Shown here: positions 1-64,000 of the stretch, one piece after another
Numbering within the stretch: the stretch's first letter is position 1
Layout of the letters: each line of letters opens with the position of its first letter
Source of the DNA: Salmo salar
Lineage: Eukaryota
Length of the DNA: 64,000 nt
Direction: 5' to 3'
Assembly: GCF_905237065.1 (NCBI RefSeq)
Contig: NC_059464.1
Coordinates: 3,047,803 to 3,111,802, forward strand
The notes under the pieces: model-generated
Told to the model about the DNA's origin: nothing
Database searches by the model: none
What the model saw: the letters and a program-made list of their open reading frames with translations, nothing else
Program-made: the position numbers and the translations under genes

Positions 1-2379
1 CATGGCACGGGGTGGGCTTTCCTCTAGTGTTCCCCAAGCAAGGGGGAGGCTGACATCACAACTTCCCATCCAACCAACTCCTTGAATGCCCTATTCCTTG
101 AAGTTTGCAATTGTCTAAACACTATTTTGCTTAAAACCTATTTTTAGCTTTTGGTGTGTGTACTTTACTGTCTTTATACTTGGGATATTACTTGTCCTCC
201 AGTGATGGTGGAAATCTTTAATTATGAATGTCTTCATGGAAGGCTGCAATCTTCAAACAAGCCAATAGGTGGCAGTAACCGATTTGTGTCAAGTTTACAG
301 TCCTTTCTTTGGGAATGCTCTAGTTTAGAAAACACATTTGTGCCAAAGAATTAAGGATTATTGTCAAGAAATTGACTATTTGAAAAGCCCCTGACAAAGA
401 ACAGAAAATGTAAAAGAATAGCAATTTGTGTGACTGCTCATTCAACTGCTTAAACTAAATGAATAATGAGAAAATAATAAAATAAGTCTGGTGCTTTGCA
501 TCTCTTCGTCTGAAAATGTAGGCTACCCTTGAGCTGAAATTAGTTGATGTTAGGCAGGGTTTTTATATTAGTTTAGTTTCACAGATATCTTTCAAGGAGG
601 CATAGCCTACATGACAGTTAGATTGTCTTTTTTCAATAGTAATTCCCTATTTCAAAATAAAAAAACAATTGCTGTCAAATGTACTCAAGTGTGTGTCCTT
701 GAGCTCCATGGTCTTCTACAACGGAAACTGATATAAAAAGGCTTGCTTTTTGGCAGACTGCCAGTATCATCCAACACCCATTTTTTTTCAAAAGCCTTTG
801 GTGGAGCATGTTATGTTATTCCCATCATGAAAAAAGTTGGACACCAATTTCCATAACATGTACATAAGGCCGTTCTATAAACTATGCTGGACAACTGTTA
901 CAGCTGTTGATTCATTGATAATCTACATTTTTTTGTTCATGTCATTACATTAAGATATCAAAGGGGATCACAACTATATTCAATAAAATTCACAAGTTGA
1001 TTTGAAACCTATGTTTAACCCTTTATTATGGTTTGTGCTTTGATGGATTTGTCCAGAATCATGTGACATAAAACATTACTTTTCTGTCCTTGCATTTATG
1101 GAAGAGTAAGTTGTAGTTAAGTATTAATCAGTTAAATTAGACATTGAACTTGAACTCTGTAAAAATTCTTGGATCTAGCTGTTAGACAGTGTTTTTGTAT
1201 AGAGATCTCAGAAATATGCCTGCGTAACATTTCATGTCTCCTTATGTTATGGGTTGAAAACAGTTATCATGGGCACACAAATCCAAAATAATAAATGTGA
1301 TTGCAAAATCAAATGCTTCTAACTGAGTCACCTTATCTTGATACCAGTGGTGGTCAGTGACGTTTAAGATGAGGGATGACCATTTTTTTTAATGAGCCTT
1401 ATTTCTATTACAGCATGTTGGATGACTGTCATTCATATTCCATTCACCCAGCTCAATGTAACATCAATAGGTTTAGGTTACTACATGATACTCAAATTTT
1501 CCCGATAACCATCATGAGGTTGTTACAACCTAGCCTATGAATGAAAGTTTACAACGTAGGTGCACAGGCCGAGAGAAACATTTGAGTAATCAAGGTGACA
1601 GACAGTGACACATTCAATGCCGCCTTGCACACTTGCGTGCATCTAGCTGATCTAGGGTGTAATCATTAGTCCAACAGTTACAAACAAGAGTTTCTATTGG
1701 ACAATTTCAGATATGTTTATCTCCGTTCCGTTTGCTTCTGTTTAAGAAACTTTTTCAACAGAATCGGCAGAATGAATACCCTCATGATAACACGCAAACA
1801 GAGTTCACTTTCATAGCAGCCACATACAAACAGCATGATCACTTTGCTCATTGTAAAGTCCTTCTCGCGTCTACGCGCACTCCTCTCACCTTTTCCCTTC
1901 GCTTGTTGACTTCAGTGCACAACATATCAGCTGTCTGTGACCAGGCTAAGAAACCTTTCCAAGCCAAACCTTCATATCATAACCGCTAACCGCTACACAC
2001 ATCGTTGTCACCATATTAGCTAACTTCATAGGCAACATAGCTAGTTAGTAACCCCGCTACGATCTTTCAGTACCGCCGGGCCACGGTGGCAATAAATTAG
2101 TAACACCAAAAACTTACCTTGACTTCCAGTGTTGGATATTCTTTTTGATATCGATTTGAGCCGCGTGTGTTTGAGTAGGCTAAACTAGCTAGCTGCATTC
2201 GCTAGCTAAGTAAGTGAAACTGAAAAAAAGACTAAATCTCTATCTCTCTCTTGTTTCTCCTTGTTTTGGAAGAAATTAATTTGTTAAAAACTGTTCAACT
2301 ATTGTCTTTCGTTCTCTTTTAGTTAACTTCTCACCACATTGTATGCACTGCAGTGCTACAATGCTTTCAGTACTAGATA

Positions 2380-2655
2380 CATTCTCTGATCCTTTGATTG
2401 GTTGGACAACATGTCAGTTTCAAGAGCCATGCTTCAAGAGTCATGCTTCAAGAGCTCTGATAGGTTGGAGGATGTCCACCGTAAGCTGTCATAATTACTG
2501 TGTAAGTAAGTCTAATCAATTATTTGGTGATGTGAATATATTTTGTTTAGTTTTATCTAAAAATGATAACTTTTTAAATCTTAGAACATTTTGATTTTTA
2601 TGAAACTCACTGAGGAGGATGGTCCTCCCCTTCCTCCTCTGAGGAGCGTCCACTG
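2380..2655. repeat. Dispersed repeat copy A, ending ...CACTGAGGAGGATGGTCCTCCCCTTCCTCCTCTGAGGAGCGTCCACTG
   Basis: About 270 bp aligns by eye to 28810-29215, sharing the same 3' end and internal GATTGGTTGGA(G/C)GA and AATTATTTGGTGA(T/C)(G/A)TGAATATATTT blocks. The overlapping ORFs 2343-2594 and 28908-29165 are artefacts of the repeat. Confidence 0.5.
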
Positions 2656-2675
2656 GTAATCAATCACTAACTTAC

Positions 2676-3395
2676 AGTGCATTCGGAAAGTATTCAAACC
2701 CCTAGACTTTTTCCACACTTTTTTACGTTACAGATTTATTCCTAAATAGATTAAATAGTTTTTTTCCCCTCATCAATCTAAACACAATACCCCATAAAGC
2801 AAAAACAGGGTTTTAGAAATGTTTGCAAAAACAAACATGAAATATCACATTTACATAAGTATTCAGACCCTTTACTCAGTATTTTGTTGAAGCTCCTTTG
2901 ACAGCGATTACAGCCTCAAGTCTTCTTGGATATGATGCTACAAGCATGGCACACCGTGATTTGGGGAGTTTCTCCCATTCTTATCCTGCAGATCCTCTTA
3001 AGCTTTGTCAGGTTGGATGGGGAGTGTCGCTGCACTGCTACTTTTAGGTCTCTCCAGAGCTGTTCGATCGGGGTCAATTCCTGGCTCTGGCTGGGCCACT
3101 AAAGGACATTCAGAGACTTGTCCTGTTGAAAGGTGAACATTTGCCACCTGTCTGAGGTCCTGAGCGCTCTGGAGCAGGTTTTCATTAAGGATCTCTCTCT
3201 ACTTTGCTCCGTTCATCTTTCCCTCGATCCTGACTAGTCTCCCAGTCCCTGCCACTGAAAAACATCCCCATGGCATGATGCTGCCACCACCATGCCTCAC
3301 CGTAGGGATGGTATTGGCTAGATGATGAAAAAGGCTGTAACGTAACAAAATGTGGAAAATGTGAAGGGGTCTGAATACTTTCCGTATGCACTAGG
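2676..3395 (-). mobile_element. Internally deleted Tc1-like element (about 720 bp, MITE-like) with both ITRs
   Basis: The left end reads CAGTGCATTCGGAAAGTATTCAAACCCCTAGACTTTTTCCACACTTTTTTACGTTACAG. The inverted copy is at 3340-3395 (TAACGTAACAAAATGTGGAAAATGTGAAGGGGTCTGAATACTTTCCGTATGCACT). The minus-strand ORF 3185-3499 retains Tc1 transposase C-terminal residues ([23 protein letters not shown]...). Confidence 0.75.
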
Positions 3396-3499
3396 TGCCT
3401 TTCAGAACCCCTTTCGGTTTTGTTTTGGTTATCAAAGAGATTTTCTTTGTTGTGAGCGACATATTGAGTTTGTCTTGTGGGAACATAACACCCAGTCAC

Positions 3500-4283
3500 T
3501 ACAAAGACGCAGGCATCCTTCCTAAATCAGTTGCCATGAGGCCAATGGTGACATTAAAACAGTTACAAAGTTTACTGGCTGTGATGGATCAACAACATTG
3601 TAGTTACTCCACAATACTAACCTAAATGACAGAGTGAAAAGAGGCAAGCCTGTACAGAATAAAAATATTCCAAAACACGCATCCTGTTTGCAATAAGTCA
3701 CTAAAGTAAAACTGCAACAAATGTGGCAAAGAAATGTACTTCATGTCCTGAATACAAAGCATTATGTTTGGGGAAAATCGAACACAACACATGACTGCTC
3801 TTCATATTTTCAAGCACGGTGGTGGCTGCATGTTATTGGTATGCTTGTCATTGACAAAGACTAGGGAGTTTTTTTTATTATAAAACTAAATGGAATAGAG
3901 CTAAGCACAAGCAAAATTCTAGAGGGAAAGCTGGTTCAGTCTGCTTTCCAACAGGCAAATTCACCTTTCAGCAGGACAATAACCTAATACAGAAGGCCAA
4001 ATATACAATGGAGTTGCTTACCAAGACAACCATTGAAGGTTCCTGAGTGGCCTAGTTACAGTATTGACCTAAATCGGCTTGAAAATCAATGGCAAGACTT
4101 GAAAATGGCTGTCTAGCAATGATCAACAACCAACTTGACATAATTTGAAGGATTTTTAAAAGAATAATGTGCAAATATTGTAAGACCCGGTGTGCAAAGC
4201 TTAGAGATTTACCCAGAAAGCTATTATCACTGCCAAAGGTGATTATAACATGTATTGACTCAGGGGATTGAATACTTATCTTA
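3500..4283 (+). mobile_element. Tc1-like element, 5'-truncated, with a degraded transposase C-terminal half
   Basis: The plus frame gives ...GGCMLLVCLSLTKTREFF...FTFQQDNNLIQKAKYTMELLTK..., a DDE-region remnant with stops. It is about 80% identical to the copy at 19255-20268 and starts at the same internal point (CCATGAGGCCAATGGTGA). Confidence 0.7.
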
Positions 4284-5850
4284 TCTGGATTCGGCTATTT
4301 CAGCCACACCTTATGCTAACAGGTGTATAAAATCGAACACAATCATGCAGTTTCCATAGACAAACATTGACAGTAGAATGGCCTTACTGAAGAGCTCAGT
4401 AACTTTCAACGTGGCACCTTCATAGGATGCCACCTTTCTAACAAGTCAGTTTATCAAATTTCTGCCCTGCTAGAGCAGTCCTAGTCAACTGTAAGTTCTG
4501 TTATTGTGAAGTGGAAAGGTCTAGGAGCAACAATGGCTCAGCTGCAAAGTGGTAGGCCACACAAGCTCACAGAACAGGACCGCCGAGTGCTGAAGCGTGT
4601 AAAAACAGTCTGTCCTCGGTTGCAACACTCTGCCTCTGGAAGCAACATCAGCACAATAACTGTTCATCAGGAGCTTCATGAAATGGGTTTCCATGGCCGA
4701 GCAGCCGCACACAAGCTTATGATCACCATGCGCAATTCCAAGCGTTGACTGGAGTGATGTAAAGCTCGCCCCGATTGGACTGTGGAGCAGTGGAAACACA
4801 TTCTCTCTCTCTGGCAGTCGGACGGACGAATCTGGATTTGGCGGATGCCAGGAGAACGCTACCTGCCCCAATGCATAGTGCCAACTGTAAAGTTTGGTGG
4901 AGGAGGAATAATGGTCTGGGGCTGTTTTTCATGGTTTGGGCTAGGCCCCTTAGTTCCATTGAAGGGAAGTGAAATATTCATATTTTTTGTTAAAAACAAC
5001 AACTTTTTACAGCTTTTTCATGATATCCAATTGGTAATTACAGTCTTGTCCTATCGTTGCAACTCCCGTACGGACTCGGGAGAGGTGAAGATCGAGAGCC
5101 ATGCGTCCTCCAAAACAAGACCTTGCCAAACCGCACTGCTTCTTGACACATTGCTCGCTTAACAGGGAAGCCAGCCGCACCAATGTGTCGGAGGAAACAT
5201 AGTACAACTTGCGACCGCGTCAGCATGCATGCGCCCGGCCCGCCTCAGGAGTCGCTAGAACGTGATGGGACAAGGACATCCCGGCTGGCCAAATCCTCCC
5301 CTAACCAACGCTGGGCCAATTGTGCACAGTCTCATGGGTCTCCGGTCGCGGCCAGCTGCGACACAGCCCGGGATCGAACCTGGATCTGTAGTGACGCCTC
5401 AAGCACTGCAGTGCCTTAGACCGCTGCGCCACTCGGGAGGCCTGAAGGGAAATCTTAACACTACAGCATACAATGACATTCTAGACAATTCTGTGCTTCC
5501 TACTTTGTGGCAACAGTTTGGGATAGGCCTTTTCCTGTTTCAGCATAACAATGCACCTGTGCACAAAGCGAGGTCTACACAGAAATGGTTTGTCGAGATC
5601 GGTGTGGAAAAACTTGACTGGCTTGCACAGAGCCTTGACCTCAACACCTTTGGGATGAATTGAAACACCGACTGCGAGCCAGGTCTAATCGCCCAACATC
5701 AGTGCCCGCAGCAATGTTCTAACATCTAGTAGAAAGTCTTCCCAGAAGAGTATAGGCAGCAAAGGGGGGATCAACTCCATATTAATCCCCATGATTTTGG
5801 AATGAGATGTTCGACGAGCACTTGTCCACATACTTTTGGTCATGTAGTGT
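4284..5850 (+). mobile_element. Tc1-like transposon (transposase pseudogene) with a nested SINE
   Basis: ORFs 4506-4748 and 4782-5162 encode an N-terminal region (MAQLQSGRPHKLTEQDRRVLKRV...) and a DDE region ([60 protein letters not shown]). After a 474-bp SINE the frame resumes ([24 protein letters not shown]...PVHKARSTQKWFVEIGVEKLDWLAQSLDLN). The right end is GGTGTCCACATACTTTTGGTCATGTAGTG. It is the same family as 8700-9922 in opposite orientation. Confidence 0.8.
4969..5442 (-). mobile_element. tRNA-derived SINE (salmonid HpaI-like), full length, inserted in the Tc1 transposase ORF
   Basis: The reverse complement begins GGCCTCCCGAGTGGCGCAGCGGTCTAAGGCACTGCAGTGC...GGTTCGATCCCGGGCTGTGTCGCAGC, which is a tRNA-like head with A/B-box-like motifs. 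The body matches the HpaI-family SINE consensus as I recall it. It is flanked by a 9-bp direct repeat, TGAAGGGAA, at 4960-4968 and 5443-5451. Confidence 0.8.
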
Positions 5851-7439
5851 ATTAGTGTTTTGTTTTTCATGTTTTTTTATACAAATGTTAGAATTTTTCT
5901 TCCACTTTGACATGACAGATTATAAGGGTATTTCTATAAATAATTTAGCCAATGGCATCAACATTTCAAAATGGTTTGAAACAAAAATAAAAAGATTTGC
6001 ATGCAGTTCCACATGTGTACTTAGAGCAGGTATTCCCAAACTGGGGTATTTTCCATCAGGGGAACACCAAATAAAAATGATAAACCTTCGTAGTACCTAC
6101 AAAAGCTATAAATAACACCTGAGATAGACAGTCGTCAACATTCATAAACATCACAGAGAGCACCTGGTTAAACCTCTACTGACTATCAGCCAGTCTCCCC
6201 TCAACTGTAGTGTCCCCCCCTACTTAACCAGAGACCTGGTATGTACTTTGTTTCCTTTTAAACAGGAAGAGTCCTGTCCTGTCTCTCAGTATTAGGAGGA
6301 CGCTGAAGCTGGTGCATCACAAAGAGGCTGGCTGTAGGGGATGCAGTCTGTTAACCCCCTGGGTCAGACCCTGGGTATTACTGGGCCACGGTAGGAGTTC
6401 TGGGTGACAGAGCCTTTATCTGTTGCTTCACAACACGTGAACCAGCAGAATGGGTGAGCTCACAGAAGCCTCTTGGGATTTTACCTGAGCGGGAGGAAGA
6501 GACAAAAGGAGGAAGGGTCAGCATACTTATATTTCATGTTACTATGTAATGTCATGACTTATGTTAAGCTGAGTCATTGCGCTATCTGAAGTAAGACAAT
6601 GAAACCCTCCATTAAAGATTTTTAACTAAAATTACCCAAAAAATTCACATACTTATATAATTCTTAACCAGTGTAATATTAAGACACTCATACTTAGTTA
6701 CTAGCAAATTAAAGTAGGGTCACTTAAATCTGCTGATGGTAGGCCTACAACAAGTATGATCCAATAAGGAGGTGTTAGAAGATGTTATATGTACAATGGT
6801 ATTACAAAAGAAACCATTAGCTAAGTGAAAGAGTCAAAGAGGGGATTATGTACTGCTGTTTAATGCCAATAGGGGGCGTTCTACTCTACTGTTAAAGGAT
6901 GGTGGTAGAGGTCTTCGCGGGTTCCGAAATGGACCTGGGGCTTTCCCACCCGGACTTGTAAATGTTTTTTTTTTTAATATAGAGACCTGTTCCAAACGGA
7001 CCCGAGGCAACTACACCCGTTTCGTATATAGATCTGGTCGGATTCAGACCCGATCTGATCCGAGTGAGGTAAGCAGCAGAAAATGTATTTTTTAAGCAAT
7101 TTTACTAACCAGAGCTGATAAAGCGCAACAGGAAGGAGAGAGGTGCTGCTCTACCAAGCTGGGAGGGGCTGTACTGTGAGTGAGTGACACGGGGGGAGGC
7201 ATACTTAGGCAGCCTTTCCCCACCTGTAGTTGTGGGATCTTATTTTTGTACTGCTTGTTTGTACTGCTTGCCTGCAAGGCGTGACGGTCGTCTGTCATTT
7301 GTTTATGTTTAAGTGTTCTGATTTATAATAAATAATAAGATGAAAACTCACCACGCTGCACCTTGGTCTACTCCTTTGGACGGTCGTTACACAATTTCTA
7401 TTCTTGCACAAAATATATAAATTCACTTTCAATGACCCA

Positions 7440-7810
7440 TGTCTAGTTTCAAAAACTTTCAAGGCCCTGATTTTTCTTTTCTCAAATTCACAAACTTTCA
7501 AGGATTTCAAGGACCCGTGGGAACCCTGTGGATTAGTGTTAGTTTGCTATGTTGTCTATTGAGTCTGGCTTTTATCATTCTGCTGCTGATTGGTTTCCAT
7601 TCCAGCTTTCTCTACCCTTTTCTGTAGGATGATGGCGACACCTTCACGATGTTGTCCGTCCTCCCGTCCAAAATGTAGTACTGTTTCTCCAGTGCTGGTT
7701 CTCGTGGAACCAGAGCTAGTCCACCTGGCTTCACTCACACCCAGGATCTCTAGCTTGTATCTCCTAATTTCTTTGGTAACCTGTGCAAGCTTTCCGGACT
7801 CAAACACTGT
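7440..7810 (-). mobile_element. LINE fragment covering the N-terminus of the ORF2 apurinic-type endonuclease
   Basis: Minus ORF 7556-7807 reads ...IRRYKLEILGVSEARWTSSGSTRTSTGETVLHFGREDGQHREGVAIILQK, the typical start of a LINE endonuclease domain. The long plus ORF 7590-8084 lies antisense to it and is not a gene. Confidence 0.5.
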
Positions 7811-8094
7811 TCAAACATTCCATAAGCCAACATGCAGTTTGTTTTTGGTGATCAGTGCTCCCACCTTCACGTCACCAGCTTCCCGTAGGTTTTCACTGAT
7901 GGCGGTCAGACAAGCCTGGGACTCTGGGAGATCTTTGCATCCAGTTGTAGGATTGTTATTTGTTGCTGTTTTTGTAGCACAAAGGTTTTACTGGATGGGG
8001 TTGCTAGCCCCTTTCCCAACTGTCCACCATTTCTGGTTTCGGCAGATCAGTCTGGGTCACTGTCACTCATTTTCTGTCCAGTGAAATTCATGCC

Positions 8095-8215
8095 CTTTCT
8101 CTCTCTCACTCTCGCTCTGTCTCTCTTGATCTCTCTGTCTGTCTGTCTGTCTCGGTCTCTCTCTATCGCTTACTCGCTCTCCTTTTCTTTCTTTTTCTCC
8201 CTCTCTATTTCCATA
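8095..8215. repeat. CT-rich compound microsatellite (CTCT/CTGT)n
   Basis: Read directly from the sequence. Confidence 0.8.
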
Positions 8216-8616
8216 TCCTGATATTTTAAACAATGTAACATCTTCGCCTTTCAGTTAATGAATGACTGAGTTAAACTTGAGAAACCTGGTTTTATGAGGA
8301 CTCATTCTCTGGCCAATCACTTTAGTCTCTGGGAGAAAATGAAATGGGCTGGATGTTTTTTGTCAACATCCTGTTATTCAAAGAAGAGTCAAGTATTGAA
8401 TTCGAGTAACTAACACAGATCTCAAAGTTAGTATGCCTTTCTGCACAACGCCATTCCTCACTCTGATGTTCAGTAAGCTTTGCTCGTTAGCAAACGAATT
8501 AGCCACATTCCTGCACCTGCGTGAGAGGTTGGAGTTTAAAGAGTTCAATCGTTTGACAGTACGGAGAAGAAGAAAAAAAAGTATGATATGTATGAAATGT
8601 ATACATTCACTACTGT

Positions 8617-8690
8617 AAGTCGCTCTGGATAAGAGCGTCTGCTAAATGACTAAAATGTAAAATGTAAATGACATAAAAAGTGTTTGTTAA
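8617..8690 (+). repeat. SINE/LINE 3'-tail fragment (CATTCACTACTGTAAGTCGCTCTGGATAAGAGCGTCTGCTAAATGACTAAAATGTAAA), preceded by an A-run
   Basis: The same roughly 60-bp unit ends the tRNA-headed SINEs at 11566-11733 and 63343-63480. It also occurs at 27855-27925 and in inverted form at 54540-54600. Confidence 0.5.
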
Positions 8691-8699
8691 TACTGCCTC

Positions 8700-9922
8700 A
8701 GGCATAAGTTTCACTACATGACCAAAAGTATGTGGACACCTGCTCGGTGAACATCTCATTCCAAAATCATGGGCATTAATACAGAGTTGGTCCCCCCTTG
8801 CTGCCATAACAGCCACCACTCTTCTGGGAAGGCTTTCCACTAGATGTTGGAATATTGCTGCGGGGACTTGCTTCCATTCAGCCACAACAGCATTAGTGAG
8901 GTCTGGTACTGATGTTGGCGATTAGGCCTGGCTTGCAGTCGGCGTTCCAATTCATCCCAAAGGTGTTCGATGGGGTTGAGGTCAAGGCTCTGTGCAGGCC
9001 AGTCAAGTTCCTCCACACCAATCTCGAAAAACCATTTCTGTATTGACCTCGCTTTGTGCAAGCGGGCATTTTCATTCTGAAACAGGAAAGGGCCTTACCT
9101 AAACTGTTGCCACAAAGTTGGAAGCACAGAATCGTCTAGAATGTAATTGTATGCTATAGCATTAAGATTTCCCTTCACTCGAACTAAGGGGCCTAGCCCG
9201 AACCATGAAAAACATCCCCAGACAATTATTCCTCCTCCACCAACTTTACAGTTGGCACTATGCATTGAGGCAGAAGCGTTCTCCTGTCATCCGCCAAATC
9301 CAGATTCGTCCGTTGGACTTCCAAGCCAGATAGTGAAGCGTGATTCATCACTCCAGAGAACGCTTTCCACTGCTCCAGAGTCCAATGGCGGCTGCGAGCT
9401 TTACACCACTCCAGCCGACGCTTGGGTTTGAGCATAGTGTGCTTAGGCTTGTGTGCAGCTGCTCAGCCATGGAAACCCATTCTATGAAGCTCCCAACGAA
9501 CAATTATTGTACTGACGTTGCTTCCAGAGGCAGTTTGGAACTCGGTAGTGTGTGTTGCAATCGAGGACAGGCGATTTTTACACCCTTCAGCACTCGGTGG
9601 TCCAGTTCTGTGAGTTTGTGTGGCCTACCACTTCACGGCTGAGCCGTTGTTGCTCCTAGACGTTTCCACTTCACAATAACAGCCGTTACAGTTGACCGGG
9701 GCAGCTCTAGCAGGGCAGAAATTTGATGAATTGACTTGTACGAAAGGTGGCATCCTATGACGGTGCTACGTTGAAAGTCACTGAGCTCTTTCATAAGTCC
9801 ATTCTACTGCCAATGTTTGTCTAGGGAGATTGCATAGTTGTGTGCTTGATTTTATACACCTGTCAGCAACTGGTGTGGCTGAAATAGCTGAATCCACTTA
9901 TTTAAAGGGGTGTCCACATACT
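8700..9922 (-). mobile_element. Tc1-like transposon, the same family as 4284-5850 without the SINE; near full length and inverted
   Basis: Minus ORFs 8840-9061 and 8610-8885 cover the transposase C-terminus (WFFEIGVEELDWPAQSLDLNPIEHLWDELERRL...). Sequence through 9900 is collinear with the plus copy. The terminal repeats are CATGACCAAAAGTATGTGGACACC at the low end and GGTGTCCACATACTTTTGTATGTA at the high end. Confidence 0.85.
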
Positions 9923-9930
9923 TTTGTATG

Positions 9931-10111
9931 TACAGTGCCTTCGGAAAGTATTAAGACCCCTTGACTTTTTCCTCCTTTTGTTACGTTACAGCCTTATTCT
10001 TAATGGATTAAATATACTTTTTTTCCAATTCAATCCATTTTAGAATAAGGCTGTAACATCACAAAATGTGGAAAAAGAGAAGGGGTCTGAATACTTTCCG
10101 AATGCACTGTA
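9931..10111. mobile_element. Miniature Tc1-derived element made only of two ITRs (about 180 bp)
   Basis: TACAGTGCCTTCGGAAAGTATTAAGACCCCTTGACTTTTTCCTCCTTTTGTTACGTTACAGCCTTATTCTTAATGGATTAAAT is followed by its inverted copy, which ends CACAAAATGTGGAAAAAGAGAAGGGGTCTGAATACTTTCCGAATGCACTGTA. Confidence 0.7.
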
Positions 10112-10134
10112 TATGTGTTTATATATATATATGT

Positions 10135-10200
<66 letters not shown>
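10112..10200. repeat. (TA)n / (TATATGTGTT) microsatellite
   Basis: Read directly. It appears to replace the outer ITR of the adjacent Tc1 element. Confidence 0.9.
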
Positions 10201-10203
<3 letters not shown>

Positions 10204-11895
10204 CATTTTTCCTATTTTGTTGCCTTACAACCTGGAATTAAAATGGATTGTTTGGGGGTTTGTATCATTTGATTTACACAACATGCCTACCACTTTGAAG
10301 ATGCAATATATTTTTTATTGATAAACAAACAAGAAATAAGACAAAAAAACTGAAAACTTGAGCGTGCATAACTATTCACCCCCCAAAGTCAATACTTTGT
10401 AGAGCCACCTTTTGCTGAAATTACAGCTGCAAGTCTCTTGGGGTATGTCTCTATAAGCTTGGCACATCGAGCCACTGGGATTTTTGACCTTTCTTCAAGG
10501 CAAAACTGCTCCAGCTCCTTCAAGTTGGATGGGTTCTCCTGGTGTACTGCAATTTTTAAGTCATCCCACAGATTCTCAATCGGATTGAGGTCTGGTCTTT
10601 GACTAGGCCATTCCAAGACATTTAATGTTTTCCCTTAAACCACTTGATTGTTGCTTTAGCAGGGTCATTGTCCTGCTGGAAGGTGAACCTCTGTCCTAGT
10701 CTCAAATCACTGGAAGACTGAAACAGGTTTCCCTCAAGAATTTCCCTGTATTTAGCACCCTCCATCATTCTTTCAATTCGGCTCAGTTATCCATTCCCTG
10801 CCGATGAAAAACATCCTCACAGAATGATGCTGCCACCACCATGCTTCACTGTGGGGATGGTGTTCTCGGGGTGATGCGAGGTGTTGGGTTTGCACCAGAC
10901 ATTACATTTTCCTTGATGGCCAAATAGCAACATTTTAGTCTCATCTGACCAGAATACCTTCTTCCATATGTTTGGGGAGTCTCCCACATGCCTTTTGGCA
11001 AACACCAAATGTGTTTGCTTATTTTTTCTTTAAGCATGGCTTTTTTCTGGCCACTCTTCCGTAAAGGCCAGCTCTATGGCGTGTACGGCTTAAAGTGGTC
11101 CTATGGACAGATACTCCAATCTCTGCTGTGGAGCTTTGCAGCTCCTTCAGGGTTATCTTTAATCTCTTTGTTGCCTCTCTGATTAATGCCCTTCTTGCCT
11201 GGTTCGTGAGTTTTGGTGGGCGGCCCTCTCTTGGCAGGTTTGTTGTGGTGCCATATTCTTAAAAAAATTTAATAATGGATTTAATGGTGATCCATGGGAT
11301 GTTCAAAGTTTCGGATAACTCAACCCTGATCTGTACTTCTCCAGAATGTTGTCCCTGACCTGTATGGAGAGCTCCTTGGTCTTCATGGTGCAGCTTGGTG
11401 GTGTTGCAGACTCTGGGGCCATTCAGATCAGGTGTATATATACTGAGATCATGTGACACTTAGATTGCACACAGGTGGACTTTATTTAACTAATTATGTG
11501 ACTTCTGAAGGAAATTGGTTGTGGCAGATCTTTTTTAGGGGCTTCATAGCAAAAGGGACGAATACATAGTCCCGTGTGGCTCAGTTGGTAGAGCATGGTG
11601 TTTGCAACGCCAGGGTTGTGGGTTCAATTCCCACGGGGGACCAGTACGGGGGGAAAAAATTATGAAATGTATGCATTCACTACTGTAAGTCGCTCTTGAT
11701 AAGAGCATCTGCTAAATGACTAAAATGTAATGTACATATGCATGCACCACTTTTCCGTTTTTTTTATTTTTTATTTTTTCATTTCACTTCACCAATTTCA
11801 TGAAATCCACATAAAAATCTATTTAAAATGCAGGTTGTAATGCAACAAAATAGGAAATACACCAAGGGGGATGAATACCTTTGCAAGGCACTGTA
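10201..11895 (-). mobile_element. Tc1-like transposon (transposase pseudogene) with a nested tRNA-derived SINE
   Basis: The minus ORFs carry the C-terminus ([75 protein letters not shown]), the DDE region (GGGSIIL...) and an N-terminal segment (...IIKKF...). The right ITR is ...GGAAATACACCAAGGGGGATGAATACCTTTGCAAGGCACTGTA at 11850-11895. The matching sub-terminal sequence TTCCTATTTTGTTGCCTTACAACCTGGAATTAAAATGG is at 10210-10250. Confidence 0.75.
11566..11733 (+). mobile_element. tRNA-derived SINE: tRNA-like head plus the conserved TGTAAGTCGCTC...CTAAATGA tail
   Basis: The head reads GTGGCTCAGTTGGTAGAGCATGGTGTTTGCAACGCCAGGGTTGTGGGTTCAATTCCCACGGGGGACCAG, with A- and B-box-like motifs, followed by an A-run and the tail. 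It is not a functional tRNA because the acceptor stem is broken. Confidence 0.7.
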
Positions 11896-22870: not shown

Positions 22871-24483
22871 ACTGTGGGCCCACAGAAAGGCGGTCAGTCA
22901 TGGTAGGATTACCGGCAGCAACCGATGCTCCCTGTTACCTAAGCTCAGCAACACAGGAGGATATGCAAATGAGGCCACAAAGACCAGGGTGGTTTTCCAA
23001 TGCCTCGTAAAAGAAGAGCACCTATTGGTAGATGGGTAAACAAAAAAAGACACATTGAATATCCTTTTGAGCATGGTGAAATTATGAATTACACTTTGGA
23101 TGGTGTATCACTACACCCAGTCTGCCAGTGTCTCGAACTCTCTCCGCACCTCAGATCCGGCTGGCTCCTTGATCGTTACTACAACAGTGGCTCACCTTTC
23201 TCTCAGTGTAGAGGAAGCAGTATGCTGAGAGAGCCCATCGCTGGCAGAGAGAGTGGGTGAGCCACTGCCAAAGCAGCGGTCACGGTTCCAGTGGGGCCAG
23301 AGAGAAAAGTACTAGCAAGAGGCAAGGGAGCTGGGGGGGGGGGGGGCAGAGCAGACATTGAATGCAAGGAGTGAACTCCCGGCGTGGAGGAGACAGGGGT
23401 AATGAGAGAGAGCAGGGGAGAGGGACATGCTCCTATGTTTAGGTATTAGAATGAGAGGGGGAAAGAGAAAGTCTGGCCTGCTGGGGGGAGCTGTAGCTGC
23501 AGGGATGCCAAGTCCTAATCTCTGGATGCTGGGAGAGAAGCCGGAGCTGGTTTGGGGGCCTGATCTGAGGCTTGGACGCCGAGTTGGTGGTGGTGGTGGA
23601 ATAAATATGCGGCAGTGGAGGCAGAAAGGGAATGATGTCATGGTGGCCCCCGGGTGCGTGGTATATTCATGCGGTAGGCAACATGGGTGGAGGTAGATGT
23701 GGTTGTGGTCCCGGCGAGAAGGGAAGCCATAGTCAACCGACCAGAGAGAGTTAGAAGTAGTTTAGTTGAAGAAAAGGGGCATGGAGGTAGAGAGCAATAA
23801 CAAGAGACGGACGCTATGCAAATGACATGAAAATGGCATTTCTAGAGGAGGAAGCCAGTCTGCAGTATGATAGATACTGTAGTATGTGGCTAATATATGG
23901 TTGAAAGGGCAGTAATTAGAGGGGATTGAGTTGTCCCTTTTCGACACAGTAAAATCTGTATTCTCTGTTAGAGCTACAATATACTGGAATGCAATGCACA
24001 TGGACTTGAGAAACTGCACTGATTACTGTACTTAAAAAGAAATTTGAAAACATGGCTCAAATCTATTCAAACCTGTACACGAGGTATCTGTGGTTCCTCA
24101 TGTGTAAGACGACAGTTGATGATAGTGTTGTTGTTGTTGTTAGAATTATATATTGTTGAATGTAATGTATTGGTATTGTATTTGGTATTGTTTTAGTGAC
24201 TATTTGTATAGTGGTTGTGTAATTGTCCTTAGCTGCCCTGGGACTACGGGTGCAAATTATCTTTTGGCTAATCCTGGCATGAATGTTGCGTTATTATAAT
24301 ATTGAGGTTGATTCATGTGCATGCAACGAAATTCTGATGTGTGGCTACCGTCACATGGACTGTGGCAAACACGACCCGGGACAATACTTGAATTAATGAC
24401 ATAATAAAATGTGCCAAGCAGTGCTTTTATCAAATTACTTTTAACATGAAGGAATGAAAGTGGAATTGTATTTTATTTCTTTA

Positions 24484-24700
24484 ACGTTTATTTAACTAGG
24501 CAAGTCAGTTAAGAACAAATTCTTATTTACAATTTACCGAAAGGCCTCCTGCGGGGATGGGGGCTGGGATTAAAATATATATATTTTTAAATGTATTTTA
24601 TTTGATTTATTTAACCTTTATTTAACCAGGTAGGCAAGTTGAGAACAAGTTCTCATTTACAATTGCGACCTGACCAAGATAAAGCAAAGCAGTTCGACAA
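24484..24700. repeat. Fragments of SINE and Tc1 tails (TTTATTTAACTAGGCAAGTCAGTTAAGAACAAATTCTTATTTACAAT...)
   Basis: These match the reverse complement of the SmaI-type SINE 3' domain and a related TTTATTTAACCAGGTAGGCAAGTTGAGAACAAGTTCTCATTTACAA repeat. Confidence 0.4.
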
Positions 24701-24710
24701 CATACAACAA

Positions 24711-26270
24711 CACATATACACTGCTCAAAAAAATAAAGGGAACACTTAAACAACACAATGTAACTCCAAGTCAATCACACTTCTGTGAAATCAAACTGTC
24801 CACTTAGGAAGCAACACTGATTGACAATACATTTCACATGCGGTTGTGCAAATGGAATAGACAACAGGTGTAAATTATAGGCAATTAGCAAGACACCCCC
24901 AATAAAGGAGTGGTTCTGCAGGTGGAGACCACAGACCTCAGTTCCTATGCTTCCTGGCTGATGTTTTGGTCACTTTTGAATGCTGGCGGTGCTTTCACTC
25001 TAGTGGTAGCATGAGACGAAGTCTACAACCCACACAAGTGGGTCAGGTAGTGCAGCTCATCCAGGATGGCACATCAATGCGAGCTGTGGCAAGAAGGTTT
25101 GCTGTGTCTGTCAGCGTAGTGTCCAGAGCATGGAGGCGCTACCAGGAGACAGGCCAGTACATCAGGAGACGTGGAGGAGGCCGTAGGAGGGCAACAACCC
25201 AGCAGCAGGACCGCTACCTCCGCATTTGTGCAAGGAGGAGCAGGAGGAGCACTGCCAGAGCCCTGCAAAATGACCTCCAGCAGGCCACAAATGTGCATGT
25301 GTCTGCTCAAACGGTCAGAAACAGACTCCATGAGGGTGGTATGAGGGCCCGACGTCCACAGGTGGGGGTTGTGCTTACAGCCCAACACCGTGCAGGACGT
25401 TTGGCATTTGCCAGAGAACACCAAGATTGGCAAATTCGCCACTGGCGCCCTGTGCTCTTCACAGATGAAAGCAGGTTCACACTGAGCACATGTGACAGAC
25501 GTGACAGAGTCTGGAGACACCGTGGAGAACGTTCTGCTGCCTGCAACATCCTCCAGCATGACCGGTTTGGCGGTGGGTCAGTCATGGTGTGGGGTGGCAT
25601 TTCTTTGGGGGGCCGCACAGCCCTCCATGTGCTCGCTAGAGGTAGCCTGACTGCCATTAGGTACCGAGATGAGATCCTCAGATCCCTTGTGAGACCATAT
25701 GCTGGTGCGGTTGGCCCTGGGTTCCTCCTAATGCACAGGAGCTAGACCTCATGTGGCTGGAGTGTGTCAGCAGTTCCTGCAAGAGGAAGGCATTGATGCT
25801 ATGGACTGGCCCGCCCGTTCCCCAGACCTGAATCCAATTGAGCACATCTGGGACATCATGTCTCGCTCCATCCACCAACGCCACGTTGCACCACAGACTG
25901 TCCAGGAGTTGGCGGATGCTTTAGTCCAGGTCTGGGAGGAGATCCCTCAGGAGACCATCCGCCACCTCATCAGGAGCATGCCCAGGCGTTGTAGGGAGGT
26001 CATACAGGCACGTGGAGGCCACACACACTACTGAGCCTCATTTTGACTTGTTTTAAGGACATTACATCAAAGTTCGATCAGCCTGTAGTGTGGTTTTCCA
26101 CTTTAATTTTGAGTGTGACTCCAAATCCAGACCTCCATGGGTTGATACATTGGATTTCCATTGATTATTTTTGTGTGATTTTGTTGTCAGCACATTCAAC
26201 TATGTAAAGAAAAAAGTATTTAATAAGATTATTTCATTCATTCAGATCTCAGATTTTTTGAGCAGTGTAT
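24711..26270 (+). mobile_element. Nearly intact Tc1-like transposon (1.56 kb) with both ITRs (TACACTGCTCAAAAAA ... TTTTTTGAGCAGTGTATA)
   Basis: ORF 24966-25745 (259 aa) covers the N-terminal domain and the DDE region (...[52 protein letters not shown]...). ORF 25753-26034 is the C-terminus (...[49 protein letters not shown]...). The two are separated by an apparent single frameshift or stop near 25745. Confidence 0.85.
24966..26034 (+). pseudogene. Tc1-like transposase, about 340 aa, disrupted by one frameshift
   Basis: This is the pair of ORFs described in the previous entry. Confidence 0.7.
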
Positions 26271-26279
26271 AGGCAGATG

Positions 26280-26700
26280 TTCTGACTTTATACACTGCAC
26301 TCTGAGAGGTAACTACTCTCTTTGAGAGAGGTAGTTAGCAAACAAGGCCAAAGACCCCTCAGAGACACCAATACTCCTTAGCTGACCCACAAGAATGGAA
26401 TGGTCTACCATATCAAAAGCTTTGGCCAAGTCAATACAAATTACAGCACAACATTGCTTAGAATCAAGGGCAATGGTGACAACATTGAGGACCTTTAAGT
26501 TTGCAGTGACACATCCATAAACTGAGCGAAAACCAGATTGCATACCAGAGAGAATACTATAGACATCAGAAAGCCAGTCAGTTGATTATTATCAAGTTTT
26601 CCCAATACTTTTGATAAACAGGGCAAAAGAGAAATTGGCCTATAATGGTTAGGATCAGCTTGATCTCCCCCTTTAAATAAAGGACGCACTGTGGCTGCCT
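26280..26700 (-). mobile_element. LINE RT fragment of the RSg-1-like family, the same family as 38226-40690
   Basis: Minus ORFs 26495-26689 (...DQADPNHYRPISLLPCLSKVLGKLDNNQLTGFL) and 26313-26543 (MQSGFRSVYGCVTANLKVLNVVTIALDSKQCCAVICIDLAKAFDMVDHSILVGQLRSIGVSEGSLALFANYLSQRE). Confidence 0.6.
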
Positions 26701-26739
26701 TCCAAGCAATGGGAACCTCCCCAGAGAGAAGAGACAGGT

Positions 26740-27850
26740 TGAAGCTGTTGATTGTGGTCAGTGGAATTTTGTCCCACTCCTCTTCAATGGCTGTGCGAAG
26801 TTTCTGGATATTGGCAGGAACAGGAACACGCTGTTGTACACGGTGATCCAGAGCATTGTTACGTTCCCCAGTTTCTGTGTTGTGGTTTGTGTATTTTCAT
26901 GTATGTATTTCAGGAAATGGGTTCCTGAAATTCCCCCAAGCAGCTGATTGGTCAGCCCCTATTGCTAATTGGAGAGCTGACTCCACCCCCTCGTCAGGAC
27001 GCAGCTGTCTCCAATTACCAACTCCTTCTGAAGCTATATAAGCCAGTGTTCTGTTGCTCAGAGAGGAGAAGGGAAGAGATGAGGGCTGAGAGAGAGGAGG
27101 CTGAGGGCTGAGAGAGAGGAGGCTGAGGGCTGAGAGAGAGGAGGCTGAGGGTTATTATGTTGGTTGTTGCTAACAGACATGAGTGTCCTGTGTTGATTGT
27201 TTCTGGGGAGCTGATTGTTAAATTCTGTGTTGTTCAGAGTTTTGTTAAGTATTGTGTAGTAGCTGATTGGTTAAGTCTGTTGTGTGTCAATAGGACGCAG
27301 TGTTTCGATTATTGAAATTGTTTGTGTTATTCTGTTTCATTTGTTCCCAGGGGGGAAGAGGAAGGCACCTAGGGAGTGCTTAGGCAAGAGGCCCGCGGGC
27401 ATACATAACCCATAGTAGTTTACGGTCTATGCACACTAGGAAAGACCTGGGCGGACCATCCCCTGTATTTTGGTTAGTGCACCAGGTGGTGCTAGTTAGG
27501 TAAGTAGTGGGTAGGCAGGTAAGGTAGGAGAGGGGGCTTTGATATTTACTTTCTTTGCTTTGGTTCCATCCAGCCCCTTTTCCCCAAAATAAATTCCCTG
27601 TAAACGGTAAATCTCTGCCTTTGTCATCCTTACTCACACCTACAGTCCATACCTCTTTCACATCACGGAGAGTTGAGTTGTAGCAGGGTGTTGCGTTCCC
27701 TCTTCCGAGAGGCGTGCATAACAAGCATCCCAATCACGATGGTGAGTATGCAGGACATGAAAGAAAATGTTCAGCTTCCAGCAATCGTGTACAGATCCTT
27801 GCGACATGATGCCGTGCATTATCATGCTGAAATGTGAGGTGATGGCAGTG
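26740..27850 (-). mobile_element. Tc1-like transposase C-terminal fragment of the 53001-54223 family, interrupted by a solo LTR
   Basis: The reverse complement of 26740-26856 encodes ...RVQQRVPVPANIQKLRTAIEEEWDKIP. Sequence at 27724-27850 continues the same element (...GCATCCCAATCACGATGGTGAGTATGCAGGACATG...CGTGTACAGATCCTTGCGACATG). Confidence 0.6.
26857..27723. mobile_element. Solo LTR, 867 bp, TGTTACGTTCC...ATAACA, with a 5-bp target-site duplication AGCAT
   Basis: AGCAT lies at 26852-26856 and again at 27724-27728, and the Tc1 sequence is continuous across them. Inside are a TATA-like CTATATAAGCC near 27037, a 23-bp tandem unit (GGCTGAGAGAGAGGAGGCTGAGG, about 3.5 copies, 27060-27140), and AATAAA near 27590. 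The termini resemble those of the LTRs at 14677 and 17686. Confidence 0.6.
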
Positions 27851-27854
27851 GATG

Positions 27855-27925
27855 AATGGCATTCACTACTGTAAGTCGCTCTTGATAAGAGCGTCTGCTA
27901 AGTGACTAAAATGTAAAACGCTATA
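27855..27925 (+). repeat. SINE/LINE 3'-tail fragment (CATTCACTACTGTAAGTCGCTCTTGATAAGAGCGTCTGCTAAGTGACTAAAATGTAAA)
   Basis: Read directly. It is the same tail unit found at 8617-8690. Confidence 0.5.
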
Positions 27926-28809
27926 TATCCAATTCCAGGAATGTTGGTAAATTAGCTTTTATTGTTTAAATAAATTATGAAAGACATTGGTGTGTTTTTC
28001 CATTATATAATCATGGAATGGGGTTGTTCAATGGCAGACATGTATTTGTTTAAAATCTATTTCTTGATGGTTTCATTTCCGAGACAAATAATATATATTT
28101 TTTGCTAAATGCTATACTGTATATCTGCCTCAATCACAGAGAAATAAGTAGTACGGCTAGGTTTTACACAGTGAAATGTAACAAATAACGACATTTTTGA
28201 CAAGGAAATGTACAAATTATACATTTGGGACTGTCACGGATCCCCCCGGTACTGCTGCTCATTCCGTTCACCAGCTCTGGAGGTAGACTTGAGACGGAGA
28301 CAACAAAGTGTGTTTAAAAAATCGTCAAAGACTAATTATTTTAACCTAAAGCATTTAATAAAGACATTTATATTACCATATTATGGGAAATGGGAATGAG
28401 AGGGCTACTTACACTGTGTTGGAAAGGGATCACAGCAGTGATTGAATGAGGGTATGAGGCATGAAAGGGTTTCTTCAACAAAATGTCCACAACATTTTCG
28501 GCAGCGTTGGCTATTCTACCATTCTGGCGCAGAAAAGCTGGTACAGTAGATAGCTAGGCAAATTTTAATAAATTGAACTAACTGGACACAAAAATAAAGT
28601 TCTAAAACCAAGAAAACAATTTATAATATACCTCAGTCTCCTGTAATTTGAAAAAACTAATTTGAATTGAACAATATCCCAAAAATGCTTAACTATCACT
28701 TTTCACTCTTAATCTCTATCCAACAATGTCACCAAGCTTCTCAACACATAGAATCCTCATAACACTCTGTGGCACAATCCCAATACAACTCAATAGGTTC
28801 ATTCTCTGC

Positions 28810-29215
28810 TCCTAATTATATGATTGGATGGACAACATGTAATTTCATACTGCAAATACTTTGATTGGTTGGAGGACGTCCTCTGGAAGTAGTCATAATT
28901 ACCATGTATGTCTATGGAAGGGGGTGAGGCCTACGAGCCTCCTAGGTTTTGTATTGAAGTCAATGTAGCCAGAGGAGGACGGAAGCTAGCTGTCCTCCGG
29001 CTGTACCATGGTGCTACCCCAGTCAGTGCTGTTGAAGTTACTGTAGACCTTCATTGCAAAAAAAAAATGTTATTTAATCAATTATTTGGTGACATGAATA
29101 TATTTAATATAGCTTTATCTAAAAGCGCTATCTTTTTTAATGTTCCACTATTTTTATTTTTATGAAATTTCACTGAGGATGGTCCTCCCCTTCCTCCTCT
29201 GTGGAGCCTCCACTG
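28810..29215. repeat. Dispersed repeat copy B, the same family as 2380-2655
   Basis: It shares the 3' end (...TTCACTGAGGATGGTCCTCCCCTTCCTCCTCTGTGGAGCCTCCACTG) and internal blocks with copy A. Confidence 0.5.
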
Positions 29216-29549
29216 TTGTGTATGTTTATTGATACAGTAACTATTATTCAGCATGGGATTAAAACTCACAACCTCTTGGTTCACAGCATTCCGATGTTTC
29301 TGCTACGAATTTACGTCTGTCAATAACTGCTTTCAGCTGTATACCTACGCTTTGGACTTCAAAGTACATCTCAGCTTTGTTAAAAATACACTCAAGAAAA
29401 ACTATTATATGTATCATAGTTATTCAGGAGTAACATTGAAACAGAATAATATACCCCACTAACATTAGACAACTATACAGAAAACCCTAAAATTGCTGAA
29501 ATAAGTAAATTAAATAAATGATGAGAAAATAGTCAGATGAACTGATAAC

Positions 29550-30334
29550 TAAACTGAAGAAAAATATAAACGCAACATGCAACAATTTTAACGATTTTAC
29601 TGAGTTACAGTTAATGTAAGGAATTCATTAGGACCTAATCTATGGATTTCACATGACTGGGCAGGGGCACAGCCATGGGTGGGCCTGGGAAGGCAGGGGC
29701 ACAGCCATGGGTGGGCCTGGGAAGGCAGAGGCCCACCCACTTGGGAGCCAGGCCCACCCACTGAGGAGCCAGGCCCAGCCAGTTTTTCCCCCAAAAAGGG
29801 CTTTATTACAGACAGAAATACTCCTCAGCTTCATCAGCTGTCCTGGTGGCTGGTCTCAGACGATCCCGCAGGTGAAGAAGCCCGATGTGGTCCTGGGCTG
29901 GTGGGTTACAAGTGGCCTGCGGTTGTGAGGCCGGTTGGACGTACTGCCAAATTCTCTAAAATGACGTTGGAGTTGATTTATGGCAGAGAAATTAACATCC
30001 AATCTCTGGCAACAGCTCTGGCGGACATTCCTGCAGTCAGCATGCCAGTTGAAACTTGAGACATCTGTGGCATTGTGTTGTGTGACAAAACTGCACATTT
30101 TAGTGTGGGCTTTTATTGTCCACAGCACAAGTTGCACCTGTATAATTATCATGCTGTTTAATCAGCTTCTTGATATGCCACGGATCATCTTGGCAAAGGA
30201 GAAATGCTCACTAACAGGGATGTAAACAAATTTGCGCACAATTTCTATTTGGGGTTGCATATGGAACATTCCTGGGATCTTTTATTTCAGCTCATGAAAA
30301 ATGGGACAACACATTTATATTTTTGTTCAGTATA
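29550..30334 (-). mobile_element. Internally deleted Tc1-like element of the 53001-54223 family (about 785 bp)
   Basis: The ends are TAAACTGAAGAAAAATATAAACGCAACATGCAAC and ...TTTTTGTTCAGTATA. Minus ORF 29856-30152 gives the transposase N-terminus (...[67 protein letters not shown]). A tandem repeat at 29640-29790 (a 33-bp unit twice, then a 22-bp unit twice) is part of this family's sub-terminal region. Confidence 0.75.
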
Positions 30335-30629
30335 AAATAGTAGTGCAGGTGGCATTATTTTGCTTAGTGCAAAGATATATTATAGGTAATGAATGTGTAG
30401 GGGACTGCTACAGACTTTGTGGCGCAGCAGAAACATCATCGTACCCCAAATCCAAAGGTTGTGAGTTCAGATCCCAGGTGGTGGTGTCTTTTAGCTGATT
30501 AGCGTACCACTTACTTAAAATCACAATTTCATGACTTTACATTTGGATGGTTTGGGACGGTCTGGGACCATTATGTGACGTCCTGATGACCGGTAAAACA
30601 AGTAGTCCTCACCCTAATGGAAAAACCAC

Positions 30630-30960
30630 ATGAATTTCAGGTGATCACGTGTTTCACACGTGATCTTATGTGAAGTTAATGTGATATGTGACAACATGTA
30701 AAGGAACATGTGATAACATGAAACTATGTATTTGACAACATATGAGCACGTGAAAACATGATCTTGTGAAATAAATGTGAAACATGGGGATACAAATATG
30801 AAACCATACATGTGACATGTCAGCACATGTGAAATCATGATCTCAAGTGAAGTGTTCCAAAAACATGTTTGCGAATGATTACATGTGAAATTTAACTTAC
30901 ACATGTTCTCACATGATTTCACATGTGAAATTTCATGTGTGAAGTGTTCCAAAACATGTG
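30630..30960. repeat. Degenerate tandem array rich in CATGTGA / CACGTGA motifs
   Basis: More than 30 copies of [AC]CATGTGA[AC]A-like motifs occur, including the palindromes GTGATCACGTG and CACACGTGATC. The 208-aa minus ORF 30614-31240 is an H/M/C/T-rich artefact of this array. Confidence 0.6.
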
Positions 30961-31210
30961 AAATGCCTTTGAATGGAGTATTGTAGTAGGTGCCAGGCAC
31001 ACCGGTTTGTGTCAAGAACTGCAACGCTGCTGGGTTTTTCGCACTCAATTGTTTCCCATGTATATTTAAGAATGGTCTACCACCCAAAGGACATTCAGCC
31101 AACTTGACACATCTGTGGGAAGCATTGGAGTCGATATGGGTCAGCATCCCTGTGGATGTTTGGTATGCTCTGTATATGCTACTTAGCAATAGTGAGTCCA
31201 TACAGTTTTT
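30960..31210 (+). mobile_element. Deleted Tc1-like derivative, the same family as 22400-22660
   Basis: ORF 30990-31268 reads [58 protein letters not shown], and the nucleotides align to 22430-22560. Confidence 0.5.
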
Positions 31211-31632
31211 GTATGTGATCCCTGTGGGAATTGAACCCACAACCTTAATGCTAGTGCCACTCTTTTAGCAACTTAGTCACAAAAGACCATCAACAGACTA
31301 GACTTGTTGGCTTTGTCACAAGGTAAGGGCCTTGGTTTTCACAGCAATGTGGATGAATTTGCACTTGCTCTGTCCCTGACTCCCTGTCAATAGAATTTCG
31401 GTTACCTCAGAATTTTCTAAACATTGCATTAGCTAGCTTCAAGGATTTACAGAAAATAGGATGGGGTTTTACTTTAGAAACACGACGCGCAAAGGCATCA
31501 ATTTTATTAGGATGGAACAAGCATATTGAGATAATTAGATGGGTAGGGAGAGGGGGGAGAGAGAGAGAGGAGGTAGAGTCTGATTAGTGGTAAATTCAAT
31601 GTTCCGACTGCTATCAAGGGAGAATCCATCAT

Positions 31633-31720
31633 AATGAGGACGTGTGTGTGTGTGTGTGTGAGCGTGTGTGTGTGTGTGTGTATGTGTGTGTGTGAGCGTG
31701 TGAGCGAGAGAGAGACAGAA
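31633..31720. repeat. (GT)n microsatellite interrupted by GAGC
   Basis: Read directly. Confidence 0.9.
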
Positions 31721-32224
31721 TGATGGAGAGGAACATAAAGACAGGGGTGTGAGCCAAACAGTGGGTGGGTGAGAGTGGGCATGCATTTGTTCAGAGGACA
31801 GAGACGAGGGGAAGGGAGCCAGGCTTATACTATTGATTTTCTCCTCTCCTCTCTCTGTCTGGGGGGGGGGGTCTTTCTACATTCATGATGCGTCAGATGT
31901 ATGTAGTAATTGACCTTTCATAGTGATGAAGGTTAATTCATTAACACTGTGTGTGAGGTATCTGTGGGTCTGGTTGAGTTGTGCTATGAGTCTTAACGTC
32001 CTCCTTCATACAAGTCCTGTACTCACTATTCATAACAAGTAGCCTACTGTACTCATTTAGGCTATTACCAGGACATTAGTCTCGCGTTGCCATACCTCTA
32101 AAATCACGTCGTTGTCACGCCTCCTGAAGCCTGGTTCGTGACGAGGCTACCAGGACTAGCTCTCATATCAAAACCGTGTCCCTTCATCCTCCTCCTATAA
32201 CCACCTTCTAACCTTGGCTAGAAG

Positions 32225-32395
32225 CTGCACCACATAGACCGTTTTCTCTGCTACCACACGGCAAGCGTTACCGGAGCGCCAAGTCTAGAACCAAAAGGCT
32301 CCTTAACAGCTTCTACCCCCAAGCCATAAGACTGCTGACTGCTGAACAATTAATCAAATGGCCACCAGACTATTTACTTCTACCCCTTGGGATCC
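32225..32395 (+). mobile_element. LINE 3'-end fragment
   Basis: CTACCACACGGCAAGCGTTACCGGAGCGCCAAGTCTAGAACCAAAAGGCTCCTTAACAGCTTCTACCCCCAAGCCATAAGACTGCTGA... is collinear with 49245-49400 and with the reverse complement of 13000-13200. Confidence 0.55.
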
Positions 32396-32734
32396 CGAGG
32401 ACCGAGTTTGTGAAACGCTGAGATGGATGGAGATGTTGGTCAGTGGGATGGGGAATGCAGTTCATGTTGCCTTACGGCCTCTTGTCACTAAATGTTGACA
32501 TTCACAACTCAACATTATACTTCCAATTTTTTATGATTTCATCTGCACGTTTTAGTCTACGGGCCCTTTTACTTCTCTTGTTCAGCTGATTTGATTGAAT
32601 TCCATATCTTTCATGGTTATTTTAATAACAAATTGATATCTATGTTGGTAATAATATGCCTATGCTACACGAATACCGGCACACAAATATCTAACATTAG
32701 ATATCCTGTTTGTATTGTTGGCATTTTAACCCAA

Positions 32735-32850
32735 ATGGAACCCTATTCCCTACATAATGCACTACTTTTGACCAAAGCCCTATAGGCCTTGGTCAAAAGT
32801 AGTGTACTACATAGGGAATAGGGGGCCATTTGGGACGAACCCATTCACTG
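32735..32850. repeat. Palindromic MITE-like repeat, the same family as 22700-22870
   Basis: The sequence reads CCAAATGGAACCCTATTCCCTACATAATGCACTACTTTTGACCAAAGCCCTATAGGCCTTGGTCAAAAGTAGTGTACTACATAGGGAATAGGGGGCCATTTGGGACG. Confidence 0.6.
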
Positions 32851-34469
32851 CATCCCAAACATGACATACCCTGATAATATTATGAATACAGAAATTCTTC
32901 CATGTTGTTGCATGATGCAACACAGAATTGACTTTAAAAAGTTGTCCCCTCCCTTATATAATTATCCCCTGCCTCCAAAAAGTATTTGATAAAAAAATGA
33001 TTATTATTACCTTATTTATTATTGAGGTGTTTTCCCTGTATTGTTATTTTATGTCATGTTTCTTATATTTGTCTCTTAATGCACGACTGAATGTGTGAAT
33101 GTTAGTTTTTAATGACGTTTCAATGGCTGTATTCGATTATCTTGTTTGCTTTCAACAATTTTTGTTCTTACATTTACATCAGGTGTTCTGTGTACAATAT
33201 GAAAATACATTTGGAACGCACTACTGTATAAGTCTGACTTGGTTTCTATTTTGGGAAATGGGTTGGCTGAGGGAAATCCAGTACTCACTCAATGCTACTG
33301 AAAAGTTCAATATCTCACTCCTACCCCCTGGTGGTTCCATTTCACATTTTAGTCATTTAGCAAACCCTCTGACCATGTTCAACAGTTCTTGCTATCCTGC
33401 ATCCTTCAGATATCCCAACTCTAATGTTAACTCATTGAAGTTGAAATTTACAATGGTTACGATTAGGTAAGGGTAAAGTTAGGGACGTCCCAAGGATTCC
33501 GGATAGCATTAACTCATTTTCAACTGCCCCAGAACAAGTGTCAAGCAACAATCAATAAGACGCTGCTGTTTGCTATGTGACAAACTTTTAAATTAAAAGG
33601 CAACTGGAAACATGAATACAACAACACACATTTAAAAATAATCCCATTTACTGTACATTAGGCTCTGAACTATCAGCGCCACAATAAGTCTTGAAGTCTG
33701 AGGACTTGCTATCAGAGACCATGGTGAGACTCTAATGAAGGCATCCTAAGCTGGTTTGTGTTTTCCAAAAATAAAATTCTCAGATCAGTGCAGACACGGG
33801 GTGCTCCTTTTCCTTAAATGTTCCTGTATAGTCACCTGGGGTAAGGAATGTGTTTTTGGACTCCTAAACCACATGAGTAAAACTCCAGTCCTTAGATTCT
33901 GCACTGCAGTGTCTGTGGGTTTTGGTTCCTTCCTTTTACTTAATGAATCAATGACTGTTATTGGACAAGTTCAAATAGTTTCAAGTGAACATGACCCCGG
34001 CTTTTCATGCAGGTCTAGATCAGACCGTCAATTTTTTTTTTTTTAAGACAGAAAACAAGCAGACTGACTGCGGCTCTCTAGGAATTGTGTTTGACACCAA
34101 TGTCTTCAACCCATGGTTCATCCTCTGCAGTCTCTACGGTCAGCAGGCTCCACCCCTAGAGTCACAAGCAGGAAGTGGATCAATACTACAACACAGCAAA
34201 AGTCAATAACGTCCCTGTAACAGACTGAGCCCCACTGTCCTTTGGATGGGCTGGTGCACAAAAAAACATGCACTACGCGCATACAGTAAAATAAAACATA
34301 CAAATTTAAAAAAGTCTACACGCACACTTGCTGCTTGTTTAAGGTAGTCCATCCCATCTGATGATGACTTCAACTACTGCTTGTGGGTTCGCTGATGACC
34401 GTATAATCAGATGAGGGATGCAAGCTATCTGCCAGACAGAGCACACAAAGGCATGTCCCGTTGAAGCTG

Positions 34470-34962
34470 GTGCAGCCATGGTCATACACTCCCCTCCATA
34501 TGTATTTGGACAGTGAAGCTAAAAAAAAACATTTGTCTCTATACTCCAGCATTTTGGATTTGAGATTATCATACATATGTTTACCGTTTAGAAATGAAAG
34601 CATTTTTGAGGTATCCAATTGTGTTTCATTGCGGCAACTCCCCAAAGGGGTCGGGAGAAGTGAGGATTGGACAAACACACTGCTTCTTATACACACCCGG
34701 AAGTCAGCCGGACCAACGTGTTGGACGGGACACCGTTCGATTGACGACCCTAGTCAGCATGCAGGTGCCCAATCCGCCATAAGACGACGCTGGAGCAAGT
34801 TAAGACAAGGAATTCCCTGCCAAACCTACCCTCCCCTAACCCGGACAGTGCTAGGCCAATTGTGCACCGCCCTTGGAACTCCCGGTCACGGCTGGCTGTA
34901 GTGACACCCCTCTGCACTTCGGGTGAAGTGCCTGAGCAGGACGCGCCACTTGGGAGCTCCGT
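34470..34962 (-). mobile_element. Diverged HpaI-like tRNA-derived SINE
   Basis: The reverse complement begins CGGAGCTCCCAAGTGGCGCGTCCTGCTCAGGCACTTCACCCGAAGTGCAGAGGGGTGTCACTACAGCCAGCCGTGACCGGGAGTTCCAAGGGCGGTGCACAATTGGCC... and is collinear with the SINE at 4969-5442. Confidence 0.5.
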
Positions 34963-35201
34963 TGCAAAGTATAATAAAGGCTTTATATAGCACTACTTAA
35001 AGGCTTTACAAATCATAAGTGTAAGTCATAATCTAGAAATGGTCTATTAACTTACATTTGGCAATAAACCCAACAGTGGGAATTGTTATGTCACCCTTTA
35101 TAGTGTATAACATACGCTTATAGATTATATGTGAAGCATTTATATAGTGCTTATAAATCCTTTATGTATGCTATAAAAAGCCTTTATAGGTCATACTGCC
35201 C

Positions 35202-36362
35202 TCATCCAATGACTGACACATGAGTCCTGATGTGTTTGGTCAGCTTAGCCGCCTCACTGAAAGCCTTGCCACACAAGCTGCAGGTGTGGGCCCAGCCTCC
35301 GGCAAGCCGCATTCCATTATGAACACGCTGGTGCTTCCTACACGTGTAGGCGTCCTTGAAGCTCATGCCGCAGACAGGGCAGCCATACAGACGCAGCTCC
35401 GTGTGAACACGCCGGTGGTTCCTCAGTGTGCCATCGTTGTTGAATCGCTTGCCACACAGTGCGCAAACGTACGGCTTCTCCCCTGTGTGAATGCGGAGGT
35501 GGATCTTGAGGCGTGACACGTGACTGAATATCTTACCACACTGAGGGCACGGGTGGGACCTCTGATCCCCCCTGTTGTTTGTTTGTTGTTGACCCCTGTT
35601 GTTTGTGGACCTGTTTATTTGTTGATGACACCTATTTGTTGATCTATTTGTTTGTTGTTGACGTCTGGTTTGACCCTGGTAGAACTGGGAGGTCAAGGGA
35701 CCTACGGTACTGGTGGTGGTGGCGTCCCCAAAGTCTTGTTCTGGCCCTGTTGTTACACAACCATCGCTGCCAATCTGACGGAAAAAGCCGTCTGAGATCA
35801 TGGCAGCACTAGCTGATACCAGGTCAGTGGGGACGCCCGAGGCAGTGGAGGCACCATACCGGCTGCTCTCTGCAACCACTGACTCCAGGTCAGCGCTCAG
35901 GTCTGAGACAGTGTAATTGGTTTCAACAGTGGCTGGTCCAGGGTCCGAACTGGTGTTTAGTTCACCATACCCCATCTGAGCAGAAACTGACCCCAAGTCA
36001 GTAGGGCTGGTATCACTAGGCTCTGTTTTGATGCCCTCAGAGTTATAGTGTAAAACCACTCTGTCCACGGGGCATGATGTGCTGCTGAAGGGATTTGCAG
36101 AGGGAAGGAGATGCTGGTCGTCTTCTTCGTCCAAGTCCCTTTTCACAGACGCTGAAGTCAATGGAGCTACTACTGGGGTGGTAGCCGATGTATCGGTTTG
36201 TTGTGAGGACAGGGTACATGGAGAGTTACACAGACTCTTCCACTCGGTGCAGTCTGTGGGTAGCTGGCTATGTGTGGCAGGCATCTCATCCTGGCTCATT
36301 TCCATGTGGTTCTGGGTGTGTGTAGACTCAGCGTCTGGACCCTGGTCGGCGCTCCACTGGTG
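35202..36362 (-). CDS. C2H2 zinc-finger gene 1, main exon: low-complexity linker plus four C2H2 fingers and the stop codon
   Basis: The 423-aa minus ORF ends ...[117 protein letters not shown]. The fingers are canonical C-X2-C-X12-H-X3-H units joined by HTGEKPY linkers. The upstream acceptor is unresolved. The strongest polypyrimidine-AG (TTTCTCTCTCTGTCTCTGGGCAG| near 36363) gives phase 0, whereas exon 1 ends in phase 1. Confidence 0.6.
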   Translation of the reverse strand, partial: [386 protein letters not shown]

Positions 36363-36758
36363 CTGCCCAGAGACAGAGAGAGAAACAGGCCTGGTCGAGA
36401 CTGGATGGACTGACGGACATACCGACAAATAGACAGAAAAGAGAAACAAATCAGATTGATTAAGTTTAAACAACTACAGAAGCAACGACCCAGACACGAG
36501 ATCTCAAGCATTCTGTAGGATGAGCTTGTTTGTGTAATGTGGTGATCTACAAGGCTTGAGACTGTCCAAATGCCCCATATCATAATCTTCTAGAAAAACC
36601 TGCATCGCCTCCCCTTTATATACACTCAGTGAAAGAATTGACAGGTGAAAACAGTATGGGCAGCAGAGGTCTTTTTTTTCTCAGATGAGTGCAAATAAAG
36701 GAGATGAGGAGAGGTCCGATTTTTCAGACAATAGACAAAGAGCCATTTGCATCATCAC

Positions 36759-36951
36759 CTGCTGAACACTCCGTTCCCGTGTCGAGTCCAACTTCTCGTA
36801 GCCTTCGTTTTAGGAGTTCATTCTCTCTCTTCGTCCGGGCAGTCTCCTCCTCGAATTCTGACACTGTCCCCCCAACAACCTCCAGTATCTCATCTACAGC
36901 CACCATTAACCGCTCGGTGAGGTAAGCATTCAAAAGCTGAAGTTTTGCCAT
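36759..36951 (-). CDS. C2H2 zinc-finger gene 1, first coding exon with a FiNZ-like N-terminal domain
   Basis: The exon encodes MAKLQLLNAYLTERLMVAVDEILEVVGGTVSEFEEETARTKRENELLKRRLREVGLDTGTECSA, followed by the donor CAG|GTGATG in phase 1. It is paralogous to the exon at 47457-47664. The MxKLQLLNxxLxERL...EYxEEixRxKxEN pattern matches my recollection of the fish-specific N-terminal domain of FiNZ zinc-finger proteins. Confidence 0.6.
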
Positions 36952-37569
36952 TTTTTTTTAAATTAGCCTCCCCAAATATTTGTTAAAATCCAAGGAAAGC
37001 CTCCTAGTAAAGACCCAAGCTAGACTGTTTTGTAAACACCTCGGGGAAAGCATTCACTTCCTGGTTCTTTAACTCTCCATGGTCATGTGATAAAAACGCT
37101 ACCGTAATTCATGAAAAAGGGGAGGCAAGCTTTTTAAAGGGATTGCGTACTTAAAATCTACTGTTAGATTTGCACGCTTATTACCGAGTATATTAATACA
37201 TATCTTGAGTGAAGGTGATGTGAGTCAAGCATCTGGCATCTTCCTTTTGGAAATAAACAACCTGAAAGATGGTTCAACGTCAATACAAAATAAATACAGA
37301 ATCAGACATGTGATTTTAATATTTAAATGATGTACTAATTTAATTCATTTCCACAAACACACACTCTTCAATCAAGCTGGAAACATCAGCTAAAATTACA
37401 TTATCCATTCATTTTCTACTGCACTGTTTTTATTAATCCCAATAAATATATTTAGGAAATATTCCTACGGCTAAAACACTTCAACATTTCACAATCCCTT
37501 CATGTCCTCCGGTGTTTGAAAAGGTGTAGCTGATTCAGCAGTAGCTGATTAGCTAGCGCATTAACCTCA

Positions 37570-37771
37570 TGTGATGAGCTGCCCTGCATCTGTCAGGTGT
37601 GTGTTCAGGTGTACCCGCAGGCCGCTGGCCACAGTGAAGCTCTTGGGACACTGGACACAGCGATAGGGTTTCTCCCCAGAGTGAGTCCGTTTGTGCTTTT
37701 TCATGGTGTCTCCGTCGCTGAAAGTCCTGTGGCAGTAGGGGCAGCTGTAGGGTCTCTCACCGGTGTGGATC
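37570..37771 (-). CDS. Terminal C2H2 zinc-finger exon: [67 protein letters not shown]. It probably belongs to gene 2
   Basis: The minus strand has the acceptor TTCTTATTATATATTATAG|GATCCACACCGG. The exon opens in the middle of a finger (R-IHTGERPY). Joining it in phase 2 to the donor at 46253 (..CTG AG|GTTGGA) gives [27 protein letters not shown], a complete C-X2-C-X12-H-X3-H finger with a canonical linker. The stop codon is at 37567-37569. Confidence 0.5.
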
Positions 37772-37800
37772 CTATAATATATAATAAGAATAAATAAAAT

Positions 37801-38225
37801 AAATATATCTACACTACCGCTCAAAAGTTTGGGATCACTTAGAAATGTCCTTGTTTTTGAAAGAAAAGCACATTTTTTGTCAATTAAATTAACATCAAAT
37901 TGGTTAGAAATACAGTGTAGACATTGTTAATGTTGTAAATGACTATTGTAGCTGGAAACAGCAGCTTATTTACATAGGCGTAGAGGCCCATTATCAGCAA
38001 CCATCACTCCTGTGTTCCAATGGCACGTTGTGTTAGCTAATCCAAGTTCATCATTTTAAAAGGCTAATTGATCATTAGAAAACCCTTTTGCAATTATGTT
38101 AGCACAGCTGAAAACTGTTGTTCTGATTAAAGAAGCAATAAAACTGGCCTTCTTTAGACTAGTTGAGTATCTGGAGCATCAGCATTTGTGGGTTTGATTA
38201 CAGGCTCAAAATGGCCAGAAACTCT
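37801..38225. mobile_element. Tc1-like terminal (ITR) fragment
   Basis: TACACTACCGCTCAAAAGTTTGGGATCACTTAGAAATGTCCTTGTTTTTGAAAG... is a Tc1-type ITR/sub-terminal region resembling the CAGTCAAAAGTTTGGACA subfamily. No transposase ORF follows it. It begins about 20 bp upstream of the putative acceptor of the exon at 37771. Confidence 0.5.
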
Positions 38226-40690
38226 CCTCAATGTTATCCTCACAAAGAATCTTGATAGGTATCAGTCTGGTGTTTTCTGTAATGACCTTAGTGATCGCTG
38301 TTTTACAGCCTGTGTTCGTAATGGCTGCTCAGTGAAACGACCTGTCCTGATTTGTCATAGACCCTTGCTAAGAAACTTTTATGAGAAAGCCTTCCTTCAT
38401 GAACTGGCCTCTGTCAAATGGTATAGAATCAGCTTGATCCCCTCTGTCGAAGACGCTTGGACATTCTTTTTTGATATTTTCTGTGATATTGTTAACACGC
38501 CCCCAAAGAAAATGAGAATTTAAAAAAGGTTCAGCCCCTGGTTCGACAGTGATCTTGCAGAGTTACTCCACCTCAAGAATTGCATTCAGCGAAAGGCTCA
38601 GCACATGCATACTCAGGCTGACTGGCTATCGTTCAGGCAAATGAGAAATAAGTGCACTCAGGCTATCCGGAAGGCCAAAGTTAGTTACTTTAAATGGTTA
38701 AAGACCTGGAGAACAAAAGCTCCTCCTCACAGCTGCCCATGTCCCTTAATGTTGATGATGTGGTTGTTACTGACAAGAAGCACATGGCTGAGCTCTTTAA
38801 TCACCACTTCATTAAGTCAGGATTCCTATTTGACTCGGCCATGCCTCCTTGCCCGTCCAACATTTCCTCAACTCCCACCCCTTCTAACGCGACTATCCCC
38901 GATGCTTCTGCCTCTTTTTCCCCTGTCCTGTTACAAAGTTTCTTCCTGCAGGCAGTCACTGAGTCTGAGGTGCTAAAGGAGCTCCTTAAACTTGACCCCC
39001 CAAAAATATCTGGGTCAGATGGTTAAGACGATTTCTTCTTTAAGGTTGCTGCCACTATCATCGCCAAGCCTGTCTCTCATTTCTGAAGAGGTTCCCATTG
39101 CTTGGAAGGCAGCCACGGTTCGTCCTTTATTTAAAGGGGAGATCAAGCTGATCCTAACTGTTATAGGCCTATTTCTATTTGCCCTGTTCATCAAAAGTGC
39201 TGGAAAAACTTGTCAATAATCAACTGACTGGCTTTCTTGATGTCTATAGTATTCTCTCAGGTATGCAATCAAATACCGACTAAGTAGTATTGGTGTCTCT
39301 GAGGGGTCTTTGGGTTGGTTTGCTAACTACCACTCTCAGAGAGTGCAGTGTATGAAGTCAGAAAACCTGTCTCACCCACTGCCTGTCACCAAGGGAGTAC
39401 TGCAAGGCTCGATCCTAGGCCCCACGCTCTTCTCAAATTTACATCAAGAACATAGCTCAGGCAGTAGAAAGCACTCACATCCATTTATATGCAGATGATA
39501 GTCTTATATACAGCTGGCCCCTCCCCGGATTTTATGTTAAATGCTTTACAAAGCTTTCTTAGTGTCCAACAAGCTTTCTCTACCCTTAACCTTGTTCTGA
39601 ACACCTCCAAAACAAAGGTCATGTGGTTTGGTAAGAAGAATGTCCCTCGTCCCACAAGTGTTATTGCTACCTCTAACGGTTTAGAGCTTGAGGTAGTCAC
39701 CTCATACAAGTACTCGGGAGTATGGCTAGACGGTGCACTGTCCTTCTCTCAGCACATATCAAAGCTGCAGGCTAAAGTTAAATCTAGACTTGGTTTCCTC
39801 TATCGTAATCAATCCTCTTTTCACCCCAGCTGCCAAACTAACCCTGATTCGGATGACCACCTACCCATGCTAGATTACGGAGACATAATTTATAGATTGG
39901 CAGGTAAGGGTGCTCTCGAGCAGCTAGATGTTCTTTACCATTCGGCCATCAGATTTGCCACCAATGCTCCTTATAGGACACATCACTGCACTCTATACTC
40001 CTGTAAACTGGTCATCTCTGTATACCTGTCGCAAGAGCCACTGGTTGATGCTTATTTATAAAACCCGCTTAGGCCTCACTCGCCCCTATCTGAGATATCT
40101 ACTGCAGCCCTCATCTTCCACATACAACACCTGTTCTGCCAGTCACATTCTGTTAAAGGTCCCCAAAGCACACACATCCCTGGGTCGCTCCTCTTTTCAG
40201 TTCGCTGCAGCTAGCGACTGGAACGAGCTGCAACAAACACTCAAACTGGACAGTTATCTCAATCTCTTAAGTCAAAGACTCAATCATGGACACTCTTACT
40301 GACAGTTGTGGCTGCTTTGTGTGATGTATTGTTGTCTCTCTCCTCTTGCCCTTTGTGCTGTTGTCTGTGCCCAATAATGTTTGTACCATGTTTTGTGCTG
40401 CTTCCATGTTGTTGTTTTGTTGTGTTGCCATGTGTTGCTGCCTTGCTATGTTGTTGTCTTAGGTCTCTCTTTATGTAGTGTTGTCTCTCTTGTTGTGATG
40501 TGTGTTTTGTCCTATAATTATTGTGTATATATATATATATATATATATTATTTTATTTTTTTATGTATCCCAGGCCCCATTCCCACAGGAGGCCTATTGG
40601 TAGACCGTCATTGTAAATAAGAATTTGTTCATAACTGACTTGCCTAGTTAAACAAAGGTTAAATAAAATTAAAATAAATAAAAACCCTGT
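38226..40690 (+). mobile_element. 5'-truncated LINE (salmonid RSg-1-like): ORF2 region after the endonuclease, RT domain, and a 3'UTR ending in the SmaI-type tail
   Basis: ORFs 38694-39026, 39310-39498 and 39489-40061 read ...LKLDPPKISGSDG, ...IGVSEGSLGWFANYHSQRVQCMKSENLSHPLPVTKGVLQGSILGPTLF, and ...YADD-type region...LNLVLNTSKTKVMWFGKK.... The 3' end at 40560-40690 is ...CATTGTAAATAAGAATTTGTTCATAACTGACTTGCCTAGTTAAACAAAGGTTAAATAAA, matching the tail of the SmaI SINEs at 45485 and 61578. Confidence 0.65.
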
Positions 40691-40699
40691 GGACGGCGC

Positions 40700-40956
40700 T
40701 TGATTGGAGACATTTTCCTCCTACAACAGGACAATGATCCAAAGCACCGCTCCAAGCTATGAAATAACTATTTAGGGAAGAAGCAGTCAGCTGGTATTCT
40801 GTCTATAATGGAGTGGCCAGCACAGTCACCGGATCTCAACCCTATTGAGCTGAGAATTGTCCATCAAGCCAATCCAACTTGTGGGAGGTGCTTCAGGAAG
40901 CATGGGGTGAAATCTCTTCAGATTACCTCAAAATTGACAACTAAACTCAGCAAAAA
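40700..40956 (+). mobile_element. Tc1-like transposase C-terminal fragment
   Basis: The plus frame reads ...[53 protein letters not shown]... Confidence 0.55.
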
Positions 40957-43842
40957 AAAGAAACGTCCTCTCACTGACAACTGTGTTTATTTTCAGCAAA
41001 CTTAACATGTGTAAATATTTGTATGAACATAAGATTGAACAACAGACAAACTGAACAAGTTCCACAGACATGTGCCTAACAGAAATGGAATAATGTGTCC
41101 CTAAACAAAGGAGGGGTCAAAATCAAAAGTAACAGTCAGTATCTGGTGTGGCCACCATCTGCATTAAGTACTGCAGTGCATCTCCTCCTCATGGACTGCA
41201 CCAGATTTGGCACCAGACTGCACCAGATTTGTTACTTCACTCTTCCACCAAGTTCCCGGACATTTCTGGGGGGAAATGGCCCTAGCCCTCACCCTCCGAT
41301 CCAACAGGTCCCAGACGTGCTCAATGGGATTGAGATCCAGGCTCTTCGCTGGCCATGGCAGAACACTGACATTCCTGTCTTGCAGGAAATCACTCACAGA
41401 ATGAGCAGTATGGCTGGTGGCATTGTCATGCTGGAGGGTCATGTCAGGATGAGCCTGCAGGAAGGGTACCACATGAGGGAGGAGGATGTCTTCCCTGTAA
41501 CGCACAGCGTTGAGATTGCCTGCAATGACAAGCTCAGTCCGATGATGCTGTGACACACCGCCCCAGACCACGACGGACCCTCCACCTCCAAATCGATCCC
41601 TCTCCAGAGAACAGGCCTCGGTGTAACACTCATTCCTTCAACGATAAATGCAAATCCGACCATCACCCCTGCTGAGACAAAACCGCGACTCGTCAGTGAA
41701 GAGCACTTTATGCCAGTCCTGTCTGGTCCAGCGACGGTGGGTTTGTGCCCATTGGTGACGTTGTTGCCGCTGATGTCTGATGAGGACCTGCCTTACAACA
41801 GGCTTACAAGCCCTCAGTCCAGCCTCTCTCAGCCTGTTGCGGACATTCTGAGCACTGATGAAGGGATTGTTCGTTCGTGGTGTAACTCGGGCAGTTGGTG
41901 TTGCCATCCTGCACCTGTCCCGCAGGTGTGATGTTCGGATGTACCGATCCTGTGCAGGTGTTGTTACACGTGGTCTGCCACTGCGAGGACAATCAGCTGT
42001 CCGTCCTGTCTCCCTGTAGTGCTGTCTTAGGAGTATCACAGTATGGACATTGCAATTTATTGCCCTGGCCACATCTGCAGTCCTCATGCCTCCTTGCAGC
42101 ATGCCTAACGCACGTTCACACAGATGAGCAGGGACCCTGGGCATCTTTCTTTTGGTGTTTTTTAAAGTCAGTAGAAAGGCCTATTTAGTGTCCTAAGTTT
42201 TCATAACTGTGACCCTAATTGCCTACCGTCTGTAAGCTGTTAGTGTCTTAACGACCATTCCACAGGTGCATGTTCATAAATTTTTTTTTATGGTTCATTG
42301 AACAAGCATGGGAAACAGTGTTTAACCTGTTGGGGATAGGGGGCAGTATTTACACGGCCGGATAAAAAACGTACCCGATTTAATCTGGTTACTACTCCTG
42401 CCCAGCAACTAGAATATGCATATAATTATTGGCTTTGGATAGATAGAAAACACCCTAAAGTTTCTAAAACTGTTTGAATGGTGTCTGTGAGTATAACAGA
42501 ACTCATATGGCAGGCAAAAACCTGAGAAGATTCCTTACAGGAAGTGGCCTGTCTGACAAGTTCTTGTTCATCTTGGCTCTTTTTATTGAAGACTGAGGAT
42601 CTTTGCTGTAACGTGACACTTCCTACGGCTCCCATAGGCTCTCAGAACCCGGGAAAAAGCTGAATGATATCGAGGCAGCCCCTGGCTGAAACACATTAGC
42701 GCGTTTGGATGGCCTGTCAGAGGACCATCAGACTGGGGCTCGTGCACGAGGGCACGAGATATTTTTATTTTCTCTCTCTTTGAACGAAAACCACCACTCC
42801 CGGTCGGAATATTATCGCTTTTTTATGAGAAAAATGGCATAAAAATTGATTTTAAACAGCGGTTGACATGCTTCGAAGTACGGTAATGGAATATTTAGAA
42901 ATGTTTTGTCACGAAATGCGTCGTGCTCGTCACCCTTCTTTACCATTCGGATAGTGTCTTGAACGCACGAACAAAACGCCGCTATTTGGATATAACTATG
43001 GATTATTTGGGACCAAACCAACATTTGTTATTGAAGTAGAAGTCCTGGGAGTGCATTCTGACGAAGAACAGCAAAGCTAATAACATTTTTCTTATAGTAA
43101 ATCTGACTTTGGTTAGTGCTAAACTTGCTGGGTGTCTAAATAGCTAGCCCTGTGATGCCAGGCCATCTACTCAGAATATTGCAAAAAGTGCTTTCACCGA
43201 AAAGCTATTTTAAAATCGGACATAGCGAGTGCATAGAGGAGTTCTGTATCTATAATTCTTAAAATAATTGTTATGTTTTTTGTGAACGTTTATCGTGAGT
43301 AATTTAGTAAATTCACCGGAAGTGTTCGGTGGGAATGCTAGTCACATGCTAATGTAAAAAGCTGGTTTTTGATATAAATATGAACTTGATTGAACAAAAC
43401 ATGCATGTATTGTATAACATAATGTCCTAGGGGTGTCATCTGATGAAGATCATCAAAGGTTAGTGCTGCATTTAGCTGTGGTTTGGGTTTATGTGACATT
43501 ATATGCTAGCTTGAAAAATGGGTGTCTGATTATTTCTGGCTGGGTACTCTGCTGACACAATCTAATGTTTTGCTTTCGTTGTAAAGCCTTTTTGAAATCG
43601 GACAGTGTGGTTAGATTAACAAGAGTCTTGTCTTTAAAATGGTGTAAAATAGTCATATGTTTGAGAAATTGAAGTAATAGCATTTCTAAGGTATTTGAAT
43701 ATCGCGCCACGGGATTACACTGGCTGTTGAGTAGGCGCAAGCGTCCCACCTAGCCCATAGAGGTTAAACCCTTTACAATGAAGATCTGTTAAGTTATTTG
43801 GATTTTTATGAATTATCTTTCTTTTTTTTGCTGAGTTTAGAA
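40957..43842 (-). mobile_element. Tc1-like transposon (transposase pseudogene, 5' end AAAAAAAAGAAACGTCCTCTCACTG...) split by a nested 1.44-kb TTAA element
   Basis: Minus ORFs 41164-41571 (...HDNATSHTAHSVSDFLQDRNVSVLPWPAKSLDLNPIEHVWDLLDRRVRARA...) and 41638-42144 (MPRVPAHLCERALGMLQGGMRTADVARAINCNVHTVILLRQHYRETGRTADCPRSGRPRVTTPAQDRYIRTSHLRDR...[17 protein letters not shown]). The element runs to ...GGGAAACAGTGTTTAA at 42325 and resumes with ACCCTTTACAATGAAGATCTGTTAAGTTATTTGGATTTTTATGAATTATCTTTCTTTTTTTTTGCTGAGTTTAG over 43768-43842. Confidence 0.75.
42326..43763. mobile_element. Non-autonomous TTAA-target element (piggyBac-like MITE), copy 1, inserted in a Tc1 element
   Basis: The termini CCTGTTGGGGATAGGGGGCAG... 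and ...CCCACCTAGCCCATAGAGG form imperfect TIRs. TTAA lies on both flanks (42322-42325 and 43764-43767). Removing the element and one TTAA restores the uninterrupted Tc1 sequence GTGTTTAAACCCTTTACAATG. I found no transposase-like ORF. Confidence 0.65.
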
Positions 43843-44049
43843 TGCCAAAGGTCTGCAAGGCTGTAATTGCTGCAAATGGAGGATTCTTTGACGAAAGCGA
43901 AATTTGAAGGACACCATTTTTATTTCAATGAAAAATCATTATTTATAACCTTGTCAACATCTTGACTATATTTCCTATTCATTTTGCAACTCATTTCATG
44001 TATATTTTCAAGTGACCCCAAACTTTTCAATGGTAGTGTATATAATAAT

Positions 44050-44075
44050 AATAATAATAATATATAAATGGAGTG
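44050..44075. repeat. (TAA)n microsatellite
   Basis: Read directly. Confidence 0.9.
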
Positions 44076-44196
44076 GAGAGACTTTAACCCAACACCTAGC
44101 AACCTTGTCAAGAGGTTTGGATCTTTGGGCGTAACAGCGAAGGTGTTGGATTGACAGTCACTGGTCAGGACTACCGCCTAAATTCGCTACAATATA

Positions 44197-46220
44197 CAGT
44201 GAGCTACAAAACTATTAGGACAGTGACACATTTTTTGTTGTTTTGGCTCTGTACTCCAGCACTTGGGATTTGAAACGATACCATGACTGAGGTTAAAGTG
44301 ACTGTCAGCTTTTAATTAGAGGGTATTTTCATCCATATCGGGTGAACCGTTAAGAAATTACAGCACTTTTTGTACATAGTCCACCTATTTTAGGGGACCA
44401 AAAGTATTGGGACAAATTCACTTATATGTGTGTTAAAGTAGTCAAAAGTTTAGTATTTGGTCCAATAGCCCTAGCACGGAATGATTATAGCAAGTTTGTG
44501 ACTCTACAAACTTGTTGGATGCATTTTAATGTAAATAAGAATATAATATGTTTCTAAACACTTCTACATTAATGTGGATGTTACCATGATTACAGATAGT
44601 CCTGAATTAATCGTGAATAATAAAGTTAGACGCACAAATATCATACCCCCAAGACATGCTAACCTCTCACCATCACAATAACAGGGGAGGTTAGCATTTT
44701 GGGGGGGTATGATATTTGTGCGTCTAACTTTCTCATTATTCAAGATTCATTCAGGACTATCTGTAATCATGGTAGCATCCACATTAATGTAGAAGTGTTT
44801 AGAAACATATTATATTCTTATTTATATTAAAAGTGACTCCAAAACGACAATACATTACCATTCATTTCTAGTCGGCACAAAATAATCTGAAACACAACCA
44901 AAACAAACAGCAAATGCATCCAACAACAACTTTCTCACTCATCATCATTCACGATTCATTCAGGACTATTCGTAATCATGGTAGCATCCACATTAATTAT
45001 ACTCCTTTTGCCATGGGACAAAGACAAAAATGTTTCCAGTTTTACAGCAAATTTTCTTAAATTCTACCCCTTTTGCCATGTGATGGACATAATCGTTTTC
45101 AGTTTTAAAGTAAATTTCCTGCAATTCTACACAATTTCCCATGACTTATGCAATGTTAATGATATCTGAGTGAGAGTGACTAACAAAATCAATGGGGGCC
45201 ACCTGGAGTTCAGGGCCCCTGGGGATGTGCCCTGCGTGCACGGTCGGTAGTTGGCCATGATTACAAGTTTAGATAGCTTGCCAGACTAACATACCATTCT
45301 AAAAAGAGTTATCTGACATGGCTAATTGAGTGACTGTCAGTGATGACAAAACAAGAGAAAAATTGCTGATGCATAACCAAATGTTGAACTTGCACCTTGT
45401 GTATTCTACTATTCTAACTCTTAATTAGTAAGTTGAGACCACAACTGCGGTGCTTATGCCTGGAGCCGGCCCTGGTGATAGGGGTAAACCAGGTAGCGTA
45501 GCCTAGTGGTTAGAGCGTTGGATCGAATCCCCGAGCTGACAAGGTACATATCTGTCGTTCTGCCCCTGAACAAGGCAGTTAACCCACTGTCCCTAGGCCG
45601 TCATTGAAAATAAGAATTTGTTCTTAACTGACTTGCCTAGTTAAATAAAGGTAAAATAAAATAAAAAAATGGAGGACAAGTTGTCATAGGCCAACAACCT
45701 ATATAGCCCATACTGCCATACCTGCCCAATACCCAGGCCCCAGCCACAGAGTCAGTATTTCGCTTTTATGTGAAGATAGATGGCTGTTTAGAAACATATT
45801 CTATTCTTGTTGACCAAAAAATGTATTGACTCCAAAATGACACAATGCATTATTTACCATTCAATTCTATTGGGCACAAAATAATCTGAAACAAAAATGA
45901 AAACAGCAAATGCATCCAACAAGCTTGATGTAATCATTGCGTGCAAGGAATATGGGACCAAATACTAAACTTTTGACTACTTTAATACACATAAGTGAAT
46001 TTGTCCCAATACTTTTGGTCCCTTAAAATGGGGACAATGTACAAAAAGTGCAGTAATTTCTAAATAGTTCACCCAATATGAATGACAATACACTTAAATT
46101 TAAGCTGTCAGTCTGCAGTTGAATGTAATAGTCATTGTATTACTTCAAATCCAAAGTGCTGCAGTACAGAGCCAAAAATAACAAAATATGTCACTGTCCC
46201 AATACTTTTGGAGCTCACTG
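44197..46220. mobile_element. Foldback-like element with inverted arms of about 350-440 bp and CAGTG termini (CAGTGAGCTACAAAACTATTAGGACAGTGACA ... TGTCACTGTCCCAATACTTTTGGAGCTCACTG)
   Basis: Arm A at 44197-44560 is the reverse complement of 45770-46220. A roughly 290-bp near-perfect palindrome at 44537-44830 is centred near 44680. Partial arm copies lie at 44830-45000, and a SmaI SINE is nested at 45485-45668. It has no coding capacity. Confidence 0.6.
45485..45668 (+). mobile_element. SmaI-type tRNA-derived SINE
   Basis: GGTAGCGTAGCCTAGTGGTTAGAGCGTTGGATCGAATCCCCGAGCTGACAAGGTACATATCTGTCGTTCTGCCCCTGAACAAGGCAGTTAACCCACTGTCCCTAGGCCGTCATTGAAAATAAGAATTTGTTCTTAACTGACTTGCCTAGTTAAATAAAGGTAAAATAAA(A)n. 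Confidence 0.8.
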
Positions 46221-46252
46221 CATAATAATACAATATAATAATGTATTCCAAC

Positions 46253-47130
46253 CTCAGGTGCCGTCTCAGGTTGCCTCTCTGGGTAAAGCTTTTGGAGCAC
46301 CAGGAGCAGCGGTGGGGCCTCTCCCCCGTGTGGATACGGTGGTGGCGCCGCAGGTCAGCCGACTGGGCAAAGGACTTACAGCACCAGTCACAGGCGTAGG
46401 GCTTCTTATACTGAAGGTGGAGGTGGAGGCTGGCCGCCTGGCTGAAACTCTCCCCACATCGGGTGCAGCGGTGTGGGCGCCCCTCCTGGTGGTCGGTGGG
46501 GGTGAAGTTGTTACTCTCGTTGTATGGCAACACCTGGTCCTTGGACCCAGGCTCTGTTTCATATGTTTGCTGGTCATGTACGGGTGTGTTATGGAGCTCT
46601 GAGATGTCCATATCTGGAAGGTCTTTGAAGCCAGCGTCGCCTGAGAGTTCATGGTTGTGGGGTAGTAGTGTTATAGGAAGACCTGTGTAGCCTGAACTGG
46701 ATTGAGGTTCATGGTTGGTGAGGTTCAATGTGACGTCGCATTCCTTGGGTTCCATTTTGATCCGTCCCTGGATTGGGTCGATGGGAGAGGACCTCTTTCT
46801 CTCTGTCCTAAGGACTGGCACTTCAGCGTTGGCTGCTCCAGTTGTTGTGGCACAGTGGGCATTGGAGGAGAACGGAGATGGTGCCAAGGACGAGGTGTTT
46901 CCAAAACCCTTGGCTTCTGGGTCTGAGTTGTGCTCTGTCTTTGGGATTGCCTGTCCTGGACTGGACTTCTCTTCTGCTCGGACCGTTTCAGTGTGTCCCT
47001 GGTTTGGTCCTGTGAGACCCCCATCCTTACCCAACGCTACCTGGCTCTGTGTCTGTAGCCCTCGTCTGTTGACCTGGCTCTGCTGCTGGGGCTCTGGGTC
47101 CTGTTCCTGTCTGGAGCTCCACTCTTGCTC
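46253..47130 (-). CDS. C2H2 zinc-finger gene 2, main exon: linker plus fingers, ending at a splice donor that falls inside a finger
   Basis: The minus ORF 46132-47034 and its upstream extension read ...HRCTRCGESFSQAASLHLHLQYKKPYACDWCCKSFAQSADLRRHHRIHTGERPHRCSWCSKSFTQRGNLRRHLR. The last finger lacks its second histidine and is followed by AG|GTTGGA in phase 2. The remainder of the ORF (LEYIIILYYY...) is intron read-through. The acceptor is unresolved and the 5' coordinate is approximate. The ORF track starts this ORF at a TTG codon. Confidence 0.55.
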
Positions 47131-47456
47131 ACAAAGCTGCTGTTGCCCAGAGAGAGAAAGGCTGGTGGAACCTGCTTAGAAAGAGGGTGCAAAGACAAAG
47201 TGCTGTCACTAAATAAGTAAGAAATTGAGTAAATATGTATGACATTGTAATTAATCATGTACTACTATTAGTTGTTAATGTTTGCTGCGAGGGATATTCG
47301 GAATTCGGGCACTTCTCACGAGCCAACGTAACGTTGCTGTCAATCGTCAACAGACAGACGTCACCCAATGTAGTTAGTTCGTTGACAGTTTGCCAACTCA
47401 TTTCTGCATGATCATTAAGTTAGCATAATCCAACAAATCCGACAAAATGTTCTTAC

Positions 47457-47664
47457 GCCAGTCTGTCTCCGCCAAGAGTAAGATGTCCCGGAGCTGTCGC
47501 CGAAGGCTTTCATTTTCTCTCTTCGCGCTTTCATTCTCTCTCTTCGTCCTAGCCGTCTCTTCTCGGTACTCGGCCACTGTGTCCCCGACTACGTCCAGAA
47601 TCTCCCGCACCACTACCGTTAAACGTTCTGTCAGGTAAGCATTCAACAGCTGCAGTTTGGTCAT
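47457..47664 (-). CDS. C2H2 zinc-finger gene 2, first coding exon with a FiNZ-like N-terminal domain
   Basis: The exon encodes MTKLQLLNAYLTERLTVVVREILDVVGDTVAEYREETARTKRENESAKRENESLRRQLRDILLLAETDW, followed by the donor TGGC|GTAAGA in phase 1. It shares about 60% amino-acid identity with the gene-1 exon over the first 45 residues. Confidence 0.6.
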
Positions 47665-47879
47665 TTTAAAGTCATAAAATACTGCAGGATAATGTCTAGT
47701 CTCTCTCAGCTGATGTTGTGATTTTACTCTTCGTTTGTTGGTAGTTGGGTTAATAGGAAGTGTGTATGTTGTTTTATCGCCACCTGCTGTTTGGGAAGTG
47801 AAATGGTTGTCTTGTTTATGTTGAGCCACACGGGGGCAGTGCAACCCTGTATAATTTCCTCTGCATCAGTAGTTTTATA

Positions 47880-49700
47880 ACATGAACCCTCAATCCTCGT
47901 CCATCCCAACAACATCTGATTCAACTACTCAACTAATTTATCATTCAGCCCTTAATCAAAGAGGTAGGCCTATGAACAGAAGACCAAACACAAATAAGAC
48001 CAAACAGACAGACCTAGTGAAGTCAGCAGATACGCTACAGGACTGTTTTGTTAGCACAGACTGGAATATGTTCTGGGATTCATCCAATGGCATTGAGGAG
48101 TATACCACCTCAGTCACCGGCTTCATCAATAAGTCCATCAATGACATCATCCCCACAGTGACCGTACGTACATATCCCAACCAAAAGCCATGAATTTCAG
48201 GCAACATCCGCACCGAGCTAAAGGCTAGAGCTGCCACTTTCAAGGAGCAGGCAGGACACTAATCCAGACTAACCATCAAACAGGTAAAGCGTCAATACAG
48301 GGACTAAGATTGAATCCTACTACACCGGCTCTGACGCTCGTCTGATGTGGCAGGACTTGCAAACTATTACAGACTACAAAGGGAAACACAGCTGCAAGCT
48401 GCCCAGTGACATTAGCCTACCAGACGGGCTAAATGCCTTTTATGCTCGCTTCGAGGGAAGCAACACTGAAGTATGCATGAGAGCACCATCTGTTCCGGAC
48501 AACTGTGTGATCACTCTCTCCGTAGCCGATTTGAGCAAGACCTTTAAACAGGTCAACATTCACAAGGCCGTAGGGCCAGACGGATTAGCAGGGTGTGTAC
48601 TCAGAGCATGTGCGGAGCAACTGGCAAGTGTCTTCACTGACATCTTCAACCTCTCCCTGACCGAGTCTGTAATACCTACATGTTTCAAGCAGACCACCAT
48701 AGTCCCTGTACCCAAGAAAGCGAAGGTAACCTGCCTAAATGACTACTGTCCCGTAGCACTTACGTCAGTAGCCATGCAGTTCTTTGAAAGGCTGGTCATG
48801 GCTCACATCAACACCATCATCCCGGAAACCCTAGACCCACTCCAATTTCCATACCACCTCAACAGATCCGAAGATGATGCAATCTCAATCTCCCCCATTC
48901 ACATCGACGGGGCTGTAGTTCCCTGGTGTCCACATCACCAACAAACTATTATGGTCAAAACACACCAAGACAGTCGTGAAGAGGGCACGACAACACCTTT
49001 TCCCCCTCAGAAGACTGAAAAGATTTGGCATGGGTCCCCAGATCCTCAAAAAGTTCTACAGCTGCACCATCAAGAGCATCCTGACCGGTTGCATCACCGC
49101 CTGGTATGGCAACTGCTCGGCATCCGGCCGTAAGGGACCAGAGGGTAGTGCGTACTGCCCAGTACATCACTGGGGCTAAGCTTCCTGCCATCCAGAACCT
49201 ATATACTAAGCGGTGTCAGAGGAAGGCGCAAAAAATTGTCAAAGACTCCAGTCAACCAAGTCATAGACTGTTCTCTCTGCTACCGCACGGCAAATGGTAC
49301 CGGAGCGCCAAGTCCAGGTCCAAACAGCTTCTACCCCTAAGCCAAAAGACTGCTGAACAATTAATCAAATTGCCACCTGGACTATTTGCATTGACCCCCC
49401 CCTCCCCCACCTTTGTTTTTACACTGCTGCTACTCGGTGTTTATTATCTATGCATAGCCACTTTACCCCTACCTACATTTACCCCTACCCTACCTACATG
49501 TACAAATTACCTTGACTAACCTCTACCCCTGCACATTGACTCGGTACCAGTACCCCCTGTATATAGCCTCGTTATTGTTATTGTGTTACTTTTGTTTACA
49601 TTTTTTACTTTAGTTTATTTAGTGAATATTTAACTAACTCTATTTTCTTAAAACTGCCTTGTTGGTTAAGGGCTTGTAAGTAAGGCGAGTCTTCAGGTCT
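47880..49700 (+). mobile_element. 5'-truncated LINE covering RT and the 3'UTR, the same family as 13000-13960 and 20270-20960
   Basis: ORF 48345-49133 reads ...KAVGPDGLAGCVLRACAEQLASVFTDIFNLSLTESVIPTCFKQTTIVPVPKKAKVTCLNDYCPVALTSVAMQFFERLVMAHINTIIPETLDPLQFPYHLNRSEDDAISI. Frameshifted ORFs 48976-49179 and 49106-49519 read ...LFPLRRLKRFGMGPQILKKFYSCTIKSILTGCITAWYGNCSASGRK... and ...SRSKQLLPLSQKTAEQLIKLPPG. The 3'UTR ends ...CTGCCTTGTTGGTTAAGGGCTTGTAAGTAAG. Confidence 0.7.
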
Positions 49701-50289
49701 CAAGCAAGGTTACTCATTACACAAGTGTAGTATGCATATTTAATGAAACTCAATTGAATTACAGGTCAAAGTGATTAAAGATGGGTTCTCTTTATCTTTG
49801 AAAGAGAAATTGGTGTGCTCAGCTCAAATGTTTTGTAGTCTAAAAAATGATTTGGGTGCTGGGTTCAAAAGGCATATACTGGAAGAAAGAAACGCATCCG
49901 TTTGTTTTGATCACTGCTGCTAAAATATAAGACATTTAAACGTAAAGAATATTTCAGTGAGTGCAGATTTTTCTTTTCTTCAAGTATAACTCTTTATCTT
50001 TGCCATGTAGGAGGGGGCTATATCAACATCAACTCTCTACTCCTCTGCAACTTCTCCCCCTGGTCATTGCAGGCTGTGGCTTTATCGGGAGACGAAGAGG
50101 TGCGTGACCCTCTTGGACTGGACTGCCCACTGCCGTCCTCCATGCAGGAGAGGAGATGCAGATTGTGTGGGAGAGGCTGCAGTCCCTGAATCTGATTTAT
50201 TGATTAGATCATTCAGTCAGATTTAACGATGAGATAATTCAGTCAGAGAAGAAAATGAAATCCCTGAAGGTTAACTGTAACCCTCTCTA

Positions 50290-50410
50290 AATGTCTCCTT
50301 TGCTCTCTTTTATCTCTCTCCCTCTCTCTCGACTTCTCTCTCTGTCACTCTCTCCCTCTATTTCTCTCCTTCTCTCTTGGAAGATCTCAATGACATACTC
50401 CTCACGTCCT
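50290..50410. repeat. CT-rich low-complexity sequence
   Basis: Read directly. Confidence 0.7.
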
Positions 50411-51886
50411 CTCTCCTTCTCAAACCCCATTGGAGGAGAAGGTCAGAGGGGCGGGACCTTTTGCTTTCTCATCCAATTGGTTTTGAGAAGGAGACAAGGA
50501 GAGAAGACGTTGAGGAGTAGGCAATTGAGATAATCCCATAGTCTCTCTCACTTCCTCTCTGTTTCTTTCTCTTATTGTTGGAAAAGGGGTATAAAATATA
50601 TTACTGCATCTTGTACAGAATAAATCTTATGGTTAAAGGTTGAGTTAGAATGTTTGCAGGTGAGTTATTAAATGTTTAGCTGTAGAGTTGAGAACTATTG
50701 AATAATATGATTTTGGGCTGAGTTTAAGGTTTTTGACTGTCGTGACTGTTTAGTTCCCCCCCACCAAGTAGGAAACTGTGAAATAAGAAAGATGCTAAAT
50801 GTTTATTGTCTTTTCATTGCATTTGTAAGCAATATTGCACAAGCATGCTAATGTAAGGATCGTGATCAGTAGAAAATGTCTGAAAAAAATGTTGGGTAGT
50901 AAAAAACGATACCACACCAGGAGTCATATTACTGATAGTGGATTTCCGGATCTATGGCGCCCTCTCAGAAGTGCATTTCACTTGCACAGCAATGTGTCCT
51001 GGGTGACGAAGAGAATTGACACTCTGTATAGAAAGGTTGTAGATATGATGGTCATCAGAGCTGAACGGGTCACGCCACTGCAGGTCTGCCCCTTTCCATA
51101 TCATATTGGTGGTGTTGTTGTTGCTGTGATCATGGCGTATGTTAATGTTATGTGGGTTTTACATATCTACACTACTGCCAACATTATTGGCCCCTGTTGG
51201 ATAAATCAAGTGTTTTGAATTGAATGGAATCGAATTGAATTGACCCCCTTCATCCACGACAAGCTGCTGTACAAATCAAACACACTTAAAATAAGAAATA
51301 TCTGACTATCTGGAAGGCCACTATCTGCAATTAATTTAATACTGATTCTGCTAGTAGGTTAAAGGGCTACATACTGCATCATCAGCCTGAACTGAAAGAT
51401 GCTTTGAATCAGCCATTTCAGAAACATTTTGAAATAGTTATTTAGCTGGAGTAATTTTGATTTGGACCATTTAACATTTGACAATGTACATTGTGAAGTT
51501 AGCACGCTAGCCTCTGGAGCACAGTGTTGTTGACGTGGGATGGAAGCCCGGGTCTGCTGTACAGGGATGGTCTGTGTTACATTCAAGGGGGGAGGATTTC
51601 GATAAAGCGTTGATATTCAATGGAAAAAAATACCATATTACAGAATATGGAGTGTAGCAGTCAGTGTCATTCCCTCCCTCACTTTAAGTCCTCTCCCGAG
51701 AGATCTCTTCTCCCTTCCTTTCCCCTGTCCTCTGCAGCACACTGCATTCTTTCTCCCAGTCTGCTAAAACCGGCAAGTCAGAGTGTATCTTCTCACAGAG
51801 TTAAGTCTGTAGACACACCAATCCCTTCTTATTGCTGCTCGGATCGTTTGCCCTACATACACACACCCTCCTTTGAACTCTACTAA

Positions 51887-51888
<2 letters not shown>

Positions 51889-51936
<48 letters not shown>

Positions 51937-51975
51937 TGTGTGTCTGTGTGTGTGTGTGTGTCTGTGTGTCTGTGT

Positions 51976-52009
<34 letters not shown>

Positions 52010-52068
52010 CTGTGTGTGTTTGTGTGTCTGTGTGTGTGTCTGTGTGTCTGTGTGTGTGTGTGTGTTTT
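51889..52068. repeat. Compound (GT)n/(GTCT)n microsatellite
   Basis: Read directly. The ORFs across 51764-52492 are artefacts of it. Confidence 0.95.
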
Positions 52069-52099
52069 GTGGCTCTTGGTTCAGAACATCAAAAGCACA

Positions 52100-52700
52100 G
52101 CACACACAGTACACTATTTGTCGTTTTGTTTCTCTCGTTCTCTCACTCTACAGCTCTCCTTTTTACCTTTGATTCAGTCCCCTCCCTCTCCCCCTTTCCT
52201 CTCTGCATTCAACTGCATTATGATAGTCTGGAAGATTTTTTCTTCTTTCTCTCCCTTGCTCGATATGTCTACCTTTATCTTTACCTCTATCTGTCTCTCT
52301 AGTTCCTTCCTTTTCTGCTTTTGTGTCGTTCTACGTGTTTTTTTATCTCCCTCTTTCTCTCTCTCGCCATCTGTACTCCCACTCTGCTCTCTGCCTCCCC
52401 ACCCCCACCACTCCTTACAAACAGAACAAGTCTATCTTTCTCATTATCTGTCTGATAATGCCATGTTTTTTCCACTTGTCAGCGATTTGTAGCTAACCCA
52501 TTTATTTTTGTTTACTTCCATCACCTTTTCTTCCTTTCTACTGCCATCTCCAGTAGCCATCCTCGACCTACCTGTCGTGCTCCCCCCTCTACCCCTCTCT
52601 CCCTTCCTTTTTCTCTCTCCTCCTTACACCGCTCTTTCTCTATCCACCCTATCCCTCGTTCTCTGAAGCCCCCTCTCTTTCACCCTATCATTTTTTCTCT
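52100..52700. repeat. CT-rich low-complexity region
   Basis: Read directly. Confidence 0.6.
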
Positions 52701-53000
52701 CTCCTTTTTTCCAGCCACAGTGGCAGAAGCTTTTAATAATTCATATGGATTTAAAATGTAAATTTTAGTAAGACTGAGAAGTCAGACCTCACTCCCACCC
52801 TGCTCTATCCCCACTTCTCCGGTTGCTCTCCCTCCCTGCCAACCGTTGCCTTGACAACCGCAACATCCTAGAAACACATAACAGAAATTCACACACACAA
52901 GACAAGAGAGATACCCTATCTCAAGCACATTCTTGAGGTAGGGAAAACGATGGAAGGAGAGCGAGTCTAACGCAGTTCAGGACTAACATGTAGCGAGATG

Positions 53001-54223
53001 TATTACTGAACATAAATATAAACGCAACATGTAAAGTGTTGGTCCCATGTTTCATGAGATGAAATAAAAGGTCCCAGAAATATTCTATAAACACAAAAAG
53101 CTTATTTCTCTCAAATTCTGTGCACAAATTTGTTTACCAGTTAGTGAGCATTTTGCCTTTGCCAAGATAATCCATGCACCTGACAGGTGTGGCATATGAA
53201 GAAGCTGATTAAACAGCATGATCATTACACAGGTGCACCTTGTGCTGGGAACAATAAAAGGCCACTCTAAACTGTGCTGTTTTGTCACACAAGACAATGC
53301 TACAGATGTCTCAAGTTTTGAGGGAGCGTGCAATTGGCATGCTGACTGCAGGAATGTCCACCAGAGCTGTTGCCAAAGAATTGAATGTTCCTTTCTCTAC
53401 CATAATCCGCCTCCAATGTCATTTTAGAGAATTTGGCAGTACGTCCAACCGGCCTCACAACCGCAGACCATGTGTAACCACGCCAGCCCAGACCTCCACA
53501 TCCGGTTTCTTCACCTGGGGATTGTCTGAGACCAGCCACCCGGACAGCTGATGAAACTGTGGGTTTGCACAACCAAAGAATTTCTGCACAAACTGTCAGA
53601 AACCGTATCAGGGAAACTTATCTGCGTGCTCGTTGTCCTCACCAGGGTTTTTACCTGACTGCATCGTAACCAACTTCAGTGGGCAAATGCTCACCTTCGA
53701 TTGCCACTGGCACGCAGGAGAAGTGTGCTCTTCACAGATGTATCCCAGTTTCAACTATACCGGGCAGATGGCAGACAGCGTGTATGGCGTCGTGTGGGTG
53801 AGCAGTTTGCAGCTGTCAACGTTGTAAACAGAATGCCCCATGGTGGCGGTGGGGTTATGGTATGGGCAGGCATAAGCTACAGACAGCAAACACAATTGTG
53901 TTTTATCGATGATCATTTGAATTCACAGAGATACTGGGACGAGATCCTGAGGCCCACTGTCGTGCCATTCATCCGCTGCCATAACCTCATGTTTCAGCAG
54001 GATAAACACGGCCCCGTGTTGCAAGGTCAACTCTATGTGAAGGAGATGTGTTGCACTGCATGACAGGTTTTATGATCTATGACCTGCCTTTTTTAAGGTA
54101 TCTGTGACGAAGTCATGTGAAGTCAATAGATTACGGCCTAATGAATTGATTTAAATTGACTGATTTCCTTATTTGAACTGTAAAATCTTAGAAATTGTTG
54201 CATTTACATTTATGTTCAGTGTA
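53001..54223 (+). mobile_element. Tc1-like transposon (about 1.2 kb) with both ITRs (TATTACTGAACATAAATATAAACGCAACATG ... CATTTACATTTATGTTCAGTGTA), transposase pseudogene
   Basis: ORF 53282-53551 is the N-terminus ([70 protein letters not shown]...). ORF 53701-54063 is the DDE region (...VLFTDVSQFQLYRADGRQRVWRRVGEQFAAVNVVNRMPHGGGGVMVWAGISYRQQTQLCFIDDHLNSQRYWDEILRPTVVPFIRCHNLMFQQDKH...). Frameshifts separate the two. Confidence 0.8.
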
Positions 54224-54539
54224 GCAATGTACCATGTGAAACAGAGCTCGTACTCAACTAGGGTTTATTGTTGTTTACATGCTGCTTTGCGTTTTGTTGC
54301 TAGCGTTACTTTGCTACCTGCCAACTTTACGGTTTTTACTTTTTAATTGCCGTGTTATATTTTTATTTTTTTCCTTCGCTCAACGTTTTTCATTCAACTA
54401 TTTCACCCCAGACGTTTTATCTGGAAATGGTTCTACAGGACCTCCACCAACTGAAGCTAAGTAGTAACATTAACATTATGCCTTCTAATTGCAGTCGCTG
54501 TACTCATAATATACAGGAGAACGATCGCCTTATTTACAT

Positions 54540-55005
54540 TTAAGCCATTTAGCAGACGCTCTTATCCAGAGCGACTTACAAATTGGTGCATTCACCTTAT
54601 GATATCTAGTGGAACAACCACTTTACAATAGTACATCTATATCTTTTTTTTGGGGGGGGGGGGTTAGAAGGATTACTTTATCCTATCCTAGGTATTCCTT
54701 AAAGAGGTGGGGTTTCAGGTGTCTCCGGAAGGTGGTGATTGACTCCACTGTCCTGGCGTCGTGAGGGAGCTTGTTCCACCATTGGGGTGCCAGAGCAGTG
54801 AGCAGTTTTGACTGGGCTGAGCGGGAACTGTGCTTCCGCAGAGGTAGGGGGGCCAGCAGGCCAGAGGTGGATGAACGCAGTGCCCTTGTTTGGGTGTAAG
54901 GACTGATCAGAGCCTGAAGGTACGGAGGTGCCGTTCCCCTCACAGCTCCGTAGGCAAGCACCATGGTCTTGTAGCAGATGCGAGCTTCAACTGGAAGCCA
55001 GTGGA
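54540..55005 (-). mobile_element. Retroposon fragment with an L2-type 3' end and the conserved TGTAAGTCGCTCTGGATAAGAGCGTCTGCTAAATG tail
   Basis: Minus ORF 54683-54964 reads ...ISPYTQTRALRSSTSGLLAPLPLRKHSSRSAQSKLLTALAPQWWNKLPHDARTVESITTFRRHLKPHLFKEYLG, the characteristic L2/CR1 3'-terminal conceptual peptide. The tail unit, reverse-complemented, is at 54545-54600. Confidence 0.55.
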
Positions 55006-56420
55006 GTGTGCCTTATGGTGAGGATTTCGTCTGAAGCTGGGTTTGCAGCACGGCTATCGTTAGGCAAGGGTAATTTAAGTGTAGGAAAGGATGAAACAGC
55101 ATCTGTGCCACAAATAAGTACAGATGGTAGTATAAATCCCCTCGCACAGTCCCCGCAGCCGGACAATTTTCTCATGAATTCTGGAAGGAAATGCTGTAGG
55201 AATGCTCAACCGGTGTCGCTCATTCAGCCAACAGAAACTTTCAACTGGTTCTCCCCATTAAGCACCGAGTCGGAGTCAGAGGCCGTGCCTTCTCTGGTCT
55301 CTCCTCCACCCGTTACGGGGTCTGAGACGCCGAAGCCTCCCACCATTAGCTCTGACAAATTCAAAACCCTAGTCATTGGCGACTCCATCACCCGCAGTAT
55401 TAGACTTAAAAAGAATCATCCAGCGATCATACACTGTTAACCAGGGGGCAGGGCAACCGACATTAAGGCTAATCTAAAGATTGTGCTGGCTAAGGCTAAA
55501 ACTGGCGAGTATAGGAATATTATTATCCACGTCGGCACCAACGATGTTAGGATGAAACAGTCGGAGGTCACCAAGCGCAACATAGCCTCAGCGTGTAAAT
55601 CAGCTAGAAAGATGTGTCGGCATCGAGTAATTGTCTCTGGCCCCCTCCCAGTTAAGGGGAGTGATGAGCTCTAACAGCAGAGTCTCACAACTCAATCGCT
55701 GGTTGAAAACTGTTTTCTGCCCCTTCCAAAAGATAGAATTTGTTGATAATTGGCCGTCTTTCTGGGACTCACCCACAAACAGAACCAAGCCTGGCCTGCT
55801 GAGGAGTGACGGACTCCATCCTAGCTGGAGGGGTGCTCTCATCTTATCTATGAACATAGACAGGGCTCTAACTCCTCTAGCTCCACAATGAGTGGGTGCA
55901 GGCCAGGCAGCAGGCTTTTAGCCAGCCTGCTAAGCTTAGGGGAGTCTGCCACTAGCACAGTCAGTGTAGTCAGCTCAGCTATCCCCATTGAGACCATGTC
56001 TGTGCCTCGATCTAGGTTGGGCAAAACTAAACAAGGCGGTGTACGCCTTAGCAATCTCACTGGAATAAAGACCTCCATTCCTGTCATTATTGAAAGGGAT
56101 TGTGATATCTCACATCTCAAAATAGGGCTACTTAATGTTAGATCCCTCACTTCCAAGGTAGTTATAGTCAATTAACTAATCACTGATCATAATCTTGATG
56201 TGATTGGCCTGACTGAAATATGGCTTAAGCCAGTTGAATTTACTGTGTTAAATGAGGCCTCTCCTCCTGGTTACACTAGTGACCATATCCCCTGCGCAGG
56301 GACGTAATAAAATTGTGGTCAAAAGACGAAAACGCAGTCATTTTTTTGTAAATTGAAATTTGGTATCGTAAATGACAGCAACATGAAATCTATGCAGCCT
56401 ACTCAATCAGTTGCTATAGC

Positions 56421-57989
56421 TACAGTGGGGGAAAAAAGTATTTGATCCCCTGCTGATTTTGTACGTTTGCCCACTTACAAAGAAATGATCAATCTATAAT
56501 TTTAATGGTAGGTTTATTTGTACAGTGAGAGACAGAATAACAACAAAAAAATCCAGAAAAACACATGTCAAAAATGTTTTAAAATGATTTCCATTTTGAT
56601 GAGGGAAATAAGTATTTGACCCCTCTGCAAAACACGACTTAGTACTTGGTGGCAAAACCCTTGTTGGCAATCACAGAGATCAGACGTTTCTTGTAGTTGG
56701 CCACCAGCTTTGCACACATCTCAGGAGGGATTTTGTCCCACTCCTTTTGCAGATCTTCTCCAAATCATTAAGGTTTCGAGGCTGACGTTTGGCAACTCAA
56801 ACCTTGAGCTCCCTCCACAGATTTTCTATGGGATTAAGGTCTGGAGACTGGCTAGGCCACTCCAGGACCTTAATGTGCTTTTTCTTGAGCCACTCCTTTG
56901 TTGCCTTGGCCGTATGTTTTGGGTCATTGTCATGCTGGAATACCAATCCACGACCCATTTTCAATGCCCTGGCTGAGGGAAGGAGGTTCTCACGCAAGAT
57001 TTGACAGTACATGGCCCCGTCCAATGATGCGGTGAAGTTGTCCTGTCCCCTTAGCAGAAAAACACCCCCAAAGCATAATGTTTCCACCTCCATGTTTGAC
57101 GGTGGAGATGGTGTTCTTGGGGTCATAGGCAGCATTCCTCCTCCTCCAAACACGGCGAGTTGAGTTGATGCCAAAGAGCTCCATTTTGGTCTCATCTGAC
57201 CACAACACTTTCACCCAGTTGTCCTCTGAATTATTCAGATGTTCATTGGCAAACTTCAGATTTGAGCAGGGGGACCTTGTGGGCGCTGCAGGATTTCAGT
57301 CCTTCACGGCGTAGTGTGTTACCAATTGTTTTCTTGGTGACTATGGTCCCAGCTGCCTCAAGATCCTCCCGTGTAGTTCTGGGCTTATTCCTCACCGTTC
57401 TCATGATCATTGCAACCCCACGAGGTGAGATCTTGCATGGGGCCCCAGGCCGAGGGATATTGACAGTTCTTTTGTGTTTCTTCCATTTGCGAATAATCGC
57501 ACCAACTGTTGTCACCTTCTCACCAAGCTGCTTGGCGATGGTCTTGTAGCCCATTCCAGCTTTGTGTAGGTCTACAGTCTTGTCCCTGACATCCTTGGAG
57601 AGCTCTTTGGTCTTGGCCATGGTGGAGAGTTTGGAATCTGATTGATTGATTGCTTCTGTGGACAGGTGTCTTTTTTACAGGTAACAAGCTGCGGTTAGGA
57701 GCACTCCCTTTAAGAGTGTGCTCCTAATCTCAGCTCGTTACCTGTATAAAAGACACCTGGGAGCCAGAAATCTTTCTGATTGAGAGGGGGTCAAATACTT
57801 ATTTCCCTCATTAAAATGCAAATCAATTTATAACATTTTTGACATGCGTTTTTCTTGATATTTTTGTTGTTATTCTATCTCTCACTGTTCAAATAAACCT
57901 ACCATTAAAATTATAGACTGATCCTTTCTTTATCAGTGGGCAAACGTACAAAATCAGCAGGGGATCAAATACTTTCCCCCCCCACTGTA
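56421..57989 (-). mobile_element. Tc1-like transposon (1.57 kb) with both ITRs (TACAGTGGGGGAAAAAAGTATTTGATCCCCTGCTGATTTTGTACGTTTGCCCAC ... CAGTGGGCAAACGTACAAAATCAGCAGGGGATCAAATACTTTCCCCCCCACTGTA), nested in the L2 LINE
   Basis: Minus ORFs 57243-57620 ([120 protein letters not shown]), 56990-57214 and 56797-57195 (...[24 protein letters not shown]...[47 protein letters not shown]) form a Sleeping-Beauty-like transposase broken by a few frameshifts. Confidence 0.85.

Positions 57990-64000: not shown

What the first reader, a model, noticed from the sequence alone, without database searches (positions are those of the whole stretch)
42322..43767. A second TTAA-target MITE family inserted into a Tc1 element, with a precisely reconstructable empty site
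The 1438-bp element (CCTGTTGGGGATAGGGGGCAG...CCCATAGAGG) interrupts a Tc1 transposon. Deleting it together with one TTAA restores GTGTTTAAACCCTTTACAATG, which matches the contiguous Tc1 sequence as I remember the family consensus. A second copy of the same family occurs at 60457-61502. Insertion into a Tc1 element means it postdates Tc1 activity at this locus. TTAA target duplication plus imperfect roughly 20-bp TIRs beginning CCT/CCC point to the piggyBac superfamily. No coding capacity was found, so an autonomous partner must exist elsewhere.
Basis: seen in the sequence. Interest (0 to 1): 0.6.

Follow-up and report, generated by a model that had tools for sequence, protein, structure and literature searches.

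The report
Known salmonid pTSsa1 transposon inside Tc1
This is an ordinary, decayed copy of pTSsa1, a non-coding piggyBac-like cut-and-paste transposon family described in Atlantic salmon in 2007, which landed in a TTAA site inside an older Tc1 transposon.

Summary
A 1438-bp element (42326-43763) lies between two TTAA copies and splits a Tc1 transposon. Removing it plus one TTAA restores a 1452-bp Tc1. That Tc1 aligns in one piece (90.4%) with the published Salmo salar copy DTSsa5-9. Four published DTSsa5-family copies lack the insert.

The element is not new. It aligns end to end, TTAA to TTAA, at 83-88% identity with published DTSsa13 (= pTSsa1, GenBank EF685966) copies from de Boer et al. 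2007 (BMC Genomics 8:422). It meets that family's published features:
- TTAA target
- CCTG ends
- inverted repeats of about 22 bp
- length of about 1440 bp
- no ORF
- NheI-repeat segment (two NheI sites 362 bp apart)

That paper already reports nesting in Tc1 elements. The sister family pTSsa2 is polymorphic in salmon populations (Bertolotti et al. 2020).

The "second copy" (60457-61500) is only a diverged, shorter relative. It is 77-81% identical over the first 200 bp and patchy elsewhere.

The piggyBac assignment fits the TTAA target and the CC...GG ends, and the ends rule out Kolobok. It still rests on cis features, because I found no autonomous partner in the papers I read. At 1.4 kb, "MITE" is a loose label.

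Verdict: already known, low interest.

The parts
42322..42325 (.). Left TTAA target-site duplication. It is also the single TTAA of the uninterrupted host Tc1.
   Evidence: both HSPs of DTOmy5-1 include this tetranucleotide.
42326..43763 (+). pTSsa1 (DTSsa13) non-autonomous piggyBac-like element, 1438 bp.
   Evidence: It aligns end to end with published S. salar DTSsa13 copies at 83-88% identity. It differs by about 7% from a 5-copy consensus. No Pfam domain in six frames. No Rfam hit.
42326..42347 (+). 5' terminal inverted repeat, CCTGTTGGGGATAGGGGGCAGT.
   Evidence: 14 of 22 positions match the reverse complement of the 3' end. The first 29 bases (CCTGTTGGGGATAGGGGGCAGTATTTGCA) match published DTSsa13-23/-36 with one mismatch (window A at 42351 vs G); the 21-base TIR core is identical.
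42326..42551 (+). Conserved 5' subterminal region of about 225 bp, shared across pTSsa lineages.
   Evidence: 87-90% identical to pTSsa2 (DTSsa14) copies, whereas the interior is 66-77% or unalignable. 77-81% between copy 2 and all family members. de Boer et al. report about 94% between the two families.
43143..43510 (+). Segment bounded by two NheI sites (GCTAGC at 43143 and 43505, 362 bp apart). Corresponds to the 'NheI repeat' that de Boer et al. place inside pTSsa elements.
   Evidence: published DTSsa13 copies show spacings of 368-376 bp. One search gives the paper's statement. GenBank L25409 itself was not compared.
43732..43752 (+). Remnant of the 3' subterminal palindrome (family: TAGGTGGGACG-CAAG-CGTCCCACCTA). 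It has lost 5 bp (TGGGA) between 43735 and 43736.
   Evidence: Alignment with published copies. The palindrome is detected in published copies but not in copy 1.
43742..43763 (+). 3' terminal inverted repeat, CGTCCCACCTAGCCCATAGAGG.
   Evidence: identical to the 3' end of many published DTSsa13/14 copies.
43764..43767 (.). Right TTAA target-site duplication.
40944..42325 (-). Host Tc1 (DTSsa5 family), larger part. Holds the degraded transposase reading frame and the right end.
   Evidence: 89.5% to DTOmy5-1. Pfam DDE_3 (E 2e-12) and HTH_Tnp_Tc3_2 (E 1.9e-7). TA at 40942-40943.
43764..43837 (-). Host Tc1 (DTSsa5 family), the 74-bp left-end piece cut off by the insertion.
   Evidence: 91% to DTOmy5-1 positions 37-93. 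The rejoined 1452-bp element gives one HSP of 90.4% to DTSsa5-9. TA at 43838-43839.
60457..61500 (+). Diverged, shorter (1044 bp) relative of the pTSsa group. TTAA at 60453-60456. The 3' TTAA (61503-61506) is displaced by two bases (TG).
   Evidence: Inverted repeats match at 15 of 22 when the end is set at 61500. The 5' 200 bp is 77-81% identical to published copies; the closest are DTOmy13-1 and one unnamed sequence of the supplement. Its empty site could not be checked.

Best explanation
The 1438-bp sequence is one old copy of pTSsa1 (DTSsa13; GenBank EF685966). pTSsa1 is a high-copy, ORF-less, piggyBac-like DNA transposon family of salmonids.

Shown here:
- The copy sits in a TTAA site 90 bp from the left end of a DTSsa5-family Tc1 element, upstream of that element's transposase frame, and the TTAA is duplicated.
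- That Tc1 had itself inserted at a TA inside a still older Tc1-like element, so the order of arrival is outer Tc1-like, then DTSsa5, then pTSsa1.

Inferred:
- A piggyBac-type transposase encoded elsewhere recognised the roughly 22-bp imperfect inverted repeats, and probably the conserved 5' 200 bp.
- It excised a donor copy and pasted it into the TTAA.
- This copy is probably no longer mobile. It differs by about 7% from a small family consensus and has lost 5 bp of the 3' subterminal palindrome.
For: Family identity: copy 1 aligns collinearly from TTAA to TTAA with five published S. salar DTSsa13 copies at 83-88%.

It also meets every feature in Table 1 and the text of de Boer et al. 2007:
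- TTAA target
- CCTG end
- inverted repeats of about 22 bp
- about 1440 bp
- no ORF
- NheI-bounded segment

Insertion event: published DTSsa5 copies are contiguous across the site. The DTOmy5-1 HSPs share exactly TTAA. The rejoined host gives a single 90.4% HSP.

Superfamily:
- TTAA duplication with 5'-CC...GG-3' ends and short asymmetric inverted repeats is the piggyBac pattern as stated in PMC10175614.
- Kolobok, the other TTAA-specific superfamily, has 5'-RR...YY-3' ends (PMC9587614).

Mobility of the group: intact pTSsa2 copies are presence/absence polymorphisms in 492 Atlantic salmon (PMC7560756).

Possible transposase sources: piggyBac-like elements with both ends, and piggyBac transposase genes, are reported in S. 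salar.
Against: - No transposase has been tied to these inverted repeats, either here or in the papers I could read. The superfamily call is therefore based on cis features alone.
- The ends are CCTG and CCTC, not the 'CCYT' given as the piggyBac rule in PMC10175614.
- Identity to published copies is only 83-88%, and the species of the window is unknown. Assignment to the pTSsa1 lineage is at family level, not to a particular subfamily.
- My consensus rests on five copies, so the 7% age proxy is rough.
Confidence: 0.92

Rival explanations
1. The 1.4 kb is an integral part of a Tc1 subfamily rather than an insertion.
For: None found. No second copy of this Tc1 family exists in the window for comparison.
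Against: Four published copies of the family lack it. The host realigns as one HSP once the insert and one TTAA are removed. The same 1.4 kb occurs independently with TTAA flanks in many published loci.
Confidence: 0.01
2. It is a non-autonomous element of another TTAA-targeting superfamily, such as Kolobok/T2-like, and only resembles piggyBac.
For: TTAA duplication is not unique to piggyBac (PMC9587614). No piggyBac-type transposase has been linked to these ends. The fourth base of the ends is G or C, not the T of the 'CCYT' rule.
Against: Kolobok ends are 5'-RR...YY-3'. Here both elements and all published copies start CC and end GG. Short asymmetric inverted repeats fit piggyBac.
Confidence: 0.05
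3. It is a dispersed restriction-site 'satellite' (the NheI repeat) or a segmental fragment, and the TTAA flanks are coincidental.
For: The family was first noticed as an NheI repeat. It contains a weak internal duplication with an offset of about 390 bp.
Against: The ends are defined to the base and match in independent loci. The four inverted-repeat motifs occur only at element ends. The host sequence is restored exactly with one TTAA. Published copies are flanked by TTAA.
Confidence: 0.01

Closest known systems
pTSsa1 (= DTSsa13 in the supplementary files; GenBank EF685966), de Boer et al. 2007, BMC Genomics 8:422
   Same: Full-length collinear alignment at 83-88%. TTAA target, CCTG end, inverted repeats of about 22 bp with fixed left/right differences, about 1440 bp, no ORF, NheI-bounded internal segment. 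Also found nested in Tc1 elements.
   Different: This copy has its own substitutions (about 7% from a small consensus) and a 5-bp deletion in the 3' subterminal palindrome. The species of the window is not established.
pTSsa2 (= DTSsa14; GenBank EF685967), recently active in Salmo (Bertolotti et al. 2020, PMC7560756)
   Same: Same ends. The 5' 225 bp is 87-90% identical. Same length class and TTAA target.
   Different: The interior is only 66-77% identical or unalignable. pTSsa2 copies are young and polymorphic, whereas this copy is old.
Non-autonomous piggyBac derivatives of other vertebrates, such as human MER85/MER75 and Xenopus/bat piggyBac-derived short elements (from my own knowledge, not tested here)
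   Same: TTAA duplication, CC...GG ends, no coding capacity, amplification in trans.
   Different: No sequence similarity was tested. pTSsa elements are much longer (1.4 kb) and uniform in length, and no parent element is known.
Kolobok / T2-type TTAA elements
   Same: TTAA-specific 4-bp duplication; common in fish and frogs.
   Different: Kolobok ends are 5'-RR...YY-3'. This element has 5'-CC...GG-3'.

Membership tests
pTSsa1 / DTSsa13 (de Boer et al. 2007) | Sequence identity above the roughly 80-85% family threshold over the whole element | tested here: met
   83.0-88.1% over positions 1-1446, including both TTAA, against four published full-length copies. 85.0% against the 3'-truncated DTSsa13-36.
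pTSsa1 / DTSsa13 (de Boer et al. 2007) | TTAA insertion site, ITR end CCTG, ITR of about 22 bp, length of about 1440 bp | tested here: met
   TTAA on both sides, CCTG start, 14 of 22 inverted-repeat matches, 1438 bp (Table 1).
pTSsa1 / DTSsa13 (de Boer et al. 2007) | No significant ORF or protein motif | tested here: met
   Longest ORF 86 aa. 17-38 stops per frame. No meaningful Pfam match in six frames: one hit at E 0.0039, well below its gathering score.
pTSsa1 / DTSsa13 (de Boer et al. 2007) | Contains the roughly 380-bp NheI repeat (GenBank L25409) | tested here: inconclusive
   Two NheI sites 362 bp apart, as in published DTSsa13 copies (368-376 bp). L25409 itself was not available for comparison.
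piggyBac superfamily | TTAA target-site duplication | tested here: met
   The empty site in published Tc1 copies holds a single TTAA.
piggyBac superfamily | Short (12-19 bp class) inverted repeats starting 5'-CCY (the 'CCYT' rule in PMC10175614) | tested here: inconclusive
   CCT at both ends and about 20-22 bp of imperfect inverted repeat. The fourth base is G (5' end) or C (3' end), not T. This is a typical feature rather than a strictly defining one.
piggyBac superfamily | Mobilised by a DDE_Tnp_1_7 transposase whose own element carries the same ends | not testable with these tools
   No salmonid genome collection is available. No piggyBac-like coding remnant in the element. The papers I read name no partner.
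piggyBac superfamily | Precise excision or presence/absence polymorphism at TTAA | not tested
   Reported for pTSsa2 in S. salar populations (PMC7560756). Not examined for this copy.
Kolobok superfamily | Termini 5'-RR...YY-3' with TTAA duplication | tested here: not met
   The ends are CC...GG. Rule taken from PMC9587614.
MITE (miniature inverted-repeat element) | Small size, usually under about 800 bp (common usage, my own knowledge); non-coding; inverted repeats and target duplication | tested here: not met
   1438 bp. The other features are met. 'Non-autonomous transposon' is the better label.
Tc1/mariner, family DTSsa5 (the host element) | TA duplication, Tc1-type transposase domains, high identity to published DTSsa5 copies | tested here: met
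   TA at 40942-40943 and 43838-43839. DDE_3 and HTH_Tnp_Tc3_2. 90.4% to DTSsa5-9 over 1435 bp.

The most novel reading that the evidence does not exclude
In the papers I could read, nobody has named the transposase that moves pTSsa elements. The most novel reading still open has two parts, and neither was tested.

1. This abundant, length-uniform, ORF-less family may be driven by the piggyBac transposase genes that sit next to Teratorn-like herpesvirus insertions in Salmo genomes.
2. Its invariant 5' end may spread CTCF-like sites through the genome. The family consensus GGGCTAGGGGGCAG matches the classical CTCF site CCGCTAGGGGGCAG at 12 of 14 positions.

The diverged element at 60457 may also represent a pTSsa lineage not covered by the two named families.
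Probability: 0.08. Interest if true: 0.5.

Novelty: already known. Interest (0 to 1): 0.08.

Why it matters
It matters little beyond correct annotation. The nest (outer Tc1-like, then DTSsa5, then pTSsa1) gives a clean relative order of three transposition events at one salmonid locus. It is also a textbook example of a TTAA empty site.

The family itself is of some interest, because pTSsa2 is still polymorphic in Atlantic salmon and the source of its transposase remains unnamed. This particular copy adds nothing new to that question.

Tried and rejected
- **In-window paralogues.** I looked for copies to test both empty sites. No other DTSsa5 copy exists, and no copy of the repeat hosting element 2 spans its site.
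- **Further family fragments.** Ten published family members used as BLAST queries found nothing else in the window.
- **Coding or RNA function.** Pfam on six frames and Rfam on 40500-45500 gave nothing in the element.
- **Scans for the 5' end with its TTAA.** IMG/VR gave 0 hits. Metagenome contigs gave one hit, L001. It is a pTSsa2-like copy on a 1.7-kb, 1.5x-coverage contig whose two flanks belong to different Tc1 families. It is probably an assembly chimera, so I did not use it as evidence.
- **Species of the window.** Exact-protein look-ups of two zinc-finger ORFs were not on record.
- **Supplement of Bouallegue et al. 2017.** I wanted the Salmo salar piggyBac ends, but the file is not held.
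- **Full-text search for the end sequences.** It returned only unrelated primers and CTCF sites.
- **Large protein searches.** No suitable query was available, results cannot be filtered by taxon, and the verdict would not change.

Full report
**What is in the sequence**

The finding's coordinates are exact. TTAA lies at 42322-42325. A 1438-bp element runs from 42326 (CCTGTTGGGGATAGGGGGCAG) to 43763 (CCCATAGAGG). TTAA recurs at 43764-43767.

The first 22 bases match the reverse complement of the last 22 at 14 positions. Random pairs of 22-mers from the window reach that level with a frequency of about 3e-4. A degenerate version of the end motif, with up to three mismatches, hits only the four ends of the two elements: 4 matches against 0.18 expected.

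The element has no coding capacity:
- The longest ORF is 86 aa.
- Each frame has 17-38 stops.
- Pfam finds no meaningful domain in any of the six frames.
- Rfam finds nothing inside it.

**The host element and the empty site**

The flanks are a Tc1 element on the minus strand (40944-43837), bounded by TA at 40942-40943 and 43838-43839. Its conceptual translation carries DDE_3 and HTH_Tnp_Tc3_2.

The window holds no second copy of this Tc1 family, so I tested the empty site against published sequences. The supplementary FASTA files of de Boer et al. 2007 (PMC2198921) are held as text.
- Two copies, DTOmy5-1 and DTSsa5-9, read CATTGTAAAGGGTTTAAACAC without interruption.
- Two more, DTSsa5-6 and DTSsa5-7, read ...GGGTTTGAACAC at the same place.
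- None carries the 1.4 kb.

BLAST of DTOmy5-1 against the window gives two HSPs: query 37-93 to 43820-43764, and query 90-1141 to 42325-41249. They overlap by exactly the TTAA. With the insert and one TTAA removed, the host is 1452 bp and aligns to DTSsa5-9 as one HSP of 90.4%.

**What the element is**

de Boer et al. describe two piggyBac-like families in Salmo salar, pTSsa1 and pTSsa2, with these features:
- TTAA insertion site
- ITR end CCTG
- ITR of about 22 bp, with consistent left/right differences
- length of about 1440 bp
- no ORF
- an internal 380-bp 'NheI repeat'
- frequent nesting, including inside a Tc1 element

Their supplementary sequences name these families DTSsa13 and DTSsa14.

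Copy 1 aligns from TTAA to TTAA with five DTSsa13 copies at 83-88%. Against DTSsa14 copies, only the 5' 225 bp (87-90%) and parts of the 3' third (72-79%) align. Against a consensus of the five published DTSsa13 copies it differs at 7.2% of aligned sites, within the range of those copies themselves (5-10%). It has also lost 5 bp of the 3' subterminal palindrome GGTGGGACG-CAAG-CGTCCCACC.

It carries two NheI sites 362 bp apart, compared with 368-376 bp in published copies.

The GenBank reference accessions are EF685966 for pTSsa1 and EF685967 for pTSsa2. DTSsa14 copies are 1433-1434 bp without their TTAA. That matches the 1432-1436-bp pTSsa2 deletion polymorphisms of Bertolotti et al. 2020 and confirms the DTSsa14 = pTSsa2 and DTSsa13 = pTSsa1 equivalence.

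**The second element**

The element at 60457 begins after a TTAA (60453-60456) with CCTCTTTGGGATAGGGGG. Its inverted repeat matches at 15 of 22 when the 3' end is placed at 61500. Two extra bases then precede the TTAA at 61503-61506.

It is 1044 bp long. It shares 77-81% identity with every family member over the first 200 bp, and weaker patches in the 3' third. The nearest published sequences are DTOmy13-1 from rainbow trout and one unnamed sequence of the supplement. It is a diverged relative of the group, not a second copy of the same family. Its empty site could not be checked. No other fragment of the group is present in the window.

**How it most likely works**

- **Shown:** the element inserted into a TTAA and duplicated it, and the insertion came after the Tc1 copy had arrived.
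- **Inferred:** it was mobilised in trans by a piggyBac-type transposase.

The TTAA target, the 5'-CC...GG-3' ends and the short asymmetric inverted repeats fit the piggyBac pattern. The other TTAA-specific superfamily, Kolobok, has 5'-RR...YY-3' ends and is excluded.

The fourth base of the ends (G or C) departs from the 'CCYT' rule quoted in one review. No autonomous partner is named in the papers I could read. Superfamily membership is therefore 'piggyBac-like', as in the literature.

The group is genuinely mobile: intact pTSsa2 copies are presence/absence polymorphisms in 492 Atlantic salmon. piggyBac-like elements and transposase genes do exist in Salmo genomes.

The unusually conserved 5' 200 bp (and de Boer's 94%) is the obvious candidate for a cis-acting region needed for transposition. 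That is inference.

**Verdict**

The family, its features and its habit of nesting in Tc1 elements were published in 2007, and its recent activity in 2020. The label 'MITE' is loose for a 1.4-kb element. This is a routine repeat annotation. Novelty is 'already known' and interest is low.

Noticed in passing
window 40690-40941 and 43840-44048: The host Tc1 (DTSsa5) itself interrupts another Tc1-like element at a TA. The left flank reads ...QDNDPKH...[13 protein letters not shown], and the right flank continues with ...MPKVCKAVIAANGGFFDESEI and an end like ...CAATGGTAGTGTA. This makes a three-level nest: outer Tc1-like, then DTSsa5, then pTSsa1. The outer element is only weakly similar to DTSsa4-27 (67% over 129 bp), and its family was not determined.
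   Followed up: partly
window 43817/43818: The host Tc1 lacks about 29 bp (CGTCCCTTTTTCAGGACC.CGTCTTTCAA) of its left terminal region that is present in the published copies DTOmy5-1, DTSsa5-6 and DTSsa5-7.
   Followed up: partly
window 42333-42346 (and the family consensus): The invariant part of the 5' inverted repeat resembles a CTCF site. The family consensus GGGCTAGGGGGCAG matches the chicken beta-globin FII CTCF site CCGCTAGGGGGCAG at 12 of 14 positions. Copy 1 has GGGATAGGGGGCAG. It could be coincidence, since conservation of this stretch is already explained by transposase binding.
   Followed up: no
pTSsa family, e.g. published copy positions 647-740 vs 1035-1128; window about 42970-43240 vs 43360-43620: There is a weak internal direct duplication with an offset of about 390-400 bp (66-71% over 100-215 bp), detectable in published DTSsa13, DTSsa14 and DTOmy13 copies. 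The shorter element at 60457 appears to hold only one such unit.
   Followed up: partly
L001 (ENA metagenome contig ERZ1023313 NODE-5500, 1719 bp): This is salmonid DNA in a metagenome assembly: a pTSsa2-like copy with TTAA on both sides. The left flank is a Tss/Sleeping-Beauty-type Tc1 end. The right flank is a DTSsa5-type Tc1, starting at a different TTAA about 40 bp from the site used in the window. With 1.5x coverage it is probably a chimeric assembly.
   Followed up: partly
window 44524-44832 and 44944-44997: A long, nearly perfect palindrome: 98-nt arms, 96% complementary, 113 nt apart, with an inner 51-nt hairpin and a third partial arm. It looks like a hairpin-forming short repeat element. 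Rfam gives only a sub-threshold mir-3660 match at 44625-44728.
   Followed up: partly
window 35202-36473 (-) and 46132-47034 (-): Two long ORFs end in C2H2 zinc-finger repeats (HTGEKPY linkers). They are possibly exons of zinc-finger genes. Exact-protein look-ups found no record.
   Followed up: partly
window 15574-16372: A tandem array of a 108-bp unit (4.9 copies, 90% matches) is followed by 27-28-bp repeats. It is read by the ORF lister as proline-rich ORFs on both strands.
   Followed up: no

What the first reader, a model, noticed from the sequence alone, without database searches (positions are those of the whole stretch)
44197..46220. Foldback-like element with long inverted arms and a 290-bp near-perfect palindrome
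Arms of about 360 to 440 bp (CAGTGAGCTACAAAAC.../...GTTTTGGAGCTCACTG) are inverted copies of each other. Between them is a roughly 290-bp palindrome (44537-44830, centre near 44680) whose two halves are nearly identical reverse complements, plus further partial arm copies and a nested SmaI SINE. Perfect palindromes of this length are cruciform- and hairpin-prone. In other systems they are hotspots for replication stalling, deletion and rearrangement. The element sits inside the putative last intron of ZNF gene 2.
Basis: seen in the sequence. Interest (0 to 1): 0.5.

Follow-up and report, generated by a model that had tools for sequence, protein, structure and literature searches.

The report
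Old Tc1-like transposon with growing palindrome
This is an ancient, dead, non-coding Tc1-type "cut-and-paste" transposon sitting in an intron of an Atlantic salmon zinc-finger gene; its central hairpin-forming palindrome has been deleted, flipped or, in the Salmo lineage, enlarged by 209 bp. It is an ordinary kind of element with an unusually well-documented history.

Summary
The structure is real. Outer inverted arms are 44197-44560 and 45785-46220 (about 83% identical). An inner palindrome spans about 44507-44926, centred near 44678. It is 96% matched in its outer 98 nt, 88% near the centre and 87.7% overall, so it is not "near-perfect".

It is not a Foldback-family element. It is TA-flanked, ends in CAGTG, and carries the 17-mer CCAAAAGTATTGGGACA twice per arm, about 193 bp apart. 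That is the IR/DR layout of salmonid Tc1-like transposons. It has no transposase.

The window is Salmo salar. The element lies about 30 bp inside the last intron of a ZNF gene that is still spliced correctly. The same insertion is present in both duplicated loci of Coregonus, Salvelinus and Oncorhynchus. Pike has the empty site, so the insertion is very old.

A 227-bp central palindrome is ancestral. Its centre was deleted independently three times. A short stretch is inverted in Oncorhynchus. In Salmo it was extended by a 209-bp inverted copy of the neighbouring arm, also present in the independent S. trutta assembly. S. salar then lost 79 bp from one arm.

The nested SINE is not SmaI.

Verdict: ordinary element, new member of a known kind, low to moderate interest.

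The parts
44195..44196 (.). TA target-site duplication on the left. The right partner at 46221-46222 reads CA in this window and TA in Coregonus and lake trout.
   Evidence: The empty site in pike reads ...ATTGTGTA|TTGTAGAGCAGAATTT.
44197..46220 (.). The whole non-autonomous Tc1-like element. It is 2024 bp here and about 1.55-1.7 kb in the least altered copies.
   Evidence: The termini are CAGTGAGCT(A/C)CAAAA.../...TTTTGGAGCTCACTG. The same insertion sits at the same site in L001, L002, L003, L005, L006, L007, L008, L011 and L012.
44197..44560 (+). Arm B, the left arm in window coordinates, running from the terminus inward to ...TGTTTCTAAACA.
   Evidence: 83.5% identity to arm A.
45785..46220 (-). 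Arm A, the right arm in window coordinates.
44206..44222 (+). Outer direct repeat of arm B, decayed with 3 mismatches to CCAAAAGTATTGGGACA.
44398..44414 (+). Inner direct repeat of arm B, an exact 17-mer 192 bp in from the outer one.
46002..46018 (-). Inner direct repeat of arm A, exact.
46195..46211 (-). Outer direct repeat of arm A, exact.
44507..44926 (.). Central palindrome as it stands in S. salar. The centre is about 44677/44678 and the loop about 44667-44686.
   Evidence: The S. trutta equivalent is a 501-bp palindrome at L007 1775-2275.
44718..44926 (.). Salmo-specific 209-bp inverted copy of arm B that lengthens the right half of the palindrome. Its placement is ambiguous by about 15 bp because of a flanking repeat.
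   Evidence: It is absent from the O. kisutch, O. mykiss and S. namaycush orthologs and present in S. trutta. Diagnostic bases show it was copied from arm B. In S. trutta it is 97.4% identical to arm B.
44927..44997 (.). Displaced original flank of the ancestral palindrome (ATTAATGTGGATGCTACC...GAGAAAGTT on the minus strand), now an orphan third copy.
44526..44527 (.). Junction of a 79-bp deletion found only in this window's arm B. The segment is intact in S. trutta and all other species.
44998..45784 (.). Unique internal segment 'X', about 620 bp without the SINE. It includes a 63-bp unit repeated 2.1 times at 44995-45130.
   Evidence: It is present in all orthologs and ohnologs and shows no similarity to Tc1 transposases.
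45493..45667 (+). Nested tRNA-derived SINE. The insertion is specific to Salmo. It is not SmaI.
   Evidence: It is absent at this point in L006, L008 and L003 and present in L007. Related copies lie at 61573-61710 and 40601-40674. Family distribution is from PMC9223172.
46253..47169 (-). ZNF exon 2. The 5' splice site CTGAG|GTTGGA lies 30 nt from the element's TA.
37567..37771 (-). Last coding exon of the same ZNF gene. The intron spans 37772-46252.

Best explanation
The feature is a fossil copy of a multi-copy, non-autonomous Tc1/mariner transposon of the IR/DR type.

Insertion (shown). It inserted at a TA dinucleotide about 30 bp inside the last intron of a C2H2 zinc-finger gene. This happened after the pike lineage split off and before the two salmonid duplicate loci diverged.

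Mobility (inferred). It was moved by cut-and-paste. A Tc1-like transposase supplied in trans would have bound the two direct repeats in each roughly 225-bp terminal inverted repeat and cut at the CAGTG ends. The copy encodes nothing and is now immobile and, most likely, neutral. The host gene still splices across it.

Architecture (the layout is shown; its origin is inferred). Its arm homology extends well beyond the IR/DR, to about 440 bp. It resumes around a central palindrome after a roughly 620-bp unique segment. The founding element was therefore probably almost entirely palindromic.

Behaviour of the palindrome (shown). The central palindrome, 227 bp in the least altered copy, has behaved as an unstable secondary-structure-forming sequence:
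- Its centre was deleted independently in both Coregonus loci and in the second salmonine duplicate.
- A stretch of about 20 bp is inverted in place in Oncorhynchus.
- In the Salmo stem lineage a 209-bp tract was copied in inverted orientation from arm B into the opposite side, lengthening each palindrome arm from about 105 to about 225 bp.
- S. salar later lost 79 bp from one arm.

Mechanism of the extension (inferred). It is best explained by two template switches of a replicating strand: out to the opposite arm at a short AAA(G/C)TT..GTTGG similarity, and back within the arm homology. Fold-back priming after a break would give an equivalent result.
For: Structure:
- TA flanks and CAGTG termini.
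- The exact 17-mer CCAAAAGTATTGGGACA occurs at 44398, 46002 and 46195, with a decayed copy at 44206, 192-193 bp apart within each arm.
- A bona fide Tc1-like element at 56423-57987 in the same window has the same layout.
- This matches the salmon Tc1-like subclass with about 200-bp ITRs, CAGT ends, a TA target and two direct repeats per ITR (PMC2198921), and the IR/DR definition in PMC5224488.
- The region has no ORF longer than 63 aa and no similarity to transposases.
- The family is multi-copy. Thirteen other translated copies in ENA/JGI contigs, 56-82% identical, several reading through a CAGTGG(G/C)TCCAAAAGTATTGGGAC terminus, plus a Coregonus gene model (P0268) that matches only a 24% stretch.

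Age of the insertion:
- Pike has the empty site.
- The element is at the identical site on two chromosomes each of C. clupeaformis, S. namaycush and O. kisutch, and in O. mykiss and S. trutta.
- The two arms differ by K2P 0.10-0.21.

The window is S. salar and the intron is spliced.

History of the palindrome:
- Five-species alignment, centre alignment, motif counts and O. mykiss sequences from two assemblies.
- The new copy carries the arm-B state ACAGATAG where the old flank has ACGAATAG. It then carries the left-arm GAGTGAG tail.
- In S. trutta the new copy is 97.4% identical to arm B (K2P 0.027). This lies between the salar-trutta distance (0.016) and the Salmo-Salvelinus distance (0.053).
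- Palindrome identity falls from 98% at the outside to 83% at the centre in S. trutta. This is the pattern expected if the outer part is young.
- All four independent deletions of 79 bp or more fall in the palindrome region.
Against: - No autonomous partner with matching ends was found, so mobilisation by a Tc1-like transposase is inferred from structure only.
- The family consensus could not be built, because no fish genome collection was searchable and the DNA of the extra copies could not be fetched. Whether segment X and the central palindrome belong to the family, or arose at this locus before the genome duplication, is therefore open.
- The outer junction of the 209-bp copy has an extra GTT that the simple microhomology model does not predict.
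- One diagnostic site inside the tract is mosaic.
- The number of indel events per bp is not higher in the palindrome than elsewhere: 5 events in 363 bp against 15 in 1361 bp. Only their size and position single it out.
- The 79-bp deletion rests on a single S. salar sequence.
Confidence: 0.85

Rival explanations
1. It belongs to a true Foldback-type family (Drosophila FB-like or Galileo-like) from a different superfamily, whose long arms are themselves the transposition substrate.
For: It has long inverted arms of 360-440 bp and a strongly folding centre.
Against: The target duplication is the 2-bp TA, not 7-9 bp. The arms contain no tandem sub-repeats. The termini and the paired direct repeats are of Tc1 IR/DR type.
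Confidence: 0.03
2. The unit is two separate truncated copies of a Tc1-like element that landed head to head, or one copy nested in another, rather than one element.
For: The two arms are only about 83% alike and are separated by unrelated sequence. Partial arm copies lie between them.
Against: One pair of TA flanks brackets the whole unit, and the pike empty site joins exactly those flanks. The same complete unit is found in both duplicate loci of three species. The internal partial copies are shown to be local and later: they are specific to Salmo and 97% identical to arm B.
Confidence: 0.05
3. The palindrome, or its 209-bp extension, is an assembly artefact such as a collapsed or chimeric fold-back read.
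For: Palindromes are a known source of chimeric reads. Only one S. salar sequence was available.
Against: The independent S. trutta assembly has the same extension, with its own substitutions and a fuller second arm. The ancestral core is present in S. namaycush, O. kisutch and two O. mykiss assemblies built from different data.
Confidence: 0.02
4. The hairpin is a functional RNA gene or regulatory structure, such as an intronic miRNA or siRNA precursor or a splicing modulator, kept by selection.
For: It is transcribed within the intron about 30 nt from a splice donor and would form a stem of roughly 200 bp. Palindromic mariner MITEs have given rise to miRNAs in humans (PMC5224488), and template switching can create hairpins (PMC8794818).
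Against: No Rfam family reaches threshold. The best match is mir-3660 at 26 bits against a gathering score of 70. The hairpin centre was deleted in three lineages and rearranged in another without loss of the gene model, so it is not conserved.
Confidence: 0.04

Closest known systems
Salmonid Tc1-like transposons with long ITRs (DTSsa1/4/9/10, SSTN1, Tss, SALT1; de Boer et al. 2007, PMC2198921) and the IR/DR subgroup typified by Sleeping Beauty (PMC5224488)
   Same: It has a TA target and CAGT(G) ends. Two direct repeats per inverted repeat lie about 190 bp apart, giving an IR/DR of about 225 bp. Overall length is about 1.55-1.7 kb. The AAGTATT-containing repeat core sits at the same positions as in the Tc1-like element at 56423-57987.
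   Different: It has no transposase gene or remnant. Arm homology continues to about 440 bp and resumes around a central palindrome, so most of the element is inverted repeat. Its terminal sequence was not matched to any named family. A text search for the repeat core (CAAAAGTATTGGGACA) found nothing.
Tc7 of C. elegans, a non-autonomous 'hitch-hiker' on Tc1 with about 345-bp inverted repeats around a unique core (recalled from memory, Rezsohazy et al. 1997; not checked here)
   Same: It is a non-coding element of near full size with very long inverted arms, in which only the outer part resembles the autonomous element's ends. It has a TA target.
   Different: It is in a different phylum with unrelated sequence. 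Tc7 has simple ends rather than an IR/DR layout and has no reported central palindrome.
Palindromic Tc1/mariner MITEs: zebrafish Angel (from memory, Izsvak et al. 1999) and human MADE1 (PMC5224488)
   Same: These are TA-flanked, non-coding and almost wholly inverted repeat, and can fold into a hairpin.
   Different: They are 80-300 bp with simple ends. This element is five to twenty times longer and of IR/DR type, a class reported to disfavour miniature derivatives (PMC5224488).
Drosophila Foldback (FB) and Galileo-type elements (from memory)
   Same: They have long inverted arms and a propensity to form secondary structure and to rearrange.
   Different: In those families the arms are built of tandem sub-repeats or the target duplications are 7-9 bp. 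Here there are no sub-repeats and the duplication is TA.
Template-switch mutations at inverted repeats (Loytynoja & Goldman 2017, PMC5453318; PMC8794818; PMC8604942) and centre-break deletion of palindromes (from memory, Cunningham et al. 2003)
   Same: A two-switch copy from the opposite arm lengthens the inverted repeat. An in-place inversion lies next to the repeat, as in Oncorhynchus. Deletions remove the centre of symmetry.
   Different: The copied tract is 209 bp. This seems long next to the events that PMC5453318 itself titles 'short template switch events', though tract lengths there were not checked. The mechanism is inferred from the sequence outcome only.

Membership tests
Tc1/mariner superfamily, IR/DR subgroup (non-autonomous member) | TA target-site duplication | tested here: met
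   TA is on both sides in lake trout. Coregonus L003 and the Salmo and Oncorhynchus copies each keep TA on one side, with the other decayed to TT or TG. The window has TA at 44195-44196 and CA at 46221-46222. The pike empty site contains the TA.
Tc1/mariner superfamily, IR/DR subgroup (non-autonomous member) | Terminal inverted repeats ending in CAGT | tested here: met
   CAGTGAGCTCCAAAAGTATTGGGACAGTGAC is found at the arm A end in all ten loci, with a more decayed inverted partner at the arm B end that was not matched in the two O. mykiss loci. The criterion is from PMC2198921.
Tc1/mariner superfamily, IR/DR subgroup (non-autonomous member) | Two transposase-binding direct repeats per inverted repeat, at the outer and inner ends of an IR of about 200-230 bp | tested here: met
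   The 17-mer occurs at 46195/46002 and at 44206 (decayed)/44398, spaced 192-193 bp. Only sequence repetition was tested, not binding. The criterion is from PMC5224488 and PMC2198921.
Tc1/mariner superfamily, IR/DR subgroup (non-autonomous member) | DDE transposase gene (required of an autonomous member) | tested here: not met
   There is no ORF over 63 aa. tblastx against two Tc1-like elements in the window finds only the SINE tail. The element is therefore filed as non-autonomous.
Tc1/mariner superfamily, IR/DR subgroup (non-autonomous member) | Multiple dispersed copies and presence/absence polymorphism between lineages | tested here: met
   Thirteen other translated copies in ENA/JGI contigs, plus a partial match in a Coregonus gene model. 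The site is empty in pike and filled in all salmonids examined.
Tc1/mariner superfamily, IR/DR subgroup (non-autonomous member) | An autonomous partner with matching ends, or mobilisation by its transposase | not testable with these tools
   No fish genome collection or repeat library was searchable. Viral and metagenome DNA scans gave nothing useful.
MITE (miniature inverted-repeat element) | Small size (tens to a few hundred bp) | tested here: not met
   The least altered copies are 1546 bp (L003), 1684 bp (L006) and 1700 bp (L008).
Foldback (FB-like) elements | Arms composed of tandem sub-repeats | tested here: not met
   TRF finds no array in either arm. The only array is a 63-bp unit repeated 2.1 times in the unique segment.
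Foldback (FB-like) elements | Target-site duplication of about 9 bp (recalled from memory) | tested here: not met
   The duplication is TA only.
SmaI SINE (for the nested SINE) | Distribution restricted to chum and pink salmon | tested here: not met
   The window is S. salar, and the same SINE insertion is shared with S. trutta. The distribution is stated in PMC9223172. Diagnostic bases against HpaI were not compared.
Known RNA family (miRNA or other hairpin RNA) | Covariance-model match at the gathering threshold, and conservation of the stem | tested here: not met
   The best Rfam hit is 26.3 bits against a gathering score of 70. The stem centre is deleted in three lineages.

The most novel reading that the evidence does not exclude
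The Salmo-lineage event would be a fully reconstructed natural case of a vertebrate germline palindrome growing by about 209 bp through a two-step template switch or fold-back copy. The ancestral state, donor, recipient and date are all recoverable from living species. It sits inside a family that may show IR/DR-type Tc1 elements can amplify as almost wholly palindromic, non-coding derivatives of full size. If the extended stem of about 225 bp in the intron is also processed into small RNAs or edited, it would be a lineage-specific hairpin locus born by that switch.
Probability: 0.25. Interest if true: 0.4.

Novelty: new member of a known kind. Interest (0 to 1): 0.25.

Why it matters
For genome annotation, this is a repeat fossil. 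It needs masking, not a new category.

Its modest value is as a worked example. One old palindromic insertion, preserved in duplicate in every salmonid examined, lets each rearrangement be placed on the tree:
- three independent centre deletions;
- one in-place inversion;
- one 209-bp arm extension;
- one 79-bp arm deletion.

The series shows the well-known instability of palindromes acting over tens of millions of years in a vertebrate germline. It also shows that palindromes can lengthen as well as decay.

It is also a caution for assemblers and variant callers, since the site differs in length between the two Salmo species.

Tried and rejected
- DNA scans for other copies found nothing usable. 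The inner-repeat 24-mer and the terminal 20-mer gave no hit in viral contigs. In metagenome contigs they gave nothing or one GC-rich chance hit, L009.
- A text search of papers for the repeat-core 16-mer CAAAAGTATTGGGACA found nothing.
- Rfam and tRNA scans gave no meaningful match.
- A tblastx test of whether the arms or segment X derive from a transposase gene found no similarity.
- I first took lake trout L001 to be the ortholog. That was wrong. L001 and O. kisutch L005 share a 3-kb insertion the window lacks and are 87-90% identical to it, so they are the duplicate (ohnolog) locus. The true orthologs were reached through the neighbouring gene.
A second S. salar assembly could therefore not be examined.
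- A simple count of indels per bp as a 'hotspot' test showed no excess in the palindrome.
- The DNA of the 13 extra family copies could not be fetched because the look-ups were exhausted. The family consensus remains unbuilt.
Full report
**1. What is in the sequence**

Self-comparison of 44100-46300 confirms two nested symmetries.
- Outer arms: 44193-44499 pairs in reverse complement with 45919-46224 at 82.7% over 312 columns, E=1e-83.
- Inner palindrome: 44515-44842 is its own reverse complement at 87.7% over 333 columns, E=2e-112.
- The repeat finder resolves the inner palindrome into 98-nt arms at 96% (44524-44621 / 44735-44832) and 51-nt arms at 88% (44616-44666 / 44687-44737) around a 20-nt loop.
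- 44796-44926 is a direct 79% copy of 45785-45922, and 44942-44997 is a third copy of the palindrome flank.
- As single-stranded DNA, 44500-44930 folds at -145 kcal/mol against -32 +/- 3.7 for shuffles, z = -30.5.
- No second copy of the element exists in the 64-kb window.

'Near-perfect' holds only for the outer third of the palindrome.

**2. What kind of element it is**

- The unit starts TA|CAGTGAGCTACAAAAC... and ends ...TTTTGGAGCTCACTG|CA.
- In less decayed copies from other species both flanks read TA.
- The 17-mer CCAAAAGTATTGGGACA occurs exactly at 46195-46211 and 46002-46018 in one arm. In the other arm it occurs exactly at 44398-44414, with a 3-mismatch copy at 44206-44222. The spacing within each arm is 192-193 bp.
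- This is the IR/DR layout: inverted repeats of about 225 bp, each with an outer and an inner direct repeat.
- The layout matches the description of the long-ITR subclass of salmon Tc1-like transposons, which have a TA target, CAGT ends, ITRs of about 200 bp and two direct repeats per ITR (PMC2198921). It also matches Sleeping Beauty-type elements (PMC5224488).
- A complete-looking Tc1-like element at 56423-57987 in the same window shows the same geometry, with a related AAGTATT core.
- The element has no ORF over 63 aa and no translated similarity to Tc1 transposases.
- Its arms contain no tandem sub-repeats.

It is therefore a non-autonomous IR/DR-type Tc1-like element, not a Foldback-family member.

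The family has other copies. A chance 108-aa reading frame through one arm finds 13 other translated copies (56-82% identity) in ENA and JGI metagenome contigs, plus a Coregonus gene model (P0268) that matches only a 24% stretch. Several of the translated copies read through a CAGTGG(G/C)TCCAAAAGTATTGGGAC terminus.

**3. Where it sits and in which organism**

- On the minus strand, a C2H2 zinc-finger gene has exon 2 ending at 46253 (CTGAG|GTTGGA). Its last exon starts at 37771 after ...tattatag.
- The spliced translation is identical to Salmo salar XP_014024112.1. The neighbouring gene's translation is identical to S. salar XP_014024111.1.
- The window is therefore Atlantic salmon.
- The element begins 30 nt into the 8.5-kb last intron, which is removed in the reference gene model.

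**4. Age of the insertion**

Loci encoding the homologous proteins were fetched from other fish. The same element lies at the same TA site in the following:
- both Coregonus clupeaformis chromosomes (L002, L003);
- both S. namaycush chromosomes (L001, L008);
- both O. kisutch chromosomes (L005, L006);
- O. mykiss in two assemblies (L011, L012);
- S. trutta (L007, L010).

Northern pike has the intron but an empty site...GGCATACATTATTGTGTA|TTGTAGAGCAGAATTT.

- L001 and L005 share a 3-kb insertion that the window lacks and are 87-90% identical to it. They represent the duplicate locus.
- L006, L007, L008 and L011 are orthologs of the window. At least L006 and L007 share the LINE and Tc1 block at 37808-44047.

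The insertion therefore post-dates the pike split and pre-dates divergence of the two salmonid duplicates. I take those duplicates to stem from the salmonid whole-genome duplication; that step is inference from established knowledge. Arm-to-arm divergence of K2P 0.10-0.21 agrees with great age.

**5. Anatomy of the ancestral element**

In gene orientation all copies read as follows:
- arm A, from the terminus to ...TGTTTCTAAACA;
- a unique segment X of about 620 bp;
- a flank ATTAATGTGGATGCTACC...GAGAAAGTTAGACGCAC...;
- an 18-20 nt loop;
- the mirror image of that flank, running without a break into arm B and its terminus.

Arm homology thus reaches about 440 bp and resumes after X. This suggests a founder that was nearly all palindrome, with X either an early insertion or a family feature. 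That point is inferred and could not be tested without more copies.

The cleanest central palindrome is in the S. namaycush ortholog, at about 227 bp.

**6. History of the central palindrome**

- Coregonus L002 keeps only 22-nt arms around a 5-nt loop.
- Coregonus L003 keeps a few bases, with different breakpoints from L002.
- The duplicate locus (L001, L005) lacks about 105 bp of the centre.
- These are three independent deletions, each removing the centre of symmetry.
- In Oncorhynchus the right arm carries TGAATGAATTGTGAATA in the orientation of the left arm, which is an in-place inversion of about 20 bp. O. kisutch adds 31 bp. Both O. mykiss assemblies agree.
- In S. salar and S. trutta only, 209 bp are inserted after ...GAGAAAGTT. 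This tract is window 44718-44926, with placement ambiguous by about 15 bp.

The inserted tract is an inverted copy of arm B, not a tandem copy of the old flank:
- It has ACAGATAG, as arm B does in all species, where the old flank has ACGAATAG.
- It includes the roughly 130-bp arm segment, at 98% identity to S. trutta arm B but only 79% to arm A.
- It ends with the left-arm-specific GAGTGAG tail, so the old flank's tail is present twice.

A nascent strand that copied the left flank, switched to the opposite arm, and switched back within the arm homology reproduces this exactly.
- The outward switch would lie at ...AAACTTGTTGG on the donor and ...AAAGTT on the recipient.
- An extra GTT at the junction remains unexplained.
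- This is the two-switch template-switch model known at smaller scale (PMC5453318).
- Fold-back priming after a break is an equivalent alternative.

The dating is consistent:
- In S. trutta the new copy differs from arm B by K2P 0.027.
- The salar-trutta distance is 0.016 and the Salmo-Salvelinus distance is 0.053.
- Palindrome identity falls from 98% in the outer, young part to 83% in the inner, old part.

S. trutta has a 501-bp palindrome at L007 1775-2275. The window lacks 79 bp of arm B at 44526|44527, with an AAA microhomology at the junction.

**7. Is it a rearrangement hotspot?**

Indel events of 5 bp or more are not more frequent per bp in the palindrome region: 5 in 363 bp against 15 in 1361 bp.

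However, all four independent deletions of 79 bp or more in the element lie there. These are the deletions in L002, L003, the duplicate locus, and the window. None is seen in the other 79% of the element in any of the copies compared. If positions were uniform this would happen about 0.2% of the time, a rough figure. The inversion and the extension are also confined to this region.

**8. Artefact check**

The extended palindrome is present in the independent S. trutta assembly, at 98.4% overall identity and with its own differences. The core is present in five further assemblies. Misassembly is excluded for the palindrome. The 79-bp deletion rests on this single S. salar sequence.

**9. The nested SINE**

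Window positions about 45493-45667 are a tRNA-derived salmonid SINE with the usual tail. The SINE is present at this point only in the two Salmo species. SmaI is confined to chum and pink salmon, while HpaI is widespread (PMC9223172). 'SmaI' is therefore wrong, and an HpaI-type element is more likely. I did not test this base by base.

**10. Function**

Nothing suggests a present function.
- There is no Rfam match at threshold.
- The hairpin is not conserved.
- The host gene model is intact in species with and without the hairpin.

A role as a small-RNA or editing substrate cannot be excluded without expression data.

**11. Verdict**

This is an ordinary, very old, non-autonomous Tc1-like IR/DR element. 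Its internal palindrome provides a tidy, datable series of structure-driven rearrangements, including a 209-bp enlargement specific to Salmo. It is a new member of a known kind, of low to moderate interest.

Noticed in passing
window 56423-57987: A complete-looking Tc1-like element flanked by TA, with CAGTGGGGGAAAAAAGTATTTGATCCCC... at both ends and an inner direct repeat about 185 bp in. It served as a structural comparator.
   Followed up: partly
window 37808-44047: A block of inserted repeats in the same intron: LINE-like reverse-transcriptase ORFs at 38188-40302 and a Tc1 transposase remnant at 41164-42144. It is shared with the S. trutta and O. kisutch orthologs. It is absent from the duplicate locus and, judging by their much shorter introns, apparently from Coregonus too.
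   Followed up: partly
window 5620-5849 and 8712-9000: An inverted pair, 72% identical, of Tc1 transposase 3' ends (...RCPHTFGHVV). They carry a CCAAAAGTATGTGGACA motif that resembles the direct-repeat core of the element studied.
   Followed up: partly
L006 12484-12553: A 70-nt fragment 77% similar to the element's terminal region (...TATTTGAACAGTGAAGCTAC...CTCCAGCATTTTGGATTTGAG). It is probably the end of a related Tc1-like family.
   Followed up: no
L011 versus L012 (O. mykiss): The same gene spans 9169 bp in the newer assembly (GCA_013265735.3) but 6047 bp in the older one (GCA_900005705.1). About 3.1 kb of intron is missing or collapsed in the older assembly, although the palindrome region is identical in both.
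   Followed up: partly
P0261 (ENA contig, 902 bp): A translated copy of the element's arm is fused to a bacterial YbaB-like tail (PF02575). This looks like a chimeric metagenome contig joining fish and bacterial DNA.
   Followed up: no
window 35202-36951 and 37567-47664: Two tandem ZNF genes share a similar N-terminal exon (M[AT]KLQLLNAYLTERL...). The pair is conserved in both duplicate loci of salmonids and in pike.
   Followed up: partly
window 51764-52492: A long (TG/CA)n microsatellite produces spurious ORFs on both strands.
   Followed up: no
L001 6004-9244 and L005 4519-7429: An insertion of about 3 kb inside arm B of the element, in the duplicate locus. It is shared by lake trout and coho, which marks those two loci as orthologs of each other.
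   Followed up: partly
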